From an uncultured virus (IMG/VR IMGVR_UViG_3300002834_000023) (Duplodnaviria; Heunggongvirae; Uroviricota; Caudoviricetes): 64,000 nt of DNA. The notes below the pieces were generated by a model, which saw only the letters and a program-made list of their open reading frames with translations, searched no databases and had not been told where the DNA came from. Positions within the stretch are counted from its first letter, which is position 1, and each line of letters opens with the position of its first letter. Below, in pieces: positions 1 through 64,000 of the stretch. A program made the translations under genes and the position numbers. The DNA lies in IMG/VR virus record IMGVR_UViG_3300002834_000023. One strand, 5' to 3'.

Positions 1-68
1 GGATAGTAAGAATAATAAAAGCAAAATTGGGTATTTTTATAAGTAACAAACAAATTCCGGTATTTTAA

Positions 69-115
69 GAATTGTCAATGTGTGAAATTATATCATACAT
101 TGACAATTTCTTTTG
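69..115 (+). terminator. Intrinsic terminator
   Basis: AATTGTCAATG...CATTGACAATT hairpin followed by T-rich tract, just before the promoter at 126. Confidence 0.6.
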
Positions 116-191
116 TATACATTTTTTAACATCCAGTATTTTTTATATTAAATGAATTTTACTATCTTTGTAATAAATTAAAATAAAAAAA

Positions 192-338
192 ATGAGAATA
201 CCAAGTAGTTTAATACGGAATGTCATTGAGAAGAAAAAATATGGAACACCACTTCCCGATGAAGATTATTTAGCGTGGGGATGTTTTGTTCCTGTTTTGG
301 TTGCGTTAATAATAACAATAATAGCTTTATCTATATAA
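192..338 (+). CDS. Small membrane protein (48 aa)
   Basis: ATG after promoter 126; hydrophobic C-terminus; abuts next gene. Confidence 0.5.
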   Translation: MRIPSSLIRNVIEKKKYGTPLPDEDYLAWGCFVPVLVALIITIIALSI

Positions 339-339
339 A

Positions 340-1749
340 ATGTTAGATTTTACAACGATAAAAAAGATAATTAAAGGAACAAAGTTTGAAAACCAAACAT
401 ACTTTGTTGGTGGTTGTGTTCGTGATGAAATCATGGGCGTAACACCTAAGGACTATGATATTGTTGTATCATTACCAAATGGTGGAATTGAACTTGCTGA
501 ATTTATTACAAAAGCAACAAACTGTTATGTTGATGGTAGCAACCCAGTTGTATATCCAACTTATGGTACAGCCATGTTCACAATCAGAACCGATGAAAAT
601 TTAAAGAATATTGAATTTGAATGTGTTCAAACAAGAAAAGAACAATATCATTCAGATTCAAGAAATCCTGATTGTGTGTTCGGAACATTGGAAGAAGATG
701 CTTATAGACGTGATTTAACAATCAATTCATTATATAAAAATTTATCAACAGATAAAATTCTTGATCCAACAGGTAAAGGATTAAAAGATATTTCAGATAA
801 ATTAATTAGAACAACATCTATGCCTCATATTATTTTTTCGGATGATCCATTAAGAATGTTAAGAGTTATTCGTTTTGCGACAAGATTTGGTTGGGATGTT
901 GATGAAGAAACTTATCTTGGAATTAAAGAAAATGTTGAAAGAATTAAAATCATTTCGATGGAAAGAATTAGAGATGAAATCAACAAAATGTTATTATCTC
1001 ATACCCCATCCATTGCGTTTGATATGTTACATGAAACAGGGTTGTTAGAAACAATTCAACCACTTTGGATAGTTTCTCAATTAGTTGGATTATCACAAAA
1101 TAAGTTTCATTTTGGTGATGTTTGGGAACACACTCTTGATGTTCTTGATAAATCAAAACCAATACTTGAAAATAGATTGGCGGCATTATTACATGATATT
1201 GGAAAATATTATACAAGAAGTGTAGATGAAAATGGAAATGTTCATTTTTACCAACATGAAAAAATTGGTGCAGAAGCGACTAAAACAATCATGTTTAACA
1301 TGAAATATTCAAATGATACTATTGATAAAGTTTCCAATGCAATTAAATTTCATATGAAAACAAAAGATTGGGGACATGACATTAAAATTAAATTATGGAA
1401 AATTCGTCAGTTTCAATATGATGCAAAAGATAATTTAGAACTGATTTTAGATCTTATTGATGCTGATAACCGTTCTCATGCAAAAGAATATTGTTTACCA
1501 ACACAGGTAGAAAACATCAAATCTATATTGAAACAAATGAAGAATGATGGTCTTGATTGTTCAAAAATTAAATTACCTGTTAATGGAAATGATATTATGC
1601 AACATCTAAAAATAAATGGTGGACAAATATTAGGTAAAATTATTGAACATTTAATTAAAATGTATATTAGAAATCCGTTAAAATATAAAGATTTTAACAC
1701 ATGTTTAAAAGAAGCCAGTAGTTATTATAAACAAAATAAACAAAACTAA
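340..1749 (+). CDS. cca: CCA-adding tRNA nucleotidyltransferase with HD domain
   Basis: GGCVRD, DYD, RRDLTINS, DDPLRMLRVIRF class II NTase motifs; HD domain (HTL...LLHDIGK). Confidence 0.9.
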   Translation: MLDFTTIKKIIKGTKFENQTYFVGGCVRDEIMGVTPKDYDIVVSLPNGGIELAEFITKATNCYVDGSNPVVYPTYGTAMFTIRTDENLKNIEFECVQTRKEQYHSDSRNPDCVFGTLEEDAYRRDLTINSLYKNLSTDKILDPTGKGLKDISDKLIRTTSMPHIIFSDDPLRMLRVIRFATRFGWDVDEETYLGIKENVERIKIISMERIRDEINKMLLSHTPSIAFDMLHETGLLETIQPLWIVSQLVGLSQNKFHFGDVWEHTLDVLDKSKPILENRLAALLHDIGKYYTRSVDENGNVHFYQHEKIGAEATKTIMFNMKYSNDTIDKVSNAIKFHMKTKDWGHDIKIKLWKIRQFQYDAKDNLELILDLIDADNRSHAKEYCLPTQVENIKSILKQMKNDGLDCSKIKLPVNGNDIMQHLKINGGQILGKIIEHLIKMYIRNPLKYKDFNTCLKEASSYYKQNKQN

Positions 1750-1751
1750 TT

Positions 1752-2033
1752 ATGTGGATTGCAGTAGATAAAAATGGAACAATTGTTGGTTTTAAAAATT
1801 TGCCAACAAGATATGCTGATGAATGGTCGGATGGTGGACCTGTAACCATATTTCCAAATTTTAAACAAAAATTCTTTAAGGATTGGAATGGAAACAGACA
1901 ATATAGAGAAGTATCAAATGAATACATTTTTAAACAAGTTTTTGGGATTACTAAAAAAAATACTTGGAAAGATGGCGTAATTTGGATTGCAGATAATTTT
2001 CTCGAAAAGAGATGGAATAAAATAATGAAATAA
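1752..2033 (+). CDS. Hypothetical protein
   Basis: 93-aa ORF coupled to cca. Confidence 0.65.
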   Translation: MWIAVDKNGTIVGFKNLPTRYADEWSDGGPVTIFPNFKQKFFKDWNGNRQYREVSNEYIFKQVFGITKKNTWKDGVIWIADNFLEKRWNKIMK

Positions 2034-2094
2034 ATTTTAATATGATAAAAGTAACAAGTGTTATTATATTTATAATGGTAATAAGATTTCGGAT

Positions 2095-3243
2095 ATGATA
2101 GTTTTAAACAATACGATTGCCATCAGAAAATTTTCAAAACCACAAATGATTTTTTACAATACTGGTGGTTATGGGAATTTACCAGGTCAAAATTTAGCTT
2201 CATTCAATCCATCACCCCCATTAAGTTATGGTTTTACTGGTGGAGTATATGTTACATATGATGATATTGCTTGTTTTTCTGGTATTCAATGGAAAAACAG
2301 GTCAACTGGGTCTTATGGAATACTATCATCAACATCCATGTTAGAGTATTATTCATATTATAAAAATAATAGAGTAAATTTCCAACAAATTCCTATATCC
2401 ACTTTTACAACAGTAACATCAACTGGCGGAATGTGTTCATATACAAATCCTATTCCAAATACTAATGGTACATATTACTCTATTGCACATATATATGCTG
2501 GCGGGGAAAGAACAGCACCAGCATCTAGAATTTTTTATAGATTAACACTTAATTCTGATTTTACCCTTAATACATATAATCAATGTAGTGGGTTAAGTAT
2601 ATTAGCCGAAGTTTTACAACCAGGTTACCCAGGAGTTATAGACCCATATGGAGTAGATAGTTATGTTGGTCCAAACATGATAAAAATTGGAAGTTATTAT
2701 TATATTGGACTTAGGCGTGGATATTACAACGATTCGGGCTATGGATTATTCAGATCAACTGATTGTTTATCATGGTCAGCAGTTAGTACAGCAACAGACA
2801 CAACCGTTCCATTTGAAGATACGAGAATTTTTTGGTATAATCAAAATAGATGTGTATTTCCATCACGTAAAATATATAGCAGTCCAGCGGTTTATTCTAT
2901 GGGGCAAATAAATAGTACAGCATTTACATTATCTTTTTTACAACATCCAACAGCTAGCAATAATCTAATATTAACCTGTTTATCACCAGGTAATACACTT
3001 TATTCCATACAATCAACAGGTGTAATATGGCAATCAACTCTAACATCCCCAAATAGTTTTACCCAAATACCTGGAACAATTCCTAATTTTTCAAGTTCAA
3101 ATGTATGGCTATTATTTTATCAAGGAAATTTTTATACATATAGAGCTGTTGGCCCAACCATTGACACAATGGTATCAACAAATACTGTTGGAAGTACTTG
3201 TTTTTTTAATCCACAAAGATATGATGAAAATAAATTGTTTTAA
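2095..3243 (+). CDS. Ser/Thr/Gly-rich putative virion/beta-propeller protein
   Basis: 382 aa, low charge, one Asp-box-like RSTDCLSW; ATATTTAT upstream. Confidence 0.6.
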   Translation: MIVLNNTIAIRKFSKPQMIFYNTGGYGNLPGQNLASFNPSPPLSYGFTGGVYVTYDDIACFSGIQWKNRSTGSYGILSSTSMLEYYSYYKNNRVNFQQIPISTFTTVTSTGGMCSYTNPIPNTNGTYYSIAHIYAGGERTAPASRIFYRLTLNSDFTLNTYNQCSGLSILAEVLQPGYPGVIDPYGVDSYVGPNMIKIGSYYYIGLRRGYYNDSGYGLFRSTDCLSWSAVSTATDTTVPFEDTRIFWYNQNRCVFPSRKIYSSPAVYSMGQINSTAFTLSFLQHPTASNNLILTCLSPGNTLYSIQSTGVIWQSTLTSPNSFTQIPGTIPNFSSSNVWLLFYQGNFYTYRAVGPTIDTMVSTNTVGSTCFFNPQRYDENKLF

Positions 3244-3244
3244 A

Positions 3245-3718
3245 TTACATAAATTCTTTTATTTTCTTTCTTGCTTTTTCTTCTGTTTTGGTATTTTCCA
3301 ATTCGTTTAAACGATTGGTTAATTCATTTCTCATATTTTTTTTACCACAAAATGTAATTTCATCCAATGCTTGTGGAAAATCATTTATTGTATAAACATT
3401 TTTATGATTTCGATAGAAGTTATGAATACCTTCTTTAAATGCTAATATAGCCTCTGACATATTTTCAAATAGTTTAATTGAGGCTTTTATATCTTTTTGG
3501 TTAGACCAACACACTTTCTTATTATCTAATGATATTACCATAAAATAATAATAGTTTGAATCAAATTCTTCAAAACTTTCCGAATTTTTTAAAACTTTAT
3601 CAATTTTTTTAACCTTAACCTTTACGGGAAATACAAAATTCTTCTCATCAGAAAAATTGGAATAATAAAATTCTTTTTCTGGATACTTAAAATAGTTGTT
3701 TGAATTAATCTCAATCAT
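3245..3718 (-). CDS. Hypothetical protein
   Basis: 157-aa ORF filling the gap, convergent with upstream gene. Confidence 0.7.
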   Translation of the reverse strand: MIEINSNNYFKYPEKEFYYSNFSDEKNFVFPVKVKVKKIDKVLKNSESFEEFDSNYYYFMVISLDNKKVCWSNQKDIKASIKLFENMSEAILAFKEGIHNFYRNHKNVYTINDFPQALDEITFCGKKNMRNELTNRLNELENTKTEEKARKKIKEFM

Positions 3719-3786
3719 TTTATTATTCTTTTTTATTTGTTAATATTATCTAAAATCTATATTTTTACACTAATAAATATATAGAG

Positions 3787-4200
3787 ATGGAAAATTCAAA
3801 TGGCGAAAAACCAGAAAGAAAATTATTGGTAAGTCGTATTCAAACTCCTGATGGAACAATTCTAACATCACGATATACACATGATTGTGTGTTTTATACT
3901 GATAAGAATGGATTAAAATACATGTTAGATGGGGGAAATGAATATCAAAGAGTAATTGTAAACAATGAAGCACCACATGTTGATGTATCAATTTATACTG
4001 ATGACCCTTATGAAAAGATAAGAGAATACTATTGTATTCAAATTGATGAAAAACTTGTTCCTTTATGTGATATTTCCGATAAATGGTTAAAAGAAAAACT
4101 GGATATGGACAGTATGCTTTGTAGAGGTGACGGACAAAAAGGTATGTTATGTACAAGGGAAGTTTTATATAGAAAATATTTTAACATCCAGTTAATCTAA
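3787..4200 (+). CDS. Conserved phage hypothetical protein
   Basis: SRYTHD...LDGGNEY pattern recalled from phage proteins. Confidence 0.7.
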   Translation: MENSNGEKPERKLLVSRIQTPDGTILTSRYTHDCVFYTDKNGLKYMLDGGNEYQRVIVNNEAPHVDVSIYTDDPYEKIREYYCIQIDEKLVPLCDISDKWLKEKLDMDSMLCRGDGQKGMLCTREVLYRKYFNIQLI

Positions 4201-4248
4201 TCTAATTTTTATTTTCATTATTTTTGTCTAAATTATAAATTAGACAAA

Positions 4249-5007
4249 ATGAATTTTATACGATTTGGAACATTATCGCCACAAAAACAGGTGAAATATG
4301 GGGGTACTGACTTTCATTGCCCACCTTGTAAATATGGTTTTTATGCTTTTCCCGAAGGTAAAATTGATCAATATCTTTTAATGGCAACATACCAAGTTGG
4401 AAACTCATCTAATAAAACAGCATGGCTAAAAGATGAAAATGGTAATAAAATACCACATTCTGAATTTTTTGATGAATATACTGAATATCATTTTAAAGAT
4501 GGTACAAAAATAAGACTATCTGGAAAAATGTTTAGTAGGGAAAATCGTAAAATATTACAAGATGAATATGGTATTGATGACTTAAATACCATTTTATCCG
4601 AAGAATCAATATGTATCCCTAAAAAAGAATTTAAGCCATTACTCAAAAAATATGGTATTAAAAAAACTTCATATCTTTTACATGAAGCATATGATGGTAT
4701 ACAATATATGACGTATTTTAAACAACCAAAAATATTCAAATATGATGGATATATTTGGCATCATCATTTGCAATATGTTGATAAAATAGATATTATTGAA
4801 ACTCAAGGATCATGGGTTAAAACAACCATGAAAGTTTATGAAAAAGCGTTTACACAAGCTGATGCAACAGATAGATTTAATTCGGTTATGTCATGTGAAG
4901 GAAGTCAAAAGAAATTGTTAATGCAACATTTCAAAGGTGTACCATCAAGACATAAAAATTGTTTTGTTTCAGATCATTATGAAGTGTTCATCGAAAAAAT
5001 AAAATAA
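4249..5007 (+). CDS. Hypothetical protein
   Basis: 252-aa ORF after promoter 4181. Confidence 0.8.
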   Translation: MNFIRFGTLSPQKQVKYGGTDFHCPPCKYGFYAFPEGKIDQYLLMATYQVGNSSNKTAWLKDENGNKIPHSEFFDEYTEYHFKDGTKIRLSGKMFSRENRKILQDEYGIDDLNTILSEESICIPKKEFKPLLKKYGIKKTSYLLHEAYDGIQYMTYFKQPKIFKYDGYIWHHHLQYVDKIDIIETQGSWVKTTMKVYEKAFTQADATDRFNSVMSCEGSQKKLLMQHFKGVPSRHKNCFVSDHYEVFIEKIK

Positions 5008-5009
5008 AA

Positions 5010-5582
5010 ATGGAAAATATATTGAGAGAAGATATAGTTGGGTTTGAAACAGCCAAATTAGCAAAACGAGCTGGTTATTCAAATGGGACAATGTTGAGTT
5101 ATACACATTATAATTCAACCTATGTTTATGATAGTTCACCCGATCATCCAGAAAGTTATAAAAGGGGCGAAATAAGGGGACATAATAGATTTTTTCATGA
5201 AAATGCTAATTTCGATACTATTGCATATTACCGCATACCAACTGATTTTGATAATCCAGATGGGGAAGAATGTGAATTAGAATTTGCTAAATTAAATCCA
5301 GATTTAATAGATGGTGATATTTTATGGGAAATTTTTGAAGCACCATCTCATTCGATGTTATATAAATGGATAAGAAAAAATTATGGTATTCAAATAACTG
5401 TTACATTTGTTAAACCAACTCCAGTAGATGAAGATAATCCATATACAGGGAAAATTTGTTATCCAAACTGTATTACTGATGCTGGGGTTTACTATTTTAA
5501 TGACATAACCCATGAAGATTGTTTTGAACAATGTTTACAATTTGTTTTAAATTATATAATAACCAAGAAAAAATGTGATTAA
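5010..5582 (+). CDS. Hypothetical protein
   Basis: 190-aa ORF in operon. Confidence 0.75.
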   Translation: MENILREDIVGFETAKLAKRAGYSNGTMLSYTHYNSTYVYDSSPDHPESYKRGEIRGHNRFFHENANFDTIAYYRIPTDFDNPDGEECELEFAKLNPDLIDGDILWEIFEAPSHSMLYKWIRKNYGIQITVTFVKPTPVDEDNPYTGKICYPNCITDAGVYYFNDITHEDCFEQCLQFVLNYIITKKKCD

Positions 5583-5772
5583 TATTATGGAAATTTTTGT
5601 AATTTGTTGTATTGCAGTTTTTTTAATATATTTAGGTTTCATTCTAACAAGATATTGTAATTATCATTATAGATTAAAACAGACTTTTAAAAAAACATTA
5701 AAAAGACATTCAAATATGTTAAGGAATGAAAGAAGTAGAAAGTTAAAAACTCAAAACTGGTGGGGGAATTAA
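5575..5772 (+). CDS. Small membrane protein
   Basis: N-terminal hydrophobic helix; start may be ATG 5587. Confidence 0.55.
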   Translation: MINIMEIFVICCIAVFLIYLGFILTRYCNYHYRLKQTFKKTLKRHSNMLRNERSRKLKTQNWWGN

Positions 5773-5775
5773 ATT

Positions 5776-6564
5776 ATGAGTATATCAAGAGAAAGTTGTA
5801 ATTTATTCTTCTATTTAAAGAGAAAGGATTTTAAACGATTTTGGTATCATTTAAGACACTTTAACAAGATAACTTATATGGATACCTTTATGCCTATTAT
5901 ATGTCATTTCAGGGGACATAAACCATATCCAGCAATACATTGGGCAAACGAAATAAATGATAGTTATAGCGAAAATTATGGATATGCTTGTTCAAGATGT
6001 GGTCAATACATTAGAAATTACAAATATCAATTACCAGGTCTTACATATAAGGATACATTGTTTATTGAATACATTAAAAAAGAATATTCCAAAAATCTTA
6101 CCTATAATGTTATTGAAGGAACAGGCGATATAATAAAAATATCTTTTAACAAAGAACATAATAAAGATAAATCTATTACAGATGAACTTGATTTTAATGG
6201 TATTCCATTTTTAACAAATAGAATATTATCTGATTTTCAAGGTTATCTTAATCATAGATTAATTGGTATTCAATTTGATAAAAGAACTGAACATTTATTA
6301 TATGTATCATTAACTTTTCTTCCATCAGACTATAGAGGAGATTATGAAATGATGACAACATATAATACACCTGAACATAATCAAAATAGATGGTTTGATA
6401 TTGAAGAAGTCAAACCTGAAATAGATTCATATATCGAAGCCAAACAATTTGCATGTGATGAATATGCAACAATTGTACAATATAATCCACATTTGTTGTC
6501 AATTGGTGTGTTTACTATAAATCTAAACCAAATACGTTGGTGGAGACCTCATAACCCTGAATAA
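5776..6564 (+). CDS. Hypothetical protein
   Basis: 262-aa ORF; CHFRGH...CSRCG zinc-ribbon-like segment. Confidence 0.7.
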   Translation: MSISRESCNLFFYLKRKDFKRFWYHLRHFNKITYMDTFMPIICHFRGHKPYPAIHWANEINDSYSENYGYACSRCGQYIRNYKYQLPGLTYKDTLFIEYIKKEYSKNLTYNVIEGTGDIIKISFNKEHNKDKSITDELDFNGIPFLTNRILSDFQGYLNHRLIGIQFDKRTEHLLYVSLTFLPSDYRGDYEMMTTYNTPEHNQNRWFDIEEVKPEIDSYIEAKQFACDEYATIVQYNPHLLSIGVFTINLNQIRWWRPHNPE

Positions 6565-6577
6565 TATTTAAAAATAT

Positions 6578-6814
6578 ATGACATTATTAACAGCATTAGA
6601 AATTGCAGGTAATTATCCTGAAAATATCCAAATTAATGGATTTTTAGATGAAAATAATAACAAGTGGGGTGCATGGATGTATATGTTACGAAATGGCAAC
6701 ATTCATAAGGCAATGTTAGATTTCAAAGGATACTTTGAAACAAAGGAAGAAGCAGAACAATATCTCCATGATATTTCAAAAGAATGTGTTGAAAAATATA
6801 AAAATAAAATATGA
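6578..6814 (+). CDS. Hypothetical protein
   Basis: 78-aa ORF with ATGA overlap to next gene. Confidence 0.65.
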   Translation: MTLLTALEIAGNYPENIQINGFLDENNNKWGAWMYMLRNGNIHKAMLDFKGYFETKEEAEQYLHDISKECVEKYKNKI

Positions 6815-7638
6815 GTAAAATTAATGCACCATTTAAGTCCTTTGGCGGTAAGGGATCTAACGGTTTTCTTAAAGTGATTTACAGTTTATTTCCGAAACAT
6901 TATGATGTTATGGTTGAACCATTTTGTGGGTCAGCAGTTGTAACATTAAATAATCCAATTGAAAAATGTACAGAAATTATAAATGATTTGAATTTAAACA
7001 TTTATTCATTTTATAAAACAATTCAAGATAAATATGCCTTTGAACAATTAAAAGAAAAACTTGATTTAACATGTTATCATGAAGATTTGTTTAAAGATAG
7101 TAAAAATGCTTTACAAACCGAATTAAGCCAAATTGACAGAGCATATTATTTTTTCATCTGTAATCGCATGTCATATAGTGGTAATAATGCTTCATTTGGT
7201 AAAAATTATGCTATCCGAAGAAATATGTCAAAAAGTACATCTGACATATTGTCAGCAATTGACAGCCTTGATTTAATCCATTGCAGAATATCACAAATGA
7301 TTATTCTCAATCGTGATGCACTTGAATTAATTGAAAATGAGGGACAATATGAACATACATTTATGTATTTAGATCCTCCATATGCTTGGGAAACAAGAAC
7401 ATCAACCAGATACCCTGTGGATTTTACCCCACAACAACAAATTGATTTAGTTAATGTTTTAACAAGTGAAAAATCAAATGCAAAATATTTGTTATCAGGA
7501 TATGATAATGAGTTATATGAAAATGTTTTGGTTAAAGAATATGGATGGAATAAGTATATTTATGATGTTAATACTGTTTCTGGTAGCAACCAATCCAAAA
7601 CCAAAACAGAAGTATTGTGGTATAACTATGAAATCTAA
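6811..7638 (+). CDS. Dam-like DNA adenine methyltransferase (D12 class)
   Basis: FGGK, EPFCGS (SAM binding), YLDPPY catalytic motif. Confidence 0.9.
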   Translation: MSKINAPFKSFGGKGSNGFLKVIYSLFPKHYDVMVEPFCGSAVVTLNNPIEKCTEIINDLNLNIYSFYKTIQDKYAFEQLKEKLDLTCYHEDLFKDSKNALQTELSQIDRAYYFFICNRMSYSGNNASFGKNYAIRRNMSKSTSDILSAIDSLDLIHCRISQMIILNRDALELIENEGQYEHTFMYLDPPYAWETRTSTRYPVDFTPQQQIDLVNVLTSEKSNAKYLLSGYDNELYENVLVKEYGWNKYIYDVNTVSGSNQSKTKTEVLWYNYEI

Positions 7639-7644
7639 TTGAAA

Positions 7645-8091
7645 ATGATTAAAAATAAATTATCTGAATTAGAAAAAGGTGATGAAATATTTGTAATCGA
7701 ATATAATAGATTACTCCCAGACACTGACCGTTATACTGAACTGTATGGGGAGTATTTTTCAGACCATACAGATAAATATGAATTTGTTAGTTCAAGTTAT
7801 GATATTGAAATGATATTTGAAAGTCAGACAATAGTTGAATATTGGTTGAAAGATAAAAATGGTCGTAAAGATTATTTTTGGGTTAATAAAGACAAAATAG
7901 AAAGACATAGTAACTTTCAATTGTTAACTGAACCAATAAGAATAAAATTATATACGTTGAAACCAAGTTTATGGACCATAGATATTGTCAAAAGATATGA
8001 AGAATATGAAAAATTTCGTCTTGAATTGTTTAATAAAGACATGAGTATTCTTAATCGTATTGTACTTGAAATGTGTGGTAACAATCTTTAA
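7645..8091 (+). CDS. Hypothetical protein
   Basis: About 148-aa ORF in operon. Confidence 0.7.
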   Translation: MIKNKLSELEKGDEIFVIEYNRLLPDTDRYTELYGEYFSDHTDKYEFVSSSYDIEMIFESQTIVEYWLKDKNGRKDYFWVNKDKIERHSNFQLLTEPIRIKLYTLKPSLWTIDIVKRYEEYEKFRLELFNKDMSILNRIVLEMCGNNL

Positions 8092-8103
8092 ATAAAATAA
8101 AAA

Positions 8104-8886
8104 ATGAAACTAATTAAACCATATTATGAAATAATAAATGATGATTCATTATTGTCTTACTTTAAGAAAAATATTGATGTTTATTATGATTTATTAACAA
8201 TTTATCTTAAATTTCCATCAGATCAATTAATCTATTGGGAAAATTTGAGAGATGAATATTATGCTGTTTATAAATATGAAAATGAACCAAATACCAGACT
8301 TCAAAATGGTGATGAAGATGAGGATTATAATTTTTATGTAACAACATGTCATTCTGTATTATTAAAAAACAAATGGACTGATGATATTAAATATCGTGTA
8401 CATCCAGAACCACCCCATGAAAAACGAATATCAGTTAAATTTATGTGTGATAGGTTAATGATAGATAAATTATTACAGATTACAAAAGACTTTAAAATGA
8501 TGTTTAATATATTACCATTTGAAAATTATGACGAATTAGAATATATTATTCCAGATTGGACAGGTTTAACAGAGGGTGAATATAGTCAAATAACAGCATA
8601 TACGTTCTGTGGGGAAAATGAGGATAGTTACTCAATGTTGTCAGATGATAAGAAAAATTATAGAATAGCAAATTTTTTAAAATCAATATATGATGTTGAA
8701 GAAAATTATAACGACTTATTATTTCATGGATGTAGTTTAAATGATTTAGTGTATATTCTACCAAGCACAATTAAAAGTGAAATTATTTTATCTGGTTTTG
8801 AATGGAATTGGAAAAATTTATGTAAATCGGTAGATTTACCATTGATTAAAGAATTAGAAAAAGAATTGAACAATGGCGAGGACTAA
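8104..8886 (+). CDS. ThyX-like protein, apparently catalytically degenerate
   Basis: MKLIKP, HEKRISVKFMCDR, IIPDW, ILPSTIKSEIILSG..W resemble phage ThyX as I recall it; RHRx7S motif absent. Confidence 0.55.
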   Translation: MKLIKPYYEIINDDSLLSYFKKNIDVYYDLLTIYLKFPSDQLIYWENLRDEYYAVYKYENEPNTRLQNGDEDEDYNFYVTTCHSVLLKNKWTDDIKYRVHPEPPHEKRISVKFMCDRLMIDKLLQITKDFKMMFNILPFENYDELEYIIPDWTGLTEGEYSQITAYTFCGENEDSYSMLSDDKKNYRIANFLKSIYDVEENYNDLLFHGCSLNDLVYILPSTIKSEIILSGFEWNWKNLCKSVDLPLIKELEKELNNGED

Positions 8887-9067
8887 AGGATCTGGTTGGG
8901 GAGCTGGACCAATATTATGGCAGATTTGCCCATTATGTGGAAAGAAAAAAGCATATTATGATTATAATTCTGCTTTTGGTGGTTATTTTTTTAGATGTAC
9001 ATGGTGTAAGGAAAGAATACCATTTGATCAAGCAGATAATTTGATTAAACAAACCAATAAAAATTAA
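8873..9067 (+). CDS. Small zinc-ribbon protein
   Basis: CPLC...CTWC. Confidence 0.6.
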   Translation: MARTKGSGWGAGPILWQICPLCGKKKAYYDYNSAFGGYFFRCTWCKERIPFDQADNLIKQTNKN

Positions 9068-9082
9068 ATAATTTAAAATGTT

Positions 9083-9454
9083 ATGGAAACGATATTTGAT
9101 ACAAAAAGAAAAGCCAGAAAGGAACATATTTGTAACTATTGTGGCTTAACAATTCAAAAAGGTGAAGTTTATGACAGACAAGTCAATAAAGATGGTGGAG
9201 ATATATATACATTTATTTCTCATCAGTCATGTACAGAATTGGGAATAGAAATTATTGACAGATATAATGTTGATGATGGATTAACAGAATATGATTTTGT
9301 TAGTAGTGTTGAGGATGAATTTCAAAATATTTTTATTGATAACTTATCAGATAAAGAATTGACATCATCACAAAAATGGGATATATTTCTTAAAGATGAA
9401 ACCCCATTTGAAGAAAAGTTAAAAATAGTAAAACAACACTTTGATATTAAATAG
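9083..9454 (+). CDS. Hypothetical protein (Zn-binding N-terminus)
   Basis: RKARKEHICNYCG...H..C pattern. Confidence 0.7.
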   Translation: METIFDTKRKARKEHICNYCGLTIQKGEVYDRQVNKDGGDIYTFISHQSCTELGIEIIDRYNVDDGLTEYDFVSSVEDEFQNIFIDNLSDKELTSSQKWDIFLKDETPFEEKLKIVKQHFDIK

Positions 9455-9455
9455 A

Positions 9456-9719
9456 ATGGGAGCATTTATTGCAAGACAACCAAATGGGTTATTATGTAGA
9501 TTTTCTACTATTGTAGATACAGTTACACATTATAACATGACTGATGAAGAATATGTTGAACTGTGTGCAGATTATGCCAGGGTGGAAGCAAAAGAATACC
9601 TTAAATGTAAACTTCCATCATTTGATGAAGTAATATATAGTTTTTCCCCACGTAATATGACTGAAACAGAATTTAATGAAATTGTCAAAGAAATGTCATA
9701 TCTATCCCCCAAATTTTAA
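9456..9719 (+). CDS. Hypothetical protein
   Basis: MGAFIARQPNG; stop codon inside the promoter motif at 9716. Confidence 0.7.
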   Translation: MGAFIARQPNGLLCRFSTIVDTVTHYNMTDEEYVELCADYARVEAKEYLKCKLPSFDEVIYSFSPRNMTETEFNEIVKEMSYLSPKF

Positions 9720-9774
9720 CATCCAGTAAAACTTAAATAAAAAAACTTTTATTATCTTTGTAGAGAAATAATAA

Positions 9775-9999
9775 CGGCTTATAGTATAATGGTAGAACGC
9801 AATCAATATAATATTCTTGTCCGATGAAAAAAAGAGTGTTATAAACAGGGTTGAGGTGCGATTGTGAAAGAATGAACGAATATACGAAAACATGAATACA
9901 GATTGTGTATGGGGTTGCAAACCCAGAAAAATTATGATGTGTAAGTAAGATGGACAAGTAAAACAAGTAATTAAGGTTCAAATCCCGCTAGGCTGACAA
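9775..9999 (+). ncRNA. tRNA-ended RNA with about 150-nt insert
   Basis: Acceptor CGGCTTA/TAGGCTG, D-loop TAGTATAATGGTAGAAC, GGTTCAAATCC T-loop, ends ACAA; directly after promoter 9716. Confidence 0.55.
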
Positions 10000-10017
10000 A
10001 TTTAAAATCAATGTAAG

Positions 10018-10254
10018 ATGAAACTTTTAAAAGAAAGGGCAATTGGGGAAACGTTTAAATATCGAAAAAATATTGTTGCTGTTTCCAAAGCCCCATTATA
10101 TTTTAAATGCTCTGGGTGTCAATTTAAAAATCAAACCAGTAGGGTTGGTAATAATTGTGATAGAAAACATAAATGTGATTCACGTAATAGACAAGATAAA
10201 CAGTCTGTGAGATTTATTGTTATTCAAAAACTTGATTATAGAACAAAAAAATGA
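10018..10254 (+). CDS. Cys-rich hypothetical protein
   Basis: 78-aa ORF. Confidence 0.6.
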   Translation: MKLLKERAIGETFKYRKNIVAVSKAPLYFKCSGCQFKNQTSRVGNNCDRKHKCDSRNRQDKQSVRFIVIQKLDYRTKK

Positions 10255-10832
10255 CTGGTTCAAATAACATAAATCAATTCAAAAAATTTCAGATAAGATG
10301 GAAAGAAAAATTAGGTGAACCTGATAATCCTTATCTTATTCGATGGACACTTATATTATTTGGGTATTCAATGAGAATACATCACTGGATTAAATCAGAT
10401 GATAATAGATACTATCACGACCATTCCTCTGATTTGTTAAGTATTGTATTAAAAGGGTGTTATTATAATGTTAAACCTAAAATAAAAAATAAACCTCCAA
10501 ATGAAATTGTAAATATTTCAAGAACAGATGGTGTTAAATGTTATGTTTGGAATAATGATGGACCTGATATACCAGGAGAATATAATGAAAAATTCTGTTA
10601 TGTTGAAGGTATTTTCAATTCATGGAAAAACTTATTTAATTTAAAAAAGTCTATATGGTTTTCCAAAGCAACTGACCAACATTATTTAAAAATCCCAAAA
10701 GAAGGGGCATGGACATTATTATTTGAGGGGAGACCATATCATAAATGGGGCTTCTATGTAAAGGAACATAAATGGAGACCACTAAGGTATTTTAATAAAT
10801 TTGGAATTATTCAAACAAAAGATTATCAATAA
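10251..10832 (+). CDS. Cupin-like hypothetical protein
   Basis: IHH...SDD..YHDH...H metal-binding pattern. Confidence 0.55.
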   Translation: MTGSNNINQFKKFQIRWKEKLGEPDNPYLIRWTLILFGYSMRIHHWIKSDDNRYYHDHSSDLLSIVLKGCYYNVKPKIKNKPPNEIVNISRTDGVKCYVWNNDGPDIPGEYNEKFCYVEGIFNSWKNLFNLKKSIWFSKATDQHYLKIPKEGAWTLLFEGRPYHKWGFYVKEHKWRPLRYFNKFGIIQTKDYQ

Positions 10833-10847
10833 AAAAAATATAAACTT

Positions 10848-11699
10848 ATGAAAACGACAGTTGAAACTATCAACAAACAACGAGCGAGAGAAATATTAGA
10901 CAGAACTAAAATCACTGGTTTTAGGAATAGACCATTGAATAAAGGTGTTGTCGAATTTTATGCGAAACAAATGAAAGAGGGAAAATGGAAAGAAAATGGT
11001 GAATGTATTATCATTTCTAAAGACCTTGAACTTATTGATGGGCAATATAGATTACATGCCATAGAAATGGCAGATGTAACATTAAACATTCCAATCACAT
11101 ATGATATTGATAAAGATGTTTTTGACACAATAGATCAAAATAAAGTACGAACTAAGGGTGATACGTTTGCAATTGCTGGTATTAAAAATTATACAAATGT
11201 ATCTGCTATTGTAAACAAATATCTTTATATGAGAACTCACCCAACCCTGTCAACAAGGAATAGAGATAGTATTCACTATAGAAAAAGAAAAGATGAACTT
11301 TTGGATGAATATTATTTGTCAGCACAATTATATCAAGATGTTTATAATTTTTCTGCTGCTTTATATGGTGCATGTTCACTTATGCCAGCAACTGAAATAG
11401 GTTGTCATATAGTATTTTTCATAAAAGATCTTAAATATAAACAAGAAACGGTTTTTGACTTTTTTAACCAAATATTTAGGGGAGAAAATTTTACAAATAA
11501 TACCATCAAATTATTTAGAAACTTATTAATAAAAAATTCTGTAAATAAAAGAAGTGAATTAAGTGATGATGCTATCAAAATTTATCTTTTAAAAACATGG
11601 AACGCTTTTATTCAAGGTAAAGAATTGAAATGTATTAAATATGATCCTGAAAGAGAGTCGTTTCCGTATCCACAAAAAAATGAAGATTTATTTTTATAA
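10848..11699 (+). CDS. ParB/Srx-like N-terminal domain protein
   Basis: NR.L...W...GE.I...LIDGQYRLHAI. Confidence 0.7.
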   Translation: MKTTVETINKQRAREILDRTKITGFRNRPLNKGVVEFYAKQMKEGKWKENGECIIISKDLELIDGQYRLHAIEMADVTLNIPITYDIDKDVFDTIDQNKVRTKGDTFAIAGIKNYTNVSAIVNKYLYMRTHPTLSTRNRDSIHYRKRKDELLDEYYLSAQLYQDVYNFSAALYGACSLMPATEIGCHIVFFIKDLKYKQETVFDFFNQIFRGENFTNNTIKLFRNLLIKNSVNKRSELSDDAIKIYLLKTWNAFIQGKELKCIKYDPERESFPYPQKNEDLFL

Positions 11700-11783
11700 A
11701 ATATAAATTGGGTAATTTTTATTACCTTTGTAACATATTATTAATCAATATCAATAAAATTATTAATCAATTAATTAAAAATT

Positions 11784-12647
11784 ATGGAAAAAGAATTTGC
11801 ATGTAGAATTGAAAACATTGGACCTGAAAGAGCAAAACAACTTTTATATGGATCAATGAAACAAGGTTGGATTAACCGAGATGAAGAAAAAAAACGTATT
11901 AAAATGTATACGGATGAAATGTTAAATGACAAATGGTCATTTACTGGCGAAAGTATTAGTCTTTCACCCACATTTAAACTTCTTAATGGTCATCACCGAT
12001 TAAAAGCGATTGAAATATCGGGAAAAACACTTCCAATGGTTGTTGTTTATAATGTACCAGAAGCCTCTTTTTACGATATAGATCAGGGATATGGAAGAAG
12101 TACAAAAGATAATCTTAAAATTGCTGGTGTTGAAAAATATGAAAAACACTCAAGTTCTTTAAATAAATACACATCATCCTCTAATAGTAAAACATTTATG
12201 AGTGAGACGGATAGTCGAAAACTTAATATTCCAAAAAGAGAATTATGTCACACATATCGAGATAATCAAGTTATTTTTGATTTAGTTCTTGCAAACTCCG
12301 AAAAATTTTATCGTAAATCAAAGTCAATAATGGCTCCAGCTGACATGAGGGGTCAAATGCTTACTCTAATACTTAAATATGGTTACAAAAAAGAAACGGT
12401 ATTTGATTTTTTTGAACAATTAATTACAGGATCTCATTACAGTAATGAAACCATTAGAAATTTTAGAAGAATAATTGAAAATAACAATTCAGTTAGAAAA
12501 CACACTAAATTAAAACCAGAATCAGTTAGAATAATGTTATACAACACATTCTTAGCATATATAAATGGTAAAGTATATAGTGAAAATAAATTAATTAAAA
12601 GTTCAAGTTTACCTATTCAAATGATACATGCTGATTATAGTTTTTAA
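11784..12647 (+). CDS. ParB/Srx-like domain protein, paralog of 10848..11699
   Basis: LLNGHHRLKAI; shared IDQ, IAG and KETVFDFF segments. Confidence 0.7.
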   Translation: MEKEFACRIENIGPERAKQLLYGSMKQGWINRDEEKKRIKMYTDEMLNDKWSFTGESISLSPTFKLLNGHHRLKAIEISGKTLPMVVVYNVPEASFYDIDQGYGRSTKDNLKIAGVEKYEKHSSSLNKYTSSSNSKTFMSETDSRKLNIPKRELCHTYRDNQVIFDLVLANSEKFYRKSKSIMAPADMRGQMLTLILKYGYKKETVFDFFEQLITGSHYSNETIRNFRRIIENNNSVRKHTKLKPESVRIMLYNTFLAYINGKVYSENKLIKSSSLPIQMIHADYSF

Positions 12648-12657
12648 TATTTAACTA

Positions 12658-13428
12658 ATGGAGTTATCCACTAAATATCCAAGAACATATCATTTACCAT
12701 TTTCGACAGGATTGAGTAACGATGATAGGAAAGTTGATGATGATTGGAAACAATACATCATCAACCAACCTATTGTTATTACAGAAAAATTAGATGGAAG
12801 TAATTCCTGTATCACAAGAGATGGGGTATATGCTCGTTCTCATGCCACATTTACTGAAAACCTATGGGATAGAAACCTTACTGAAAAAGGTGGCTTATAT
12901 GATAAAATAAAACACTCAATCGCTAAACATGAATGTATATATGGGGAAAATTTATATGGTATTCATTCTATTGAATATAATAAATTACCTGATTATTTTT
13001 TCATGTTTTCTGCCAGATATAATGATAATTTTTATTCATGGGAAGATACAAAATACTTATGCGAACTATTAGATATTTCATTAGTACCAGTTCTATATGA
13101 GGGAAAAGTGACTTCATGTGAACAATTAGAAACAGTTATTACTGAATTAATGGAACATGGTTCAGAATATGGCGATACCATTGAAGGTGTTGTTGTTAGA
13201 AATGTTAATAAATTTCATGTTAATGATTTTTCAAAGTATGTTTGTAAATATGTGAGAGAAAATCACGTTCAAACTGATGCTCACTGGCGAAAAAACTGGA
13301 AAAGAGCAAAACTTGTTTATGAATATGAAAATGATGAAGAAGATTTGAGATGGAAAAATTATCAAAATGAAATTACAGAACATGGAAGATATTCTGTGCC
13401 ATATTTAGGTAATACAACTTATTATTAG
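12658..13428 (+). CDS. RNA ligase family protein
   Basis: KYPRTYHLP, TEKLDGSN (motif I), YGENL, EGVVVR, KYVRE. Confidence 0.85.
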   Translation: MELSTKYPRTYHLPFSTGLSNDDRKVDDDWKQYIINQPIVITEKLDGSNSCITRDGVYARSHATFTENLWDRNLTEKGGLYDKIKHSIAKHECIYGENLYGIHSIEYNKLPDYFFMFSARYNDNFYSWEDTKYLCELLDISLVPVLYEGKVTSCEQLETVITELMEHGSEYGDTIEGVVVRNVNKFHVNDFSKYVCKYVRENHVQTDAHWRKNWKRAKLVYEYENDEEDLRWKNYQNEITEHGRYSVPYLGNTTYY

Positions 13429-13431
13429 ATT

Positions 13432-13863
13432 ATGATAAACTGTTTATTCTTAACATTAACACTGTTATTTTTAGCACATCTGATTGCTGATTTTACACCA
13501 CTTATTCCATTCAAGAAACAAATACTTGATGCAAAAATTAATGGGGGTAAAGATAAATGGATATATGTACATGGGCTAACAGTTGCTTCTTATAAAGTCA
13601 TTGCTATAATCATATCCAATATGATATTACTATTAAGTCAGTTTAAACCATTTTTATTTAAACCATGGTTTGTAATTATGTTAGTTATATTTTTTATAAT
13701 TGAATCATCAACACATTTTATTATTGATGTATGTAAAACTGATTTTAATTTAAAATATAATCTTAAATGTGATACAAATGAAACTTATTGGATAGCAGTT
13801 GGAATTGATCAGTTTTTACATGCAATTGTAATGTTCGGAATTTGTTATTGCTTATATGGATAA
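13432..13863 (+). CDS. DUF3307-like membrane protein
   Basis: AHLIADF, HG, HFIID, DQFLH with TM helices. Confidence 0.7.
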   Translation: MINCLFLTLTLLFLAHLIADFTPLIPFKKQILDAKINGGKDKWIYVHGLTVASYKVIAIIISNMILLLSQFKPFLFKPWFVIMLVIFFIIESSTHFIIDVCKTDFNLKYNLKCDTNETYWIAVGIDQFLHAIVMFGICYCLYG

Positions 13864-14203
13864 AATTATGAAAATTAAAAATCATTTAAGATCAAATCTA
13901 ATAAATTATCCAATGTTTCTAATTGGATTATGTATTGGGTTGTTTATCTTTATTGTACCCAATGTATACATAAATTATTATGAAGCATCATACAACATTA
14001 AATATGTATTGTTTTACTCTATCGGAATGATTGTTATATCAGTTGCTGATATTGGAATATCATTACCTGATCCAACCAAAACAGAATATGATATTGAGGA
14101 AATTTATGAGTTCAGAAAAAAGATAGAACATAATGAATTAAAAACAATTAAATATATTGGATATATTATGTGTATCATTTCCATATTACTAATCATATGC
14201 TAA
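13856..14203 (+). CDS. Membrane protein
   Basis: Three hydrophobic segments. Confidence 0.65.
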   Translation: MDKIMKIKNHLRSNLINYPMFLIGLCIGLFIFIVPNVYINYYEASYNIKYVLFYSIGMIVISVADIGISLPDPTKTEYDIEEIYEFRKKIEHNELKTIKYIGYIMCIISILLIIC

Positions 14204-14931
14204 AAACAAATCAAATATATTTAGGAAATTGTTTAGAATTAATGCAACAACTTGATGAAAAATCAATTGATTGCATAATTTGTGATCCACCATATGGAAG
14301 CCATACAATTGAATGGGATAAACCATTACCATTTGATAAACTGTGGGAACAATATGAAAGAATAATTAAACCAAATGGAAATATATTGATATTTGCTTTT
14401 AATATGTTTGCTCATAAATTGGCATTATCCAATGAGAAATTATACCGATATGATCTTATATGGAAAAAATCAAAATGTGGATCCCCACTTACAGCCAAAT
14501 ACATGCCAATGAAAAAACATGAATATATTTTAGTATTCGGAAAAAGTGCTGCAAAATATAACCCACAAATGACAGAGGGTGAACCATACAAAAGAAAATG
14601 GACACCAAATAAAGTTAATAATATGCAATATGGTATTGAAGGTGTTGTTACAAATAATAAAGGAACAAGACACCCAACAACCATACTCGACTTCCAACAA
14701 AAATGGAGACGACAAGACCAACTTCACCCAACACAAAAACCAATTGAATTATTGGAATGGCTTATAAAAACATATTCAAATGAACATGATATTGTATTAG
14801 ATAATTGTATGGGGTCTGGTACAACAATTGTGGCAGCCATCAATACCAATAGACAATACATAGGAATGGATACAGATGAAAATTATTTTAATATAACACA
14901 AAATAGAATTGAGAATTTAATATCAAAATAG
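14197..14931 (+). CDS. N4-C/N6-A DNA methyltransferase (beta class)
   Basis: DPPY precedes HPTQKP and LDNCMGSGTT; ATG 14197 chosen as start. Confidence 0.9.
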   Translation: MLKTNQIYLGNCLELMQQLDEKSIDCIICDPPYGSHTIEWDKPLPFDKLWEQYERIIKPNGNILIFAFNMFAHKLALSNEKLYRYDLIWKKSKCGSPLTAKYMPMKKHEYILVFGKSAAKYNPQMTEGEPYKRKWTPNKVNNMQYGIEGVVTNNKGTRHPTTILDFQQKWRRQDQLHPTQKPIELLEWLIKTYSNEHDIVLDNCMGSGTTIVAAINTNRQYIGMDTDENYFNITQNRIENLISK

Positions 14932-14970
14932 TATTTTTATGTAAAATAAAAGGAATAATAAAAATATGTT

Positions 14971-15759
14971 TTGATACTTAAAAACTTAAATCACTATGAT
15001 GTGTTAATTAAAAAATTTAACACATTTGACAATAAAAAAATCTATAAAAATTATTTTTCACCCCGACACATTATCGGAAATTGTTGTTTTCTCTATGATC
15101 AAATTAAACCAAAAACCCCACAACATTTTTTAGATGAATATTTGAACTTAGCAAATACAAGACTATATCATGATCCAGAATATATTAAAAGATATGGAAG
15201 AACTGAATTAGAACTCATAGAGCTTGCAAAAGAATATCGAGAAAGAATCTTACAAAATTATCCGACAGAAAATATTACAGAAGAAGATTGTTTAGATGCG
15301 CTCATCAAACATATAATTATTGAAACATTTGATGGGAAAAGAGTAGAACAATCACTTTCTGATTATTTGCAATATAAAGGTATGAAAATGTATCAACTCG
15401 ATTTTGATGATGACTCAATCTATGGAATAGATATGATGGGTTCAGTCAATGGATATGATACAGTTATTCAATTAAAACCTCATACAACATTTCTTGGAAA
15501 TGCCAATCAATCTCTTATAAATGATAGATTGAATTTTATTCAAAAGGAAATCAAAACAAAACAAAAATATCCATCAGTAGCATATTATAGATATATTTTG
15601 TATTATAAAGAGAAAAATGGAAATGTTCAGTGGTTATCTAAAAAAACCGAAACAGGGTATAAATTTCTTTTTAATATAGATGAATTGATTAATATTAAAA
15701 CTGGGGAAAATTTATTAACCATCAATGATTTTAAAAAATCAATTAATTTATTTTTTTAA
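14971..15759 (+). CDS. Putative PD-(D/E)xK restriction-type endonuclease
   Basis: ETFDG..E...D..YGID...IQLKP; between two methyltransferases. Confidence 0.5.
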   Translation: MILKNLNHYDVLIKKFNTFDNKKIYKNYFSPRHIIGNCCFLYDQIKPKTPQHFLDEYLNLANTRLYHDPEYIKRYGRTELELIELAKEYRERILQNYPTENITEEDCLDALIKHIIIETFDGKRVEQSLSDYLQYKGMKMYQLDFDDDSIYGIDMMGSVNGYDTVIQLKPHTTFLGNANQSLINDRLNFIQKEIKTKQKYPSVAYYRYILYYKEKNGNVQWLSKKTETGYKFLFNIDELINIKTGENLLTINDFKKSINLFF

Positions 15760-15826
15760 CATCCAGAATATATAAAGTCAATAATATTTTTCTATCTTTG
15801 TAAAAAATAATTAAATTAAAATTTAT

Positions 15827-16558
15827 ATGAGATATTTAGGTGCTAAACGAGGAAAACTCCTCAAAGAAATTTTATCAATAATAGATGAAAATATCAAAAC
15901 AGACCAATATTATGTTGAACCATTTGTTGGTGGGTGTAATGTTATGTCTTATGTTAATCACCCATATAAAATAGCATCAGATATAGATGATGATATTATC
16001 GAAATGTGGAAAGTCTTTCAAAAAGGCGTACTACTTCCGCCAGATAACATCACAAAAGAAATGTATGATGATATGAAGGAAAATCCAACTCACTATCCAC
16101 AATATAAAATTGGGTATGTTAAATATGCTTGTTCATTTGGAAGTGGACTTTGGAATGGTTATGCTGCATATAACCCAAACAAAAATAATGGAAAAGGTGA
16201 GGATCATATTCAAGAAGCATATAACGGAACAATAAAACAACTAAAAAGTTTTAAACATTTTGAAAAAACAGTATTTTTAAATTGTCATTATACCAAATTA
16301 GTCTATCCCCCAAATTCATTCATATATCTAGATCCGCCTTATCAAGGAACTAAAAAATATAGAAATAATTTTGATAGTGATGAATTTTGGAGATGGTGTA
16401 GAATGATGAAAAAAATGGGACATACATTGTTAATATCTGAATATAATGCACCAGATGATTTTGAATGTATTTACAACTGTGATAAAAAAGATGGGATGCC
16501 AAATATGGAACATGGCACAAAACAAAAAATTAAAATAGAAAAATTATTTACAATATAA
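15827..16558 (+). CDS. Dam-like DNA adenine methyltransferase
   Basis: MRYLGAK, EPFVGG, YLDPPY, LLISEY. Confidence 0.88.
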   Translation: MRYLGAKRGKLLKEILSIIDENIKTDQYYVEPFVGGCNVMSYVNHPYKIASDIDDDIIEMWKVFQKGVLLPPDNITKEMYDDMKENPTHYPQYKIGYVKYACSFGSGLWNGYAAYNPNKNNGKGEDHIQEAYNGTIKQLKSFKHFEKTVFLNCHYTKLVYPPNSFIYLDPPYQGTKKYRNNFDSDEFWRWCRMMKKMGHTLLISEYNAPDDFECIYNCDKKDGMPNMEHGTKQKIKIEKLFTI

Positions 16559-16562
16559 TGTT

Positions 16563-16856
16563 ATGGGAATTATTATTGAATTAGAAAATAATGGGGAAAT
16601 TATAATTTATCCAGATAGTTACATGGAATATGCTTCTATGTTTTATATACATGATAAGGATGATAAACTGATTTGTTTATTACTGCCCAATATACCTGAT
16701 AGTAAAGAATATCACGTTCCTTTTATTGAAACAAAGGAATTTTTAACATTCAAAAGCCTTTTACAAATTATTTTAGATAAAAAACTTTCACAATTAAAAG
16801 AAGGAAAAATAAAAATTATTGGTAAATATGATGATAACATCCCAATTATTAAATAA
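16563..16856 (+). CDS. Hypothetical protein
   Basis: 97-aa ORF. Confidence 0.6.
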   Translation: MGIIIELENNGEIIIYPDSYMEYASMFYIHDKDDKLICLLLPNIPDSKEYHVPFIETKEFLTFKSLLQIILDKKLSQLKEGKIKIIGKYDDNIPIIK

Positions 16857-16858
16857 AA

Positions 16859-17299
16859 ATGAATAAAGATTTGCAAAATAAACTATTGGAACATTTCAAA
16901 TCATCCGAAATTGTATATGCAAATGGTGTTCAAAATATGAATGAACACTGGGATATACAACTTAATCAAAGATTTGATATGAGAAAACTTAAAAAAGTTA
17001 GACGTGGAGATTCGGAAGTTAATGAAAATTTTCATTATGTTGAATTAAAAAATGTTCAAGGAAAAAATGGTTGGTTGTATGGTAAAACAAATTTTTTTGC
17101 ATTTGAAACTTATGACTACTGGATAATCATAGAAAAAGAAAAACTGCAAGATTTTATCAAAAATAAATGTAAAGATAAAATTAGATGTGAAACTCCAACA
17201 TTATATCAATTATATACTCGAAAAAATAGAATGGATATAATTGTGCTTGTTAAAACAATTGACCTTATGGCAATTGCCAAAACTGTAATAAATAAATGA
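16859..17299 (+). CDS. Phage nuclease-like protein (PD-(D/E)xK-like)
   Basis: EHWD...VELKNVQGKNGWLYG...AFE pattern recalled from phage proteins. Confidence 0.5.
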   Translation: MNKDLQNKLLEHFKSSEIVYANGVQNMNEHWDIQLNQRFDMRKLKKVRRGDSEVNENFHYVELKNVQGKNGWLYGKTNFFAFETYDYWIIIEKEKLQDFIKNKCKDKIRCETPTLYQLYTRKNRMDIIVLVKTIDLMAIAKTVINK

Positions 17300-17331
17300 C
17301 TATTATTTAGTCAACAACATAAAATAAAGTT

Positions 17332-17760
17332 ATGCAAATACCCTGTGTAAATTTAAAATTATATTATTTAGATTCTGATGTTCCAAAATCAAAGAATAGA
17401 ATACTAATTGGTTCAGCAGAAACATGTAATTTGGTAATAAAGGTTATTGAAAGATGGAAAACTAACTGGTGGATTCAAACAGATAAACTTATTTTATATG
17501 AACAACCATCATTTGATTTTATTACAACAATTCAACGGCAAAAAAAAATACAGCTTGAATTTGTTAATAAATTCAAACTATATAAGTGTGAGACTTTTAT
17601 TACCAATATGATGCAAGAGAAGGAACAACTTAAATTTTATAACATAACAATGGGTGGGATTGATAATATTGAATATGAGGTTTTAGCATCAAGTGAATGT
17701 CAACAACCAAATCCATTATTTACAACAATGGATCAACTCGGATTTTTTTCCCCAAAATAA
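17332..17760 (+). CDS. Hypothetical protein
   Basis: 142-aa ORF. Confidence 0.65.
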   Translation: MQIPCVNLKLYYLDSDVPKSKNRILIGSAETCNLVIKVIERWKTNWWIQTDKLILYEQPSFDFITTIQRQKKIQLEFVNKFKLYKCETFITNMMQEKEQLKFYNITMGGIDNIEYEVLASSECQQPNPLFTTMDQLGFFSPK

Positions 17761-17768
17761 ATAAAATT

Positions 17769-18239
17769 ATGGTAACTTCAATTGATATTAACAAAATAAA
17801 TGGAGTAAGAACATATGCTGAAATTATATATCGGAAAAATGTTCTTGAAATGGCATTGGAAAATATAGATGAAATTATTCAAAATTGTATCAATGATCAA
17901 CCACATAGAATTGAACTTCGTTCCCACTTAATTGAAACTTCGGAAACAACTGGGTTGTGCGATTTAATAAGAGATACACTCGAAGACATCTATAATGTGG
18001 AAAATAAAAAACAACCTGATTATGTGAATTTAGAATTAGATAAAAATAATATTCTAGAAGATATACAGGAAATAAATAATATCACTTTTAATGATGATGA
18101 ATATTATTCTCCATTTTGTGAAATGTTATGGTCAGACGTTCAATCAATTGATGAACTGAAACTATGGTATGAAAAAAGAATTGAATGTTTAAAAAATACA
18201 ATGGAACATTATGATAGAGAAATTGCTAATGAAATGTAA
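17769..18239 (+). CDS. Hypothetical protein
   Basis: Non-overlapping ATG at 17769. Confidence 0.65.
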   Translation: MVTSIDINKINGVRTYAEIIYRKNVLEMALENIDEIIQNCINDQPHRIELRSHLIETSETTGLCDLIRDTLEDIYNVENKKQPDYVNLELDKNNILEDIQEINNITFNDDEYYSPFCEMLWSDVQSIDELKLWYEKRIECLKNTMEHYDREIANEM

Positions 18240-18516
18240 ATCAAAGTTTGAAATAGTTGATTTAAACGCTGATGATACCAATAAACCGTATATCTATATC
18301 GAAGATAGATGTGATGGAACACAAAAAAGCGTTACCAATGATGCAGAAAATGTTTGTAAATATCTCTATAATTTTCTCAAAGTTGATGAAAGATTACAAG
18401 ATGATATTAGAATAATTTATAAAGATACTGATGGACAAATTGATGAACTCCTACATGACAAAGGAATATTTAAAGGGTTTAAACCTGGTCATGTTGGAAT
18501 TGAACTTGATTTTTAA
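18211..18516 (+). CDS. Hypothetical protein
   Basis: SVTNDAE...IYKDTDGQID. Confidence 0.65.
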   Translation: MIEKLLMKCKSKFEIVDLNADDTNKPYIYIEDRCDGTQKSVTNDAENVCKYLYNFLKVDERLQDDIRIIYKDTDGQIDELLHDKGIFKGFKPGHVGIELDF

Positions 18517-18679
18517 TTAAAAAAAAACTTATATTATGACAAAAATTAAAGAAAATTTTAAACTGATTAGCCCACTTTTAAAAAGTGCAACCATACCATT
18601 ATGGGTTTTGACAACAGGTTTAACACTATTTGTAATAGGTATTATATTAGGTCGTTAATTTAAAAATAAAAAGGTTATA

Positions 18680-19576
18680 ATGTTAGATATTATTCTAAAA
18701 GCAACTCACTTTAACCAAATATGTAAAAGTGATGACGATTATAAAAAATTAGCAAAACTATTACATCCAGACAGATGTAAAGATAGTATGGCAAATGATG
18801 CTCTCGTTCATCTAAATAGTCTTCGTGATGAGGCAGAAAAAGGTCTTAAATTCAACGATGAATCGGGTGAATATGTTACCACAGGATTTACACATACATG
18901 GTCAGGAAACGTAAATAAAGACCTATTAACAGCATCATATAATGGGTACAATACACTTGTTAAAGAAATGAAAAAAGTGTATAGCGGAGAACGTCTTGAC
19001 CATTTTATGAGATACATACCGCATAACTACTCATTGACAAATGATAAACTATCATTTACAACCGCATTGAGATGTATCCCATTATCACATATGATTAAAA
19101 AAATAAGTTATGATCCATTAAAGTATAAACATTATAACTGGGTTTATTCTCGCATGATAGAATTTTGTGTAATGCTTGAAAGTGTTGGAATAGGACATAA
19201 TGGTATATCACCCGAAAGTGTGTTTATCATTCCCGAAACACATGGAATAACAGTCAGTACATTCTTTCATTCAAAACCATTTAACCAAAATCTAAAAACA
19301 TTGAATGGAAGAAATAGAAGCTGGTATCCAGATAAAGTTTTTACAAATAAAATATCCGAACCTGGCATAGATATAACACTTGCCAAAAAACTTACCATAT
19401 CTAATTTGGGAGATAATTCAGGTAGTGGGGTTGTTCTAAGACTTAATAAAGAAATCAATCCAAATGTATTAACATATTTTATGAGATCGGATAATAATGC
19501 TTTAAATAGCATGAAAGAATGGAGAGAAATATTACATAACAATTATAAAAGTGAATTTTTACCATTAAATATTTAA
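18680..19576 (+). CDS. J-domain plus degenerate kinase-like protein
   Basis: YKKLAKLLHPD J-domain motif; GIGHNGISPESVFI resembles kinase subdomain VIb. Confidence 0.6.
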   Translation: MLDIILKATHFNQICKSDDDYKKLAKLLHPDRCKDSMANDALVHLNSLRDEAEKGLKFNDESGEYVTTGFTHTWSGNVNKDLLTASYNGYNTLVKEMKKVYSGERLDHFMRYIPHNYSLTNDKLSFTTALRCIPLSHMIKKISYDPLKYKHYNWVYSRMIEFCVMLESVGIGHNGISPESVFIIPETHGITVSTFFHSKPFNQNLKTLNGRNRSWYPDKVFTNKISEPGIDITLAKKLTISNLGDNSGSGVVLRLNKEINPNVLTYFMRSDNNALNSMKEWREILHNNYKSEFLPLNI

Positions 19577-19581
19577 TAATT

Positions 19582-20523
19582 ATGAGTTATTCAGGAAAGG
19601 GTGGCTATTCAAGTGCCACATTAAATTATGTATCACAACAACGTAGCTATGCTACAAAAAGTGCTGACCAAACATTTAGTCATAGTTTACAGGATACTAT
19701 GAATCCTGCCAAGTTTAAAAACAATATTAGGGAATGTAGGGATAGTGAAGACCATCCATATTCAGTTCCAATATGTGTTTTTTTAGATGTAACTGGAAGT
19801 ATGGGTTCAATACCTCATACCCTAATTAAAGAAAAATTTCCAATCTTAATGGAAACTTTAATTAATAATAATGTACCACATGCCCAAATATGTTTTGGGG
19901 CAATAGGTGATCATTTCTGTGATAAAGTACCTTTACAAATGGGACAATTTGAAGCTGAAACTGTTAAATTAGTTGATATGCTTGAAAGCGTGTTTATTGA
20001 AAAAGGCGGTGGCGCAAATGATGGCGAATCGTATGGATTGGCATGGTATGTTGCAGCCAATCATACAAGTCTTGATTGCTTTGAAAAACGTGGAACAAAA
20101 GGATTTTTATTTACAATTGGTGATGAAAATATCCATAGCAAATATAGTGGCGATGCACTTAAAGATATTATGGGGTTGTCAGAATCTCCTGGTGATTTGA
20201 CCAAAGAACAATTGTATGAAATGGTATCCACCAAATATCACACATTTCATATACATGTCGAAGATGGAAGTTATGAAACATCACATATTGAAAAATCATG
20301 GAAACCAATTTTGAAAGAAGCTTTCCTTTCACTAAAAGATTCTAATAATGTTGCTGAACTTATTGCAACCACCGTATCTGTTATCAATGGTGCTGATATG
20401 GAAAAGGTATTAGCAAGTTTCAATAGTAATGCAGCTGGTGATGTAACACAAGCACTTGCACTATTTCAAGATATGAAACCTGCGAATATTCATAGTACAG
20501 GCGATATAATTCAATTTAATTAA
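19582..20523 (+). CDS. vWA-domain protein
   Basis: FLDVTGSMG MIDAS-like motif, GGG...ESY, FTIGDE. Confidence 0.8.
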   Translation: MSYSGKGGYSSATLNYVSQQRSYATKSADQTFSHSLQDTMNPAKFKNNIRECRDSEDHPYSVPICVFLDVTGSMGSIPHTLIKEKFPILMETLINNNVPHAQICFGAIGDHFCDKVPLQMGQFEAETVKLVDMLESVFIEKGGGANDGESYGLAWYVAANHTSLDCFEKRGTKGFLFTIGDENIHSKYSGDALKDIMGLSESPGDLTKEQLYEMVSTKYHTFHIHVEDGSYETSHIEKSWKPILKEAFLSLKDSNNVAELIATTVSVINGADMEKVLASFNSNAAGDVTQALALFQDMKPANIHSTGDIIQFN

Positions 20524-20537
20524 ACTTAAAAAAAACT

Positions 20538-20768
20538 ATGGAAATTAAAGTTAATAGTAAGTTTAAATTCGGTGATGAATTATATTATATAAAAAATAAA
20601 AGAATTAGTTCCTTTATTGTGTATTTCATCCAATTAGAAATAGATAGTTATAACATTTGTGTTATTCATTATTCACCAAACAAATGGGAAGGTAAATATG
20701 ATTGGCATAGCGAAGATGAAGTATTTGGAAGTAAAGATGATTTAATTCAAAACCTTTTAAAATATTAA
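20538..20768 (+). CDS. Hypothetical protein
   Basis: 76-aa ORF. Confidence 0.65.
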   Translation: MEIKVNSKFKFGDELYYIKNKRISSFIVYFIQLEIDSYNICVIHYSPNKWEGKYDWHSEDEVFGSKDDLIQNLLKY

Positions 20769-20770
20769 CT

Positions 20771-21868
20771 ATGATACGAATTGTTCTCGGATGCTTATTC
20801 GGTGATGAAGGAAAGGGACAATGTGTTCACACATTATCCAATGAAGATACTTTGGTCATACGTTTCTCTGGTGGTCATCAATGCGGTCATACAGTAGTCA
20901 CTGATGATAATAAAGAACATGTATTTTCACAATTTGGTTCTGGCACTTTAAAAAGTGCTGGAACCTATATTAGTGAATATTGTACAATATATCCTAAAGG
21001 ATTAATCAGAGAATATAATGATCTGAAAACAAAAAGCAACTGGTTTATTTTGGATAAATATTTTGTTGATCCTCTCGCTATGATTACAACACCATATGAT
21101 ATTGCTTATAATAGAGTAATGGAAGGTATCAATAATCATGGTACTGTTGGAGTAGGATTTGGGGCAACAATAGACAGAAATGAAAAACATTTTACATTAT
21201 ATGCCTCTGATTTGTTATCTCCATTCATAACAGTAAACAAGATAAACCAAATCTCTAAATATTATAATGATAAAATAATATCATTACAACATATGGATGC
21301 AATGATTTCATATATGGACATTCTAAATGATGAACATGAAGGATTTGCCGATTCCATTAAATGGTTTAGAGAAAATATTCAAGTTAAACAACCCCCAATG
21401 GAAATATTTAAAGATATTATCTTTGAGGGTTCACAAGGAATTATGCTTGATCAAAAAATAGGATTCTTCCCACATGTTACAAGATGTAATACCACAGCGT
21501 TAAATGCTATGGAAATAATTAAAAATAACATACACTTTAACACACTTGAAGTATATTATGTAACCAGATGCTATATGACACGTCATGGCAACGGACCATT
21601 TCCAGAAGAAGAAATTGAACTGTTATCAGATCCATCACTCTCAAACCCAAAACATGACTGGCAAGGACAGTTAAAAACCTCACAAATGAACTTTGACATC
21701 CTTGAACATACCATAAAATGTAATGATGCAATTATGAAACGATATATAAATTATTATAAAAAACATTTAATCGTTACTTGTTGTGATCAAGTTGAAACAG
21801 TACCCTATGGATTTATGGATATGTCTGTTGATAATATCGAATATAAAAAATGTAGAAACTGGAACTAA
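20771..21868 (+). CDS. Adenylosuccinate synthetase-like protein (short PurA family)
   Basis: FGDEGKG, RFSGG.Q.GHT, FEGSQG..LD, YMTRHGNGPF. Confidence 0.82.
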   Translation: MIRIVLGCLFGDEGKGQCVHTLSNEDTLVIRFSGGHQCGHTVVTDDNKEHVFSQFGSGTLKSAGTYISEYCTIYPKGLIREYNDLKTKSNWFILDKYFVDPLAMITTPYDIAYNRVMEGINNHGTVGVGFGATIDRNEKHFTLYASDLLSPFITVNKINQISKYYNDKIISLQHMDAMISYMDILNDEHEGFADSIKWFRENIQVKQPPMEIFKDIIFEGSQGIMLDQKIGFFPHVTRCNTTALNAMEIIKNNIHFNTLEVYYVTRCYMTRHGNGPFPEEEIELLSDPSLSNPKHDWQGQLKTSQMNFDILEHTIKCNDAIMKRYINYYKKHLIVTCCDQVETVPYGFMDMSVDNIEYKKCRNWN

Positions 21869-21880
21869 AACTTATATAAA

Positions 21881-22321
21881 ATGAATAAAGAAATATTTAA
21901 AATATCTGTAATAAGTATTAAAGGAAATATCAATAATGATAAACATACAGTTAATGATTCCAATTTTATCAAAGAAATGGAAAAAATGGATGAATCACAT
22001 CTAAATTATAATCTAAAAACTGTTATATGTACCAATATGGAAAAAGGTATTGAAAGATTATGTTATTATGTTGCAAAAACATATCTTTATGGACGATTAA
22101 AACACTATAGTGGTAAAACAAACCTTGAATATCAAGATTTCAATCTGAATTTAAAAGTCGTATGTTTTACAGATAATGAACCAAATTCCGAAATAATGAA
22201 TGATACTGAAGTGTGGAACGCATGGGATAGTAATTCAGTTTGGGCAAATAATACAGAACCATTGGTCGAAGCCATTATGCACAAATTAGATATTAATGAT
22301 CAAATATTATATCATTTTTAA
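21881..22321 (+). CDS. Hypothetical protein, paralog of 25902..26342
   Basis: VICTNMEKG / NLEYQDF match VISVDLEEG / NLKYSDF. Confidence 0.65.
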   Translation: MNKEIFKISVISIKGNINNDKHTVNDSNFIKEMEKMDESHLNYNLKTVICTNMEKGIERLCYYVAKTYLYGRLKHYSGKTNLEYQDFNLNLKVVCFTDNEPNSEIMNDTEVWNAWDSNSVWANNTEPLVEAIMHKLDINDQILYHF

Positions 22322-22332
22322 TAATATGTGAA

Positions 22333-22551
22333 ATGAATAATACAATTATTCTTCTGAAAATTGAAATAAATGGTGTAACACATCAATTAAGAAAATTACC
22401 ACCAGATACAACAAATGTATGTGAAAATTGCTCTTTAAAAGAACGATGCAATCATTATTATGTGGATGCACGTGTAATGCCATTATGTTTTGCATTTGGC
22501 GAAATCGAAGAACTGGAAACAAATCAAAAATATAATTTTAAACTTAAATAA
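22333..22551 (+). CDS. Cys-rich hypothetical protein
   Basis: CENCSLKERC. Confidence 0.6.
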   Translation: MNNTIILLKIEINGVTHQLRKLPPDTTNVCENCSLKERCNHYYVDARVMPLCFAFGEIEELETNQKYNFKLK

Positions 22552-22552
22552 A

Positions 22553-23359
22553 ATGAAAAAAAATAATTTAACACTATCACTTTTCTTTATCCTTATGTTA
22601 CTTATTACATCTTGTAAAGCGACATATTATCAAGTATATAATGTGCAACCCAAATCAAATTCATTAGTTTATGAAGATGAAAATTGTAAAGTAGAATATA
22701 ATTTTTGGAGTAATGGGGGTAATGTAGAATTTTCAATGTATAATAAAACAGATGATATATTATATGTGGATATGGAAAAAAGTTTCTTTATCCTCAATGG
22801 AATAGCATTTGACTATTTTCAAAATAGAGAATTTAGCAAATTAACAAATACAATTACATCTAAAACAAACAACAGTATGTCTATATATGGGCATAGTATT
22901 GGATTTGGAGGAACAACAACACAAACTGATTATGCACAAGTTTCCCTAACAACAAAAGAATGTGAAATTGTTGCAATACCGCCAAAAGCATCTAAACGCT
23001 TTTTAGAATATAAAATCAGTACAGAACAATATAGAGATTGTGAACTTTTTCTCTACCCAAAAAATAATAGAAATAATAAAATAACATTTACGGAAAAATC
23101 ATCCCCACTTGTTTTTAAAAATAGATTAACATATTTTTTGGAACCAAATAATTTAGACTATCCAATAACATTTGAAAATGAATTTTATGTTTCTGAAATT
23201 ACAAATTATCATGAAAAAGAATTAAAAACAGAAGAATATGAAAAAAATTGCCCAGATGAAACAAAATCAAATATTAAATATATTATATTTAACAACTATT
23301 CCCCATATAAATTCTATGTGGAATATTATTACCCCAATATACAAAATAGAAAACATTAA
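22553..23359 (+). CDS. Putative lipoprotein
   Basis: MKKNN + hydrophobic core + lipobox ITSC. Confidence 0.7.
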   Translation: MKKNNLTLSLFFILMLLITSCKATYYQVYNVQPKSNSLVYEDENCKVEYNFWSNGGNVEFSMYNKTDDILYVDMEKSFFILNGIAFDYFQNREFSKLTNTITSKTNNSMSIYGHSIGFGGTTTQTDYAQVSLTTKECEIVAIPPKASKRFLEYKISTEQYRDCELFLYPKNNRNNKITFTEKSSPLVFKNRLTYFLEPNNLDYPITFENEFYVSEITNYHEKELKTEEYEKNCPDETKSNIKYIIFNNYSPYKFYVEYYYPNIQNRKH

Positions 23360-23365
23360 ATAAAA

Positions 23366-23563
23366 ATGGAAAAGAAAACTTATGAAGCCATCATCAAATA
23401 TCCTGATGGCGAAGAATACAAAGTCTATACAGAACAAACCTGTATAATGGACGTACTTAATTACTTCCAAAATGAAGTCTATGCAGGAAAAAATGTTATC
23501 ATTGGAAAAATAACAGAAATAAACCAACCAGAAGATCAACCAAAATTATCATTCATATTTTAA
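23366..23563 (+). CDS. Hypothetical protein
   Basis: 65-aa ORF. Confidence 0.55.
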   Translation: MEKKTYEAIIKYPDGEEYKVYTEQTCIMDVLNYFQNEVYAGKNVIIGKITEINQPEDQPKLSFIF

Positions 23564-23575
23564 AACTTAAATAAA

Positions 23576-24010
23576 ATGAAAGTAACAACTACAATTAAAA
23601 AAGAAATAGATGTTAAATATCTACATGTAGAAGTAGAACCAAGACACTGGTGCGACATAGCACTTAATGGCGGAGACTTCTTCAATGATGATGACGATAT
23701 GAGCAAAATCAATATCCCATGTAGATATGACGATAAATGGGAAATAATTATTGATCTCGAAACAGGACAAATTACCAACTGGGAAAAAGGAACAATCGCA
23801 CAAACATCTTTTAAAGTATGTGATGCCGGAACCTATACACTAACAGATAAAGATAATATCTTTGTTGACAAATATGACGGATATGTACCCGATATGCTAT
23901 GCCCAGATGAAGAAGGTTATGGCGACTATATCATTATGACAATTGATGAAAATGGCTTTATAAAAAATTTTAAAGCAGACCTGACACCATTTGAAAATGA
24001 TGATGACTAA
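23576..24010 (+). CDS. Conserved phage hypothetical protein
   Basis: FKVCDAGTY...GYVP..GYGDYI. Confidence 0.75.
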   Translation: MKVTTTIKKEIDVKYLHVEVEPRHWCDIALNGGDFFNDDDDMSKINIPCRYDDKWEIIIDLETGQITNWEKGTIAQTSFKVCDAGTYTLTDKDNIFVDKYDGYVPDMLCPDEEGYGDYIIMTIDENGFIKNFKADLTPFENDDD

Positions 24011-24044
24011 ATATATTAAACTATCAATTTAAAACCCATATAAG

Positions 24045-24476
24045 ATGAAAAAAATATATCAAATATTCATTGTATGTATATTAATCTGTTTTATTTCTTC
24101 CTGTCAAACATATACCTATGTTGATACCAAAACGAAAACAGAAAAAACAGACCAATTGTATGCAAAATATAAACTCATAAGAAATGTTAATAAACATTTA
24201 ATATTATCTAATACACAACAACAGAAAATTAACTTTGTTAAAGATAATAAAAATGTTATTGATATATTCATCATAGATTATGAATGTATTTTTCCAATAC
24301 ATAATATCAAAGAATATGATATATACTATGGAATGTATTATCAACAAATTTTTAAAAAATATTGTAAAGAACTGGAACGATTTCATCTAGAATTATCCCT
24401 TAATAGAGATAAACATTATCCAATCTATGAATATGAAAAACAGTTTGTAAATACAATGAGAAAAATAAGGCGATAA
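24045..24476 (+). CDS. Putative lipoprotein
   Basis: MKK + hydrophobic core + ISSC. Confidence 0.6.
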   Translation: MKKIYQIFIVCILICFISSCQTYTYVDTKTKTEKTDQLYAKYKLIRNVNKHLILSNTQQQKINFVKDNKNVIDIFIIDYECIFPIHNIKEYDIYYGMYYQQIFKKYCKELERFHLELSLNRDKHYPIYEYEKQFVNTMRKIRR

Positions 24477-24479
24477 ATC

Positions 24480-25394
24480 TTATACAGCATTATGCCATCC
24501 AAGATTACTAATCACAATCTGATTCCAAGTTAATCCCCCATCAGTTGAAGTTAATAATCTTCCCCCAGCTGTGCTATAACTTGGCGCAATAAATCTATTA
24601 AATCGGTAAGCCATATTATACCACGAACCAGCAACAGGTAAACCATTAACATTATTTACAAAAGTAGCACCATTGTCAGTGGAACGAACAACATTTCGTG
24701 ATGTCGTTGGCGTAGCAAGTGAAACCCATGTACCAGCACCATCCGTTACAATGGGATATGTTCCAGTACCACTTGGAACACTTTGCCATGTTAATCCCAA
24801 ATCAGTTGAACGTAAAAAATAATTAGTTGTTCCTGATATAACAAATACACCATTACCATAAGCAACATTATAACCACAAGGAGAAGGAGTAGAAACAGCA
24901 GTCCAACTTACACCATTATTAGTTGATCTGGCCACCAATGATGAACTTAATTGACAAATAACCCATACACCATTACCATCCGTAGCTGGCCAATAACTAT
25001 TCGTACAAGTACTTGGTAACGGACTGTTAATCCAAGTAGCACCATCGTCTGTAGAACGTAAACAAACAGTCGAACTATATGCAGGACATATATAAACACC
25101 ATTACCATAACCAGCAGAATAAAAATTTCCACCTGGTGTCGCAACATTCGATATAGTAAATGACCTGTATCCAGTCATTCGCAATCTAATGAAATAACCA
25201 CTTATCGTTGGAATAATTATATACTGATCCAAATCAGTAGCACCACCATAATTGGAAGCGGCAAATAAAGAATTGGTGGCAGCAGTCCATGTAATACCAT
25301 CCCAACTGTAATAATATGTATTACCAGCTGTTATAATGGACGGAACAGTGCCAAATGTCTTTTTATGAATATATAAACCATTTTGAATTATCAT
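24480..25394 (-). CDS. BNR/Asp-box beta-propeller protein (possible virion or receptor-binding protein)
   Basis: Repeats STDDGATW, STNNGVSW, STDLGLTW, STDNGATF, STDGGLTW. Confidence 0.8.
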   Translation of the reverse strand: MIIQNGLYIHKKTFGTVPSIITAGNTYYYSWDGITWTAATNSLFAASNYGGATDLDQYIIIPTISGYFIRLRMTGYRSFTISNVATPGGNFYSAGYGNGVYICPAYSSTVCLRSTDDGATWINSPLPSTCTNSYWPATDGNGVWVICQLSSSLVARSTNNGVSWTAVSTPSPCGYNVAYGNGVFVISGTTNYFLRSTDLGLTWQSVPSGTGTYPIVTDGAGTWVSLATPTTSRNVVRSTDNGATFVNNVNGLPVAGSWYNMAYRFNRFIAPSYSTAGGRLLTSTDGGLTWNQIVISNLGWHNAV

Positions 25395-25598
25395 ATCAAA
25401 CCCGAATATATTTGTAATACTTTTAGCAATAAATATTCGGAAAAATAATTTGAAATTGCTTTAAAAAAGAATATATTTAAACTATGCAAAATAAGAAAGA
25501 GATAGACTGGGAGTTGGTTATGCTTATCATCTATATGATAGGATGCGGAACATACTGGACATGGATGGCAATATATTTATCATAATTTTAAATCAAAT

Positions 25599-25886
25599 AT
25601 GCTTAAAAAATTATTATTCATATTTCAATCTTCATATTACCCCTATCTGTTCTATTATTTCGATCTCCTCACAGAAAGACATCTGAAACATAGAACAGGC
25701 GAATGTATAGAATGTTGTAGATACCTCGATGGAACACCATGTGGATTTGCCAATACCAAAACAAAAAGATGTAAAATCTATAATAAAAGACAATGTAATA
25801 TATGGTTCCCAATTTCACAAAAAGAAATAGAATGGAGAAAAAAACAACAACCAAATTTTACATGTAATTTCAAATTTAAAACTTAA
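25599..25886 (+). CDS. YkgJ-like Cys-cluster protein
   Basis: CIECC...C...C..Y..R.C. Confidence 0.55.
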   Translation: MLKKLLFIFQSSYYPYLFYYFDLLTERHLKHRTGECIECCRYLDGTPCGFANTKTKRCKIYNKRQCNIWFPISQKEIEWRKKQQPNFTCNFKFKT

Positions 25887-25901
25887 ATAATATTAAATCT
25901 T

Positions 25902-26342
25902 ATGGGACTTTTTTTAATCACACCCAAATCCATTGACTGTGTAATAAAAAATGATGTACATACAATAAACGATGGTAAATATGCCATTGAACTTAAAAAT
26001 TGTAAATCCTTATATTATGAAGATCGTGGTACTACTGTAATATCAGTTGATCTTGAAGAAGGATTAAAACAAGCAATCTATATAACAGCAGCCTATTTTA
26101 TTAAAGAGAAAGTTAGAAATGAACAATCCAATTTAAAATACTCTGATTTTTTAATTTATTTTAATATAAGATACTTCTCTAATATTCACGATGACGAAAA
26201 CTCATGTAAAATGTGGAACGGTAGCCTAAATGGTTATCTTGACCATAAAGGAGGACCATCTAGATTTGGCGTTGATAATGTGAATCAACTTATGACAAAT
26301 ACATTGTTGGAACTTGATGAAAATGACGAAATATTAAATTAA
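25902..26342 (+). CDS. Hypothetical protein, paralog of 21881..22321
   Basis: Shared segments noted above. Confidence 0.65.
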   Translation: MGLFLITPKSIDCVIKNDVHTINDGKYAIELKNCKSLYYEDRGTTVISVDLEEGLKQAIYITAAYFIKEKVRNEQSNLKYSDFLIYFNIRYFSNIHDDENSCKMWNGSLNGYLDHKGGPSRFGVDNVNQLMTNTLLELDENDEILN

Positions 26343-26564
26343 TAAATTTTAAATTATATGAGCATAATCCTCTTTTTACATAATATTCATACACATAGTA
26401 ATCTGTATCACCAATCATATAATGCAGCATTGCAAAATGGTTTTACCAAAACTCAATGGATTGTATTATCCATTATATTCACTTTACTTATCGGAACATT
26501 AATATCAATTGTAATATTAATCCCCTAAAAAACCTATCTAATATTTATTCATAAAAAGGAAATC

Positions 26565-27107
26565 ATGAATAAAATTATTCCAAGACTGGACGAATATTAT
26601 CAAAGATTAGATGAAAGATATGTTAATGTCTTTAAAGATAATATGGCATCATATGTTGATGATGTATGGGCAATTCTTCAAAGAACATATGTACCAATTG
26701 GTGGTCTTTTTGGAATAGCATCAAAAGAACAGCTAATGGATGAATCTGATTTCTGGAAAATGGTTAGACTGAATGGAAAAATAGTTGCTGTTCAAGTTTA
26801 TACACAAAAACGTGGTGGAAGAAAAGGAATTTATGGGGGTACAGATGGTTCAACAATTGGAAAAGAAGCATTTTATAAAATATTGAAAGATGATATTAGA
26901 CTTACTGATAGAAATATGTGGGTAGAAGTATCAGGACCAATGGAAAGAAAAATGCTTCAATTTGGAGCAACCCCCATTCCATCTAAAATCGCACAAGAAA
27001 TGCTTTCTGATAAAAAATTTTTATCCTTTGATCCTGATGGCTTTCACTATACACGAGTAATTGGTGGTAGTGAGGTAACTAAAATTATGGTGGGGAATTA
27101 TCAATAA
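26565..27107 (+). CDS. Conserved phage protein, possibly virion-internal
   Basis: 180 aa; N-terminal LDE repeats; ATATTTAT upstream. Confidence 0.65.
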   Translation: MNKIIPRLDEYYQRLDERYVNVFKDNMASYVDDVWAILQRTYVPIGGLFGIASKEQLMDESDFWKMVRLNGKIVAVQVYTQKRGGRKGIYGGTDGSTIGKEAFYKILKDDIRLTDRNMWVEVSGPMERKMLQFGATPIPSKIAQEMLSDKKFLSFDPDGFHYTRVIGGSEVTKIMVGNYQ

Positions 27108-27109
27108 AA

Positions 27110-27300
27110 GTTTTTGAAAATTATTAAAAATTTTTTCTGGAATTTTTTTGAGATGATTTTTGAAAAATGAAGAAAAAAATTCTGGAAAATTTTTGAAAGG
27201 TATCTGGGGCGAAGCGTTTGTCGTTTACAGGTGGGGGGTACTACCCCCATAGGGTAAGGGGGTATACGGTGACTACCATACTACCCCTATGACACTCTAT
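27110..27300. other. A/T-tract plus GC-rich palindromic non-coding junction (terminus or packaging site candidate)
   Basis: Repeated AAAATTTTT and TTCTGGAA tracts, then GGGGGTA-C-TACCCCC and CATAGGG/CCCTATG inverted repeats between convergent genes. Confidence 0.4.
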
Positions 27301-27578
27301 TAATCTTTTAAATTGTCTAATGTTTCATATAATTGATATAATTTTTTACCATTTGTATATAAACCACTCCACACACAATTTGAAATGGTTTCATACACTT
27401 CCCAATAATCTTTAATATTATTGGTACTGTTTTTGCCATACACTTTTGCCCATACTTGTGGATTAATATCTTTGCAAATTACATTACAAAAATATGTTTC
27501 AGCACTTCTATAATTATTAAATGATTTTCTTGATAGGGTTTTCCCTTTGACTGATTTGATAATAACATCGTAGAACAT
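27300..27578 (-). CDS. Hypothetical early protein
   Basis: Follows minus-strand promoter 27643. Confidence 0.7.
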   Translation of the reverse strand: MFYDVIIKSVKGKTLSRKSFNNYRSAETYFCNVICKDINPQVWAKVYGKNSTNNIKDYWEVYETISNCVWSGLYTNGKKLYQLYETLDNLKD

Positions 27579-27659
27579 AGTAGTTGTTTTGTTAATTGTT
27601 GTTAATACAAAAATATTAAAAATTATATAATAATAATTTTAGCTGGATGTTAAAAAGGG

Positions 27660-28151
27660 TTAAAACCCTTTTGGTAGATTTGGGTTAAAAATATAAAAAC
27701 CCTTTCCCTTTAAATCATTTATCACTTTTTTAACAGCCGTTGGATTAAGTTGTATAACTTCGCTCAAACTTTTATTTTTCCATGAAACAATATTGTATGA
27801 AGATTCAAGTGTAGGGGTTTTTGCATAAACAATACCTTTTTCAAACTGCTTTTTCATTTTTTTACTGTCTTTTTCCTTTAACCAATTCTCAAAAAGGTTG
27901 TCAACATATAAATCAGCCGTCATTTCAAGCGTAAAATCATTATATTTTATGGATGGTTGATTTTCACAAAAATCAAAAAAAGGCTTTAATGATTTATAAT
28001 CTTTGTAAGGTTGAACGTTTGTACTTCCTCCATGACCATCATTTTTAACGTATGCCATTTTTACACCATTAATATACAGGTCAGCAACAAAACAGTTTGT
28101 TTCTTCGGACATTCTTTCATAAAATTTAACGTTTTTCAGTTCGATGTTCAT
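27660..28151 (-). CDS. Hypothetical early protein
   Basis: MSEETNCF...NDGHGG; follows promoter 28218. Confidence 0.8.
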   Translation of the reverse strand: MNIELKNVKFYERMSEETNCFVADLYINGVKMAYVKNDGHGGSTNVQPYKDYKSLKPFFDFCENQPSIKYNDFTLEMTADLYVDNLFENWLKEKDSKKMKKQFEKGIVYAKTPTLESSYNIVSWKNKSLSEVIQLNPTAVKKVINDLKGKGFYIFNPNLPKGF

Positions 28152-28360
28152 AGTTGTAGTTTTTTAATTGTTATTATTGATACAAAGATATTAAAAATTA
28201 TGTAATAATAATTTTAACTGGATGTTAAAAAATGTTAAAATTAACATTTTCATATTATGTTAAAATAATTCATATTATATTATTTGTAAATATTTTAACA
28301 TATCATTGAACTGTTAAAATTGGTTAAGATATGTTAAAATTATATCTTAACCAATTTATA

Positions 28361-28540
28361 TTATTTTACATTGGTTCCGAACCTTTCATTAAAGGCTTTT
28401 ACAATTTCATCTCGTTTGTAGCTGTCCCAGTAGATTGATATTGCCGAACACCCAGGAAAGTGATACGCCATATCGCTTTTGGTTAGCCGTTTGCCAGCTG
28501 CAATACGATCCAGTGTCCATTTACTTAGTTGTGGTTTCAT
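28361..28540 (-). CDS. Hypothetical protein (59 aa, not in ORF track)
   Basis: MKPQLSKWTLDRI...; starts 1 nt after the upstream stop. Confidence 0.55.
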   Translation of the reverse strand: MKPQLSKWTLDRIAAGKRLTKSDMAYHFPGCSAISIYWDSYKRDEIVKAFNERFGTNVK

Positions 28541-28541
28541 A

Positions 28542-28781
28542 TTATTTGAAGTTTAAGCGGTTTTGTTCTCTGATCAGTTTGCGGAAGGCAGCCGTAACTT
28601 CAATGATAGTCACGTGTTCCATATAATACTTTGTAGCAATTTCCCCGCCCTTCAGGTTTACAGCCCGATAACCCCTGACATGGTTTTCGTTGGTATTATA
28701 CACCTCTATGTTAAATACGTGGTTCCCATTGTCAAGGTTTTTAACCTCTATTGTTCTACGTTTTGTTGTGATAGCTGCCAT
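28542..28781 (-). CDS. Hypothetical early protein
   Basis: ATG 28781 after promoter 28846. Confidence 0.7.
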   Translation of the reverse strand: MAAITTKRRTIEVKNLDNGNHVFNIEVYNTNENHVRGYRAVNLKGGEIATKYYMEHVTIIEVTAAFRKLIREQNRLNFK

Positions 28782-28858
28782 ATTGAAAAAGTTTTTAAGT
28801 TGTTTATAATGCAAAGGTACTAAAAATTGAATAATAATATTATCTCTGGATGTTAATT

Positions 28859-29047
28859 TTATCTACAGGACATATAAGCTCGCATCATTTCTTCATTAGT
28901 GGGTTTGTGGGAAGGATAGTTGGTTGATTTATATTCGTACCCTCTATTTGTATCATAATTACTTCTCCCATAATCACCATTACTCAACCCGTAATTTCCT
29001 GTTTTAGTCCCGATTGACCTTTCTCTTTTATAAATTTCACGAAACAT
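28859..29047 (-). CDS. Hypothetical early protein
   Basis: After promoter 29113. Confidence 0.65.
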   Translation of the reverse strand: MFREIYKRERSIGTKTGNYGLSNGDYGRSNYDTNRGYEYKSTNYPSHKPTNEEMMRAYMSCR

Positions 29048-29305
29048 AATTGTTTAATTTTAATTGATTATTATACTACAAAGATACAAAAACTTATCTA
29101 ATAATAATTTAACTGGATGTTAAAATTAGGGGTAGCTGAATATGTTAAAATATTTAGTTTTATATAATTTGTAATTATTTTAACATATCCGCCGTTGGCG
29201 GTTTCGCATTATGTTAAAATATGTTAAACAATATTTTTTAACATCCAGTATAATATAATGTAAATCATTTTTATTACTTTTGTATATAATTAAAACAACA
29301 GCAAT

Positions 29306-29512
29306 ATGAAAAAATTTAATGATAATCGGGAAAGTTTGGCAATATCATACGCAACGGATGCGACAGATAATAAACCTTCATCATACTCAACAGCTAAGCA
29401 GTGCTTTTTATCTGGGTACGAGGCTGGGGCAAATGAGTATTATAATAGGGGTTACAATGCAGCTCTGTTAGAACTCCAAAAATTAACATCCAGCATGTTA
29501 AAGGTTCAATAA
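29306..29512 (+). CDS. Hypothetical early protein
   Basis: After promoter 29238; reads through the next promoter motif. Confidence 0.65.
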   Translation: MKKFNDNRESLAISYATDATDNKPSSYSTAKQCFLSGYEAGANEYYNRGYNAALLELQKLTSSMLKVQ

Positions 29513-29558
29513 TTTTCAGTACTTTTGTATTCAACAACAACTAAAAAACAATAGAATT

Positions 29559-29912
29559 ATGGACGCACCATTTAGATTACAAACGATTAGAATTGAAACC
29601 AAGTATTGGTTTGACAGGACTTTTGGGAACAGTTACTACTCGTCCCAGGTAACATTGAATTGGGGTATGGATGACGAGGCTTCGTTTTGTGTTCCATTCC
29701 ATTATGGAAACCCTGACAGCGCAAGTTATGATATTATTGGGGCTTTATGCGCAAGGTACAATATCAAAAATTGGTCTTGGGCTAAACTTCATGAATTGGG
29801 AATTAAAAAGTACACTGGCCGACCAATAAAGGCTTTACAAAGGGATGTAAAAGCGTTTGGAAAAGAATACGAGGACATGACACTCTGGGAATACTGGGAA
29901 CAAAGAATATAA
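29559..29912 (+). CDS. Hypothetical early protein
   Basis: After promoter 29483. Confidence 0.75.
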   Translation: MDAPFRLQTIRIETKYWFDRTFGNSYYSSQVTLNWGMDDEASFCVPFHYGNPDSASYDIIGALCARYNIKNWSWAKLHELGIKKYTGRPIKALQRDVKAFGKEYEDMTLWEYWEQRI

Positions 29913-29945
29913 TAAGTAGGTAGCAGATAGAAAAGGTTTTTTGAA

Positions 29946-29976
29946 TATGGGTTGTTGTGAAACAATCCATATTTTG
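29946..29976 (+). terminator. Intrinsic terminator
   Basis: ATATGGGTTG...CAATCCATAT + T tract. Confidence 0.55.
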
Positions 29977-30084
29977 TTTATATATACTCAAATGAGTAGT
30001 CATACATTTTAACATCCAGCAAGAACCAAATAACGAATAATTTTGTATCTTTGTAGTATAATAATCAGTTAAAAATTAAGCAAT

Positions 30085-30435
30085 ATGAAAGTTTTGAATA
30101 TTATTGAGAGAGAGAATGATGTACAGCAAAATGTATCCAGCTATCCTATTCTTGAGGAAGCCAACGAAGCCAAAATTATTGAGGCTGTAAATGAGCATTT
30201 CAAACAGCTCATCAGGAACCGATTGGATGAGCAATCACAATGGGATAAGGATATTTACAATACAATCCTTGAGGACACAGGTTTTGAAAATACCGATGAG
30301 TTTTTGAACCAGTGTGTGGAAGAAGGGTACTTTGGCTATCCACATGACAATGATGTAGAATATCAGATCAGTTGGGGTACTGTGTTCAACCTTAATGATA
30401 CGGTACACTTGGATTACGTTTTTAACAAAAAATAA
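30085..30435 (+). CDS. Acidic hypothetical early protein
   Basis: After promoter 30009. Confidence 0.75.
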   Translation: MKVLNIIERENDVQQNVSSYPILEEANEAKIIEAVNEHFKQLIRNRLDEQSQWDKDIYNTILEDTGFENTDEFLNQCVEEGYFGYPHDNDVEYQISWGTVFNLNDTVHLDYVFNKK

Positions 30436-30453
30436 GTTGTTTTTAGTTGTTGG

Positions 30454-30492
30454 GGGTGTCCTGGTGATAGCGATCCAGTGACACCCTTTTTT
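30454..30492 (+). terminator. Intrinsic terminator
   Basis: GGGTGTC...GACACCC + T tract. Confidence 0.65.
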
Positions 30493-30602
30493 AACATTTC
30501 AGGATATGTTAAAATATGTATAAAAATTTTCAATAACATCCAGTTTAAAATAATTCAGATAATTTTTATTACATTTGTATAAACAATTAAAAACAAGTGA
30601 TT

Positions 30603-30845
30603 ATGACAGCTACTATTAACAGACTTTGGGATTTAGATATTAATATTGTGGGTTATGAAGGAACCCATTTGGAACGTCCGCAAAGCATTGCAGACCTTAG
30701 GAAGTGCAATAATGTTTTGGTTGACAAACGTGGTTCTTATGGTTACTATGATTGTATGATTGGTAATGCCTTGATCCAGGTTAAACAGGCAAAATACAGG
30801 CATCCTGCAAGCGGCTCAACAATGTTTTGTATTGAGGTTTTTTAA
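30603..30845 (+). CDS. Hypothetical early protein
   Basis: After promoter 30533; stop inside next motif. Confidence 0.7.
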   Translation: MTATINRLWDLDINIVGYEGTHLERPQSIADLRKCNNVLVDKRGSYGYYDCMIGNALIQVKQAKYRHPASGSTMFCIEVF

Positions 30846-30915
30846 CATCCAGAACATCAAATTTTATCTAATTTATAGTATCTTTGTAGTATAAACAACT
30901 AAAAAATATAACAAC

Positions 30916-31167
30916 ATGGAACTTTTTGAACTCACACCCAGAAACGGACGGAAATCATTTTATGGCAAAGCCCAGGTAGCTATCAACCAAGACGGAACTC
31001 AAACGTTGTTCTCCTATGGAACAGCAATCATGACACGTCAAACAGACGGCACTTATGTAAAGCATTGGGACGGATGGTCGGCAACAACAGGAAACCACAT
31101 TGCCTCCTTCAGTGGAGGTAATAAAAAGGAATACCAAATCATACCGTATGTAACCTATAAAAGATAA
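30916..31167 (+). CDS. Hypothetical early protein
   Basis: RKSFYGKA...LFSYGT...WSATT..H. Confidence 0.75.
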   Translation: MELFELTPRNGRKSFYGKAQVAINQDGTQTLFSYGTAIMTRQTDGTYVKHWDGWSATTGNHIASFSGGNKKEYQIIPYVTYKR

Positions 31168-31276
31168 GGCGTATGAAACGATTAAAATGGCTCTTTATAC
31201 GAGGCTCGCCCAAAAGATAAGGGATAATAATAAAATATTTAGAGAAATTAGACTAAGAAATTGTTAAATTTAACCG

Positions 31277-31332
31277 TACCCGAAACGCCCCTGATGCAAA
31301 ATTATAATCGAGGCTGTTTCGGGTACATTTTT
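31277..31332 (+). terminator. Intrinsic terminator
   Basis: GTACCCGAAAC...GTTTCGGGTAC + T tract. Confidence 0.55.
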
Positions 31333-31490
31333 ATTATTCCATATTATGTTAAAATAATTGGATTAAATATTTTATTAAATATTTTAACATATCCGCCAAT
31401 GCTGAAATTTTTAACATCCAGGTTGAATAATATTAGATAAGTTTTACTACTTTTGCAATATTCAACAACAACTTTTAAAACAATACAACT

Positions 31491-31784
31491 ATGGATTTTG
31501 AAAAGAAACATGCTGCCTGGTGTAAAAGAATAAATAAAAGAATCCCTGATTTGGCAAACAGGGTTTTCAATTTACGAGGTAAAGGGTACAAGGGTTGTGG
31601 ATTTCATTATGCTCTTGAAAAAGATTTAGGTAGTGTAATACGTTCTTTAAATAATTATGACAACCCTAATTCATTTGAATTTTCTATGATGTGTGTTACT
31701 GAAGTATTAGCAACCAGTTTATTTCAAAGGGTTGCCCAAATTGAAAAAGAACTTTTAACATCCAGCAAAAAAGAACTTATCTAA
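31491..31784 (+). CDS. Hypothetical early protein
   Basis: After promoter 31411. Confidence 0.7.
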   Translation: MDFEKKHAAWCKRINKRIPDLANRVFNLRGKGYKGCGFHYALEKDLGSVIRSLNNYDNPNSFEFSMMCVTEVLATSLFQRVAQIEKELLTSSKKELI

Positions 31785-31831
31785 TTTTTAATACCTTTGC
31801 ACTATCAATAACAACTAAAAAATTAAGCAAT

Positions 31832-32011
31832 ATGAAACGTAATGAAATTTTGAAAAGTATTAAAATGTTGGCTATGAGCCAGGGATCCTATGGACGTATG
31901 CTTCGCCAGATCAGTGAAATGGATGCTGATACATCTGAAAAATTTTGGGATATTATGGAAACACAAAACTTTGCCGATCCTGTTGATATGGTTTTATTTT
32001 TAGAGGGGTAA
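31832..32011 (+). CDS. Hypothetical protein (59 aa, not in ORF track)
   Basis: MKRNEIL...SQGSYGR; after promoter 31755. Confidence 0.65.
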   Translation: MKRNEILKSIKMLAMSQGSYGRMLRQISEMDADTSEKFWDIMETQNFADPVDMVLFLEG

Positions 32012-32019
32012 AAAAATAA

Positions 32020-32093
32020 GTGCTTGATCGTTTAGTGGTAGGACGCGGGGACAAGTCCCCCGTAACAGAGGTTCGATTCCTCTAATGGCACAA
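32020..32093 (+). tRNA. Pseudo-tRNA / tRNA-like RNA with non-canonical anticodon loop
   Basis: D-arm GTTTAGTGGTAGGAC, stem CGGGG/CCCCG, T-arm AGAGG-TTCGATT-CCTCT; loop ACAAGTC lacks U33/R37; acceptor stem only partly paired. Confidence 0.6.
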
Positions 32094-32475
32094 AGATATA
32101 AATTGTTTTTAATTGTTGTTAGATAGAGGGTTTTGGTCTTTTGCGTATTGCCTTACAAACGGCTCTGAAGTTGCAAAGAATAACCAACCCTCTATTTTTT
32201 TTATGTCCATTCATTTACCAATCATTTTAAAGCCTTTTAAGAGGCTTTTATTATTTTTGATACTCCGATATTACCATATAATTAAAATGCTTTATACAGG
32301 CTTAAAAATGATATTATGAATAATGATATTAAATTATTATAGAGGAATAATTTTTTAATGGATATTGGTTATGTTAAAATATGTATAAAAATAAATTTTA
32401 ACATCCAGTTTAAATTATATAAAAATAATTGTATTATCTTTGCAGTATAAACAACAACTTTTAATAACAACGATT

Positions 32476-32664
32476 ATGAACGAAAAAGGAAAATCAGTAA
32501 TGATGAAAATGTACTGGAATGAGTTAAGGCATCAGGGGTCTTTTGACTGTGGACTTAGGGACTTATTCTATTTGGCTGACAACAGCAACCGCAAAAAATT
32601 AATCCAAGCGTTCCCGAATTTTTTTGGAACGGACACAGCTGAATATTTTGGTATTAACATTTAA
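32476..32664 (+). CDS. Hypothetical early protein
   Basis: After promoter 32398. Confidence 0.65.
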   Translation: MNEKGKSVMMKMYWNELRHQGSFDCGLRDLFYLADNSNRKKLIQAFPNFFGTDTAEYFGINI

Positions 32665-32674
32665 ACATACAGAC

Positions 32675-33067
32675 ATGAACGAATATACACAACAAGCCGA
32701 AAACTTTGCCTCCAAGTGGGGTGTAACCTTAAAAATCAAAGGTAGTGAATACAAGCCAATGTTTGGCGAAAAAAGTAGCTGTTACGTTTTTAAATGCGTA
32801 CTGAAACGGAACCACAAACAATATACTTTTGACTTTTGGCAAAGTATATACAATGGCAGCAAAGAACCCGAACTGTATGACATTTTGGCAGCCATGACCA
32901 AATATGACCCTACTTCTTTTGAAGATTTTTGTGGGGATTACGGATATGACCAGGATAGCCGACAGGCTTACAAAACCTACCTGGCAGTGGAACGTGAATA
33001 CGCAGCAATGGAAAGATTGTTTTATGATGATGAACAGTGTTGGGTGGATTTTCAGGAAATCAATTAA
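32675..33067 (+). CDS. Hypothetical early protein
   Basis: FEDFCGDYGYD.DSR.A pattern. Confidence 0.75.
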   Translation: MNEYTQQAENFASKWGVTLKIKGSEYKPMFGEKSSCYVFKCVLKRNHKQYTFDFWQSIYNGSKEPELYDILAAMTKYDPTSFEDFCGDYGYDQDSRQAYKTYLAVEREYAAMERLFYDDEQCWVDFQEIN

Positions 33068-33124
33068 TATACAATACAATTCATACGTTTACTTCGTCAT
33101 CCTTACCGATGACATTTTTTAGAG

Positions 33125-33156
33125 AACAGCTTGCTTGTGAAAGTAGGCTGTTTTTG
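33125..33156 (+). terminator. Intrinsic terminator
   Basis: AACAGCTTGCTT-GTGA-AAGTAGGCTGTT + T tract. Confidence 0.6.
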
Positions 33157-33332
33157 CATTATATACTCAAATGAGTAGTGGACATGGTTATGTTAAAATA
33201 TCATTCAAATTTTATATATTAAATATTTTAACATATCAGCCGATTCCAAAAATTTTAACATCCAGACTAATAAAACTTAAATGATTTTTAATATCTTTGT
33301 ATTATATTTAAACAACTCAAAAAACAACAACA

Positions 33333-33551
33333 ATGAGAAATTCTACTGCATTAAAAGACTACAAATTGAATGTTAATTTTCAACGTATGGGAACATGGAA
33401 GGGATTTGAAATGTACCTTCACTACCCTCAATATAATGGGTTCATAATTGAATGGTACGGGATCCAACAAAGATACATGGGATATTCATTGAGAACAGCT
33501 AAAAGTCTGTTCAAAAATTACATAAGAAAAACCTACCCTCAATTTGCATAA
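33333..33551 (+). CDS. Hypothetical early protein
   Basis: After promoter 33255. Confidence 0.7.
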   Translation: MRNSTALKDYKLNVNFQRMGTWKGFEMYLHYPQYNGFIIEWYGIQQRYMGYSLRTAKSLFKNYIRKTYPQFA

Positions 33552-33563
33552 AACTATACAACT

Positions 33564-33743
33564 ATGATTAATTACACGTTTTTTGATGACAATGACATAG
33601 AGGTAGGGAACATAGATCTGCCCAATGGATATTACAAAGAATTTATCCACTATTATGCCAATGAGGTTGGAGCCTCTTATTATAGAATGGATAGCCCCAA
33701 AGTATTTAAGGAAATTAAACGTTACATAAACTTGAACATGTAA
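33564..33743 (+). CDS. Hypothetical protein (59 aa, not in ORF track)
   Basis: MINYTFFDD...; ends 1 nt before motif 33745. Confidence 0.55.
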   Translation: MINYTFFDDNDIEVGNIDLPNGYYKEFIHYYANEVGASYYRMDSPKVFKEIKRYINLNM

Positions 33744-33818
33744 TTTAACATCCAGGTTGGTAAATCTTATCTAATTTTAATTATCTTTGTCGTATAAACA
33801 ATTAAAAAACAAACTACA

Positions 33819-34121
33819 ATGGCAGTAAAACAGAATTATAGAGCAAGCGGTTTAAACCAAACATGGTTAGCAGAAACACGCAAATATTTGAAAAAACTTG
33901 ATAAAAACCTTGAAAATCTTGGTTGTACCAAAATTGAATTTGGAATTAATTATAACTATTGGTCAGGGTTTTTCACAGCCCCAAATGGTCAGATATGGTA
34001 TATGTGCGGAGGCGAAAATACAGATGCTTGCAATTACTATTATCGCACAGCAGCTCACTACAGGGACTTCACAGGGGGTAGAAATCAATTTGACAATAAC
34101 ATCATAGGTGCAATCCGTTAA
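33819..34121 (+). CDS. Hypothetical early protein
   Basis: YRTA..YRDFTGGRNQF. Confidence 0.75.
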   Translation: MAVKQNYRASGLNQTWLAETRKYLKKLDKNLENLGCTKIEFGINYNYWSGFFTAPNGQIWYMCGGENTDACNYYYRTAAHYRDFTGGRNQFDNNIIGAIR

Positions 34122-34413
34122 TACCCACAATCATGGAAAAAGTTAATAAATTTTGTGCCGATTACATATTGCCAATTATCCTTCTATATTGTGTTGTTGC
34201 ACCACCAGTCATGGTACTGATATTGTTATTCCAATGCTTTTATAAATAAATCTTACATAGTTTCTGAATGGGATATAACATCATACCCCATTTAGATTCT
34301 ATTCAAATGATATGTTAAAATATGTTTAAATAATTTTATTAACATCCAGCTTTAAATTATGTAAAATATATTTTATATCTTTGTAATACAATAATCAATT
34401 AATAACAACAACT

Positions 34414-34656
34414 ATGACAATCAAAGAATTTAAAGCAAACGCAACCAAAACAAAGTACAACACAAACAATGCCTGGGGTTTTGGTGGAGGCATTGGAAAT
34501 GACTTTACAATGACCTTTGTAACATTGGGAACATTTAAAGCAAGGTTCGGCAAAGCCTGTTATCGCCACTTACACCCAAACAGCTATTCACGCTTTTGGA
34601 TCAATGACAACGAAGTCACCAAAAAGGAATTTGAAACACAGTTAAATAAAGCATAA
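34414..34656 (+). CDS. Hypothetical early protein
   Basis: After promoter 34339. Confidence 0.7.
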   Translation: MTIKEFKANATKTKYNTNNAWGFGGGIGNDFTMTFVTLGTFKARFGKACYRHLHPNSYSRFWINDNEVTKKEFETQLNKA

Positions 34657-34658
34657 TC

Positions 34659-34973
34659 ATGGAAAAAGACACAAACATCACAAAGGTAGTGTTCCGTAAA
34701 TTTAAAGGAACCAACGATTGTACAAAGGGCGAAATTATTGCCCTGTTCCCCGAAGAGCTTGAAATTGGGTTCACAATTTTATCTTATATGCACCTGGGAC
34801 AACACGCAAACGCAGATTATAATTGGATTATCCAAAACAGCAAACCCGCAAATGAAATTGAATACGCAGCCTTAAAAAGCGAATTGGATGACATGGGGTA
34901 TAATCTTAAAATCTATAAAAAATTACGTCCCGACTTTTCAAATAGAACGTACTTTACAAATATGGTAAAATAA
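34659..34973 (+). CDS. Hypothetical early protein
   Basis: VVFRKF..GEIIALFP..SYMHLGQH..EL..MGY. Confidence 0.75.
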   Translation: MEKDTNITKVVFRKFKGTNDCTKGEIIALFPEELEIGFTILSYMHLGQHANADYNWIIQNSKPANEIEYAALKSELDDMGYNLKIYKKLRPDFSNRTYFTNMVK

Positions 34974-35339
34974 AATTTTTACCCACTACTGTAAACCTTT
35001 TAGTATGGGCAAAAAAATAAAATGGTTGAAATATGGATACGTCTGTATTTCAGCCTTTTGCTTTTGTTATGTCCTTGAATATCTTTTAAAACTTATTTAA
35101 AAATCATTCTCCGTATTGTTGTGGACTTATGTGCATGTAGCGACGGCCCAATATTTCAAATGATATTCATTTAAGATTAAAATGATATGCCAAATACCTT
35201 TTAAAACAGTGTTACCATAGTATTGCATTACAAATTATCGCTCGTATGGTCTTAACTGTTTTTAAAAACCTTCTCAATCCCCTCGTCCCAAATGCCTGGG
35301 TTTATACGATTTTTACAAAAATAAATATACGGATAAAAA

Positions 35340-35700
35340 TTTTTTGAAACAAATTGTTATGTTAAAATATGTAAAAATAATTAAAATCAAAATTTTTTAA
35401 CATATATTTTTAATCCATGCAACTATGTTAAAATATTTAATAAAACATTTTCTAATAATATTTTAACATATTCGGCGACCACAGAATTTAACATTTTTTA
35501 ACACTTAGCAATATGTTAAAATATGTTTAAAAAAAAATTTTAACAATTCAAAAATTTGTTAAAAATTATTAAAATATCATTAGAAACATTTATGTTAAAA
35601 TATGTAAAAAAAGTTTAAAATGAAATTATGAAGAAATGTTAATGAATGTTAAAATATGTAAAATGATTTTTTAACAAATTTTATGTAATTTTAAAAAGTT
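35340..35700. repeat. Dense cluster of about 13 ATGTTAA/TTAACA sites in a 1.1-kb non-coding gap
   Basis: Copies at about 35359,35397,35425,35463,35488,35498,35513,35540,35556,35593,35636,35646,35671. Confidence 0.75.
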
Positions 35701-36134
35701 TGCACACACAACACAACACACCCACAAAAATATCTAAATATCAGTCCATTATAATTTTTCCCTATATTTTACCCCAAAACACCTTCAAAATATTATACAT
35801 TATATTTATATGATATTCATAAAAATCTAAGTATCAGGAAAATAGGTAATATCTTAACTTATAATGCCATGAAACACCTTCAAAATTTTTATAAAGATTT
35901 GTTAAAAACATCTTTACAAACTTATTTTAATATCCCTATCAAAATAGTATAAAGTGTTTGCAGGGCAATAGGATTGATTTACGGTTATTTTTCCATGAAA
36001 GTGGTATCGGTATAGGTTTAAAAATAAAAGTGGCTTAAAACGGATTATTTGCGCTCACAGGATTTTAACATCCAGTAGAATGACAGTTAAAAATTTTTTT
36101 GTACCTTTGCAGTATAATTTAAAACAACAGCAAT

Positions 36135-36329
36135 ATGAATAAAATTTACAAATTACATATTACGCCAAAACGAAAGATTGCCAGGTACAAGGAATTGAAG
36201 GGATTTAGTTCTTTGAGTGAGGCATATCATTTTGGTAATGATTTATGTATAAAATACCCAAATGATGAATTTATTATGATTAGTCAGGAGGGTAAAGCGT
36301 ATAAATTCAACAGGGTTATGGTATTGTAA
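36135..36329 (+). CDS. Hypothetical early protein
   Basis: After promoter 36065. Confidence 0.65.
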   Translation: MNKIYKLHITPKRKIARYKELKGFSSLSEAYHFGNDLCIKYPNDEFIMISQEGKAYKFNRVMVL

Positions 36330-36344
36330 ACAACACAAAACAAT

Positions 36345-36560
36345 ATGACTGCAAAGGAATTTGAAAGAATTAAACATTTATACAATGATGATTTAATTGA
36401 TATACATAATGTTCGTTTATATGAGGGTTATGGTATCTATTCATGGTTTGATGTACCAATTTTTGGTATTGATACTTTCATGTATAGGGATTATCATACT
36501 AATAAATTACAGACAATAAAACGTAAAAATATAAAGAATATACAATATGGAAAAAAGTAG
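36345..36560 (+). CDS. Hypothetical protein
   Basis: 71-aa ORF. Confidence 0.6.
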   Translation: MTAKEFERIKHLYNDDLIDIHNVRLYEGYGIYSWFDVPIFGIDTFMYRDYHTNKLQTIKRKNIKNIQYGKK

Positions 36561-36705
36561 TTTTATCATTTATTATACGGACGAGGAGCGTAGAAAAAGT
36601 CATGTTATCATTGATGATGTTTCTGATAAAAAAGAGGCATTGGAACGGTTTGATTTGCAATTACCTGATTGGCGACAGCAAATTAAGAAAGTCGTGAAGT
36701 TATAA
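36547..36705 (+). CDS. Hypothetical protein (52 aa)
   Basis: MEKSSFIIYY...; ends just before motif 36708. Confidence 0.5.
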   Translation: MEKSSFIIYYTDEERRKSHVIIDDVSDKKEALERFDLQLPDWRQQIKKVVKL

Positions 36706-36772
36706 TTTTAACATCCAGTATATACTCAAATGAGTATGGAATGATTATCTTTGCACAAAAATAGATTAAGTT

Positions 36773-37075
36773 ATGGAAGTAAAATATTTAGATGAAATTG
36801 CGGAGAAGGATTGTACGGTTTATCAGGTATGGGATCATCGTGGTCGGGATTTGATATACTTGTATGACAAGAAGAAGAAAGTGTTTTATCACAATGTATT
36901 TTGGACTGAATTAGAGTTCAATAGTGATGACAGTTGGTTGGCACGCAGGTTATTTGATATTGGTTACAAGTCAGTTTCAATGGGAAGGAACAGGAAAAAA
37001 TTAACCAGGATACATTCGGGGGAATTTTTTGATAAAATTATTAAGTTTGACAGTACGATTAAAAAATTAACATAA
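36773..37075 (+). CDS. Hypothetical early protein
   Basis: After promoter 36708. Confidence 0.7.
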   Translation: MEVKYLDEIAEKDCTVYQVWDHRGRDLIYLYDKKKKVFYHNVFWTELEFNSDDSWLARRLFDIGYKSVSMGRNRKKLTRIHSGEFFDKIIKFDSTIKKLT

Positions 37076-37086
37076 TATATACTCAA

Positions 37087-37284
37087 ATGAGTATAGCAAA
37101 TAAAAAACAGTTAACATATTTAAGGGATAAGGGCTTCAGTGTAGAAGACAGTATCGGCTTAGAATGGTTGGAACGTAAACATGTGGATTTGCGATGCAAT
37201 CTTGGTGCAGATGATTTGGGGGTATTAATGAGAGCATACAGGGTATTGTATCGTTTTTTACCCAAAGAAGAATATAAGAAATAA
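37087..37284 (+). CDS. Hypothetical protein
   Basis: ATG lies inside palindrome 37080. Confidence 0.6.
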   Translation: MSIANKKQLTYLRDKGFSVEDSIGLEWLERKHVDLRCNLGADDLGVLMRAYRVLYRFLPKEEYKK

Positions 37285-37362
37285 GCGTTTTTTTTGTGTA
37301 GATTTTTCATATTGCGAAGAAGGACGGTATAATCAAGATGTGATATTTTTGTTATATTGGGA

Positions 37363-37398
37363 TTGGTGGGTACAACGAAGAGACCCACCAATTTTTTT
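37363..37398 (+). terminator. Intrinsic terminator
   Basis: TTGGTGGGT...ACCCACCAA + T7. Confidence 0.7.
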
Positions 37399-37514
37399 AT
37401 ATATGGTTATGTTAAAATATGTATATTGGATAATTTTAACATCCAGGTTATTTAAAATTAGATAAGTTTTTGTATCTTTGTAATATAATAAACAACGACT
37501 TAAAACAAACGATT

Positions 37515-37769
37515 ATGAAGCTATTGGTTTTGAATATTAACAATAAGGATTACGATGCTTTATCTGTAATAGATTGCATTAAGGCTGAGAGCAATGGCAG
37601 GTCCTTTCGGATTAAGAATGTAGCTGGTAAGGCTGATTGGTTATCCCTGTTAAAAAAGATTGGAATAAGTATTGATGAATTGGTTAATTACACTATACTT
37701 GTTGACAGGAAAATGGGTTGTACCCATTATTTTGCGAGTTCGGTACTGATTAATTTGTTAAATAAATAA
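37515..37769 (+). CDS. Hypothetical early protein
   Basis: ATG 37515 after promoter 37436. Confidence 0.7.
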   Translation: MKLLVLNINNKDYDALSVIDCIKAESNGRSFRIKNVAGKADWLSLLKKIGISIDELVNYTILVDRKMGCTHYFASSVLINLLNK

Positions 37770-37781
37770 AACTTATATAAT

Positions 37782-37931
37782 ATGAAAAGATTTTTAATAA
37801 TATTGGGGGTTGTATTTTGCATATTGGTTGCAATGGTATTGGTTCCTGTTATAATCATAGTGGTTAAGATATTGATATTTATCTTATTTGTGTGTTTCTT
37901 TGGTTGGATAATATCCAAATTCATAAAATAA
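37782..37931 (+). CDS. Small membrane protein (49 aa)
   Basis: Almost entirely hydrophobic. Confidence 0.55.
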   Translation: MKRFLIILGVVFCILVAMVLVPVIIIVVKILIFILFVCFFGWIISKFIK

Positions 37932-38013
37932 ATTTTAACATCCAGTATTAGGTGGATTAAAAAGGATTTTGTATTTTTGTAGTATAATATTAAACAATTT
38001 TATTTTAACGGTT

Positions 38014-38388
38014 ATGAGCAAGCAAGAACAAATTAGAGAGTATTTGGATGGGTTAAGTAATAGTGAGTTGTTATCAATTCTTTCAAACTATTGCAATGAG
38101 AGTGATTATTATGATGATGCCATTTATGACAATGACAAGTACTTTTTTGATGAGAATTTCCAAAACCCTATGGATGCTGTTAGAGCCGCCCATTATGGCG
38201 AATATCGTTATACTGACAGTTATGTTAAATTTAACAGTTATGGGAATTTAGAAACCACAAATGATGTATCGGATTGGGTTGATACCGATGAAATTGCAGC
38301 GTGGATTGTGGATAACGATAACGCTTTGAGTGATGATGATATTCAGGATATATTGGACGAGGAAGATGATGAAGATTCCGATGAATAG
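38014..38388 (+). CDS. Highly acidic early protein (DNA-mimic candidate)
   Basis: About 35 D/E vs about 6 K/R in 124 aa (hand count). Confidence 0.7.
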   Translation: MSKQEQIREYLDGLSNSELLSILSNYCNESDYYDDAIYDNDKYFFDENFQNPMDAVRAAHYGEYRYTDSYVKFNSYGNLETTNDVSDWVDTDEIAAWIVDNDNALSDDDIQDILDEEDDEDSDE

Positions 38389-38466
38389 ATTTTAACATCC
38401 AGCACAATAAAACTTATGTAGGATTTATTATCTTTGTACTATAATTCACAATAAAACTTATGCAAT

Positions 38467-39015
38467 ATGAAACGGACGATTAAAGAAAAAGTTATTTTTG
38501 ATAATTACGATGTTAGGGATTTAGAAACGGCTGCCCAGGACTATTATGATGCCATGGGGTTCAGTGGGGAAGATGATCCTGATTTTATTGAATATACTCA
38601 AAGTATGTTTGATGATGAGTTGACAGATGATTTTGACAATTTCAAATGGGAATTGAACAGGCTTTTGGAAAGTAACAGTAACGGTTGGATTTTAAAGGGC
38701 AATTTGGGTTTGTGGAATGGCAACAAGGCTGCGGGTACTGTTTTGTTTGACTTGGATAAGTTATCTAAGATTTGGGGCGGAAGTATTGACTATTTAAAGG
38801 TAACAGAAAGAAACGGACATTTACATTTTCAGTGTTGGCATCATGATGGGTGTAATGAATGGGAATTGCGAAAATTGACTGAAAAAGGTTACAATTATTG
38901 GAATAAGTGTGAAGAAGACTTATTTGTGGATCCAAAAGAAGTCCACAGTACGATATTTAAAAGCAATTTTTTGTCGGGGTTGCCTCACTATGTAAAAAAT
39001 GTTTGGGGTGCGTGA
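38467..39015 (+). CDS. Hypothetical early protein
   Basis: GNLGLWNG...HHDGCN. Confidence 0.8.
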   Translation: MKRTIKEKVIFDNYDVRDLETAAQDYYDAMGFSGEDDPDFIEYTQSMFDDELTDDFDNFKWELNRLLESNSNGWILKGNLGLWNGNKAAGTVLFDLDKLSKIWGGSIDYLKVTERNGHLHFQCWHHDGCNEWELRKLTEKGYNYWNKCEEDLFVDPKEVHSTIFKSNFLSGLPHYVKNVWGA

Positions 39016-39091
39016 AATTAGATAAAAAGGGATTACGGATTTATTTACGAACTGATTATTGAATACTCAAAAAGATTAATCCCTATGGGTT

Positions 39092-39128
39092 TGGTTGGAT
39101 GTTGCGAAACAACCAACCATTTTTTTTA
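39092..39128 (+). terminator. Intrinsic terminator
   Basis: TGGTTGG...CCAACCA + T tract. Confidence 0.65.
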
Positions 39129-39241
39129 CCCATAGATATGTTAAAATATGTATAAATTTATTTTTTAACATCCAGTTTAAATATTATCTAATATATTTTT
39201 GTATCTTTGTAATATGTTAAACAAATTAAAACAACAAAATT

Positions 39242-39415
39242 ATGGATGATTTATATGTAGTTGCAAACATTATAGGTGGTTTTAGACAAAGACCGTTATT
39301 TACAGGTACTTTGGTTGAATGTGAGGCTTTTATGGAAAATAATCCAGGTCTTGGATATGGGAATGACAATACCAATATTTACTTGGATGATGAGTGGGAG
39401 GTTGATTATCTTTAA
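39242..39415 (+). CDS. Hypothetical protein (57 aa)
   Basis: After promoter 39165. Confidence 0.55.
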   Translation: MDDLYVVANIIGGFRQRPLFTGTLVECEAFMENNPGLGYGNDNTNIYLDDEWEVDYL

Positions 39416-39439
39416 TAATTAATTTTAAAATCATTTATT

Positions 39440-39706
39440 ATGTGGACAAAGGGAATGTTTAGGACATTGGCTATCTTATTTACTTTCGTGGCTGCAATTA
39501 TTATCTTTTTTGGGGTATTTGCTATTATTGAATTATGGTTTGATTTTAACTACCCTGAACCCGATATGAGTTATGATGATGTATTGTGTAGTGGGAGGTA
39601 TTTAATGGCTTGGATTGTTATGGTAGGCATATCGGTTTGTTATTTATTTCGTCCTTCAATTAGAAAAATATGGGGACCAATATTAGGTAGAATAAAGGAA
39701 AGTTAA
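39440..39706 (+). CDS. Membrane protein
   Basis: Two TM helices. Confidence 0.65.
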   Translation: MWTKGMFRTLAILFTFVAAIIIFFGVFAIIELWFDFNYPEPDMSYDDVLCSGRYLMAWIVMVGISVCYLFRPSIRKIWGPILGRIKES

Positions 39707-39714
39707 AAAATTAT

Positions 39715-39984
39715 ATGATGAAGGATTGTAGAAAATATTACATTCAGCTTGGTAATTTGTACATGAATGAGTTTTGCGGTTGGAGTGCTAATTTTGATGA
39801 TGCAGTATTAAGTTTTCAAATTGATGCCGAACAAACTTGTAAATCTTATAATAGGGGGTTTAAAAAGGGCAAAGATACTTTGGCTATTGCAATTCCTTTT
39901 GAGGGTACTGAAAAAATTCCTTCTTATATAGATGATGAAATATTAACAGTTGGAAAAGCCAAATTAATTTTAACATCCAGATAA
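39715..39984 (+). CDS. Hypothetical protein
   Basis: 89-aa ORF ending within motif 39970. Confidence 0.65.
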   Translation: MMKDCRKYYIQLGNLYMNEFCGWSANFDDAVLSFQIDAEQTCKSYNRGFKKGKDTLAIAIPFEGTEKIPSYIDDEILTVGKAKLILTSR

Positions 39985-40045
39985 TTAAAACTTGGATAAG
40001 ATTTTGTATCTTTGTAGTATAGAACAACAATTAAATATTACGGAT

Positions 40046-40471
40046 ATGGAAATCAGGACAAACATTCAGGCAGGTAAAGAGAGTGCATTTATTTTGGCAG
40101 GTAAAGCAATACTGACCATTACCAACAGTGCAAATGGCAATCATTTTACCTACAAAGTAAAACGTATCAGGAAAGATTCGGATGCTTATTATGTATCGGT
40201 TGCACACAATTATGACGAATACCATTATACAGCCGTATTGATGAAAATAAAGGGGGTATGGGAGCTTCGGAACGCCAAAAACCCAAAAATCTTATTATCA
40301 CCCTCTTGCAAGGCTTTCAAATATTTGGTTGATAATTATATTAACAGTTACAAGCCACATGCAAATTTGATAATACAGCATGAAGGCAGGTGTGGAAGGT
40401 GTGGACGACCACTTACGGATCCGACAAGCATATCAATCGGATTAGGACCAGAGTGCAGAAGTAAATTTTAA
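40046..40471 (+). CDS. DUF6011-like zinc-finger protein
   Basis: CGRCGRPLTDPTSISIGLGPEC. Confidence 0.75.
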   Translation: MEIRTNIQAGKESAFILAGKAILTITNSANGNHFTYKVKRIRKDSDAYYVSVAHNYDEYHYTAVLMKIKGVWELRNAKNPKILLSPSCKAFKYLVDNYINSYKPHANLIIQHEGRCGRCGRPLTDPTSISIGLGPECRSKF

Positions 40472-40484
40472 ATAAAAAAAAAAT

Positions 40485-40640
40485 ATGGAAAATATATTAG
40501 ATGCCGTTTCTCAAAATATTGCTAGAATTAAGAATGAGATGAAAACCGCTACTGGTGTTGATTATCAAGATCTATTGGAAGAATTGAATGATGAGAGAGA
40601 TTATATAAAATTTCTCACAGGAAATTATTTTGGGGAATAG
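40485..40640 (+). CDS. Hypothetical protein (51 aa)
   Basis: MENILDAV... Confidence 0.5.
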   Translation: MENILDAVSQNIARIKNEMKTATGVDYQDLLEELNDERDYIKFLTGNYFGE

Positions 40641-40721
40641 GGTTTTAACATCCAGTATATGTACTCAAATGAGTAATTTAGTATCTTTGCATTATTATTA
40701 ACAATTCAATTAAAAACAGTT

Positions 40722-41093
40722 ATGGGTTACGGTTCAAGAAAATATAAAAACTATTATCAGGAGGTTGAAAGAGGCATATTCAACTGTATGCAAGGTAGGA
40801 AAGACATTGTTTTTTCGGTAAAAAGCACTGTGGTTTATCATATCAATGACAGGAATAAGGCTACTAAAATAGGTTATTACATTGATGATAATCTTATCAA
40901 AAAGGAAAAAGGGGGTAATCTTATTCTCAATGGTAGCATTTACAATTATATTGAAAATTGTCCTTTAAATTTTAGGGATGATGATTTGAAATTGGGTAAA
41001 CCTGGTTATGTTGAAGAAACAATTATTGAATATTTTGGATATGCTGAAATTGTTAGTTTTGACGGTGGCATTACTTTGGAATGGGTTATTTAA
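40722..41093 (+). CDS. Hypothetical early protein
   Basis: Promoter 40645; stop in motif 41090. Confidence 0.75.
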   Translation: MGYGSRKYKNYYQEVERGIFNCMQGRKDIVFSVKSTVVYHINDRNKATKIGYYIDDNLIKKEKGGNLILNGSIYNYIENCPLNFRDDDLKLGKPGYVEETIIEYFGYAEIVSFDGGITLEWVI

Positions 41094-41169
41094 CATCCAG
41101 GTAAATAAAACCTATATGAATTTTAGTATCTTTGTATTGAAGTTAAACAATTTAAAATAAAAAAGGATT

Positions 41170-41334
41170 ATGAATTGGGGAAGCATTTTTGCATGGTTTT
41201 TATTTAGCATTTTTGTTGGTGTATTAGGCTTGGGATTTTATTCTTTAATTCCGTTGGGGGCATATATATCAATATGTTTAATAGGTGGGTTTATTATTCG
41301 GCTGCTTATTGAAATTTTAAATAAATTAAAATAG
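41170..41334 (+). CDS. Small membrane protein (54 aa)
   Basis: After promoter 41090; hydrophobic. Confidence 0.55.
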   Translation: MNWGSIFAWFLFSIFVGVLGLGFYSLIPLGAYISICLIGGFIIRLLIEILNKLK

Positions 41335-41336
41335 TT

Positions 41337-41594
41337 ATGTTCCAAAAAGAAAGTAAAGCATTTGATTTACCTGAAATATTTGCAATATCCAATATAGAAG
41401 GTTTTTTACCGAACTATGATGCAAGTAAAAACAATAAACGTAGTGGCAAGATACGTGTGTTTCATGGTATTGTAAAATTGGATATACTACCATTTGAGAG
41501 TTTTAAAATGGCTTTATTCAAAAAGGGATATAAGGTTAGTAAAAGTCCTACCCATCGGAGTGATTTATTGGGAGTAAAAATCAGAAAATTTTAA
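41337..41594 (+). CDS. Hypothetical protein
   Basis: Stop in motif 41591. Confidence 0.65.
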   Translation: MFQKESKAFDLPEIFAISNIEGFLPNYDASKNNKRSGKIRVFHGIVKLDILPFESFKMALFKKGYKVSKSPTHRSDLLGVKIRKF

Positions 41595-41668
41595 CATCCA
41601 GTTCAAGTGATTTAAAAATATTTATTGTACTTTTGTAATATAATTAATCAAATAAAAAATTTACAGTT

Positions 41669-41953
41669 ATGTCGAAAAAGTTTTGTGCGAATGTAGAGTA
41701 TGTGTATGGCAAAGACCGTTTGGATATTAACCTTTTGGTTAGCGGTGTTATGATTGCCACAAGTAACAAGACAAACAACTCACCAGGGATGAATTTCCTA
41801 TCGGAAAAAGCCATTGACAAGTTTGTTGAGGGCATTTGTAATCAAGACCCCATTAAACAAGTAATGGTTGAATATTCAAGTGAGGACAGTGGGCATGGTT
41901 ACAAGTATTTACCAATTATTTCAAAAAACAGGGTTGTTCGGTGTAGATTTTAA
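41669..41953 (+). CDS. Hypothetical early protein
   Basis: Stop in motif 41950. Confidence 0.7.
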   Translation: MSKKFCANVEYVYGKDRLDINLLVSGVMIATSNKTNNSPGMNFLSEKAIDKFVEGICNQDPIKQVMVEYSSEDSGHGYKYLPIISKNRVVRCRF

Positions 41954-41999
41954 CATCCAGGTTTTGTAAGTTAAAAATAAAAATAGTAATTTTGTAGAG

Positions 42000-42563
42000 A
42001 TATATGACTATCCAAATGTGAGATGTTGATTGTACTTGCATTTTGTACCGAACTACAAATTAAAAGTCTTTTGTAGCTGATAGAATAGATAGGTATCTTT
42101 TTTAGAATCTGTTGTACGTTACAGGAACGTATATGTTTACACTTTGCATCTTGTATTCTGACAAAGGAATAAATAGTGTTGTCAGGGCGAAGGTTAAAAC
42201 AGGGTTAAAGTGCGTGACTTACTAATAATGGATAGTCTTTAGGGTACGGAACCCCTCTTGGAATATTGTGAAGTACGGATTTATCCGTTTGGGCAAGTGA
42301 ATAAATTAAAAAGTTTAATCCCATGCCGTACTGACAAGCGAAACGGATGTAGTTATCAAAGTAGGGTACGTCCATATCTGAAATTTTAATGAAAAAATAA
42401 TAGTACGCTTAATAATAGAAAGAAAATTTGTAAATATTGAGCAAAGGTTTTGTATCTGATAAAGTTTGATTTAGTCTTACATAATCACTACAATTTGGGA
42501 CGTTACAAGTTTAGTTAATCCAATTTTCCGTAACATCTATGTGAAAATTGGATTGATTTTTTT
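42000..42563 (+). ncRNA. Large structured non-coding RNA candidate (about 550 nt)
   Basis: Own promoter (41950), no ORF, GACTATCCA/TGGATAGTC long-range helix, interleaved helices, terminator at 42516-42563. Confidence 0.6.
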
Positions 42564-42667
42564 AACATTTCCAATTATGTTAAAATATGTATAAATAATT
42601 TATTTAACATCCAGTATATTAAATATTATGTAAGTTTTAATATTTTTGTATTAAAGTTATAAAAAAA

Positions 42668-43183
42668 ATGAATACATTAGAGCAACAGCTAAGAATTGAA
42701 ACACAGGATTTGAAAGAATTGTTCCTACAAAAAATGGAACAGTCTGCAAGGAATGAGTTTGAGTATGCCAAAAAGGTTATGGAACGCTCTGTAGCTGATT
42801 GGTGTAAAGTATTCAATTTGGAACCCCGATTGGTTTATGAGGGCAAATATGAATATCCGTATGGTTTTTACAATACACGAAATTCCAAAATATTGTATGA
42901 TACAACAAAAAAGTATCGTTTAATGTATTGGGATGGGTTGGATAAATTAATTAAAACTACCTTACATAAGGCAAATTTGCATTATGAAACATCATTACAA
43001 AAATTGGTTACACGTCTTATTGAAAAAGGATTAACAGACAATAATTTTGAAATAGTTAGTAAAAAGTTGGGTGTCAATTTTGAATTGGTTATCAAGTATG
43101 ATAACAATAAAACCGTCCGTTGTTGGACGATTATAGCCGAAGGCGATATACAACGAGCTCACTACCGATATTTGATTAAATAA
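42668..43183 (+). CDS. Hypothetical early protein
   Basis: TIIAEGDIQRAHYRYLIK C-terminus; after promoter 42604. Confidence 0.8.
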   Translation: MNTLEQQLRIETQDLKELFLQKMEQSARNEFEYAKKVMERSVADWCKVFNLEPRLVYEGKYEYPYGFYNTRNSKILYDTTKKYRLMYWDGLDKLIKTTLHKANLHYETSLQKLVTRLIEKGLTDNNFEIVSKKLGVNFELVIKYDNNKTVRCWTIIAEGDIQRAHYRYLIK

Positions 43184-43204
43184 TTTTAAAACATACATTA
43201 TCTT

Positions 43205-43417
43205 ATGCAAACGAATGATAAACTGATAGAGGCTATTATAGACGGTCTTAGCTTCACGAAAAATCAATGGGATAGTAAGCGAAAAAAATCCGCTTCTTTC
43301 TTTGCAAATAGCACCTTTACAAAACTTGTTGCTGCTGCAATACGGACAAGGGATAAGGAAAATTGCAGTGTACAGGACGTTATTAATAGTTTAAACCAAA
43401 TTTATGAAATAATTTAA
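43205..43417 (+). CDS. Hypothetical protein
   Basis: Stop in motif 43414. Confidence 0.65.
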   Translation: MQTNDKLIEAIIDGLSFTKNQWDSKRKKSASFFANSTFTKLVAAAIRTRDKENCSVQDVINSLNQIYEII

Positions 43418-43491
43418 CATCCAGTATATTAAAAATTGGATAAGATTTATTACTTTTGTGGTATAGTTTAACAATTAAAAAACAAACGAAA

Positions 43492-43878
43492 ATGAGAAAA
43501 GTAAGAAAGGACGACAGAGAATACAGGGGTTATTTATCCCATATTGGATTGGATGCCATGTGCCATATTGGTGAAGGTGTCCACAAAAAATTAAAAATAA
43601 AAAGTGTTGTAAAAGATACTTATGCGGGTGTAAAACATTTATTACCCATACATTATGTTACGGATATGGGAGCTTTTTGGGTTGGTACATGCCATATCAT
43701 TGATCAGCACCAATTAAATTTGGCAAATGATTTTGGCATTAATCATGGTGATGAAATACGGTATAATTCCAATGGGGGAGTCAAAACTGCAATCGTTTTA
43801 CATCTTTATAGCGGTTCGGGTGGAAAATGTGTACAAATTGAAGCTAGTAGTTTTGTCAATATTGAAGATATAATTTAA
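43492..43878 (+). CDS. Hypothetical early protein
   Basis: Stop in motif 43875. Confidence 0.7.
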   Translation: MRKVRKDDREYRGYLSHIGLDAMCHIGEGVHKKLKIKSVVKDTYAGVKHLLPIHYVTDMGAFWVGTCHIIDQHQLNLANDFGINHGDEIRYNSNGGVKTAIVLHLYSGSGGKCVQIEASSFVNIEDII

Positions 43879-43948
43879 CATCCAGTACAAATAAACTTAC
43901 ATAATTTTTTGTATCTTTGTATTGTAAAACAATTAAACAGTTAAAACA

Positions 43949-44305
43949 ATGGAAAAATTTAAGACTTATACACAGTTAGAAAATGAGGCAAAAGCCAAAA
44001 GTAAGGTGTACAAAGATATACGTTACTATCATATAAAAGGTGGGGAAGTATATTTTTGTAATAAAAAAGATATTCGGTGTGAATATTCTTTTTTTAGGGT
44101 TTGCAGCGATTTGAATGACCAGGCAATCAGAGCCTATATTGATGCAAGCATTGAATATCTTACAAACGCTGCTGATGTGGAAACCCGCTCACAAATGAAA
44201 TCTGACTATGACAATTTGAAAAAGCAAATTGAGGATCTTAGCGCACAAATGGCTGTTCTCAATGCTGACCACTTTTCAATGTTTAATCAAGTAATTATTA
44301 AATAA
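43949..44305 (+). CDS. Hypothetical early protein
   Basis: After promoter 43875. Confidence 0.75.
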   Translation: MEKFKTYTQLENEAKAKSKVYKDIRYYHIKGGEVYFCNKKDIRCEYSFFRVCSDLNDQAIRAYIDASIEYLTNAADVETRSQMKSDYDNLKKQIEDLSAQMAVLNADHFSMFNQVIIK

Positions 44306-44326
44306 CATTTAAAAACAATAACAACA

Positions 44327-44572
44327 ATGGAACCAATAATTGTAGAAAGCCCAAACTATGGGGAATTAAAAATACAGGAATTTTATGATACCGATGAAAA
44401 TCGTAGTGGTATTGAAGTTTATTATGACAATGGGGAATACATTACAACTGTATGGGGTGAAACAATCCCTGATGTAGATGACCCCGACTATGATGAAATT
44501 ATGGAGGACCTACTCCGTATCATTGATGATGAAATTGAATTAGATTACACAATGGATAAAATTTTAGACTAA
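44327..44572 (+). CDS. Highly acidic small protein
   Basis: About 26 D/E vs about 4 K/R in 81 aa (hand count). Confidence 0.7.
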   Translation: MEPIIVESPNYGELKIQEFYDTDENRSGIEVYYDNGEYITTVWGETIPDVDDPDYDEIMEDLLRIIDDEIELDYTMDKILD

Positions 44573-44758
44573 TATTCTGTTTTTTCATATTGCTTTTTTT
44601 CTCACCCATGCAAGTAGAATTATCCTGCTTGTGTGGGTGATCCGTTTTATGTATGTACTCAAATGAGTATAATGGTATGTTAAAATATGTATAATTTTTA
44701 ATTTTAACATCCAGTTTATATAATATTAGATAAATTTTTGTACTTTTGTATTGTAAGA

Positions 44759-44921
44759 GAGTGAAGACAGTGTAATGTTTATGGGAATGTGAAATACCCC
44801 TCGTGGCTTTGTGCGTAAATTGGTCGAGGGTAAATAGAATAAAGCACTGTAGCCATTAATAGTGGAAATTATTAAAGGTAGCGTTGGTTAATCGGGGGTT
44901 CGACTCCCCCTTCACTTACAA
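44759..44921 (+). ncRNA. tRNA-like RNA (acceptor stem + T-arm, no D or anticodon arm, about 163 nt)
   Basis: GAGTGAA/TTCACTT acceptor stem, perfect GGGGG-TTCGACT-CCCCC T-arm, ends ACAA; directly after promoter 44704. Confidence 0.7.
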
Positions 44922-44952
44922 ATATAATAAACAATTAAAAACAGTTAAAGTT

Positions 44953-45399
44953 ATGAAAAAAGGTGATTTTGTTGGTGTTGGAACAATACCATTTACAGAT
45001 AAGGAAATTGATTTAATCAATGAGGCAATGTCCAAAAACCATTTTGGTTTATTTACTATGGCTATCTATTTAGACAAAGCTGGGATTGTTCAAGACGGTT
45101 CTCGTACTTATCAATTAAATTTGTCAGGATACAGACCCATGAAAGATTTGGACAATAATACGTCCATACCATTACGCCATGTGGTTATTGTTCGGAAAAA
45201 CGTTGATAAGGATAATAACATACAATTTTCAAGTAATATTACTTTATTCGGATGGTTCCACAAATACCGTTCAAAAACAAAATGGGATTATACTGAATTG
45301 AAAAACTGTTATACTTATAATACAGATTTATCCACATTGTTGGGGGAAATTATTACAGTTTATTGGAAACATTGTGATTCTTATCTTTACAATTATTAA
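44953..45399 (+). CDS. Hypothetical protein
   Basis: ATG 44953 downstream of the RNA. Confidence 0.7.
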   Translation: MKKGDFVGVGTIPFTDKEIDLINEAMSKNHFGLFTMAIYLDKAGIVQDGSRTYQLNLSGYRPMKDLDNNTSIPLRHVVIVRKNVDKDNNIQFSSNITLFGWFHKYRSKTKWDYTELKNCYTYNTDLSTLLGEIITVYWKHCDSYLYNY

Positions 45400-45418
45400 C
45401 ATTTTAAACTTATATAAT

Positions 45419-45652
45419 ATGAAATATATTGTGGAATTTAATGGTTGTTTGACAGAAGTAAAAACCCTTAGAGAGGGTTTGGATTTTGTTCAAAACAGAT
45501 ATTTACAGTTGAAAAATACACACGAAAAATCAGACAAATATTGTTTTATTTCTAATCAATTTGGAAACCCTGTACATCATCGTTGTTATTCAATGGATAA
45601 AAAGGGTACATTTATCAGAAGAAAAGTAAGTGATATTGTAGAAAGATTTTAA
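45419..45652 (+). CDS. Hypothetical protein
   Basis: Stop in motif 45649. Confidence 0.65.
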   Translation: MKYIVEFNGCLTEVKTLREGLDFVQNRYLQLKNTHEKSDKYCFISNQFGNPVHHRCYSMDKKGTFIRRKVSDIVERF

Positions 45653-45726
45653 CATCCAGCAAAAACAATCTTATGTAATTTTTAGTACTTTTGTATTAAG
45701 ATTAACAAATTAAAAAATTAAAAGTC

Positions 45727-45954
45727 ATGGATAAAAATCCCGATTTCTCAAACGAAAAATTACTGAAAGACTATTTGAATGGTTGTCGTGGTAGTGATGA
45801 AGAATGTATCGAAATTACCTTTATTGGTACAGTTGGTAGTGGGTATAATGTAAGTTATACTTATTTAAAAAATGGTTTTGAATGTAGTTATCATAATTAT
45901 TATATTAGTATTTTGGATTTATTATCATTTATTCATTTTCAAATTAATCAATAA
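45727..45954 (+). CDS. Hypothetical early protein
   Basis: After promoter 45649. Confidence 0.65.
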   Translation: MDKNPDFSNEKLLKDYLNGCRGSDEECIEITFIGTVGSGYNVSYTYLKNGFECSYHNYYISILDLLSFIHFQINQ

Positions 45955-45959
45955 ACATT

Positions 45960-46172
45960 ATGAAAAATAGGATTGAAGTATATGATTTTAGGTTTAGACC
46001 TGTTGGTTATGGTCATTATCAAGTAACCTATACATCCCCAAAAACAAAAAAGTCTTGGACTTGTGTAACAAGTGATATGCCTTTGATTGATGCCACAAAA
46101 AACAGTGATGCACCAAAAGTAAAAGATTTGAATATTCTCAAAAGAAAGTGTAAAGAATTTGATATTGCATAG
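45960..46172 (+). CDS. Hypothetical protein
   Basis: GYGHYQVTYTSP...DMPLIDATKN. Confidence 0.7.
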   Translation: MKNRIEVYDFRFRPVGYGHYQVTYTSPKTKKSWTCVTSDMPLIDATKNSDAPKVKDLNILKRKCKEFDIA

Positions 46173-46174
46173 TC

Positions 46175-46414
46175 ATGAGTAGAATGAAAAATTTATTATT
46201 ACCTTATGCGCTTATGGCAATGAGTATGGGCAGCGAAGGTTTATTTATGGGAAATGGTCTTATAGGAAAAAGAACCCCCTCAAAAACTGTTCAAAAGCCT
46301 ATTCCTGCGGGTGCTAACAAATTTGAGTATGATGACGGTTTTTCCTGTTATGCTCTTAATCAAAAAAATGCTGACAGAAAACATAATAATTTTTTGAAAA
46401 ATGAAAACAAATAA
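46175..46414 (+). CDS. Hypothetical protein
   Basis: 79-aa ORF. Confidence 0.65.
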   Translation: MSRMKNLLLPYALMAMSMGSEGLFMGNGLIGKRTPSKTVQKPIPAGANKFEYDDGFSCYALNQKNADRKHNNFLKNENK

Positions 46415-46577
46415 CAGATTTTACTATAAAGATAATTGGTGTGGTAATATTCATTACTTTGATACCATTGAGGAGGCACGTGAGAGTGCCAAAAGCGAGG
46501 ACGGTGTAAACATTACCATTTTTGATAATAATGGTGTGGCTGAATTTGTAGAAGCCAACGGATATGTTTATCCATAA
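46401..46577 (+). CDS. Hypothetical protein (58 aa)
   Basis: MKTNNRFYY...; ends 3 nt before motif 46581. Confidence 0.55.
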   Translation: MKTNNRFYYKDNWCGNIHYFDTIEEARESAKSEDGVNITIFDNNGVAEFVEANGYVYP

Positions 46578-46639
46578 ATTTTAACATCCAGAATTTAGAA
46601 AGTAAAAAATAAAGTAGTATCTTTGTATTAGATTTAATT

Positions 46640-46901
46640 GTTGAACCGAGAGTGGTTCCGTTAGAGAATGGTATTTTGCCGGCACTAACCCGATAGAACA
46701 GGACCGTTGAGGTCCGAATGGGTACGAAAACGAACATCCGCTGGCGTATATATTAATGTAGGTTTGATATGGCACGACAGCCCCCGATTGCCGATATGCG
46801 GGGCATACTGACCGCCCGAACATAGTGCGCACAAATTTTTTATGCGGTCGCCGAACATCACCTAACACCCCTGACCATTCAAAGACGGGACCACTTTTTT
46901 T
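46640..46901 (+). ncRNA. GC-rich structured non-coding RNA candidate (about 260 nt)
   Basis: Own promoter (46581); 14-bp closing helix 46648-61/46885-98, further helices, ends in T tract. Confidence 0.7.
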
Positions 46902-46965
46902 ATAAAAAAGGTTTCCCCCATACCTTTTCAAAAATGGGGGTGGTGTGTGGGTATTATTATTCTTG

Positions 46966-46992
46966 GGTTGAATTTACATTCAACCTTTTTTT
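46966..46992 (+). terminator. Intrinsic terminator
   Basis: GGTTGAAT...ATTCAACC + T tract. Confidence 0.6.
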
Positions 46993-47113
46993 AACATTTT
47001 CCATATGTTAAAATATGTATAAAAATAAATTTTAACATCCAGCACAATAAAAATTACATAAGATTTATTATTTTTGTATTAAGATTTTGAACAATAATTT
47101 AAAACATACGAAT

Positions 47114-47380
47114 ATGGTAAAGACTTTTATTACAAAGAACGGATATAAATTAACCATTGGAAAAGATTATGGTTTGCTTCTGACCTTTGGGGAGGGTGGT
47201 TATGTAAGTGGTTTTGTACATGAAGATGGTATGGTATTTGGTAATGGTGCGCAATGGGCAGCAGGTATGCTTGGGGAGGCTTATGCCGAATACTTAAATA
47301 AAAATGAAGATGCTTTTCAAGCAAATTTTGACAGGACAACTCGTTGGTGGCAAGAAAGGGCAAATAGGGGATTAATATAA
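47114..47380 (+). CDS. Hypothetical early protein
   Basis: After promoter 47032. Confidence 0.7.
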   Translation: MVKTFITKNGYKLTIGKDYGLLLTFGEGGYVSGFVHEDGMVFGNGAQWAAGMLGEAYAEYLNKNEDAFQANFDRTTRWWQERANRGLI

Positions 47381-47391
47381 TAAAAAAAGCT

Positions 47392-47592
47392 ATGAAACAG
47401 TTTATTACAGGAACAGATTATTATGCAGAAGGTTTTGATGTACCAATAACTGTATTTAAAAAAACAGATAAAAATTTATTTGTATATCACAAGCATTTAG
47501 ATGCTACTCCAAATGTAAGACGTGTTAAAATCCGTATTAATTTACTTGGAAATGAGTTTGTCAAAATTAATGATGCGGTATTTTTAGCTTAA
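47392..47592 (+). CDS. Hypothetical protein
   Basis: 66-aa ORF. Confidence 0.6.
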   Translation: MKQFITGTDYYAEGFDVPITVFKKTDKNLFVYHKHLDATPNVRRVKIRINLLGNEFVKINDAVFLA

Positions 47593-47669
47593 TTTTAACA
47601 TCCAGTATCATAAAGTTTATGTAAGATTTAATATCTTTGTAGTATAGAACAACAAAATAAAAAACAGAT

Positions 47670-48107
47670 ATGAAAAAAGCAAAACAGGAAATTGCCTTAT
47701 GGCAAGATATAAGAAGAATGAAAGCCTTTTTAAAGGTGTATACAACACACATACCTAATGGCTGTAAATTTAATCCAGGTGTAAAATCGGATTATGCTGT
47801 AACAACCTGTGAGGGACACAAAGTAAATTTTTGGTTCGATGATGAAGGGAAAACCTTATCCTATGGAATTGTTGGTGTTGGTATTAATGCCTGTATTGAA
47901 TATGAAAAATTGGATAAAGTTTATATAGCAAAAAATGACAGTGATGCGTTAAATGAAAACTATTTGTTTTCATGCACAGCAACAGATTTATTGTGTGCCA
48001 TTGTAAACGGTCAAATTGACCCAGTTCAATTAGCAAAAAATGAATTGCAAAATAGGGGTTTTGACAGGAATGGTTTTTGGGTAGGGTTTAACAAAAAAAT
48101 AGCTTAA
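47670..48107 (+). CDS. Hypothetical early protein
   Basis: After promoter 47595. Confidence 0.75.
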   Translation: MKKAKQEIALWQDIRRMKAFLKVYTTHIPNGCKFNPGVKSDYAVTTCEGHKVNFWFDDEGKTLSYGIVGVGINACIEYEKLDKVYIAKNDSDALNENYLFSCTATDLLCAIVNGQIDPVQLAKNELQNRGFDRNGFWVGFNKKIA

Positions 48108-48111
48108 AAAT

Positions 48112-48333
48112 ATGAAAAGAGATCCAAAATGTGCCGTAAAGGTAGAAAATTTAGTGGCTGGCAAAGAATACTATTACTTTGATATGGAAGATGAATATCC
48201 ATTGACTATTAAGTATATTGAAATGATAGTAATGTTCGGGTGCGATACTTATCTATTTGGAATAGAGGGTGATGATGTTCAAAATTTAGATTTTTCTAAA
48301 AGTGGTGTTGAAGAATTTATTGAAGAAATTTAA
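48112..48333 (+). CDS. Hypothetical protein, paralog of 58690..58881
   Basis: KVENLVAGKEYYY...GVEEFIEEI vs [13 protein letters not shown]...[10 protein letters not shown]. Confidence 0.65.
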   Translation: MKRDPKCAVKVENLVAGKEYYYFDMEDEYPLTIKYIEMIVMFGCDTYLFGIEGDDVQNLDFSKSGVEEFIEEI

Positions 48334-48405
48334 CATCCAGTAAAAAAAATCTTATCTAATTTTTATTACTTTTGTAACAGTAATAACCAATTAAAAAAAA
48401 ACAAT

Positions 48406-48651
48406 ATGAAAAATCGGTATTTTAACAAGTTAGAAATTGAGGGTTTGAAATCAATTTATGGGCTTACCAATATATCTTTCAAGTTTTCAAGAAACAAGAT
48501 TGTTTTGGTAAAAGGACAATCAGAAACCTTTAAAAGTTTTTTAAGTAGCGAACATGGCGAATTAGGTATTGTGATTACTGCTGACAAAGATTATTTTACA
48601 CTTAACCATGCAGGTTATAAAATGATTACGATTGAAAAAATTAACAATTAA
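48406..48651 (+). CDS. Hypothetical early protein
   Basis: After promoter 48330. Confidence 0.65.
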   Translation: MKNRYFNKLEIEGLKSIYGLTNISFKFSRNKIVLVKGQSETFKSFLSSEHGELGIVITADKDYFTLNHAGYKMITIEKINN

Positions 48652-48663
48652 AATAATAAAAAA

Positions 48664-48861
48664 ATGAAAAAGTATGTTACCATTTTGTTCCAACGGAACG
48701 TTGATACAGACGAATGTACAGATTTAGTTGGTGTATTTGTAAACAGAGAAACGGCTGAAAAATCTGCCATTGCTTTAAATGAAATGTTGGGTATAGAACC
48801 TGATAATTTCTATGACTACGAATTTTCCGAATTTGAATTAGATCACAATTATTATCTTTAA
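48664..48861 (+). CDS. Acidic hypothetical protein
   Basis: 65-aa ORF. Confidence 0.6.
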   Translation: MKKYVTILFQRNVDTDECTDLVGVFVNRETAEKSAIALNEMLGIEPDNFYDYEFSEFELDHNYYL

Positions 48862-49045
48862 TCAGAACCTTGTTCTTTAATTTTTTTATATCATTGTATT
48901 TGAAAAATGGTTTTTTCCGAATAGGATTAAACCATTTTTTTTCTCATAGATATGTGTTAAAATATGTATAAATAATTTTTTTAACATCCAGAATAAAATA
49001 AATTGCATAAGATTTAATATTTTTGTATTATATAAACAATTAAAA

Positions 49046-49789
49046 ATGACGATTATGGCTTATACGGAAGAAATTTTGTCGGGAAACGGAGTAACTGTTA
49101 TAGGTAGGACACTCAATAGAAATACCAAAAACGAAATTCATAAAACCTATGATGGGTTTGAATATACTGTTTTCAAGTGCGAAAATAGTGATGTAAACCC
49201 TTACCATTACAGGGGTTGTCTTGTAATCGTTTATGACGGTGTAGCCTTAACAAATGGTCAGGGTATTCATTATGATCGGGGTGAACCATTTAAACGTATT
49301 AAAGACTTAAATGATTGTTGCAATGAATTTCACAAAAGATATGTTAGACTTGATATGAATCCAATAAAAGTATCCGATTATGTTAAACAAATTAAAGGGA
49401 CAAGTGAGAGAAAACAATTTATCAGTTTTTTAAGTAACCAATATCCACAGGAATATTACAATGATTTAGACAAGTTTGTAAAATTCATGGAAAAATTTGA
49501 AATGGGTTTGGGTGACATTGAGGGCTATTTTACACCTGAAAAGGACGAACTTGTTGAAACCTTTAATGACCTTCGTGAATTAGTGATATATAATCTTATT
49601 ATTGGTATTGGTTATTCAGTGGCAGAAAAATTAGACAAATTAGACCATTTTGACAATACCACATTGTTTATTAATGTAGATTACCATTATGATGAAAATG
49701 AGGGTAGGTTGCGTATTAGTAACTGTTTAGTTTTAGATTTAAAACAGTTTGAGTTATGTTTGAAACCAATTATCCGAAAGTTATTTTAA
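49046..49789 (+). CDS. Hypothetical early protein
   Basis: 247 aa; stop in motif 49786. Confidence 0.8.
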   Translation: MTIMAYTEEILSGNGVTVIGRTLNRNTKNEIHKTYDGFEYTVFKCENSDVNPYHYRGCLVIVYDGVALTNGQGIHYDRGEPFKRIKDLNDCCNEFHKRYVRLDMNPIKVSDYVKQIKGTSERKQFISFLSNQYPQEYYNDLDKFVKFMEKFEMGLGDIEGYFTPEKDELVETFNDLRELVIYNLIIGIGYSVAEKLDKLDHFDNTTLFINVDYHYDENEGRLRISNCLVLDLKQFELCLKPIIRKLF

Positions 49790-49857
49790 CATCCAGCATA
49801 CTAAATTAAATAGGAATTTTTATATCTTTGTATTATAATAATTCAAAAACAAACAAT

Positions 49858-50190
49858 ATGAAAGAAAAGGGTTTATTATTAAAAAGAGTTTACGGCGTTG
49901 ATTACAATGCAACAAACTGTGTAAACTATTTGAAGGATTTGGTTGGGGTAAATGTTACTCATGTAGAATATTTGGAACAAAGTAGCTCCGCAGGTGATTG
50001 GTCAGGATTTTTTATCCAAAAGTACAATCGAAGAAGTTATGTTATTCTTTTCTCACAAGAAAACAACTGGCCCAATCGGGGATTTACTCTTTACACAGGT
50101 GAAAAACCATTTTGGGATATTCCAGGTGATTTTAATCGAAACACCTTAGAAGAAGTAAGAATGTTAATTTGTGGCGAATATTATTCATAA
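49858..50190 (+). CDS. Hypothetical early protein
   Basis: SSAGDWSG...FSQENN. Confidence 0.7.
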   Translation: MKEKGLLLKRVYGVDYNATNCVNYLKDLVGVNVTHVEYLEQSSSAGDWSGFFIQKYNRRSYVILFSQENNWPNRGFTLYTGEKPFWDIPGDFNRNTLEEVRMLICGEYYS

Positions 50191-50193
50191 ACA

Positions 50194-50499
50194 ATGAAAA
50201 AAGATAGTGTATCAATTTATGATATAAAGAAAAATAAACTTATTTGGGGGATTGAACAATGTATGAGTGGTTTGTTCCCCCGAAAAGTTTTTTTGGGGGA
50301 AAATTATAAATTGAAATTTGAAGATTTTAACAAGGACTCTATTGAAGAAGAATTGTATGTTGTTGGATGTGGTAATGCTTCTTTTGTTGTGGATTATCAA
50401 AATTCAGAAACTTATACTTTATCATCTTTGGATTTGAATACATTGGAAGAAATTTTATTTTTTACCAATACTTTATTAGAATCTGTACAAAACAGTTAA
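50194..50499 (+). CDS. Hypothetical protein
   Basis: 101-aa ORF. Confidence 0.65.
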   Translation: MKKDSVSIYDIKKNKLIWGIEQCMSGLFPRKVFLGENYKLKFEDFNKDSIEEELYVVGCGNASFVVDYQNSETYTLSSLDLNTLEEILFFTNTLLESVQNS

Positions 50500-50820
50500 A
50501 TGTACTCAAATGAGTATAAAAAATTTTATAAAATGGACATAAAAAATATTACAAGACGTTTAAAATTAATTGGTGGTATTAAGTTTGATAATTTGGATTG
50601 GGACATAAAACGTGAAAAAAGTAAAAGTTCTATGGCTGATTATGATTTTTTCCAAATTATTCACAAAATGGTTAAAATTTGGGAAGAAGAAAAAGATACT
50701 TGTTCTGAAAGTGATGATGAATTATGTCAATTATGTATTGATAGTTTAAACTTTCTTTATGATAATTTAGATAATGAACATTTGGACGAATTGCTTGAAC
50801 TATATGATCTGTTATCATAA
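50500..50820 (+). CDS. Hypothetical protein
   Basis: True start may be ATG 50533, after palindrome 50503. Confidence 0.6.
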   Translation: MYSNEYKKFYKMDIKNITRRLKLIGGIKFDNLDWDIKREKSKSSMADYDFFQIIHKMVKIWEEEKDTCSESDDELCQLCIDSLNFLYDNLDNEHLDELLELYDLLS

Positions 50821-50902
50821 ATTTTAACATCCAGAACAAATAAAATTAGATAAGATTTAGTACTTTTGTGGTAAAAGTTAAACAAATAAAAAACAAAACA
50901 AT

Positions 50903-51550
50903 ATGACAGTTTTAGAATACGATTACAACGATGTTTCATCTTGGTTAAACCCGCACGAAAACAGTTATAGAACATTGGAAGGCGTTACATTCAAAGGTAC
51001 TTATATTATGGATGCCTATAATGGTGTAAAGGAAATATTAGACAGTGTAGAAGTCTCTATTGACGGCTTTATGCTTGGTATTTCCGATCTGATAACAGGT
51101 ATTATTTTCAATGATAAATTTGCGGAAAAATTATATAATATTTGTTACAACATTGACAATTCTTGTTTGGGCAAAATTAGAAAATTGCTTGGATATGAAA
51201 AGAAAGTTATTTGTGGTGATGATTATTTTTATTTCCGAACAAACTTTGAATATGATATAACCTTTTTTGAGGCACTTTCAAGGCTTATGGTTGAACTTGG
51301 ACAAGACGATGTATTGTATGATGCAAAAAGTATTGGAACCAATAAGAAACAGCCAAAAACTATGAAATTTATTATTTACGATTTTGAGGGACAAGAGGCT
51401 GTTAGCGAGGACGGATTTTATTATGATGTTGTATATTCCAATCCGTTAAATGAATTGCAAAATGTATATCCAAAACTTGTGGATAGAGGTTTTTATCAAA
51501 TGAATGATGAAGAATGTTATTTTATTAACACAACACAAAAAGTATTATGA
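50903..51550 (+). CDS. Hypothetical early protein
   Basis: 215 aa after promoter 50824. Confidence 0.8.
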   Translation: MTVLEYDYNDVSSWLNPHENSYRTLEGVTFKGTYIMDAYNGVKEILDSVEVSIDGFMLGISDLITGIIFNDKFAEKLYNICYNIDNSCLGKIRKLLGYEKKVICGDDYFYFRTNFEYDITFFEALSRLMVELGQDDVLYDAKSIGTNKKQPKTMKFIIYDFEGQEAVSEDGFYYDVVYSNPLNELQNVYPKLVDRGFYQMNDEECYFINTTQKVL

Positions 51551-51756
51551 AAACTTTTGTTTCTTATGTATATGGTGAATCAGCTATTTTAGGTTTACAA
51601 CCCTATAATAACAATGTATATGTACCGAGAGTTGGTGAAACTATCCGTTTTATGAGTGGAGGTTTAAACAAAGTATTAAGAGTTAAACATATTGAAACTT
51701 GTATATCTGATGAAGGTATAATAATAAATATAGTTTTAACATCCAGTAAAGATTAA
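51547..51756 (+). CDS. Hypothetical protein
   Basis: ATGA overlap; VPRVGE. Confidence 0.6.
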   Translation: MKTFVSYVYGESAILGLQPYNNNVYVPRVGETIRFMSGGLNKVLRVKHIETCISDEGIIINIVLTSSKD

Positions 51757-51814
51757 ATAAGATTTATTTTTGTACTTTTGTAATAGAATTAAAACAATAA
51801 AATAAAAAACAGTT

Positions 51815-52099
51815 ATGAAAAATTCAGGCAGAGTTATCGTTGAAGTTGGGTACTATGAGGTTAATGTACGTCCAGCAAAAAAAGGTGAAAAAGGACAAAG
51901 GTTTATTGGTGCAGGTGGGTTGTTTACACATCATACCAACCTTTTTAATAGTGTTGGGAACTTTATCCGACACGCTGAAAAGATGAATTTTTATGACAGT
52001 ATTTCCTATCACAAAGATTTGGAAAGTGAAGTATTGGAATTTTATGGCGATGTTGCTGAAATCCAATGGACAGAAGATGGAGAACGTTTTTACTTTTAA
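51815..52099 (+). CDS. Hypothetical early protein
   Basis: After promoter 51736. Confidence 0.7.
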   Translation: MKNSGRVIVEVGYYEVNVRPAKKGEKGQRFIGAGGLFTHHTNLFNSVGNFIRHAEKMNFYDSISYHKDLESEVLEFYGDVAEIQWTEDGERFYF

Positions 52100-52303
52100 C
52101 AAATAACAATTATGTTACAACAGATACATATAGGATATATTGAGAAAAAGACTGATTATGATATTCTTAATTGGAGTGAATATTCAATGGAAGTTATAAA
52201 CAGACATAATAGTGATGGAAAAGTGATTATAGTTAATATTGAAAATAAAGATCACAAGCAAATTATAGAACGATTGAATAATCTTTAAAAATAAAAAAAC
52301 AGT

Positions 52304-52597
52304 ATGAGAGCAAAAGAAGTTTATGAATATGGACAATGTTCGGGAAATAAATATAGACGTGGTAATGTTGCCAGACAACTCGACAAGTTTGAGTTTGATA
52401 ATCCAATTGGACGGGTAATCATTCATACTGAAGCCCCCTTTAATATCAAAAGGGATGGTACATATCCCAAAAAAGAAGGATGGATTGAATTACATGGCGA
52501 ATTACAGTTTGCAGGAAATCCTTATACAACAACTGATATTTGGGTTAAAACAGCCACAAAGGGTGGTAGAAGAAGAACATGGGTACGATCAACTTAA
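52304..52597 (+). CDS. Hypothetical protein
   Basis: 97-aa ORF. Confidence 0.65.
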   Translation: MRAKEVYEYGQCSGNKYRRGNVARQLDKFEFDNPIGRVIIHTEAPFNIKRDGTYPKKEGWIELHGELQFAGNPYTTTDIWVKTATKGGRRRTWVRST

Positions 52598-52606
52598 TAT
52601 ACTCAA

Positions 52607-52819
52607 ATGAGTACAAAATTAAGTAAAAAACAATGGGACGCTTTAAACAATGCTGATTTAAGGCTTGAAGGCATAAAGGGCGTTGTTGGTTGTCCCATAC
52701 AGTTTTCATATAAAGGTAAATCAATGAATGGAATTTGTATATCTGTTCATGAATATCCAACACCTGGTTTAGAATTGGGTAGTCATTTTTATACAGTTAG
52801 TACATTTGTTAAAAAATAA
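52607..52819 (+). CDS. Hypothetical protein
   Basis: ATG inside palindrome 52600. Confidence 0.6.
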   Translation: MSTKLSKKQWDALNNADLRLEGIKGVVGCPIQFSYKGKSMNGICISVHEYPTPGLELGSHFYTVSTFVKK

Positions 52820-52823
52820 AAAT

Positions 52824-54053
52824 ATGAGTAGTTTACATTTTTCAATAGGCGAAGGCTTCCATAGTATCATACTTGGTATTGCACGTGAACATTTATGTAA
52901 GTGTGATACTAAAAAATCTATTGCAATGTTTACAGAGGGTTGTGGTATGGATACTGATATGGCTATACAAGTCATAAAAGGGGAATTAGGGTTGGATACT
53001 GATATTGAAAATCAATCTGTTGTTGTTAATGAAAATGGGGATAATTGGTTTGAAAAAGAGTTTAAAAAAATTATAAAATTTCAAATTAAAGATAAAGTAG
53101 AACATTTTACCTATTGTCATTTAGATTTGCTACAAATATTGAAAGATTTTGTATATGATGATGTTGGTAAATATGATAATAATCCAACTATATCTGTAAA
53201 GATTGATGTTGATATTAAAACATATATTACTAATGGAAATGTTAAAGTTGAATCTCCTGTTAGCGCAGTAATAGAACGTGCTAAAAACATAATACAGAAA
53301 ATTAATGACTATCACAATTTATCTGTTTTTGGATTGAATAGTGATGACTTGGAACTATTATATTATCAAACAGCAAGAAAAGAATTTTCAGATAAAGTTT
53401 TAAAACATATCCAATTATGGAGTATTCAAGATTTTCGTGATTGTGAATTTCATTTATGTTTAGCAATAAACAATATTACAAATTACAATTATAGAAAAGC
53501 AAAAGATTTTATTAGCTCTGGTGATTGTTCAATATTACCTGGAATGGGTAGTGTTGAGAATTATATTGAGAATTATATTAATGCTTTAAAAGAATTGGAT
53601 GAACGTGAATTATCGGTTCCTGTTCATAAGTACAAAGAAAAAATCAACCATTTTTATAATGCTTATTGGATTGATAGAGAAGGTAATGCTTATGGTGCGG
53701 AAGGACCTGTGTCAGCTATGCTTCATATAAATATGGCAGATGCTATTTGTGACAAGTTTTATCCTGATTGTAAAGAAGATAAAAGTTCACACTTAGAAAG
53801 ATTAGGATATGTCAAAATAAGTGATAACTGGGTGTTATATTTGTCTGATTACATTGATTTAAGTGACAGTTTACAAATTGAAAGAAAGTTTGCTGAACCA
53901 ATCACAGAAAAACAAAAAGAAACCATTTGTAACATATTCTCACAAGGTAAACGAATAGATACGTTTTATGCAGGATATAGCAGACAATTAATTTCATTAA
54001 GTAAATTTAAACAAATGGATGGATTTATGTTAAATAACTTATTTAAACTATAA
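52824..54053 (+). CDS. Hypothetical protein (about 409 aa)
   Basis: Long ORF; no recognised motif. Confidence 0.85.
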   Translation: MSSLHFSIGEGFHSIILGIAREHLCKCDTKKSIAMFTEGCGMDTDMAIQVIKGELGLDTDIENQSVVVNENGDNWFEKEFKKIIKFQIKDKVEHFTYCHLDLLQILKDFVYDDVGKYDNNPTISVKIDVDIKTYITNGNVKVESPVSAVIERAKNIIQKINDYHNLSVFGLNSDDLELLYYQTARKEFSDKVLKHIQLWSIQDFRDCEFHLCLAINNITNYNYRKAKDFISSGDCSILPGMGSVENYIENYINALKELDERELSVPVHKYKEKINHFYNAYWIDREGNAYGAEGPVSAMLHINMADAICDKFYPDCKEDKSSHLERLGYVKISDNWVLYLSDYIDLSDSLQIERKFAEPITEKQKETICNIFSQGKRIDTFYAGYSRQLISLSKFKQMDGFMLNNLFKL

Positions 54054-54059
54054 AAAAAA

Positions 54060-54257
54060 ATGGAAACAAAACTTGTAACAAAGAATGAATTTTGGAAAGA
54101 ATATAATAAATTGAGTGATGCCGAAAAGATAAAGGTTCTGTATGAGGCTTTAGAATATATGCAATCGTATAATGGTAGGTCAAAAAGTACATGTATTGCT
54201 ATGGCAATGGGGATGTATATAAAAGAGGAAGATGATCAATACGATGAAGAAGAATAA
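54060..54257 (+). CDS. Hypothetical protein
   Basis: 65-aa ORF. Confidence 0.65.
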   Translation: METKLVTKNEFWKEYNKLSDAEKIKVLYEALEYMQSYNGRSKSTCIAMAMGMYIKEEDDQYDEEE

Positions 54258-54437
54258 AATATACTGTTTTTTAGTTTTGTTAAACTTGTATCCCCATTCT
54301 TGTTTGTCGCATGGGGAATAGTGATGGTAGGTTGTTGCGAAACACCCTACCATTAAATTTTTTAACATCCAGAAGAAATAAAATTAGATAAGATTTAGTA
54401 TCTTTGTAGTAGAAAGTTTAACAAATAAATAAAAAAA

Positions 54438-54677
54438 ATGAGAACTATTAAAATTGAAAGAAAGTACAAATATGAGGGAGCAAGATGTCATATTGTATTC
54501 ATTACTGATTGGAATTTCAAACAATGGACACTCCAAGCAGATTCAAATTGGGAGTATTTTTTAAATGCACCTGGATTTATGGCTTGCACCTTTAAAAATG
54601 ACAGAGAGTTTATTACTAAAATGTATGGTGATGAACAAATTGGGGATTTTGTAAATTATGAAGTTGAAATCATTTAA
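54438..54677 (+). CDS. Hypothetical early protein
   Basis: After promoter 54362. Confidence 0.65.
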   Translation: MRTIKIERKYKYEGARCHIVFITDWNFKQWTLQADSNWEYFLNAPGFMACTFKNDREFITKMYGDEQIGDFVNYEVEII

Positions 54678-54691
54678 AAACAATAAAAGTT

Positions 54692-55096
54692 ATGGGATTT
54701 TTTAGTTGGAAAACGCAAGATAGTCACCGTTCAATAACAAACAGATATTGTGAATATCATAACACATTTCGGGTAATCATGTGTGATGATAAAGGCAATC
54801 AGTGGGTTGAAGATAACTATGAAGGTTATGGTGAATTTGGGGGCAAGGACTATTACGAATTACTTGCAGAAATGAATGGAAAAAAAACAAGGGAAGAAGG
54901 TCTTGAATTAGAATTTACCAACAATAATAAAAATGTGATGTTTCCTTCCTTAAGTGAATGTGGTGATTATTCTTATAATGGAAAAGCACCTGAATATTGT
55001 GAATTTCAAGGTTATTTTTATCCTGATGAAGATGATGATGATTTGGGTGGATTTGATTATTATGATGTTGAAGATGAAGTATATGAAGAAGAATAA
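54692..55096 (+). CDS. Conserved phage hypothetical protein with acidic tail
   Basis: MGFFSWKT...YEGYGEFGGKDYYELLA.MN. Confidence 0.75.
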   Translation: MGFFSWKTQDSHRSITNRYCEYHNTFRVIMCDDKGNQWVEDNYEGYGEFGGKDYYELLAEMNGKKTREEGLELEFTNNNKNVMFPSLSECGDYSYNGKAPEYCEFQGYFYPDEDDDDLGGFDYYDVEDEVYEEE

Positions 55097-55322
55097 TTAT
55101 AAACCCATAGATGATAATGGGATTAGGAAAATAGTCAGATGTATTGCATCATCCACACAGGAAATACATTTGGAAAATATTACAAAATGGATAAACAAAA
55201 TTAATCTAAGTGATAATCAAAGAACAAAGATTAAAAATCTGATAAAATTGGCATACCAAAAAGATTATAGTTTTGATGTTTTGTATGATGCTATGTTCGC
55301 TGATGATATAATCTTTATATAA
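55083..55322 (+). CDS. Hypothetical protein
   Basis: ATG 55083 overlapping upstream stop. Confidence 0.55.
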   Translation: MKKNNYKPIDDNGIRKIVRCIASSTQEIHLENITKWINKINLSDNQRTKIKNLIKLAYQKDYSFDVLYDAMFADDIIFI

Positions 55323-55455
55323 GATAAATAGTGAGTAATTGGGGATAATTTTCCCCACTACCATATATGTTAAAATATGTATAAATAATTTATTTAACAT
55401 CCAGTTTAAATTATTTCATTTATATTTTTATATTTTTGTAATAAAATAAACAAAA

Positions 55456-55851
55456 ATGGATATACAAGATTTTATAAATAGAACCGATTTAAACTCTCTC
55501 AATAAGGTAGAATTAGACTTTATTTTTAGAGAGTGTTATGGTGGTGTAAAACCATTGATAGGTCATTTGTTACCATATAAAGCAAAAAATGGGGTTAATT
55601 TTAGAGTTGATAGTATCAGTGTAACTGCTGCTGGCAAAGGTGTGATTTATGTTGATAATTGTTATTATGGAATTAGACCTGATGGAAAAGATTATGGTTT
55701 AATATTACAATTTAAACCATTATTTACTAATGAATCTTGTGCTTATATTTCTTTTTATATAAAAGAAATTAATACTGACGTATTAGATGAATTTGCAGAA
55801 AAGATTAAAGAAAAAGTTAATAATTATTTTGAACATCAAAAAATTAAATAA
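55456..55851 (+). CDS. Hypothetical early protein
   Basis: After promoter 55394. Confidence 0.7.
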   Translation: MDIQDFINRTDLNSLNKVELDFIFRECYGGVKPLIGHLLPYKAKNGVNFRVDSISVTAAGKGVIYVDNCYYGIRPDGKDYGLILQFKPLFTNESCAYISFYIKEINTDVLDEFAEKIKEKVNNYFEHQKIK

Positions 55852-55853
55852 AA

Positions 55854-56054
55854 ATGAATACAAACAGAGTTTTTATAGGTTTATCACCTAACAATTATTA
55901 TCAATACCCATACTATATTGAAATTTGGGGACACAAAATGTCCAATGGAACTATTGTATTATCTATGAAGCTTGGGGATAAATTTTTATATCCAAAAGAA
56001 TACACTGTGAATGAAATTGAATTGATTAAAAAGGCTGATGAAATTTTAAAATGA
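55854..56054 (+). CDS. Hypothetical protein
   Basis: 66-aa ORF. Confidence 0.55.
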   Translation: MNTNRVFIGLSPNNYYQYPYYIEIWGHKMSNGTIVLSMKLGDKFLYPKEYTVNEIELIKKADEILK

Positions 56055-56428
56055 AAATAACCGATATTATAAACGTAATTGAACTCCAAAATGGAGTTGT
56101 TATTGACAACATTGCCAGCTTTTTGGTTATTGATGAAGAATGTGCAAATGTACGCAAGAGCGCAAGTGGTGCTGGGTTTATATTTTCACCTGCTGATAAC
56201 AAAGAGAATGAAAATGTTGCTAATGATGCAGCCGAAGCATATTTTATCAATAAGGTTGAAAAAATCCTATCACAAAATTTCAATAAGGAATATATTAACA
56301 AATTTTTGGTATGTAGCGGTTTTAAAACCATTAAGGAATATGCTAAAGATTGCTTCAATAATGGTGGTTTATTTTCCCATAGTCATTACAAAGTTGTAGT
56401 AAGTAATTCTAATACTATTGTACAATAA
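56051..56428 (+). CDS. Hypothetical protein
   Basis: 125 aa; N-terminus resembles 30085..30435. Confidence 0.65.
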   Translation: MKITDIINVIELQNGVVIDNIASFLVIDEECANVRKSASGAGFIFSPADNKENENVANDAAEAYFINKVEKILSQNFNKEYINKFLVCSGFKTIKEYAKDCFNNGGLFSHSHYKVVVSNSNTIVQ

Positions 56429-56485
56429 TACTCAAATGAGTATATTTAAGATTGCAGTTGGTATTTATTAAAAAAAGTATTGGTT

Positions 56486-56671
56486 ATGACTTACATAGTA
56501 TTATTTGCAATCATTTTAATTGGGTGCGGTTTTTTATATTGGTGGTGTAATCCATCATTTGACATAATTAAAAGTAACAACCAAATGACAGGTGTATTAG
56601 AAAAACATCTGATTGTTTGGTTTTCCCATATCAAGTATAGGGATAGAAATTACATAAGAATTAAAATTTAA
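56486..56671 (+). CDS. Small membrane protein
   Basis: N-terminal TM helix; stop in motif 56668. Confidence 0.55.
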   Translation: MTYIVLFAIILIGCGFLYWWCNPSFDIIKSNNQMTGVLEKHLIVWFSHIKYRDRNYIRIKI

Positions 56672-56737
56672 CATCCAGTTTGTTTTATTTTAGATAAAAA
56701 ATTAATATCTTTGTAATCAATAAAGATAAAAAAAGTT

Positions 56738-57106
56738 ATGGACATAAACATTACAACCCCACAGCGTTTCACACCCCAAATCCAAAAGGATTACAATACT
56801 AAAAGTTACAAAAGAAAGGAATTTGTAGACCTTTTTTATCAGTATAATGAATGGGTACAAAACTATAAAAAACTTGGTAGGAATGATATTTGTACCTGTG
56901 GTTCGGGAAAAAAATATAAAAAATGTTGCGGGGTAAAACACCAAAATGGTGAGTTTAAAAAATTTGAAAAATTATCACGTTACGGATATAATATCAATAA
57001 ATTAACTGAAGAAGATATTGTAAATTACTTCAATGTTTATGGTGTAAAAGAAGTTGGTACAAATGATTTTGGACAAAAAATAGAAACTATCAAAATATTA
57101 TTTTAA
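56738..57106 (+). CDS. SEC-C motif protein
   Basis: [18 protein letters not shown]. Confidence 0.8.
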
Positions 57107-57107
57107 T

Positions 57108-57623
57108 ATGGAAAAGATGACTATGAATAAAGAAATTATGATGAATTATATAGATTATAGTAATTTAATTTCTAATGGTGAATTTACAAAACGTTTACCA
57201 AAACCAAAAGGTATGTTCCCCCGATTAATGGATTTTGAGGGTGTTGCAACATCCGAGAGAGAACCTATATTGTTACGAATGAAAACAATTGAACATATTA
57301 ATGAAAATGAAATTAATGTAACATTTTTTACAAAAAAATCATGGGAAGAACGCCAAGAAGAATTTGATAAACAAAGATATATTCAAAAGTTTTTAGATAA
57401 TTGTTATGACAGTTTAGATGCCTTTAAATCGGGATTAAATGAGTTAATTAAGGAACATGAACTGGAACTTGCAAGTTTTGCAAATGCTAATATACATAAA
57501 AGGGGGAAAATTACTGTTAGAACATTTGATAAACGTTTTCGTGTATATGAAAATGATATACAAATCATTGAAACATCCATTATTGAAGAAGCCATTGTTG
57601 CATTTGAACGAATACAAGAATGA
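57108..57623 (+). CDS. Hypothetical protein
   Basis: 171-aa ORF. Confidence 0.7.
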   Translation: MEKMTMNKEIMMNYIDYSNLISNGEFTKRLPKPKGMFPRLMDFEGVATSEREPILLRMKTIEHINENEINVTFFTKKSWEERQEEFDKQRYIQKFLDNCYDSLDAFKSGLNELIKEHELELASFANANIHKRGKITVRTFDKRFRVYENDIQIIETSIIEEAIVAFERIQE

Positions 57624-57875
57624 TACAATCAGGAAAATTTAAAAAGCGACTAAAAGCATTGGAAGAAAGAACGGTAAAGGAAAATCAAATAAAAGTATTT
57701 AAACATAAAATACAACAAATAGAAAAAATTGAAGAAGAAATTCCAGAAGATATAATTCAAGTTAATGGTATTGAGATATACATAATTTAATGTGTTTAAT
57801 TAAACTTAAACACATTTTTTAACATCCAGTTTTAGAAACTTAAATATATTTTTTGTATATTTGCATTGAATTAAT

Positions 57876-57980
57876 AAGGGAAGATATTCGGTATATGGGG
57901 AATCACAGCAAGCCATATATTCCAAACTGACAAGTGGGCATCAAGGCTGATGAGGGTATGTAGAATATCTCCTTTTTTTA
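57876..57980 (+). ncRNA. Small structured RNA or leader candidate (about 100 nt)
   Basis: After promoter 57819; AGATATTC/GAATATCT closing helix, TATATGG/CCATATA and CATCA/TGATG hairpins, T tract. Confidence 0.45.
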
Positions 57981-58013
57981 TTTAATATTTTTTAATAATA
58001 ATATAAATCTTAT

Positions 58014-58325
58014 ATGAAAGAATTGAATAAAAAATATACCAATAATTTGGAGAAAGCTGCAATAAGTAATGCAGAAAAATGTGGACATACTATTAAACCT
58101 ACTGATGTGGTTAATGGTAATGTCAAATCTCCCATATACAATTCATTTATCGCTGGGGCTGAATTTCACAGGGATAATGAAATGTTTGATGCTATGCAAT
58201 ATTATTTAGAATATGTAGAGAAGAATGGTTATACAAGTCCAAGAGAGTGGTTTTTGTATAAACGTCATTATCATAGTATTTGGGAAACAGATGGGGAATT
58301 TAAAAATAGAAAAGTATATGAATAA
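58014..58325 (+). CDS. Hypothetical protein
   Basis: 103-aa ORF. Confidence 0.65.
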   Translation: MKELNKKYTNNLEKAAISNAEKCGHTIKPTDVVNGNVKSPIYNSFIAGAEFHRDNEMFDAMQYYLEYVEKNGYTSPREWFLYKRHYHSIWETDGEFKNRKVYE

Positions 58326-58500
58326 AATGAAAGTAAGTGAGTTTACCAAATGGTTGACTACAAAAGCAAAGCAATTTGAATCTGATTGGAAAGAGAATAG
58401 AGAAATCAATGAAGATGATTATCCTGAAAAGATGTATCTATCCGATTGGTTTGAACAATTTAGTTTTTTTACAGATGAAACAGAAACAGATGGAGATTGA
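58318..58500 (+). CDS. Hypothetical protein
   Basis: MNKMKVSEF...; fills the gap. Confidence 0.5.
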
Positions 58501-58693
58501 AAATCCAATTGAAAAATGTCATATTTGTGGTAGAGAAGTAAGACCATATAAATATGATGGAAAAGGTGCAATCTGTGTGGATTGTTTATTTGAACGAAAC
58601 TATACACCTCCAATTAAAAGCGATAAGGTTCAACGAAATGATCCTTGTCCATGTGGTTCTGGTTTGAAATATAAAAAGTGCTGTTTAAAATGA
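58490..58693 (+). CDS. Zinc-finger plus SEC-C motif protein
   Basis: CHICG...[22 protein letters not shown]. Confidence 0.75.
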
Positions 58694-58881
58694 AAGTAAA
58701 AGATTTAGTCATAGGGAAAAAATATTTTTATGACCCATTTTTTGATGGTGATCCTGAAATTTTAACATATTCGGGATATGATAAAATATATGATTATAAA
58801 TTTAACAGAATTGATGATCCCCTTAACTATGAAACTTTAACTGAAAGAGGTGTACACTTTTTTATTGAAGAAATGATATAA
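58690..58881 (+). CDS. Hypothetical protein, paralog of 48112..48333
   Basis: See 48112. Confidence 0.6.
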
Positions 58882-58915
58882 ATATACTCAAATGAGTACA
58901 ACAAAATAAGAAAAT

Positions 58916-59809
58916 ATGATATTTAGAAATATTGAAATACCAAAAACTAAACAGGAATTAATTGACAAGTTTCATAGTGAATTTCCTGTTGTTGGGGAAG
59001 AAGTTTATATAAAAAGAAAATGTTTAGGATATGTTAGTAAAAACCAAGATCCTGAAAGTTTTTCTTCTGAATATAGATTTACTGTAAGTTATGTTGATCA
59101 AGAAACTGGAAATATAAAAGGTAAAGCTTATGGATATAGTTCACAAGAAGTATCAAGAGGAAATTATAAAAGAAGTTCTTATGATATTGGAGCTAATCCA
59201 TTTTATACAGGAAAACATATTCGTGTTACCCCTTATACATTAGAAAGTATTTTAAGTCAATTAGGGTTATTAGATGAAACTCACAAAGAAAAATACTTTT
59301 TAAATGAAACTAATGGGGTGGGTGTTAAAAACCTAAACTGGAACCCATTTGTAACTGACAAAGATGGTAACAAACATTATTATCAAAGGGATTTCTGTTG
59401 GGGATTGAAAGATAAACAAATGTTAATTGAATCTATCTATAATGGGATTGATTGTGGTAAAATAATTATTAGACCAAGAAGTTTTAAGTGGATTGAAAAT
59501 CATGTTAAAACAGGGGAATGGCAAGATATTTTTTGGTATGATATTGTTGATGGAAAACAAAGATTAAATGCTATTCATGAATTTGTCTGGAATAAATTTA
59601 AAGATAATCATGGAAATTATTTTAAAGATTTATCAACTAAAGCACAAAATGCCATTGGGGATACTCAATTAATTACCTATGCCCAATTTGACGAAGATGT
59701 AAGTGATCAAGATGTTATTGAAACATTTATTCGTTTAAATATATTTGGTAAAGTTGTTAAAAAAACACACATTGATTCGGTTATGAAAATTAATGATATG
59801 CTTAAATAA
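58916..59809 (+). CDS. DUF262 (ParB-superfamily, GmrS-like) domain protein
   Basis: YQRDFCW, LIESI, IVDGKQRL, FIRLN. Confidence 0.8.
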   Translation: MIFRNIEIPKTKQELIDKFHSEFPVVGEEVYIKRKCLGYVSKNQDPESFSSEYRFTVSYVDQETGNIKGKAYGYSSQEVSRGNYKRSSYDIGANPFYTGKHIRVTPYTLESILSQLGLLDETHKEKYFLNETNGVGVKNLNWNPFVTDKDGNKHYYQRDFCWGLKDKQMLIESIYNGIDCGKIIIRPRSFKWIENHVKTGEWQDIFWYDIVDGKQRLNAIHEFVWNKFKDNHGNYFKDLSTKAQNAIGDTQLITYAQFDEDVSDQDVIETFIRLNIFGKVVKKTHIDSVMKINDMLK

Positions 59810-60071
59810 TATGACAATGATACATTATCCTGTTAAACAAAAGACATATAAGTATGCAAATACTAAATGTGATAAATTTTCTCATCTTGATGAAAGTGGT
59901 AACATGATTTATATACCAAAGAAAAAGTTTAACAGTGATAAAGAAGCCATTGAAGAAGCAAAACGAATAAATGCGCTTCCAAAAACAATTCACAAGGTTG
60001 TCGCATATAAATGTAGAACATGTCATTTATGGCATGTTGGTAGAACTAAAAAAGAATTAAAACATGAATGA
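59793..60071 (+). CDS. Hypothetical protein (Zn-binding)
   Basis: AYKCRTCHLWHVG. Confidence 0.65.
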   Translation: MICLNNMTMIHYPVKQKTYKYANTKCDKFSHLDESGNMIYIPKKKFNSDKEAIEEAKRINALPKTIHKVVAYKCRTCHLWHVGRTKKELKHE

Positions 60072-60951
60072 AGATAAAGAATTTAAAACATTAGGTGAAA
60101 GAATGAACTACTATCGAAGTATGGGTGAAATGAAAATCACGCCCAAAAGTTATGTATTAGCGATGCTGGATGGTAGGTCATTCTCGAAGCGTTGGAAAAA
60201 CAAATTGGATAAGCCATTTGATGATGGTTTTATATCTGATATGAATGAAACAGCAAAATATCTGTGTGAAAATATTGCTGGTTGCAGACTTGCATTTGTT
60301 CAAAGTGATGAAATATCCTTGTTCCTTTGTGATTATGAGAATGAGGAAACCCAGCCATGGTTCGATTATCGAATGACTAAAATGTTATCTTTATCAGCAG
60401 CAATGGCAACTGGTAAGTATAATCAATTAAGGTTAGTAAGAGAATTACAAGACACTATAAATGATAACCAGATATTTGTTGATGAGGAAGATGAACCTTA
60501 TAAACAAATCAGAAATGGGAAAGAAATATTAATACCACCTGGTAAAGTTTATACAATTTATGACCAAATAAGGGATTTCAAATTATCTGAATTTGATTCT
60601 AAATTTTGGTCTGTACCTGAAAGAAATGATGCTGTTGCATGGTTTATATATCGTCAAAATGATTGTATTCGTAACAGTGTACTTCAATCTGGTTACACTT
60701 ATTTCTCACACAAAGAACTGATGAATAAGAAAACTGATGAGATAAAAGATAAACTATTTTTTGATAAAGATGTTAATTGGAATGAATATTCTGATGGAAA
60801 AAAATATGGTCGGGTTATTTATAAAGTGATGACATCTGCAAATAGAAGTATATGGATTATCCACAATGCACCTGTATTTAAAGGTGAAGATGGATCAAAC
60901 TGGTTGAAAGAGTTCATAACAGAAATTCCAAAAACACAGTTGTCAAATTGA
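60064..60951 (+). CDS. tRNA(His) guanylyltransferase Thg1-like protein (3'-5' polymerase)
   Basis: LDGRSFSK, QSDEISL, FDSK, RQNDCIRNS, KYG. Confidence 0.88.
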   Translation: MNEDKEFKTLGERMNYYRSMGEMKITPKSYVLAMLDGRSFSKRWKNKLDKPFDDGFISDMNETAKYLCENIAGCRLAFVQSDEISLFLCDYENEETQPWFDYRMTKMLSLSAAMATGKYNQLRLVRELQDTINDNQIFVDEEDEPYKQIRNGKEILIPPGKVYTIYDQIRDFKLSEFDSKFWSVPERNDAVAWFIYRQNDCIRNSVLQSGYTYFSHKELMNKKTDEIKDKLFFDKDVNWNEYSDGKKYGRVIYKVMTSANRSIWIIHNAPVFKGEDGSNWLKEFITEIPKTQLSN

Positions 60952-61067
60952 TTTTTTAAATTAATAATAATTTAATACTTGGGGGATAAGGAAACTTTTT
61001 AACAAAAACAACCTTATAACTCAAGTATTCATATTTTATAAAAATAATAATAAATAATTAACAAATT

Positions 61068-61706
61068 ATGAAAAGTAAAATTTTAAAAGCGTTCAATGAA
61101 AACAGACTAATAATGTATAATAAAGATGATCTGGCTTATGAAAATGTTCCAAGAAGTTTTTTCCCAAAGATATTATTTTGGTATTTTGGAATACTAATAA
61201 TTGCCATTTGTATTTCTATAAGAGGTGGAATTACTATTGGCGAAAAAACAGCAAAAGAAGAAATTCTTAAAAATTTATCTACCTATGAAAAACTTTCTAT
61301 CATAGTTGAGGCTGATGTTTTTACGGAAGAAAAGTTTATTGAAATGTTAATCAACTTGAATGTTAAATTTCCCCACATAGTTATGGCACAAGCCATTGTT
61401 GAAAGTGGTCTTGGTACATCTGTTTTATATAAAACAAACTATAACTTGCTTGGTATGAAAGAGGCTCTAATTAGACCAAATCATCATAATGGTAGTGCAA
61501 ATGGACATGCTCTTTATAATTCATGGCGTGAATCTGTTTATGATTATCTTTATTGGCAATTATATACAGGCGGTGCAAGACTTAAAACTGATGATGAATA
61601 TTATGTTTTCTTAAAAGAGGCTAAATATGCAGAAAAAGAAAATTATGCTGAAACTGTAAAATCTGTTGTCGAACAAAGAAAACTTAAAGAAGTTTTTTAT
61701 AAATAA
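61068..61706 (+). CDS. Glucosaminidase (GH73-like) cell-wall hydrolase with TM anchor
   Basis: AQAIVESG, NLLGMK, ESVYDY, YAE..Y; N-terminal TM helix. Confidence 0.78.
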   Translation: MKSKILKAFNENRLIMYNKDDLAYENVPRSFFPKILFWYFGILIIAICISIRGGITIGEKTAKEEILKNLSTYEKLSIIVEADVFTEEKFIEMLINLNVKFPHIVMAQAIVESGLGTSVLYKTNYNLLGMKEALIRPNHHNGSANGHALYNSWRESVYDYLYWQLYTGGARLKTDDEYYVFLKEAKYAEKENYAETVKSVVEQRKLKEVFYK

Positions 61707-61761
61707 TTTTAAATGGGGTATATTTAATTTGCTCTAATTATAAAATTAATAAAAAAAAATT

Positions 61762-62100
61762 ATGTCTTTAAAAGTAAGATTTGGTGTATTTGAAACAAAC
61801 AGTTCTAACACCCACACATTAACAATTGTTGCGAAAGATGAATTTGAACAATTCAAAAATGAAAAAATGTTTCTATTGGAAGATTATGAACTTATTACAA
61901 TGGAACAAGCCGAAAAGGAATACGAAAAGGTAAAAGATCAATCATGGTATGATGATTTTGATGATTGGAAAAATCAAAATCTTAAATCATATGATGATTT
62001 TATTAACGATTATTGTTTTGAAACGTATGAATATCCACATACGACTAAAAATGGTGATGAAATTGTAGCGTTTGGAAAATTTGGTAATGATAATTGTTAA
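61762..62100 (+). CDS. Hypothetical protein (FETNSS family)
   Basis: RFGVFETNSSNTH. Confidence 0.75.
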   Translation: MSLKVRFGVFETNSSNTHTLTIVAKDEFEQFKNEKMFLLEDYELITMEQAEKEYEKVKDQSWYDDFDDWKNQNLKSYDDFINDYCFETYEYPHTTKNGDEIVAFGKFGNDNC

Positions 62101-62103
62101 GTC

Positions 62104-62436
62104 ATGATAAAAGTAAGATTTGGATTATTTGAAACCAACAGTTCATCCACTCACACATTAACAATTACTTCTAAAAAAGTTTTTGACGAATGGAAAAATG
62201 ATAAATGGATATTATTATACGATAAAAAATTCGTTACAGAAGAAGAAGTTGAAAAGGAATGGCAAAAGCCAGATAGTCAAAGATGGTATGAAAATTATGG
62301 CGAATGGCGAAAATATAATGCTCTTTCATACCATGATTGGTGTGACCATGAAGATTTTACAAATTATATTGATGAATATACAACAGAAAGTGGTGAAGTA
62401 GTTGTTGCTTTTGGTTTGTATGGTTCAACTGGTTAA
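62104..62436 (+). CDS. Tandem paralog of 61762..62100
   Basis: RFGLFETNSSSTH...VVAFG.YG. Confidence 0.75.
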   Translation: MIKVRFGLFETNSSSTHTLTITSKKVFDEWKNDKWILLYDKKFVTEEEVEKEWQKPDSQRWYENYGEWRKYNALSYHDWCDHEDFTNYIDEYTTESGEVVVAFGLYGSTG

Positions 62437-62506
62437 CCAAAATGTAATTTAAAAAATAAGGTGAAGATTAATATTGTTCTTTTTAAAGTTTACATATATT
62501 AATTCT

Positions 62507-63562
62507 TCACCTTCTTCTTTGTGATGGGGCATAAGTCGTTATATCCATAGTACCTAATGTCATTGCCAATAAACTACCAACACCCATTTTCTGTAATGCT
62601 AAACAGGCATCATCAAGAGTTGCACCAGATGAATAGTTATCATCCCAACAGATAACATCTTTTCCTCTTAATTTATACATCATTTCCTGATATGGTTTGG
62701 CTATTGAAAATATATTTTCCAATGAACGTCTTTCTCTATCTTCAACACCTTTTATTTGCCAGTTACCTAATCCATTCCTACCTTTTAATGGGTCTGGTCC
62801 TCTATCACCAGCACGTAATTGATTTGCTTGATATTGAAGTCTAACTATATCTTGTGATTTATTTTTTATATCATTTGAAACCCTGCCTCTGCCTCTATTG
62901 GTTTTATATTCTGATACTTCTTTTTTTAGTTCTTCTATCTGTCGTAAAATATCTTTTCTTTGATCATCCCTTTTCCATTTTTCAACTTTTTGAATTAAAG
63001 AATATATTTCATCATCAGTTAATCCGACAACATTTTTTGCATAATCTTTATTGATAATAATACTTTCAACAGTTTTGGATAAAAAATTAGGTAATAGTTT
63101 TATACCAGGTGTGTTTCCAAATCTTTTATGAATTTGTTGTAATACATTTTCATTAAATTTAGACGATGATTCGGGACTAACTATATAATCTATATTTCTA
63201 TTTTTTAACAAATGATAAATGTAAAGATATGTTTTATTATTAAATTCATTCATAGATGGATCCATCTCAATTTTTTCAAAATCTTGATTAAGCCCATGTT
63301 TTAATGCACGTGTTACCAACGACTTGTTTAACTCATATATGTTGATGACTTTAACACCAGACTTTGGTAAGGTTGTTTCAACAGGATTAAATGATCCATC
63401 ACCCCTTTTTAAATTTGTATTAGAATGTTTGTTATTTTCGGGTTCATATCTCATTTTTGTTTGATTATCATAGAAACCAAAACCTTCATCATAATCATTT
63501 TCAAAAAGATAATTTGATATAATGGTAAATTGTTGCTCTGTTATAAGTATCTTTTTTATCAT
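62507..63562 (-). CDS. Phosphoribosyltransferase-domain protein
   Basis: VICWDDNYSSGATL type I PRTase PRPP-binding loop; N-terminal KKILITEQQF. Confidence 0.7.
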   Translation of the reverse strand: MIKKILITEQQFTIISNYLFENDYDEGFGFYDNQTKMRYEPENNKHSNTNLKRGDGSFNPVETTLPKSGVKVINIYELNKSLVTRALKHGLNQDFEKIEMDPSMNEFNNKTYLYIYHLLKNRNIDYIVSPESSSKFNENVLQQIHKRFGNTPGIKLLPNFLSKTVESIIINKDYAKNVVGLTDDEIYSLIQKVEKWKRDDQRKDILRQIEELKKEVSEYKTNRGRGRVSNDIKNKSQDIVRLQYQANQLRAGDRGPDPLKGRNGLGNWQIKGVEDRERRSLENIFSIAKPYQEMMYKLRGKDVICWDDNYSSGATLDDACLALQKMGVGSLLAMTLGTMDITTYAPSQRRR

Positions 63563-63649
63563 ATTTTAATATAATCTTCAAGTATAAATAAATAGTTTTT
63601 TATTAAAAAAAAAAACGGTTTATTTATAGGTATAAATTAAGTAAAATCT

Positions 63650-64000
63650 ATGAGTAGTATATTATCTAATACAGTCTTTATAAGAAAAAATACAGCCATT
63701 CCCGAAAGTATGTTTTTCATGCGTTTTCAAAATACAACTGGTGCTGATGTTACAATAAATGATATGAATAATCTTTTTAACTCTACCAGTTCTTCTCCAA
63801 GATTATTAACAGCTGTAATTGAAAGAAGCGGGGGTAATGATGATATAAGACTAACTAACAATTCAGTAAGTAATTTTATTGTTTATAATGGAGAAAGTTG
63901 TGTTTTTAGAATAACCTGGTCAGGTGGAATTTTTGCTCTTAGCGCATACTTTTCTGGGTCATCATTTAGAAATATTGTTAGAAGTTCGGGTTATGAAATA
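63650..64000 (+). CDS. Partial ORF, putative structural protein (runs off window)
   Basis: MSSILSNTVFIRK... open for 117 codons; N-terminus like 2095 and 24480 proteins. Confidence 0.6.
   Translation, partial: MSSILSNTVFIRKNTAIPESMFFMRFQNTTGADVTINDMNNLFNSTSSSPRLLTAVIERSGGNDDIRLTNNSVSNFIVYNGESCVFRITWSGGIFALSAYFSGSSFRNIVRSSGYEI

Follow-up and report, generated by a model that had tools for sequence, protein, structure and literature searches.

A promoter-to-terminator unit without an open reading frame in a huge termite-gut phage, tentatively read as an orphan untranslated RNA with only local structure

Positions 41948-42563 of the window, the 64-kb stretch of DNA analysed here, hold a promoter-to-terminator unit without an ORF, hereafter the cassette. 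The window has a GC content of 25-35% and is tightly packed with small ORFs on the plus strand; it also encodes a CCA-adding enzyme, a Thg1-like enzyme, a methyltransferase and ParB-like proteins. The best tblastn matches of the CCA-adding enzyme were found in a 735-kb uncultured phage (43% identity) and in the Lak megaphages of Prevotella. The region is present in two public runs from two studies, both of DNA and both labelled termite gut metagenome, and the cassette shows zero differences between the window and the contigs of these two runs. The DNA that hosts the unit is that of a huge termite-gut phage, AT-rich and with promoters of the Bacteroidota type.

Other features of the window concern nucleotide and tRNA metabolism and its general organization. 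An adenylosuccinate-synthetase-like gene (20771-21868) has as its best PHROG phrog_1211, annotated as a 2-amino-adenine pathway (PurZ-like) enzyme, while the Thg1-like tRNA-His guanylyltransferase and the CCA-adding enzyme map to 60064-60951 and 340-1749, respectively; together, the three genes point to a base-modification and tRNA-repair capacity. Several palindromes are strongly avoided window-wide (observed/expected: CCGG 3/34, CGCG 1/12.1, GGCC 6/41.8 and CTAG 9/49.1), and GATC is found at 0.52 of expectation. An ORF-less tract of 1.37 kb (34974-36344), with the kilobase 35001-36000 at 23% GC, contains ATGTTAAAAT/ATTTTAACAT palindromes in pairs, coincides with the single local turn of the cumulative GC skew (~35-36 kb), and may be a control region or origin. 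A short palindrome, (A/G)TACTCAAATGAGTA, was found at or near module boundaries (37077, 40659, 44653, 50500, 52597 and 58882; families D17 and D20).

Almost every small gene of the window is preceded by a copy of one promoter family, TTTTAACATCCAG-N26/27-TAnnTTTGTA, which is present in 47 copies (43 on the plus strand and 4 on the minus strand; e.g. 37438, 39972 and 44706), and whose TAnnTTTG part we take to be the Bacteroidota -7 promoter element. In 38 of the 43 copies on the plus strand, the promoter is followed by an A-rich leader and then by an ATG-initiated ORF of at least 40 aa, which begins 60-80 nt from the box. The five copies without such an ORF are those at 9718, 41952 (the cassette), 44706, 46583 and 57821. 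The family would drive dozens of tiny orphan genes as well as several ORF-less units. Used as a search pattern, the promoter recovers G001, a 275-kb IMG/VR phage that has only 3 of 120 ORFs in common with the window; fragments of up to 8 kb, from one metagenome, of a closer relative, which share 18 ORFs at 31-73% identity; and contigs in a MAG titled Mycoplasmataceae (G002). At least two of the G002 contigs (L109-L113 and L119) carry the phage promoter; the binning probably placed AT-rich contigs of a huge phage together with a low-GC bacterium.

The features of the cassette and its downstream boundary are as follows:

41948-41996, plus strand: cassette promoter, with the box TTTTAACATCCAG at 41948-41960 and the -7 element TAATTTTG at 41987-41994
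41998-42563, plus strand: predicted untranslated transcript of ~560 nt, its start near 42000 deduced from the -7 box and its end placed at the terminator U-run
42006-42014 and 42229-42237, plus strand: closing complement GACTATCCA / TGGATAGTC, 9 nt, present in the sequence
42006-42237, plus strand: domain 1 of the preliminary description, plausible but unproven
42032, 42045, 42114, 42244, 42273, 42328, 42366 and 42403 (spanning 42032-42406): eight GTAC sites
42053-42076, plus strand: local hairpin CUACAAA-N10-UUUGUAG (CTACAAA at 42053, TTTGTAG at 42070), mean pair probability 0.94
42115-42131, plus strand: local hairpin UACGUU-N5-AACGUA (TACGTT at 42115, AACGTA at 42126), mean pair probability 0.93
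42158-42185, plus strand: local hairpin CUGACAA-N14-UUGUCAG (CTGACAA at 42158, TTGTCAG at 42179), mean pair probability 0.90
42273-42278 and 42326-42331, plus strand: first interleaved pair, GTACGG / CCGTAC, pair probability 0.19
42283-42290 and 42341-42348, plus strand: second interleaved pair, ATCCGTTT / AAACGGAT, pair probability 0.001
42513-42563, plus strand: intrinsic terminator, a perfect 12-bp stem (42517-42528/42543-42554) followed by U7 (42557-42563)
42577-42655, plus strand: boundary box ATGTTAAAATATGTATAAA (repeat family D9, 8 copies), then the promoter of the next unit (box from 42603)

The cassette promoter overlaps the stop codon of an upstream gene of 94 aa (41669-41953). Both of its boxes are intact and its spacing is the usual one of the family (39 nt from AACATCCAG to TTTG), the spacer being divergent, and it ranks 41 of 47 in a leave-one-out weight matrix. 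The start of the transcribed region differs from that of the coding units, since the leader contains G and is not A-rich. At the other end, the terminator hairpin has a predicted energy of -19.6 kcal/mol (z -6.11) and a pair probability of 0.998, and none of 200 shuffles was as stable. The boundary box and promoter beyond it belong to the next unit, whose gene lies at 42668-43183; a stable hairpin followed by a U-run was also found at four of the seven other ATGTTAAAATATGTATAAA-box boundaries tested. The cassette is the final module in a block of six promoters (39167-42563), and its GC content (30%) is like that of its surroundings, with a low-complexity 3' quarter (42381-42515) at 24% GC.

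The promoter box also shares sequence with other repeats of the window. The TTTTAACAT part of the box is the reverse complement of ATGTTAAAA, which recurs in the eight copies of the boundary box ATGTTAAAATATGTATAAA and in the palindromic pairs ATGTTAAAAT...ATTTTAACAT at 28255-35471, and this suggests that one DNA-binding factor could recognize half-sites in promoters and full sites in operators.

Under translation table 11 the longest plus-strand ORFs in the unit are of 43 and 37 aa, both with TTG starts, and the longest minus-strand ORF is of 56 aa. Alternative codes (TAG read as Q, or table 4) opened nothing longer than 59 aa, and table 4 added nothing new. In all three plus frames the cassette has negative codon log-odds, between -0.17 and -0.24 per codon, versus +0.08 to +0.27 in six neighbouring small genes. 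The 56-aa minus-strand ORF has a codon score of 0.09, which ranks 7 of 34 among obviously spurious antisense ORFs; it carries no promoter copy, and only a self-match was found for it among 5.8 billion proteins. None of five small ORFs of the cassette matched PHROGs or Pfam at E values up to 1. A search for a decayed paralogue, in which G001 and the remainder of the window were compared with the cassette by six-frame tblastn and by blastn, returned a best E value of 0.22, and this candidate explanation was rejected. An ATG within the family's range is present at 42024, 72 nt away from the box, and opens only 17 codons (42024-42077), for the hydrophobic peptide MLIVLAFCTELQIKSLL. Among window ORFs of 100 aa or more, the stop is TAA (56), TAG (5) or TGA (5); because all three codons serve as stops, recoding that might lengthen this ORF is not indicated. 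The cassette thus lacks the three marks of the coding modules, namely the A-rich leader, an ATG ORF of at least 40 aa at 60-80 nt and a positive codon score, and judged from its sequence the unit appears not to be coding. A preliminary description of the stretch had placed around this ORF-less region a promoter of its own at ~41950 and a terminator at 42516-42563. All three points were confirmed, the promoter more strongly than had been claimed, as it is 1 of 47 copies of a family.

No known RNA family was found to fit the unit. Rfam gave no matches at the gathering score over the window; at E values up to 10, positions 41500-43000 yielded only mir-7615 (18.9 bits versus a gathering score of 90), with neither ROOL nor GOLLD, and of the three weak matches obtained in the window at E values up to 1 none is inside the cassette. 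ARAGORN made no call in the cassette. A 'tRNA-Val' at 42232-42589 with a 268-nt intron, obtained with introns allowed and a threshold lowered to 90%, was regarded as spurious. An antisense role towards phage mRNA leaders was rejected, the mean duplex energy over 38 leaders being -14.45 versus -14.81 +/- 0.73 in 40 shuffles, as were longer repeated motifs or tandem repeats of the ToxI/CRISPR type, none of which exceeded the shuffle level. In the accessible portions of the literature on termite-gut jumbo phages and on noncoding or structured RNAs of huge phages, no such unit was found.

The preliminary description had proposed a large structured RNA in the size class of ROOL and GOLLD, without signatures of RNase P, tmRNA or introns, built from a ~230-nt domain with long-range helices and an H-type pseudoknot. 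All of the sequence strings that it named are present where it placed them, and the absence of those signatures agrees with the Rfam results, which on the other hand lend nothing to the ROOL/GOLLD comparison. Perfect inverted k-mers in 41998-42515 were as frequent as in 500 dinucleotide shuffles of the same segment (observed versus shuffle mean: 1 and 1.12 for k=9, 4 and 4.15 for k=8, 15 and 15.35 for k=7, 59 and 56.7 for k=6), and the longest inverted repeat reached at least 9 nt in 287 of the 500 shuffles. The fold z-score is -2.69 on the plus strand and -0.77 on the minus strand with the terminator included; without the terminator it is -1.67, versus a mean of -1.79 in coding controls (nine 518-nt segments of the same phage; sd 1.62, range +0.21 to -4.96). 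Of the ~230-nt domain, the closing complement and the inner pairs stand; the closing helix has a probability of 0.25 and costs 1.7 kcal/mol relative to the optimum when forced, the domain has a z-score of -2.07, and its helices occur at chance frequency. The interleaved complements of the pseudoknot likewise exist, without support beyond chance: the region 42238-42400 has a fold z-score of -0.05, and the two stems, whose low probabilities (listed above) come from a nested ensemble, compete with a local ACGGA/TCCGT hairpin that is preferred in the minimum-free-energy fold. The cassette has 6 local hairpins of 6 bp or more, versus 2.36 +/- 1.56 in shuffles (p ~0.03), and at least 6 such hairpins were also found in 8 of 48 control segments of the phage.

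With a stability no better than that of phage coding sequence and helices at chance frequency, the claim of a large structured RNA with long-range helices was not upheld. Folding is predicted to be local only, comprising the three 6-7-bp hairpins and the terminator, with no compact multi-domain fold; long-range helices and a pseudoknot of the kind described are what any AT-rich sequence of 520 nt and such composition would yield.

A feature that does exceed background is a cluster of GTAC sites. At 15.4/kb (8 in 518 nt), versus 2.1/kb over the window as a whole, they are denser in the cassette than in any other 500-nt stretch, although the enrichment was noticed after the fact and at least 1 of 500 dinucleotide shuffles reaches eight GTAC. 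Among these sites the extended form GTACG is found five times on the plus strand and once on the minus strand, and the five copies compare with 0.12 expected (Poisson p 2e-7). An equally extreme 5-mer was found in 1 of 481 other 518-nt segments, within a minus-strand gene. Window-wide, GTAC is not avoided (137 observed versus 137.4 expected). The sites have no longer shared consensus around them and no regular spacing, and no GTACG clusters were found in G001 and related fragments.

Searches for homologues of the cassette were negative in every set covered. No homologue was found among GenBank phages by blastn, and an exact 20-mer of the cassette recovered nothing in IMG/VR; the cassette body matched nothing in G001 (BLAST and nhmmer), in 47 metagenome loci carrying the promoter or in G002, the MAG that holds related-phage contigs. 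Flanking proteins used as synteny anchors led to no relative with the cassette, both flanking genes being absent from G001, G002 and the fragments of the closer relative, and neither did the CCA-adding enzyme used as an anchor. One candidate relative, L001, was rejected, as it matches only residues 76-94 of the 94-aa query (63% identity, E 3e-5) and has no promoter box. Among 14 neighbour genes, Pfam gave one match above its cut-off, a DUF, and the window's hits to related fragments are dispersed, for the most part not in the same order. As these relatives are distant or fragmentary, the absence of the cassette from them is weak evidence.

Five further ORF-less stretches were found in the window, four of them on the same promoter as the cassette and one ahead of a boundary box:

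9763-10005: promoter unit, tRNA-like at its 5' and 3' ends (7-bp terminal stem, GGTTCAAATCC T-loop), with an insert of ~170 nt between them
32012-32345: stretch that precedes a boundary box, with a tRNA match below threshold at 32030-32083 (25.8 bits versus a gathering score of 29)
44752-44932: ORF-less promoter unit, closed by AGUGAAG/CUUCACU, with a T-arm-like GGGGGUUCGACUCCCCC hairpin at its end
46632-46992: ORF-less unit with promoter and terminator, lying in the kilobase of highest GC content in the window (0.366), with a predicted closing helix of ~20 bp and a z-score of -2.75
57858-57990: ORF-less promoter unit of ~110 nt, ending in a U-run

The four promoter units resemble the cassette in the identical promoter family and in the lack of both an A-rich leader and an ORF, and 46632-46992 is, like the cassette, the last module before a terminator and a ATGTTAAAATATGTATAAA boundary. 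They differ from it in being shorter (~110-360 nt) and GC-richer or tRNA-like, and two of them are closed by terminal helices. The tRNA-like unit at 9763-10005, on which ARAGORN and Rfam made no call, is conserved and syntenic in the related fragment L076 (~540-640, minus strand), between homologues of its window neighbours. Its terminal stem CGGCUUA/UAGGCUG is replaced there by CGGUUGG/CCAACUG, so that four positions are changed and all seven pairs are kept, according to an alignment read by eye; such pairing-preserving changes in a relative set this unit apart from the cassette. The stretch 32012-32345 also has partial matches in related fragments (L066 and L067). Because 9763-10005 was found in L076, RNA genes on this promoter can be traced between relatives; the cassette, unlike both of these stretches, was not. 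The unit 44752-44932 has a weak match to a tmRNA 3' end (18.1 bits, Rfam). Rfam had no match for 46632-46992, and neither G001 nor the metagenome fragments yielded a homologue of it; on the folding predictions, this unit is a better structured-RNA candidate than the cassette. In G001, the same promoter heads a cluster that resembles tRNA genes, in a sequence read by eye.

The promoter, the terminator, the absence of coding signal and the motif enrichment are direct observations, and from them we tentatively favour, at somewhat less than even confidence, the reading of the cassette as the source of an orphan transcript that is probably untranslated, has local structure only and would act as RNA. 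The family promoter at 41948-41996 would fire, transcription would begin near 42000, and an untranslated RNA of ~560 nt would be made, ending at the hairpin and U7 of the terminator (42517-42563); read-through transcripts from the upstream promoters of the block would also end with the cassette sequence. An RNA product is favoured because the unit lacks the A-rich leader and ATG that accompany 38 of the 43 plus-strand promoter copies, and because four other ORF-less units share the promoter, one of them a conserved tRNA-like RNA. That the product works as RNA is a weaker suggestion. Against this reading stand the lack of any homologue found, the ordinary folding stability, the low rank of the promoter and the AT-rich, low-complexity 3' quarter.

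These same observations feed the main rival of the orphan-RNA reading, a functionless module, either a decayed gene cassette or foreign DNA trapped between a promoter and the block terminator, which may be transcribed to no effect. It is rather unlikely in our judgement, yet it would explain why the unit is an orphan in every search made, with flanking genes that are orphans too and absent from G001 and G002, why its promoter matches the family matrix poorly and why no structural signal rises above the genome background, and modules are visibly reshuffled between relatives. However, a decayed gene is difficult to reconcile with the absence of residual coding signal in any frame and of protein similarity, and with an A-rich leader and start codon that are wholly missing, not merely mutated; both promoter boxes, their exact spacing and the perfect 12-bp terminator stem are all intact, and GTACG enrichment would be unexpected in decayed sequence. 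The compact ROOL/GOLLD-class RNA of the preliminary description, with its 230-nt domain and an H-type pseudoknot at 42273-42348, is improbable. The phage setting and a size that fits the class speak for it, as do a closing helix within 1.7 kcal/mol of the optimum, the z-score of the domain and the number of local hairpins over shuffles; nevertheless, one in six of the phage control segments (8/48) has as many hairpins, the whole-unit z-score is that of coding controls, the pseudoknot region scores near zero with stems of low probability, Rfam is silent at E values up to 10, helices occur at chance frequency, the GC content is like that of the surroundings, and no homologues were found, hence no covariation.

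Two further readings would assign the function elsewhere. A micropeptide unit, whose product would be the 17-codon ORF at 42024 or one of the frames of 30-43 aa further on, gains from an ATG inside the family's 60-80 nt range and from a hydrophobic peptide like small membrane peptides. It is nonetheless decidedly improbable: an ATG in range followed by at least 17 open codons is expected by chance at ~0.1 for this composition (a rough estimate), the leader is not A-rich, unlike those of coding units, codon scores are negative with no recoding that would extend the ORF, and ~490 nt of untranslated RNA would follow it. More improbable still is a DNA-level element, in which the GTAC cluster, adjoined by the AT-rich 42381-42515, would form an array bound by a DNA-binding protein, such as a replication origin for which the promoter's transcript would serve as primer, or a partition or packaging site. 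GTAC is palindromic and reaches its highest density of the 64-kb window here, an AT-rich tract follows the cluster, and ParB-like genes are found in the window at 10848-12647. Yet the cumulative GC skew rises steadily at the cassette and turns only at ~35-36 kb, in the 1.37-kb AT-rich, ORF-less palindromic tract; moreover, the GTAC sites lack a longer consensus or regular spacing, and G001 has no comparable cluster.

Within the orphan-RNA reading, the GUAC(G) array could be a set of protein recognition sites and the RNA a sponge or decoy. This guess is made because the array is the only feature above background, and its partner is purely hypothetical. In its specific form, in which an early-expressed decoy would soak up with its eight GUAC(G) sites a sequence-specific host RNA-binding protein or endoribonuclease, for example a defence nuclease, it is speculation and very unlikely to be correct.

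Among known systems, ROOL, GOLLD, CsrB-type sponges and origin primers offer analogies only. ROOL and GOLLD are large non-coding RNAs of a size class comparable with the cassette. Like them, the cassette would be an ORF-less RNA of several hundred nt that belongs to a phage or prophage, and tRNA-like RNAs and tRNA-processing enzymes are encoded in the same genome; unlike them, it has neither a covariance-model match nor evidence of a complex conserved fold, its sequence is an orphan, and its GC content and folding energy are ordinary for its genome. CsrB and RsmZ are protein-sequestering sponge RNAs, and the predicted transcript would share with them a length of a few hundred nt, an untranslated, terminator-ended form and many copies of a short motif. 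The GUAC(G) motif in its eight copies is, however, known from primary sequence and not as a loop motif, and no partner protein is encoded near the cassette, so the resemblance is functional speculation. ColE1 RNA II and the T4 ori transcripts are untranslated primer transcripts at replication origins; the cassette is similar in its predicted promoter-driven, ORF-less transcript of ~550 nt adjoining an AT-rich tract, but there is no skew turn at the cassette and the unit stops at a strong terminator, not at an origin.

The main value of these results is a negative one, in that only transcript data together with comparative data would justify counting the unit as a large structured RNA. Should the RNA be made and have a function, the RNAs of huge phages, of which little is known, would gain an orphan long non-coding member; and if the decoy guess were true, the RNA would represent RNA-based counter-defence with a new motif class in huge phages of the Bacteroidota type.

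Follow-up and report, generated by a model that had tools for sequence, protein, structure and literature searches.

Why does an AT-rich phage genome carry, directly behind one of its own promoters, a GC-rich island with almost no coding capacity? Could this island be an RNA gene and, if so, of what kind? A first-pass annotation, made from the letters of the sequence, had proposed a stable early non-coding RNA of unclassified kind, acting as a polymerase decoy of the 6S type, a protein sponge or a ribozyme. We followed up this proposal by computation in the whole stretch of DNA, 64 kb of an uncultured virus (IMG/VR record IMGVR_UViG_3300002834_000023), hereafter called the window. The GC-rich cassette at 46640-46901 on the plus strand, about 260 nt long, is labelled RNA (d). 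The entire case for RNA (d) is built on one sequence, and it leads us to consider 46640-46901 quite probably a real RNA gene.

The window has a GC content of 29%, and nearly all of its ORFs lie on the plus strand. Comparison with PHROGs and with Pfam, the latter for 80 scanned ORFs of the window, revealed phage-type functions, including a CCA-adding enzyme, an RNA ligase, a Thg1-like protein (Table 1), a PurA-like synthetase and several DNA methylases. The tRNA-related repair genes are 13-46 kb distant from RNA (d). ARAGORN detected no canonical tRNA or tmRNA gene in the window. Among GenBank phages, no close relative of the window was found by blastn, or by megablast with the 12 kb around RNA (d). 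Two DNA sequencing runs labelled termite gut metagenome contain window sequence and one of them may be its source; the second holds identical pieces at low depth, without coverage of 46571-46972. No RNA sequencing runs containing window sequence are listed. The phage is large, AT-rich and uncultivated. Its promoters carry the -7 element of Bacteroidota, which makes a host from that phylum probable.

Which promoter serves the island? The box AAATTTTAACATCCAG occurs in 47 copies in the window at up to three mismatches, against 4.37 expected. Exact AACATCCAG sites also number 47, and in 42 of them TAnnTTTG follows 24-26 nt downstream, an octamer that PMC7366714 describes as the -7 element recognised in Bacteroidota by the primary sigma factor. 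The upstream box is probably a phage-specific addition to this -7 promoter; among the literature matches listed for its sequence, solely primer-type matches appeared. An ATG-initiated ORF of at least 40 aa begins 17-37 nt (median 31) behind 37 of the 42 full promoters, and the remaining five precede non-coding stretches, RNA (d) included. The upstream box of RNA (d) is an exact copy, and its transcript would start shortly behind the -7 element (Table 1). A promoter had been annotated at 46581, and a real repeated promoter does occupy this site, with AACATCCAG and TATCTTTG; the sigma-70 style site there, TTAACA-18-AAAAAT, is at chance level, sites of this type being found 14 times in the window with 14.0 expected. 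This chance-level site overlaps the real phage promoter.

The GC content of RNA (d) reaches 0.49-0.51 in 100-nt windows over 46650-46899, compared to 0.16-0.35 in the flanks and 0.29 in the window, which bears out the contrast first noticed. The island is unique in the window, where the sole other 150-nt stretch of at least 45% GC underlies an ORF. In composition it resembles the tRNA arrays (GC 0.50-0.53; genome 0.29) of a 274,786-nt record that shares the promoter and is described below. The two ends of RNA (d) form a terminal clamp, P1, of 15 contiguous pairs, four of them G-U, with a mean pair probability of 0.98; a pairing of 14 bp had been claimed. When the two ends were shuffled 5000 times, a terminal helix of at least 15 pairs appeared twice, and none was seen at 652 other places of the same geometry in the window (maximum 14). 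P1 begins 21 nt behind the -7 box, and the GC-rich part runs into a run of seven T, the T tract reported for the end of the cassette. A 3/3 internal loop separates P1 from P2, a helix likewise named before and present here with a probability of 0.98.

Within the clamp, two branched domains are predicted. Domain 1 contains P3 (probability 0.95) and the hairpin GGACC-GTTGA-GGTCC (1.00). Helix probabilities in domain 2 range from 0.53 to 0.99, with P6 (GCCCC/GGGGC) at 0.79, P7 (GACCGC/GCGGTC) at 0.99 and the arm TAGGT..GAT/ATC..ACCTA at 0.53-0.88; towards their tips, P6 and P7 are ill-defined (0.24-0.57). All internal arms listed in the first-pass annotation can thus be found in the sequence and are predicted with probabilities of 0.53-1.00. 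The minimum free energy (MFE) of the plus strand is -81.6 kcal/mol (z -2.72), and 2 of 200 shuffles fold equally well. A preference of strand is seen in the z-score of the minus strand (-1.15) and in the four G-U pairs of the clamp. How unusual is such a fold in this genome? In a control set of 64 other 262-nt plus-strand windows (mean z -0.81, sd 1.09), four had z <= -2.79, so that the suggested z-score check separates RNA (d) from its shuffles and yet returns a value ordinary for the genome. Paired positions are 62% GC, and unpaired positions are 34% GC, A-rich and near the genome background, a split that is partly circular because energy-based folding favours G-C pairs. The z-score is ordinary here, the MFE structure has an ensemble frequency of 0.0001 among many near-equal folds, and some of the inner helices are predicted at 0.24-0.59 only. 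What this single sequence offers as strong evidence is therefore the clamp, the base composition and the promoter setting, and not the inner fold. The 8-nt palindrome GTGCGCAC was rejected as a dimerisation site, about one such palindrome being expected by chance in 262 nt.

Where would transcription end? A first termination point is probably provided by the T7 run behind P1, which is missing from the terminator scan because the loop limit of that scan is 8 nt. The long-range helix P1 with its T7 run differs from a classical terminator hairpin. Part of the adjoining stretch 46907-46941 is predicted to fold as a hairpin, and this stretch belongs to RNA (d) solely if transcription passes the T7 run. 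A compact hairpin further downstream, found by the scan, may be the back-up end of both the cassette and the transcription unit. Three ORFs, of 97, 66 and 145 aa, follow downstream of RNA (d). A riboswitch or cis-regulatory leader was considered and rejected: the T7 run, the second terminator and a fresh promoter intervene before the next gene.

Table 1. Positions in the window of RNA (d), its promoter and predicted structural elements, the companion cassettes and the tRNA-related genes.
Feature	Position	Strand	Remarks
CCA-adding enzyme	340-1749		PHROGs/Pfam
RNA ligase	12658-13428		PHROGs/Pfam
Thg1-like protein	60064-60951		PHROGs/Pfam
Upstream promoter box AAATTTTAACATCCAG of RNA (d)	46576-46591	+	Exact copy of the repeated box
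AACATCCAG box of RNA (d) promoter	46583-46591	+	
TATCTTTG	46619-46626	+	Matches -7 element TAnnTTTG; putative start site near 46631-46634
RNA (d)	46640-46901	+	GC-rich cassette
P1, 5' strand GAGAGTGGTTCCGTT	46648-46662	+	Pairs with 46884-46898
P1, 3' strand GACGGGACCACTTTT	46884-46898	+	Pairs with 46648-46662
P2, GAATGGT/ACCATTC	46666-46672 / 46874-46880	+	7 pairs
Domain 1	46678-46745	+	P3 GCCGGC/GCTGGC around ACCCG/TGGGT, GGACC-GTTGA-GGTCC and a small CG-AAAA-CG hairpin
Domain 2	46757-46867	+	P4, P5, P6, P7
P4	46757-46768 / 46857-46867	+	
P5	46770-46773 / 46850-46853	+	
CGAACAT copy 1	46731-46737	+	Single-stranded joint ahead of P3 3' strand
CGAACAT copy 2	46817-46823	+	Just 3' of P7 5' strand
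CGAACAT copy 3	46852-46858	+	Spans end of P5 3' strand
T7 run	46895-46901	+	Directly behind GC-rich part of P1; putative first termination point
Interleaved 7-nt complements AAAAGGT/ACCTTTT and CCCCCAT/ATGGGGG	46907-46941	+	Possible alternative hairpins or H-type pseudoknot
Compact terminator hairpin with T7	46965-46993	+	9 pairs, loop of 4, TTTTTTT; terminator scan
Cassette (a)	9775-9998		7-bp acceptor-like stem; D-loop and T-loop signatures at ends; about 150 extra nt
Cassette (b)	41997-42562		566 nt; no plus-strand ORF >43 aa; z -2.67; part homologous to (a)
Cassette (c)	44757-44921		Acceptor stem and perfect T arm; no anticodon loop; z -2.45
Cassette (e)	57868-57980		About 105 nt; terminal stem and T7; z -1.61; miniature of the RNA (d) design

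Does the island encode a protein, or does it match an RNA that is already classified? The longest plus-strand ORF in RNA (d) spans 34 aa and has a TTG start. On the minus strand, an ORF of 116 aa (46581-46931), also with a TTG start, overlaps the plus-strand promoter; it has no relatives among the proteins of 63-203 aa in a collection of 5.8 billion proteins and contains no Pfam family. Rfam 15 (4227 models) at gathering thresholds gave no match in the whole window, and 46630-46905 alone (276 bases) gave none at E<=10. In 46400-47100, eight weak sub-threshold matches were recorded. Two overlap RNA (d), both on the minus strand: U4atac (15.6 bits, E 4.2) and ARRPOF (10.4 bits, E 6.9). The other six are at the edges or outside, the best being Chlorobi-1, with 19.8 bits against a threshold of 50, on the minus strand. 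Neither of the two findings named in advance as contrary to an RNA gene of unknown class, a known family or a conserved minus-strand protein, was thus made. ARAGORN reported no tRNA or tmRNA at 46640-46901, with introns allowed and a lowered threshold, and neither ARAGORN nor the predicted fold gave a T arm, D arm or anticodon arm. RNA (d) was also considered as a retron RNA, for which a terminal inverted repeat is present, but the 80 ORFs scanned contain no reverse-transcriptase domain.

Does RNA (d) have relatives elsewhere? Blastn against GenBank phages yielded no match. A 20-mer of RNA (d) led to one locus in IMG/VR, a chance match in GC-rich DNA; two further exact words had no match in genome contigs, and the three proteins neighbouring RNA (d) had none in IMG/VR. 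The promoter pattern retrieved the 274,786-nt IMG/VR record (15 exact promoter matches, 29.0% GC, 26 tRNA genes), a 17.5-kb contig binned into a MAG and at least 121 stretches of short metagenome contigs. Since only 4 of 192 window ORFs are shared with the 274,786-nt record (tblastn), the records retrieved in this way are regarded as distant users of the same promoter. BLAST of RNA (d) against this record and a second one returned only matches of 14-17 nt with E of at least 0.56. Blastn and nhmmer against 191 promoter-scan loci gave a best E of 0.15 among the loci listed, and nhmmer against all collected loci gave no homologue among those listed. A three-motif pattern found 110 loci in IMG/VR, none of them alike by nhmmer (best E 3.9). 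A single-sequence covariance model of RNA (d), run on the 274,786-nt record, the MAG contig and the 121 metagenome loci listed, recovered only a 46-nt hairpin, in one locus. GC-rich stretches in promoter-related loci were tried as relatives and rejected, one being a protein gene and another a bacterial chromosomal region. Of 401 sampled Bacteroidota genomes searched by BLAST, 11 had matches, each of at most 43 nt; most fall in the T/A tract behind RNA (d), and one of 40 nt lies in unrelated GC-rich sequence. Because no collection or model search produced a homologue, no pair in RNA (d) is supported by covariation.

RNA (d) is one of five non-coding cassettes, (a) to (e), among the 42 full promoter copies. 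Cassette (a) has a homologue in another contig, behind the same promoter, in which the acceptor-like stem and a second helix are kept via four compensatory changes. At least one promoter-driven cassette is thus under selection for structure and, because of these four compensatory pairs, the repeated phage promoter can be said to drive RNA genes. Patterns derived from (a) had no matches in IMG/VR or in genome contigs, and later gave one chance-looking match. Cassette (c) matches the T-arm part of the Rfam tmRNA model (E 1.4e-4) and has a canonical T arm and a 7-bp acceptor strand at its end.

What might such an RNA do? The heptamer CGAACAT has four plus-strand copies in the 64-kb window, three of them inside RNA (d), spaced irregularly 86 and 35 nt apart. 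This repeat was noticed post hoc and its chance is only modestly low, as any 7-mer was repeated three times in 19 of 2000 shuffles. By their position in or beside single-stranded joints near GC helices, the copies are candidate protein-binding sites. An antisense role of RNA (d) in the window was rejected: none of the five ATGTTCG sites is a start codon, and complementarity to RNA (d) extends over 11 nt at most.

We tentatively favour, at a little under an even chance, a stable phage-encoded non-coding RNA belonging to a new family, clamped and two-domained, that serves through its CGAACAT sites as a decoy or scaffold for an RNA-binding protein. Host RNA polymerase would start at the standard promoter of the phage, near 46632, and the resulting RNA of about 250-270 nt would fold into two branched domains (46678-46745 and 46757-46867), which the 7-bp and 15-bp helices of both ends would lock shut. 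The GC-rich part of the clamp together with the T7 run would end transcription at about 46901 in most cases, with the remaining read-through caught by the hairpin at 46965-46993. As the clamp would hide both ends from exonucleases, RNA (d) should accumulate and be long-lived, and during infection the three CGAACAT sites would hold a host or phage RNA-binding protein or nuclease.

Could the terminal helix instead imitate the acceptor end of a tRNA? RNA (d) would then form, with (a) and (c), a set of tRNA-like phage RNAs processed by RNase P and by three enzymes of the phage (CCA-adding, Thg1-like and RNA ligase), and would be a bait or substitute substrate for a tRNA-acting host nuclease or enzyme. 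We consider this unlikely, though it has points in its favour. The window encodes these three phage enzymes and yet has no canonical tRNA gene, and the tRNA-like YrlA of M. smegmatis is cut by RNase P and receives CCA (PMC4201824). Two weak links connect RNA (d) to its tRNA-like companions. P1 begins GAGAGTG, as does the acceptor-like stem of (c) at 44757, the cassette with the canonical T arm at its end; this 7-mer occurs seven times on the plus strand of the window. In addition, 48 nt of domain 1 (46694-46741) resemble (a) at 9840-9886 with a score of 32, compared to 17.7 ± 2.4 in shuffles (0 of 500 as high), a next best score of 25 in the window and a maximum of 29 in 4776 windows of the 274,786-nt record. 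One 7-mer and one 48-nt likeness are thin evidence, however, for an RNA without T, D or anticodon arm whose supposed repair genes are 13-46 kb off. A profile of the module, with (a), its homologue and (b) as members, recovers (a) and (b) at E<=100 and misses (d); a covariance model built on (a) and its homologue recovers (a) alone in the window and misses both (b) and (d); and the letters common to (a) and (d) fold differently in (d), as a local hairpin. For these reasons RNA (d) was not filed in the family of (a). The two ideas could also be combined in a new class of phage RNA, whose acceptor-like end enters tRNA processing or repair while its CGAACAT sites bait a sequence-specific host RNase or an RNA-binding defence protein, and which forms a counter-defence set with (a), (b) and (c); we give this model a low probability.

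Alternatively, the island may not be an RNA gene at all, and may represent an origin, a packaging or recombination site, or inert foreign DNA of higher GC content behind a promoter. Its uniqueness in the window and the failure of all searches to find relatives are in keeping with this idea, and the three direct copies of CGAACAT could serve proteins as binding sites on DNA. Yet the inverted repeat requires four G-T pairs, which are workable in RNA but not in a DNA cruciform; the element has a -7 box 21 nt ahead of its start and a T run at its end; and the spacing of the CGAACAT copies is irregular. Further points against it are that no GenBank phage matched, that the sampled Bacteroidota genomes gave only the short matches described, and that the minus-strand ORF has no protein relative. 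On balance we regard an element acting as DNA, or an inert one, as improbable.

If transcribed, RNA (d) might act in cis, as the end piece of a transcription unit; its main effect would be to stabilise or end transcripts that read through from the small genes upstream, and to insulate the unit that follows. Like the 566-nt cassette (b), it is the last cassette ahead of a strong terminator and of T6AACATTT..ATGTTAAAATATGTATAAAAAT, a conserved palindromic element found at 42564 and 46993. However, the third unit end of this type, at 30493, has an ordinary protein gene in front of it, RNA (d) has its own full promoter copy, and a two-domain fold of 260 nt far exceeds the needs of a terminator; a role of this kind therefore has little to recommend it. 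The ribozyme of the original proposal, taken as an RNA of a new class that cleaves itself or has some other catalytic activity, has somewhat less still. Size and a compact two-domain fold would permit catalysis, and (a), (b) and (d) have AACAGG..GTTRARGT.CG in common, but no ribozyme family of Rfam matches even at E<=10, a conserved core is not definable without homologues, and the common module is not recovered by the profile.

The decoy of the 6S type, mimicking an open promoter for RNA polymerase, is very unlikely. It could draw on the long closing helix, on a phage that turns the host polymerase towards promoters of its own class, and on the heptamer AACATCC (46733-46739), which is identical to the core of the promoter box. 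This heptamer was rejected as a promoter mimic: it has ten further copies outside promoters, on both strands of the window, and one copy in RNA (d) is therefore unremarkable. No Rfam 6S model matches, and the MFE and centroid folds, which are single-sequence predictions, are branched, with no rod and no central bubble. Because a two-domain branched fold is predicted in place of a rod with a central bubble, the 6S type appears to fit worst among the three functions first proposed, and to this extent the earlier proposal is only partly supported; its non-coding RNA of unclassified kind draws support from the promoter copy, the lack of an ORF, the clamp with its T tract and the lack of an Rfam family. 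That the minus strand encodes a protein is hardly credible, since the frame, open for 116 codons, has a TTG start, overlaps a plus-strand promoter in a genome with nearly all genes on the plus strand, lacks any relative or Pfam family, and lies in a GC-rich island, which has few stops in an AT-rich genome by composition alone.

Why should this matter? Structured phage RNAs beyond tRNAs are few, and most are without a known job. If real and abundant, RNA (d) is a compact and easily synthesised candidate for a new fold and for RNA-based handling of host proteins. If unexpressed, it is a caution that well-folding GC islands need comparative or expression support.

How does RNA (d) compare with systems already described? 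RNA C and D of T4 and the packaging RNA of phi29 are stable phage RNAs with paired ends, and the function of the T4 RNAs was long unknown; nothing in Rfam matched RNA (d) at E<=10, and phage groups and sizes differ. The end helix can be read as an acceptor stem, as in tmRNA-type RNAs, but RNA (d) lacks both a T arm and a tag reading frame. 6S RNA is an abundant small RNA that sequesters a protein and forms a rod with a central bubble; its long closing helix resembles that of RNA (d), which is however branched, without the central bubble, and has no Rfam 6S match. RNAs of the GOLLD and ROOL type measure 500 nt or more, compared to about 260 nt here, and RNA (d) has no Rfam match and no homologues, hence no consensus to set beside theirs. 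In other respects GOLLD, ROOL and related GC-rich or conserved intergenic RNAs of the kind recovered by discovery pipelines (PMC5737381, PMC8723152, PMC6429828, PMC11109978, bioRxiv 10.1101/2024.12.08.627333) are like RNA (d): long, GC-rich and ORF-free in AT-rich genomes. RNAs of the GOLLD and ROOL types also come from phages with many tRNA-related functions, fold into ornate branched structures and have no known function. YrlA-type Y RNAs, which mimic tRNA and are bound by Ro60/Rsr, have been found in 22 bacteriophages, and the same source gives as their features a Ro60/TROVE gene no more than a few kb away on their own strand, mimics of the T and D arms and a GNCGAAN0-1G motif (PMC4201824). 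They share with RNA (d) the paired ends and a genome with RNA-repair genes, but RNA (d) lacks T and D arms, does not match YrlA in Rfam at E<=10 and has no exact GNCGAAN0-1G at its CGAAC sites, and none of the 80 ORFs scanned in the window is a TROVE/Ro60 gene. RNA (d) therefore has the defining features of none of these systems. As an orphan, it is a candidate for a new family of RNA within an unusual set of promoter-driven RNAs, and this context, in which one strong promoter class drives many small genes and five non-coding cassettes in a genome with tRNA-repair enzymes, is more striking than the single element.

One promoter architecture recurs across the window: the box (T)TTAACATCCAG is followed, after 24-26 nt, by TAnnTTTG, the Bacteroidota -7 element. 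The box is present in 47 copies (43 on the plus strand, 4 on the minus strand), 42 of which display the full architecture, and ORFs start a median of 31 nt 3' of the promoter, with an A-rich leader in between. Because the box occupies the place expected for the Bacteroidota -33 element, it may be the site at which a phage factor redirects host polymerase. A distant phage record from IMG/VR (G001, 274,786 nt) carries this promoter too, as does G003:C28, a 17.5-kb contig binned into a MAG.

Features of the window, with the homologue of cassette (a)
Feature	Position	Description
Cassette (a)	9775-9998	promoter-driven RNA with tRNA-like ends; homologue at L154 377-583 (minus strand)
Cassette (b)	41997-42562	promoter-driven stretch, 566 nt
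Cassette (c)	44757-44921	promoter-driven tRNA-like RNA
Cassette (e)	57868-57980	fifth promoter cassette without ORF, ~105 nt
CCA-adding enzyme	340-1749	
RNA ligase	12658-13428	
Thg1-like protein	60064-60951	
Promoter examples	46576-46626, 47027-47077	box + TAnnTTTG
Conserved element T6AACATTT..ATATGTTAAAATATGTATAAAAAT	30493, 42564, 46993; variant 28243	

What do promoter copies without an ORF transcribe? Cassette (a) combines a 7-bp acceptor-like stem with a D-loop-like TAGTATAATGGTAGAAC and a T-loop-like GGTTCAAATCC, carries ~150 extra nt, lacks an anticodon loop and is called by neither ARAGORN nor Rfam. In its homologue on another contig, L154, two helices are preserved through four compensatory changes, and the downstream gene is the same. 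Segment 42126-42345 of cassette (b) is homologous to cassette (a). Cassette (b) has no ORF longer than 43 aa on the plus strand, an Rfam search returned no match, and its fold z-score against shuffled sequences is -2.67, with 0 of 100 shuffles folding equally well; we consider it a candidate large non-coding RNA.

The acceptor stem of cassette (c) is GAGTGAA/TTCACTT, and its T arm, GGGGG-TTCGACT-CCCCC, is perfect; a ~75-nt insert takes the place of the D arm, and a 12-bp hairpin capped by a GGAA loop that of the anticodon arm (fold z -2.45). The Rfam tmRNA model matches the T arm only (E 1.4e-4); cassette (c) falls short of tmRNA length, and no tag was found by ARAGORN. The terminal stem of cassette (e), GGGAAGATATTC / GAATATCTCC, closes the cassette and leads directly into a T7 run; its fold z is only -1.61, and Rfam gave no match.

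The T6AACATTT..ATATGTTAAAATATGTATAAAAAT element, which includes the palindrome TTAACAT-N8-ATGTTAA, lies immediately 3' of strong terminators and 5' of the next promoter, and apparently delimits transcription units. It is also found on the related contig G003:C28 (15182-15239), among others. Between the T7 run of the GC-rich RNA candidate, cassette (d), and its back-up terminator, two interleaved 7-nt complements (46907-46941; AAAAGGT/ACCTTTT and CCCCCAT/ATGGGGG) would pair either as alternative hairpins or as an H-type pseudoknot.

Elsewhere, the divergent promoter region separating minus- and plus-strand gene blocks contains, of 65 sampled 262-nt segments, the one with the strongest fold z-score (28301-28562; z -4.16).

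The CCA-adding enzyme, RNA ligase and Thg1-like protein together constitute a tRNA repair kit. ARAGORN found no canonical tRNA genes in the window; the distant relative G001 has 26 tRNA genes, in arrays.
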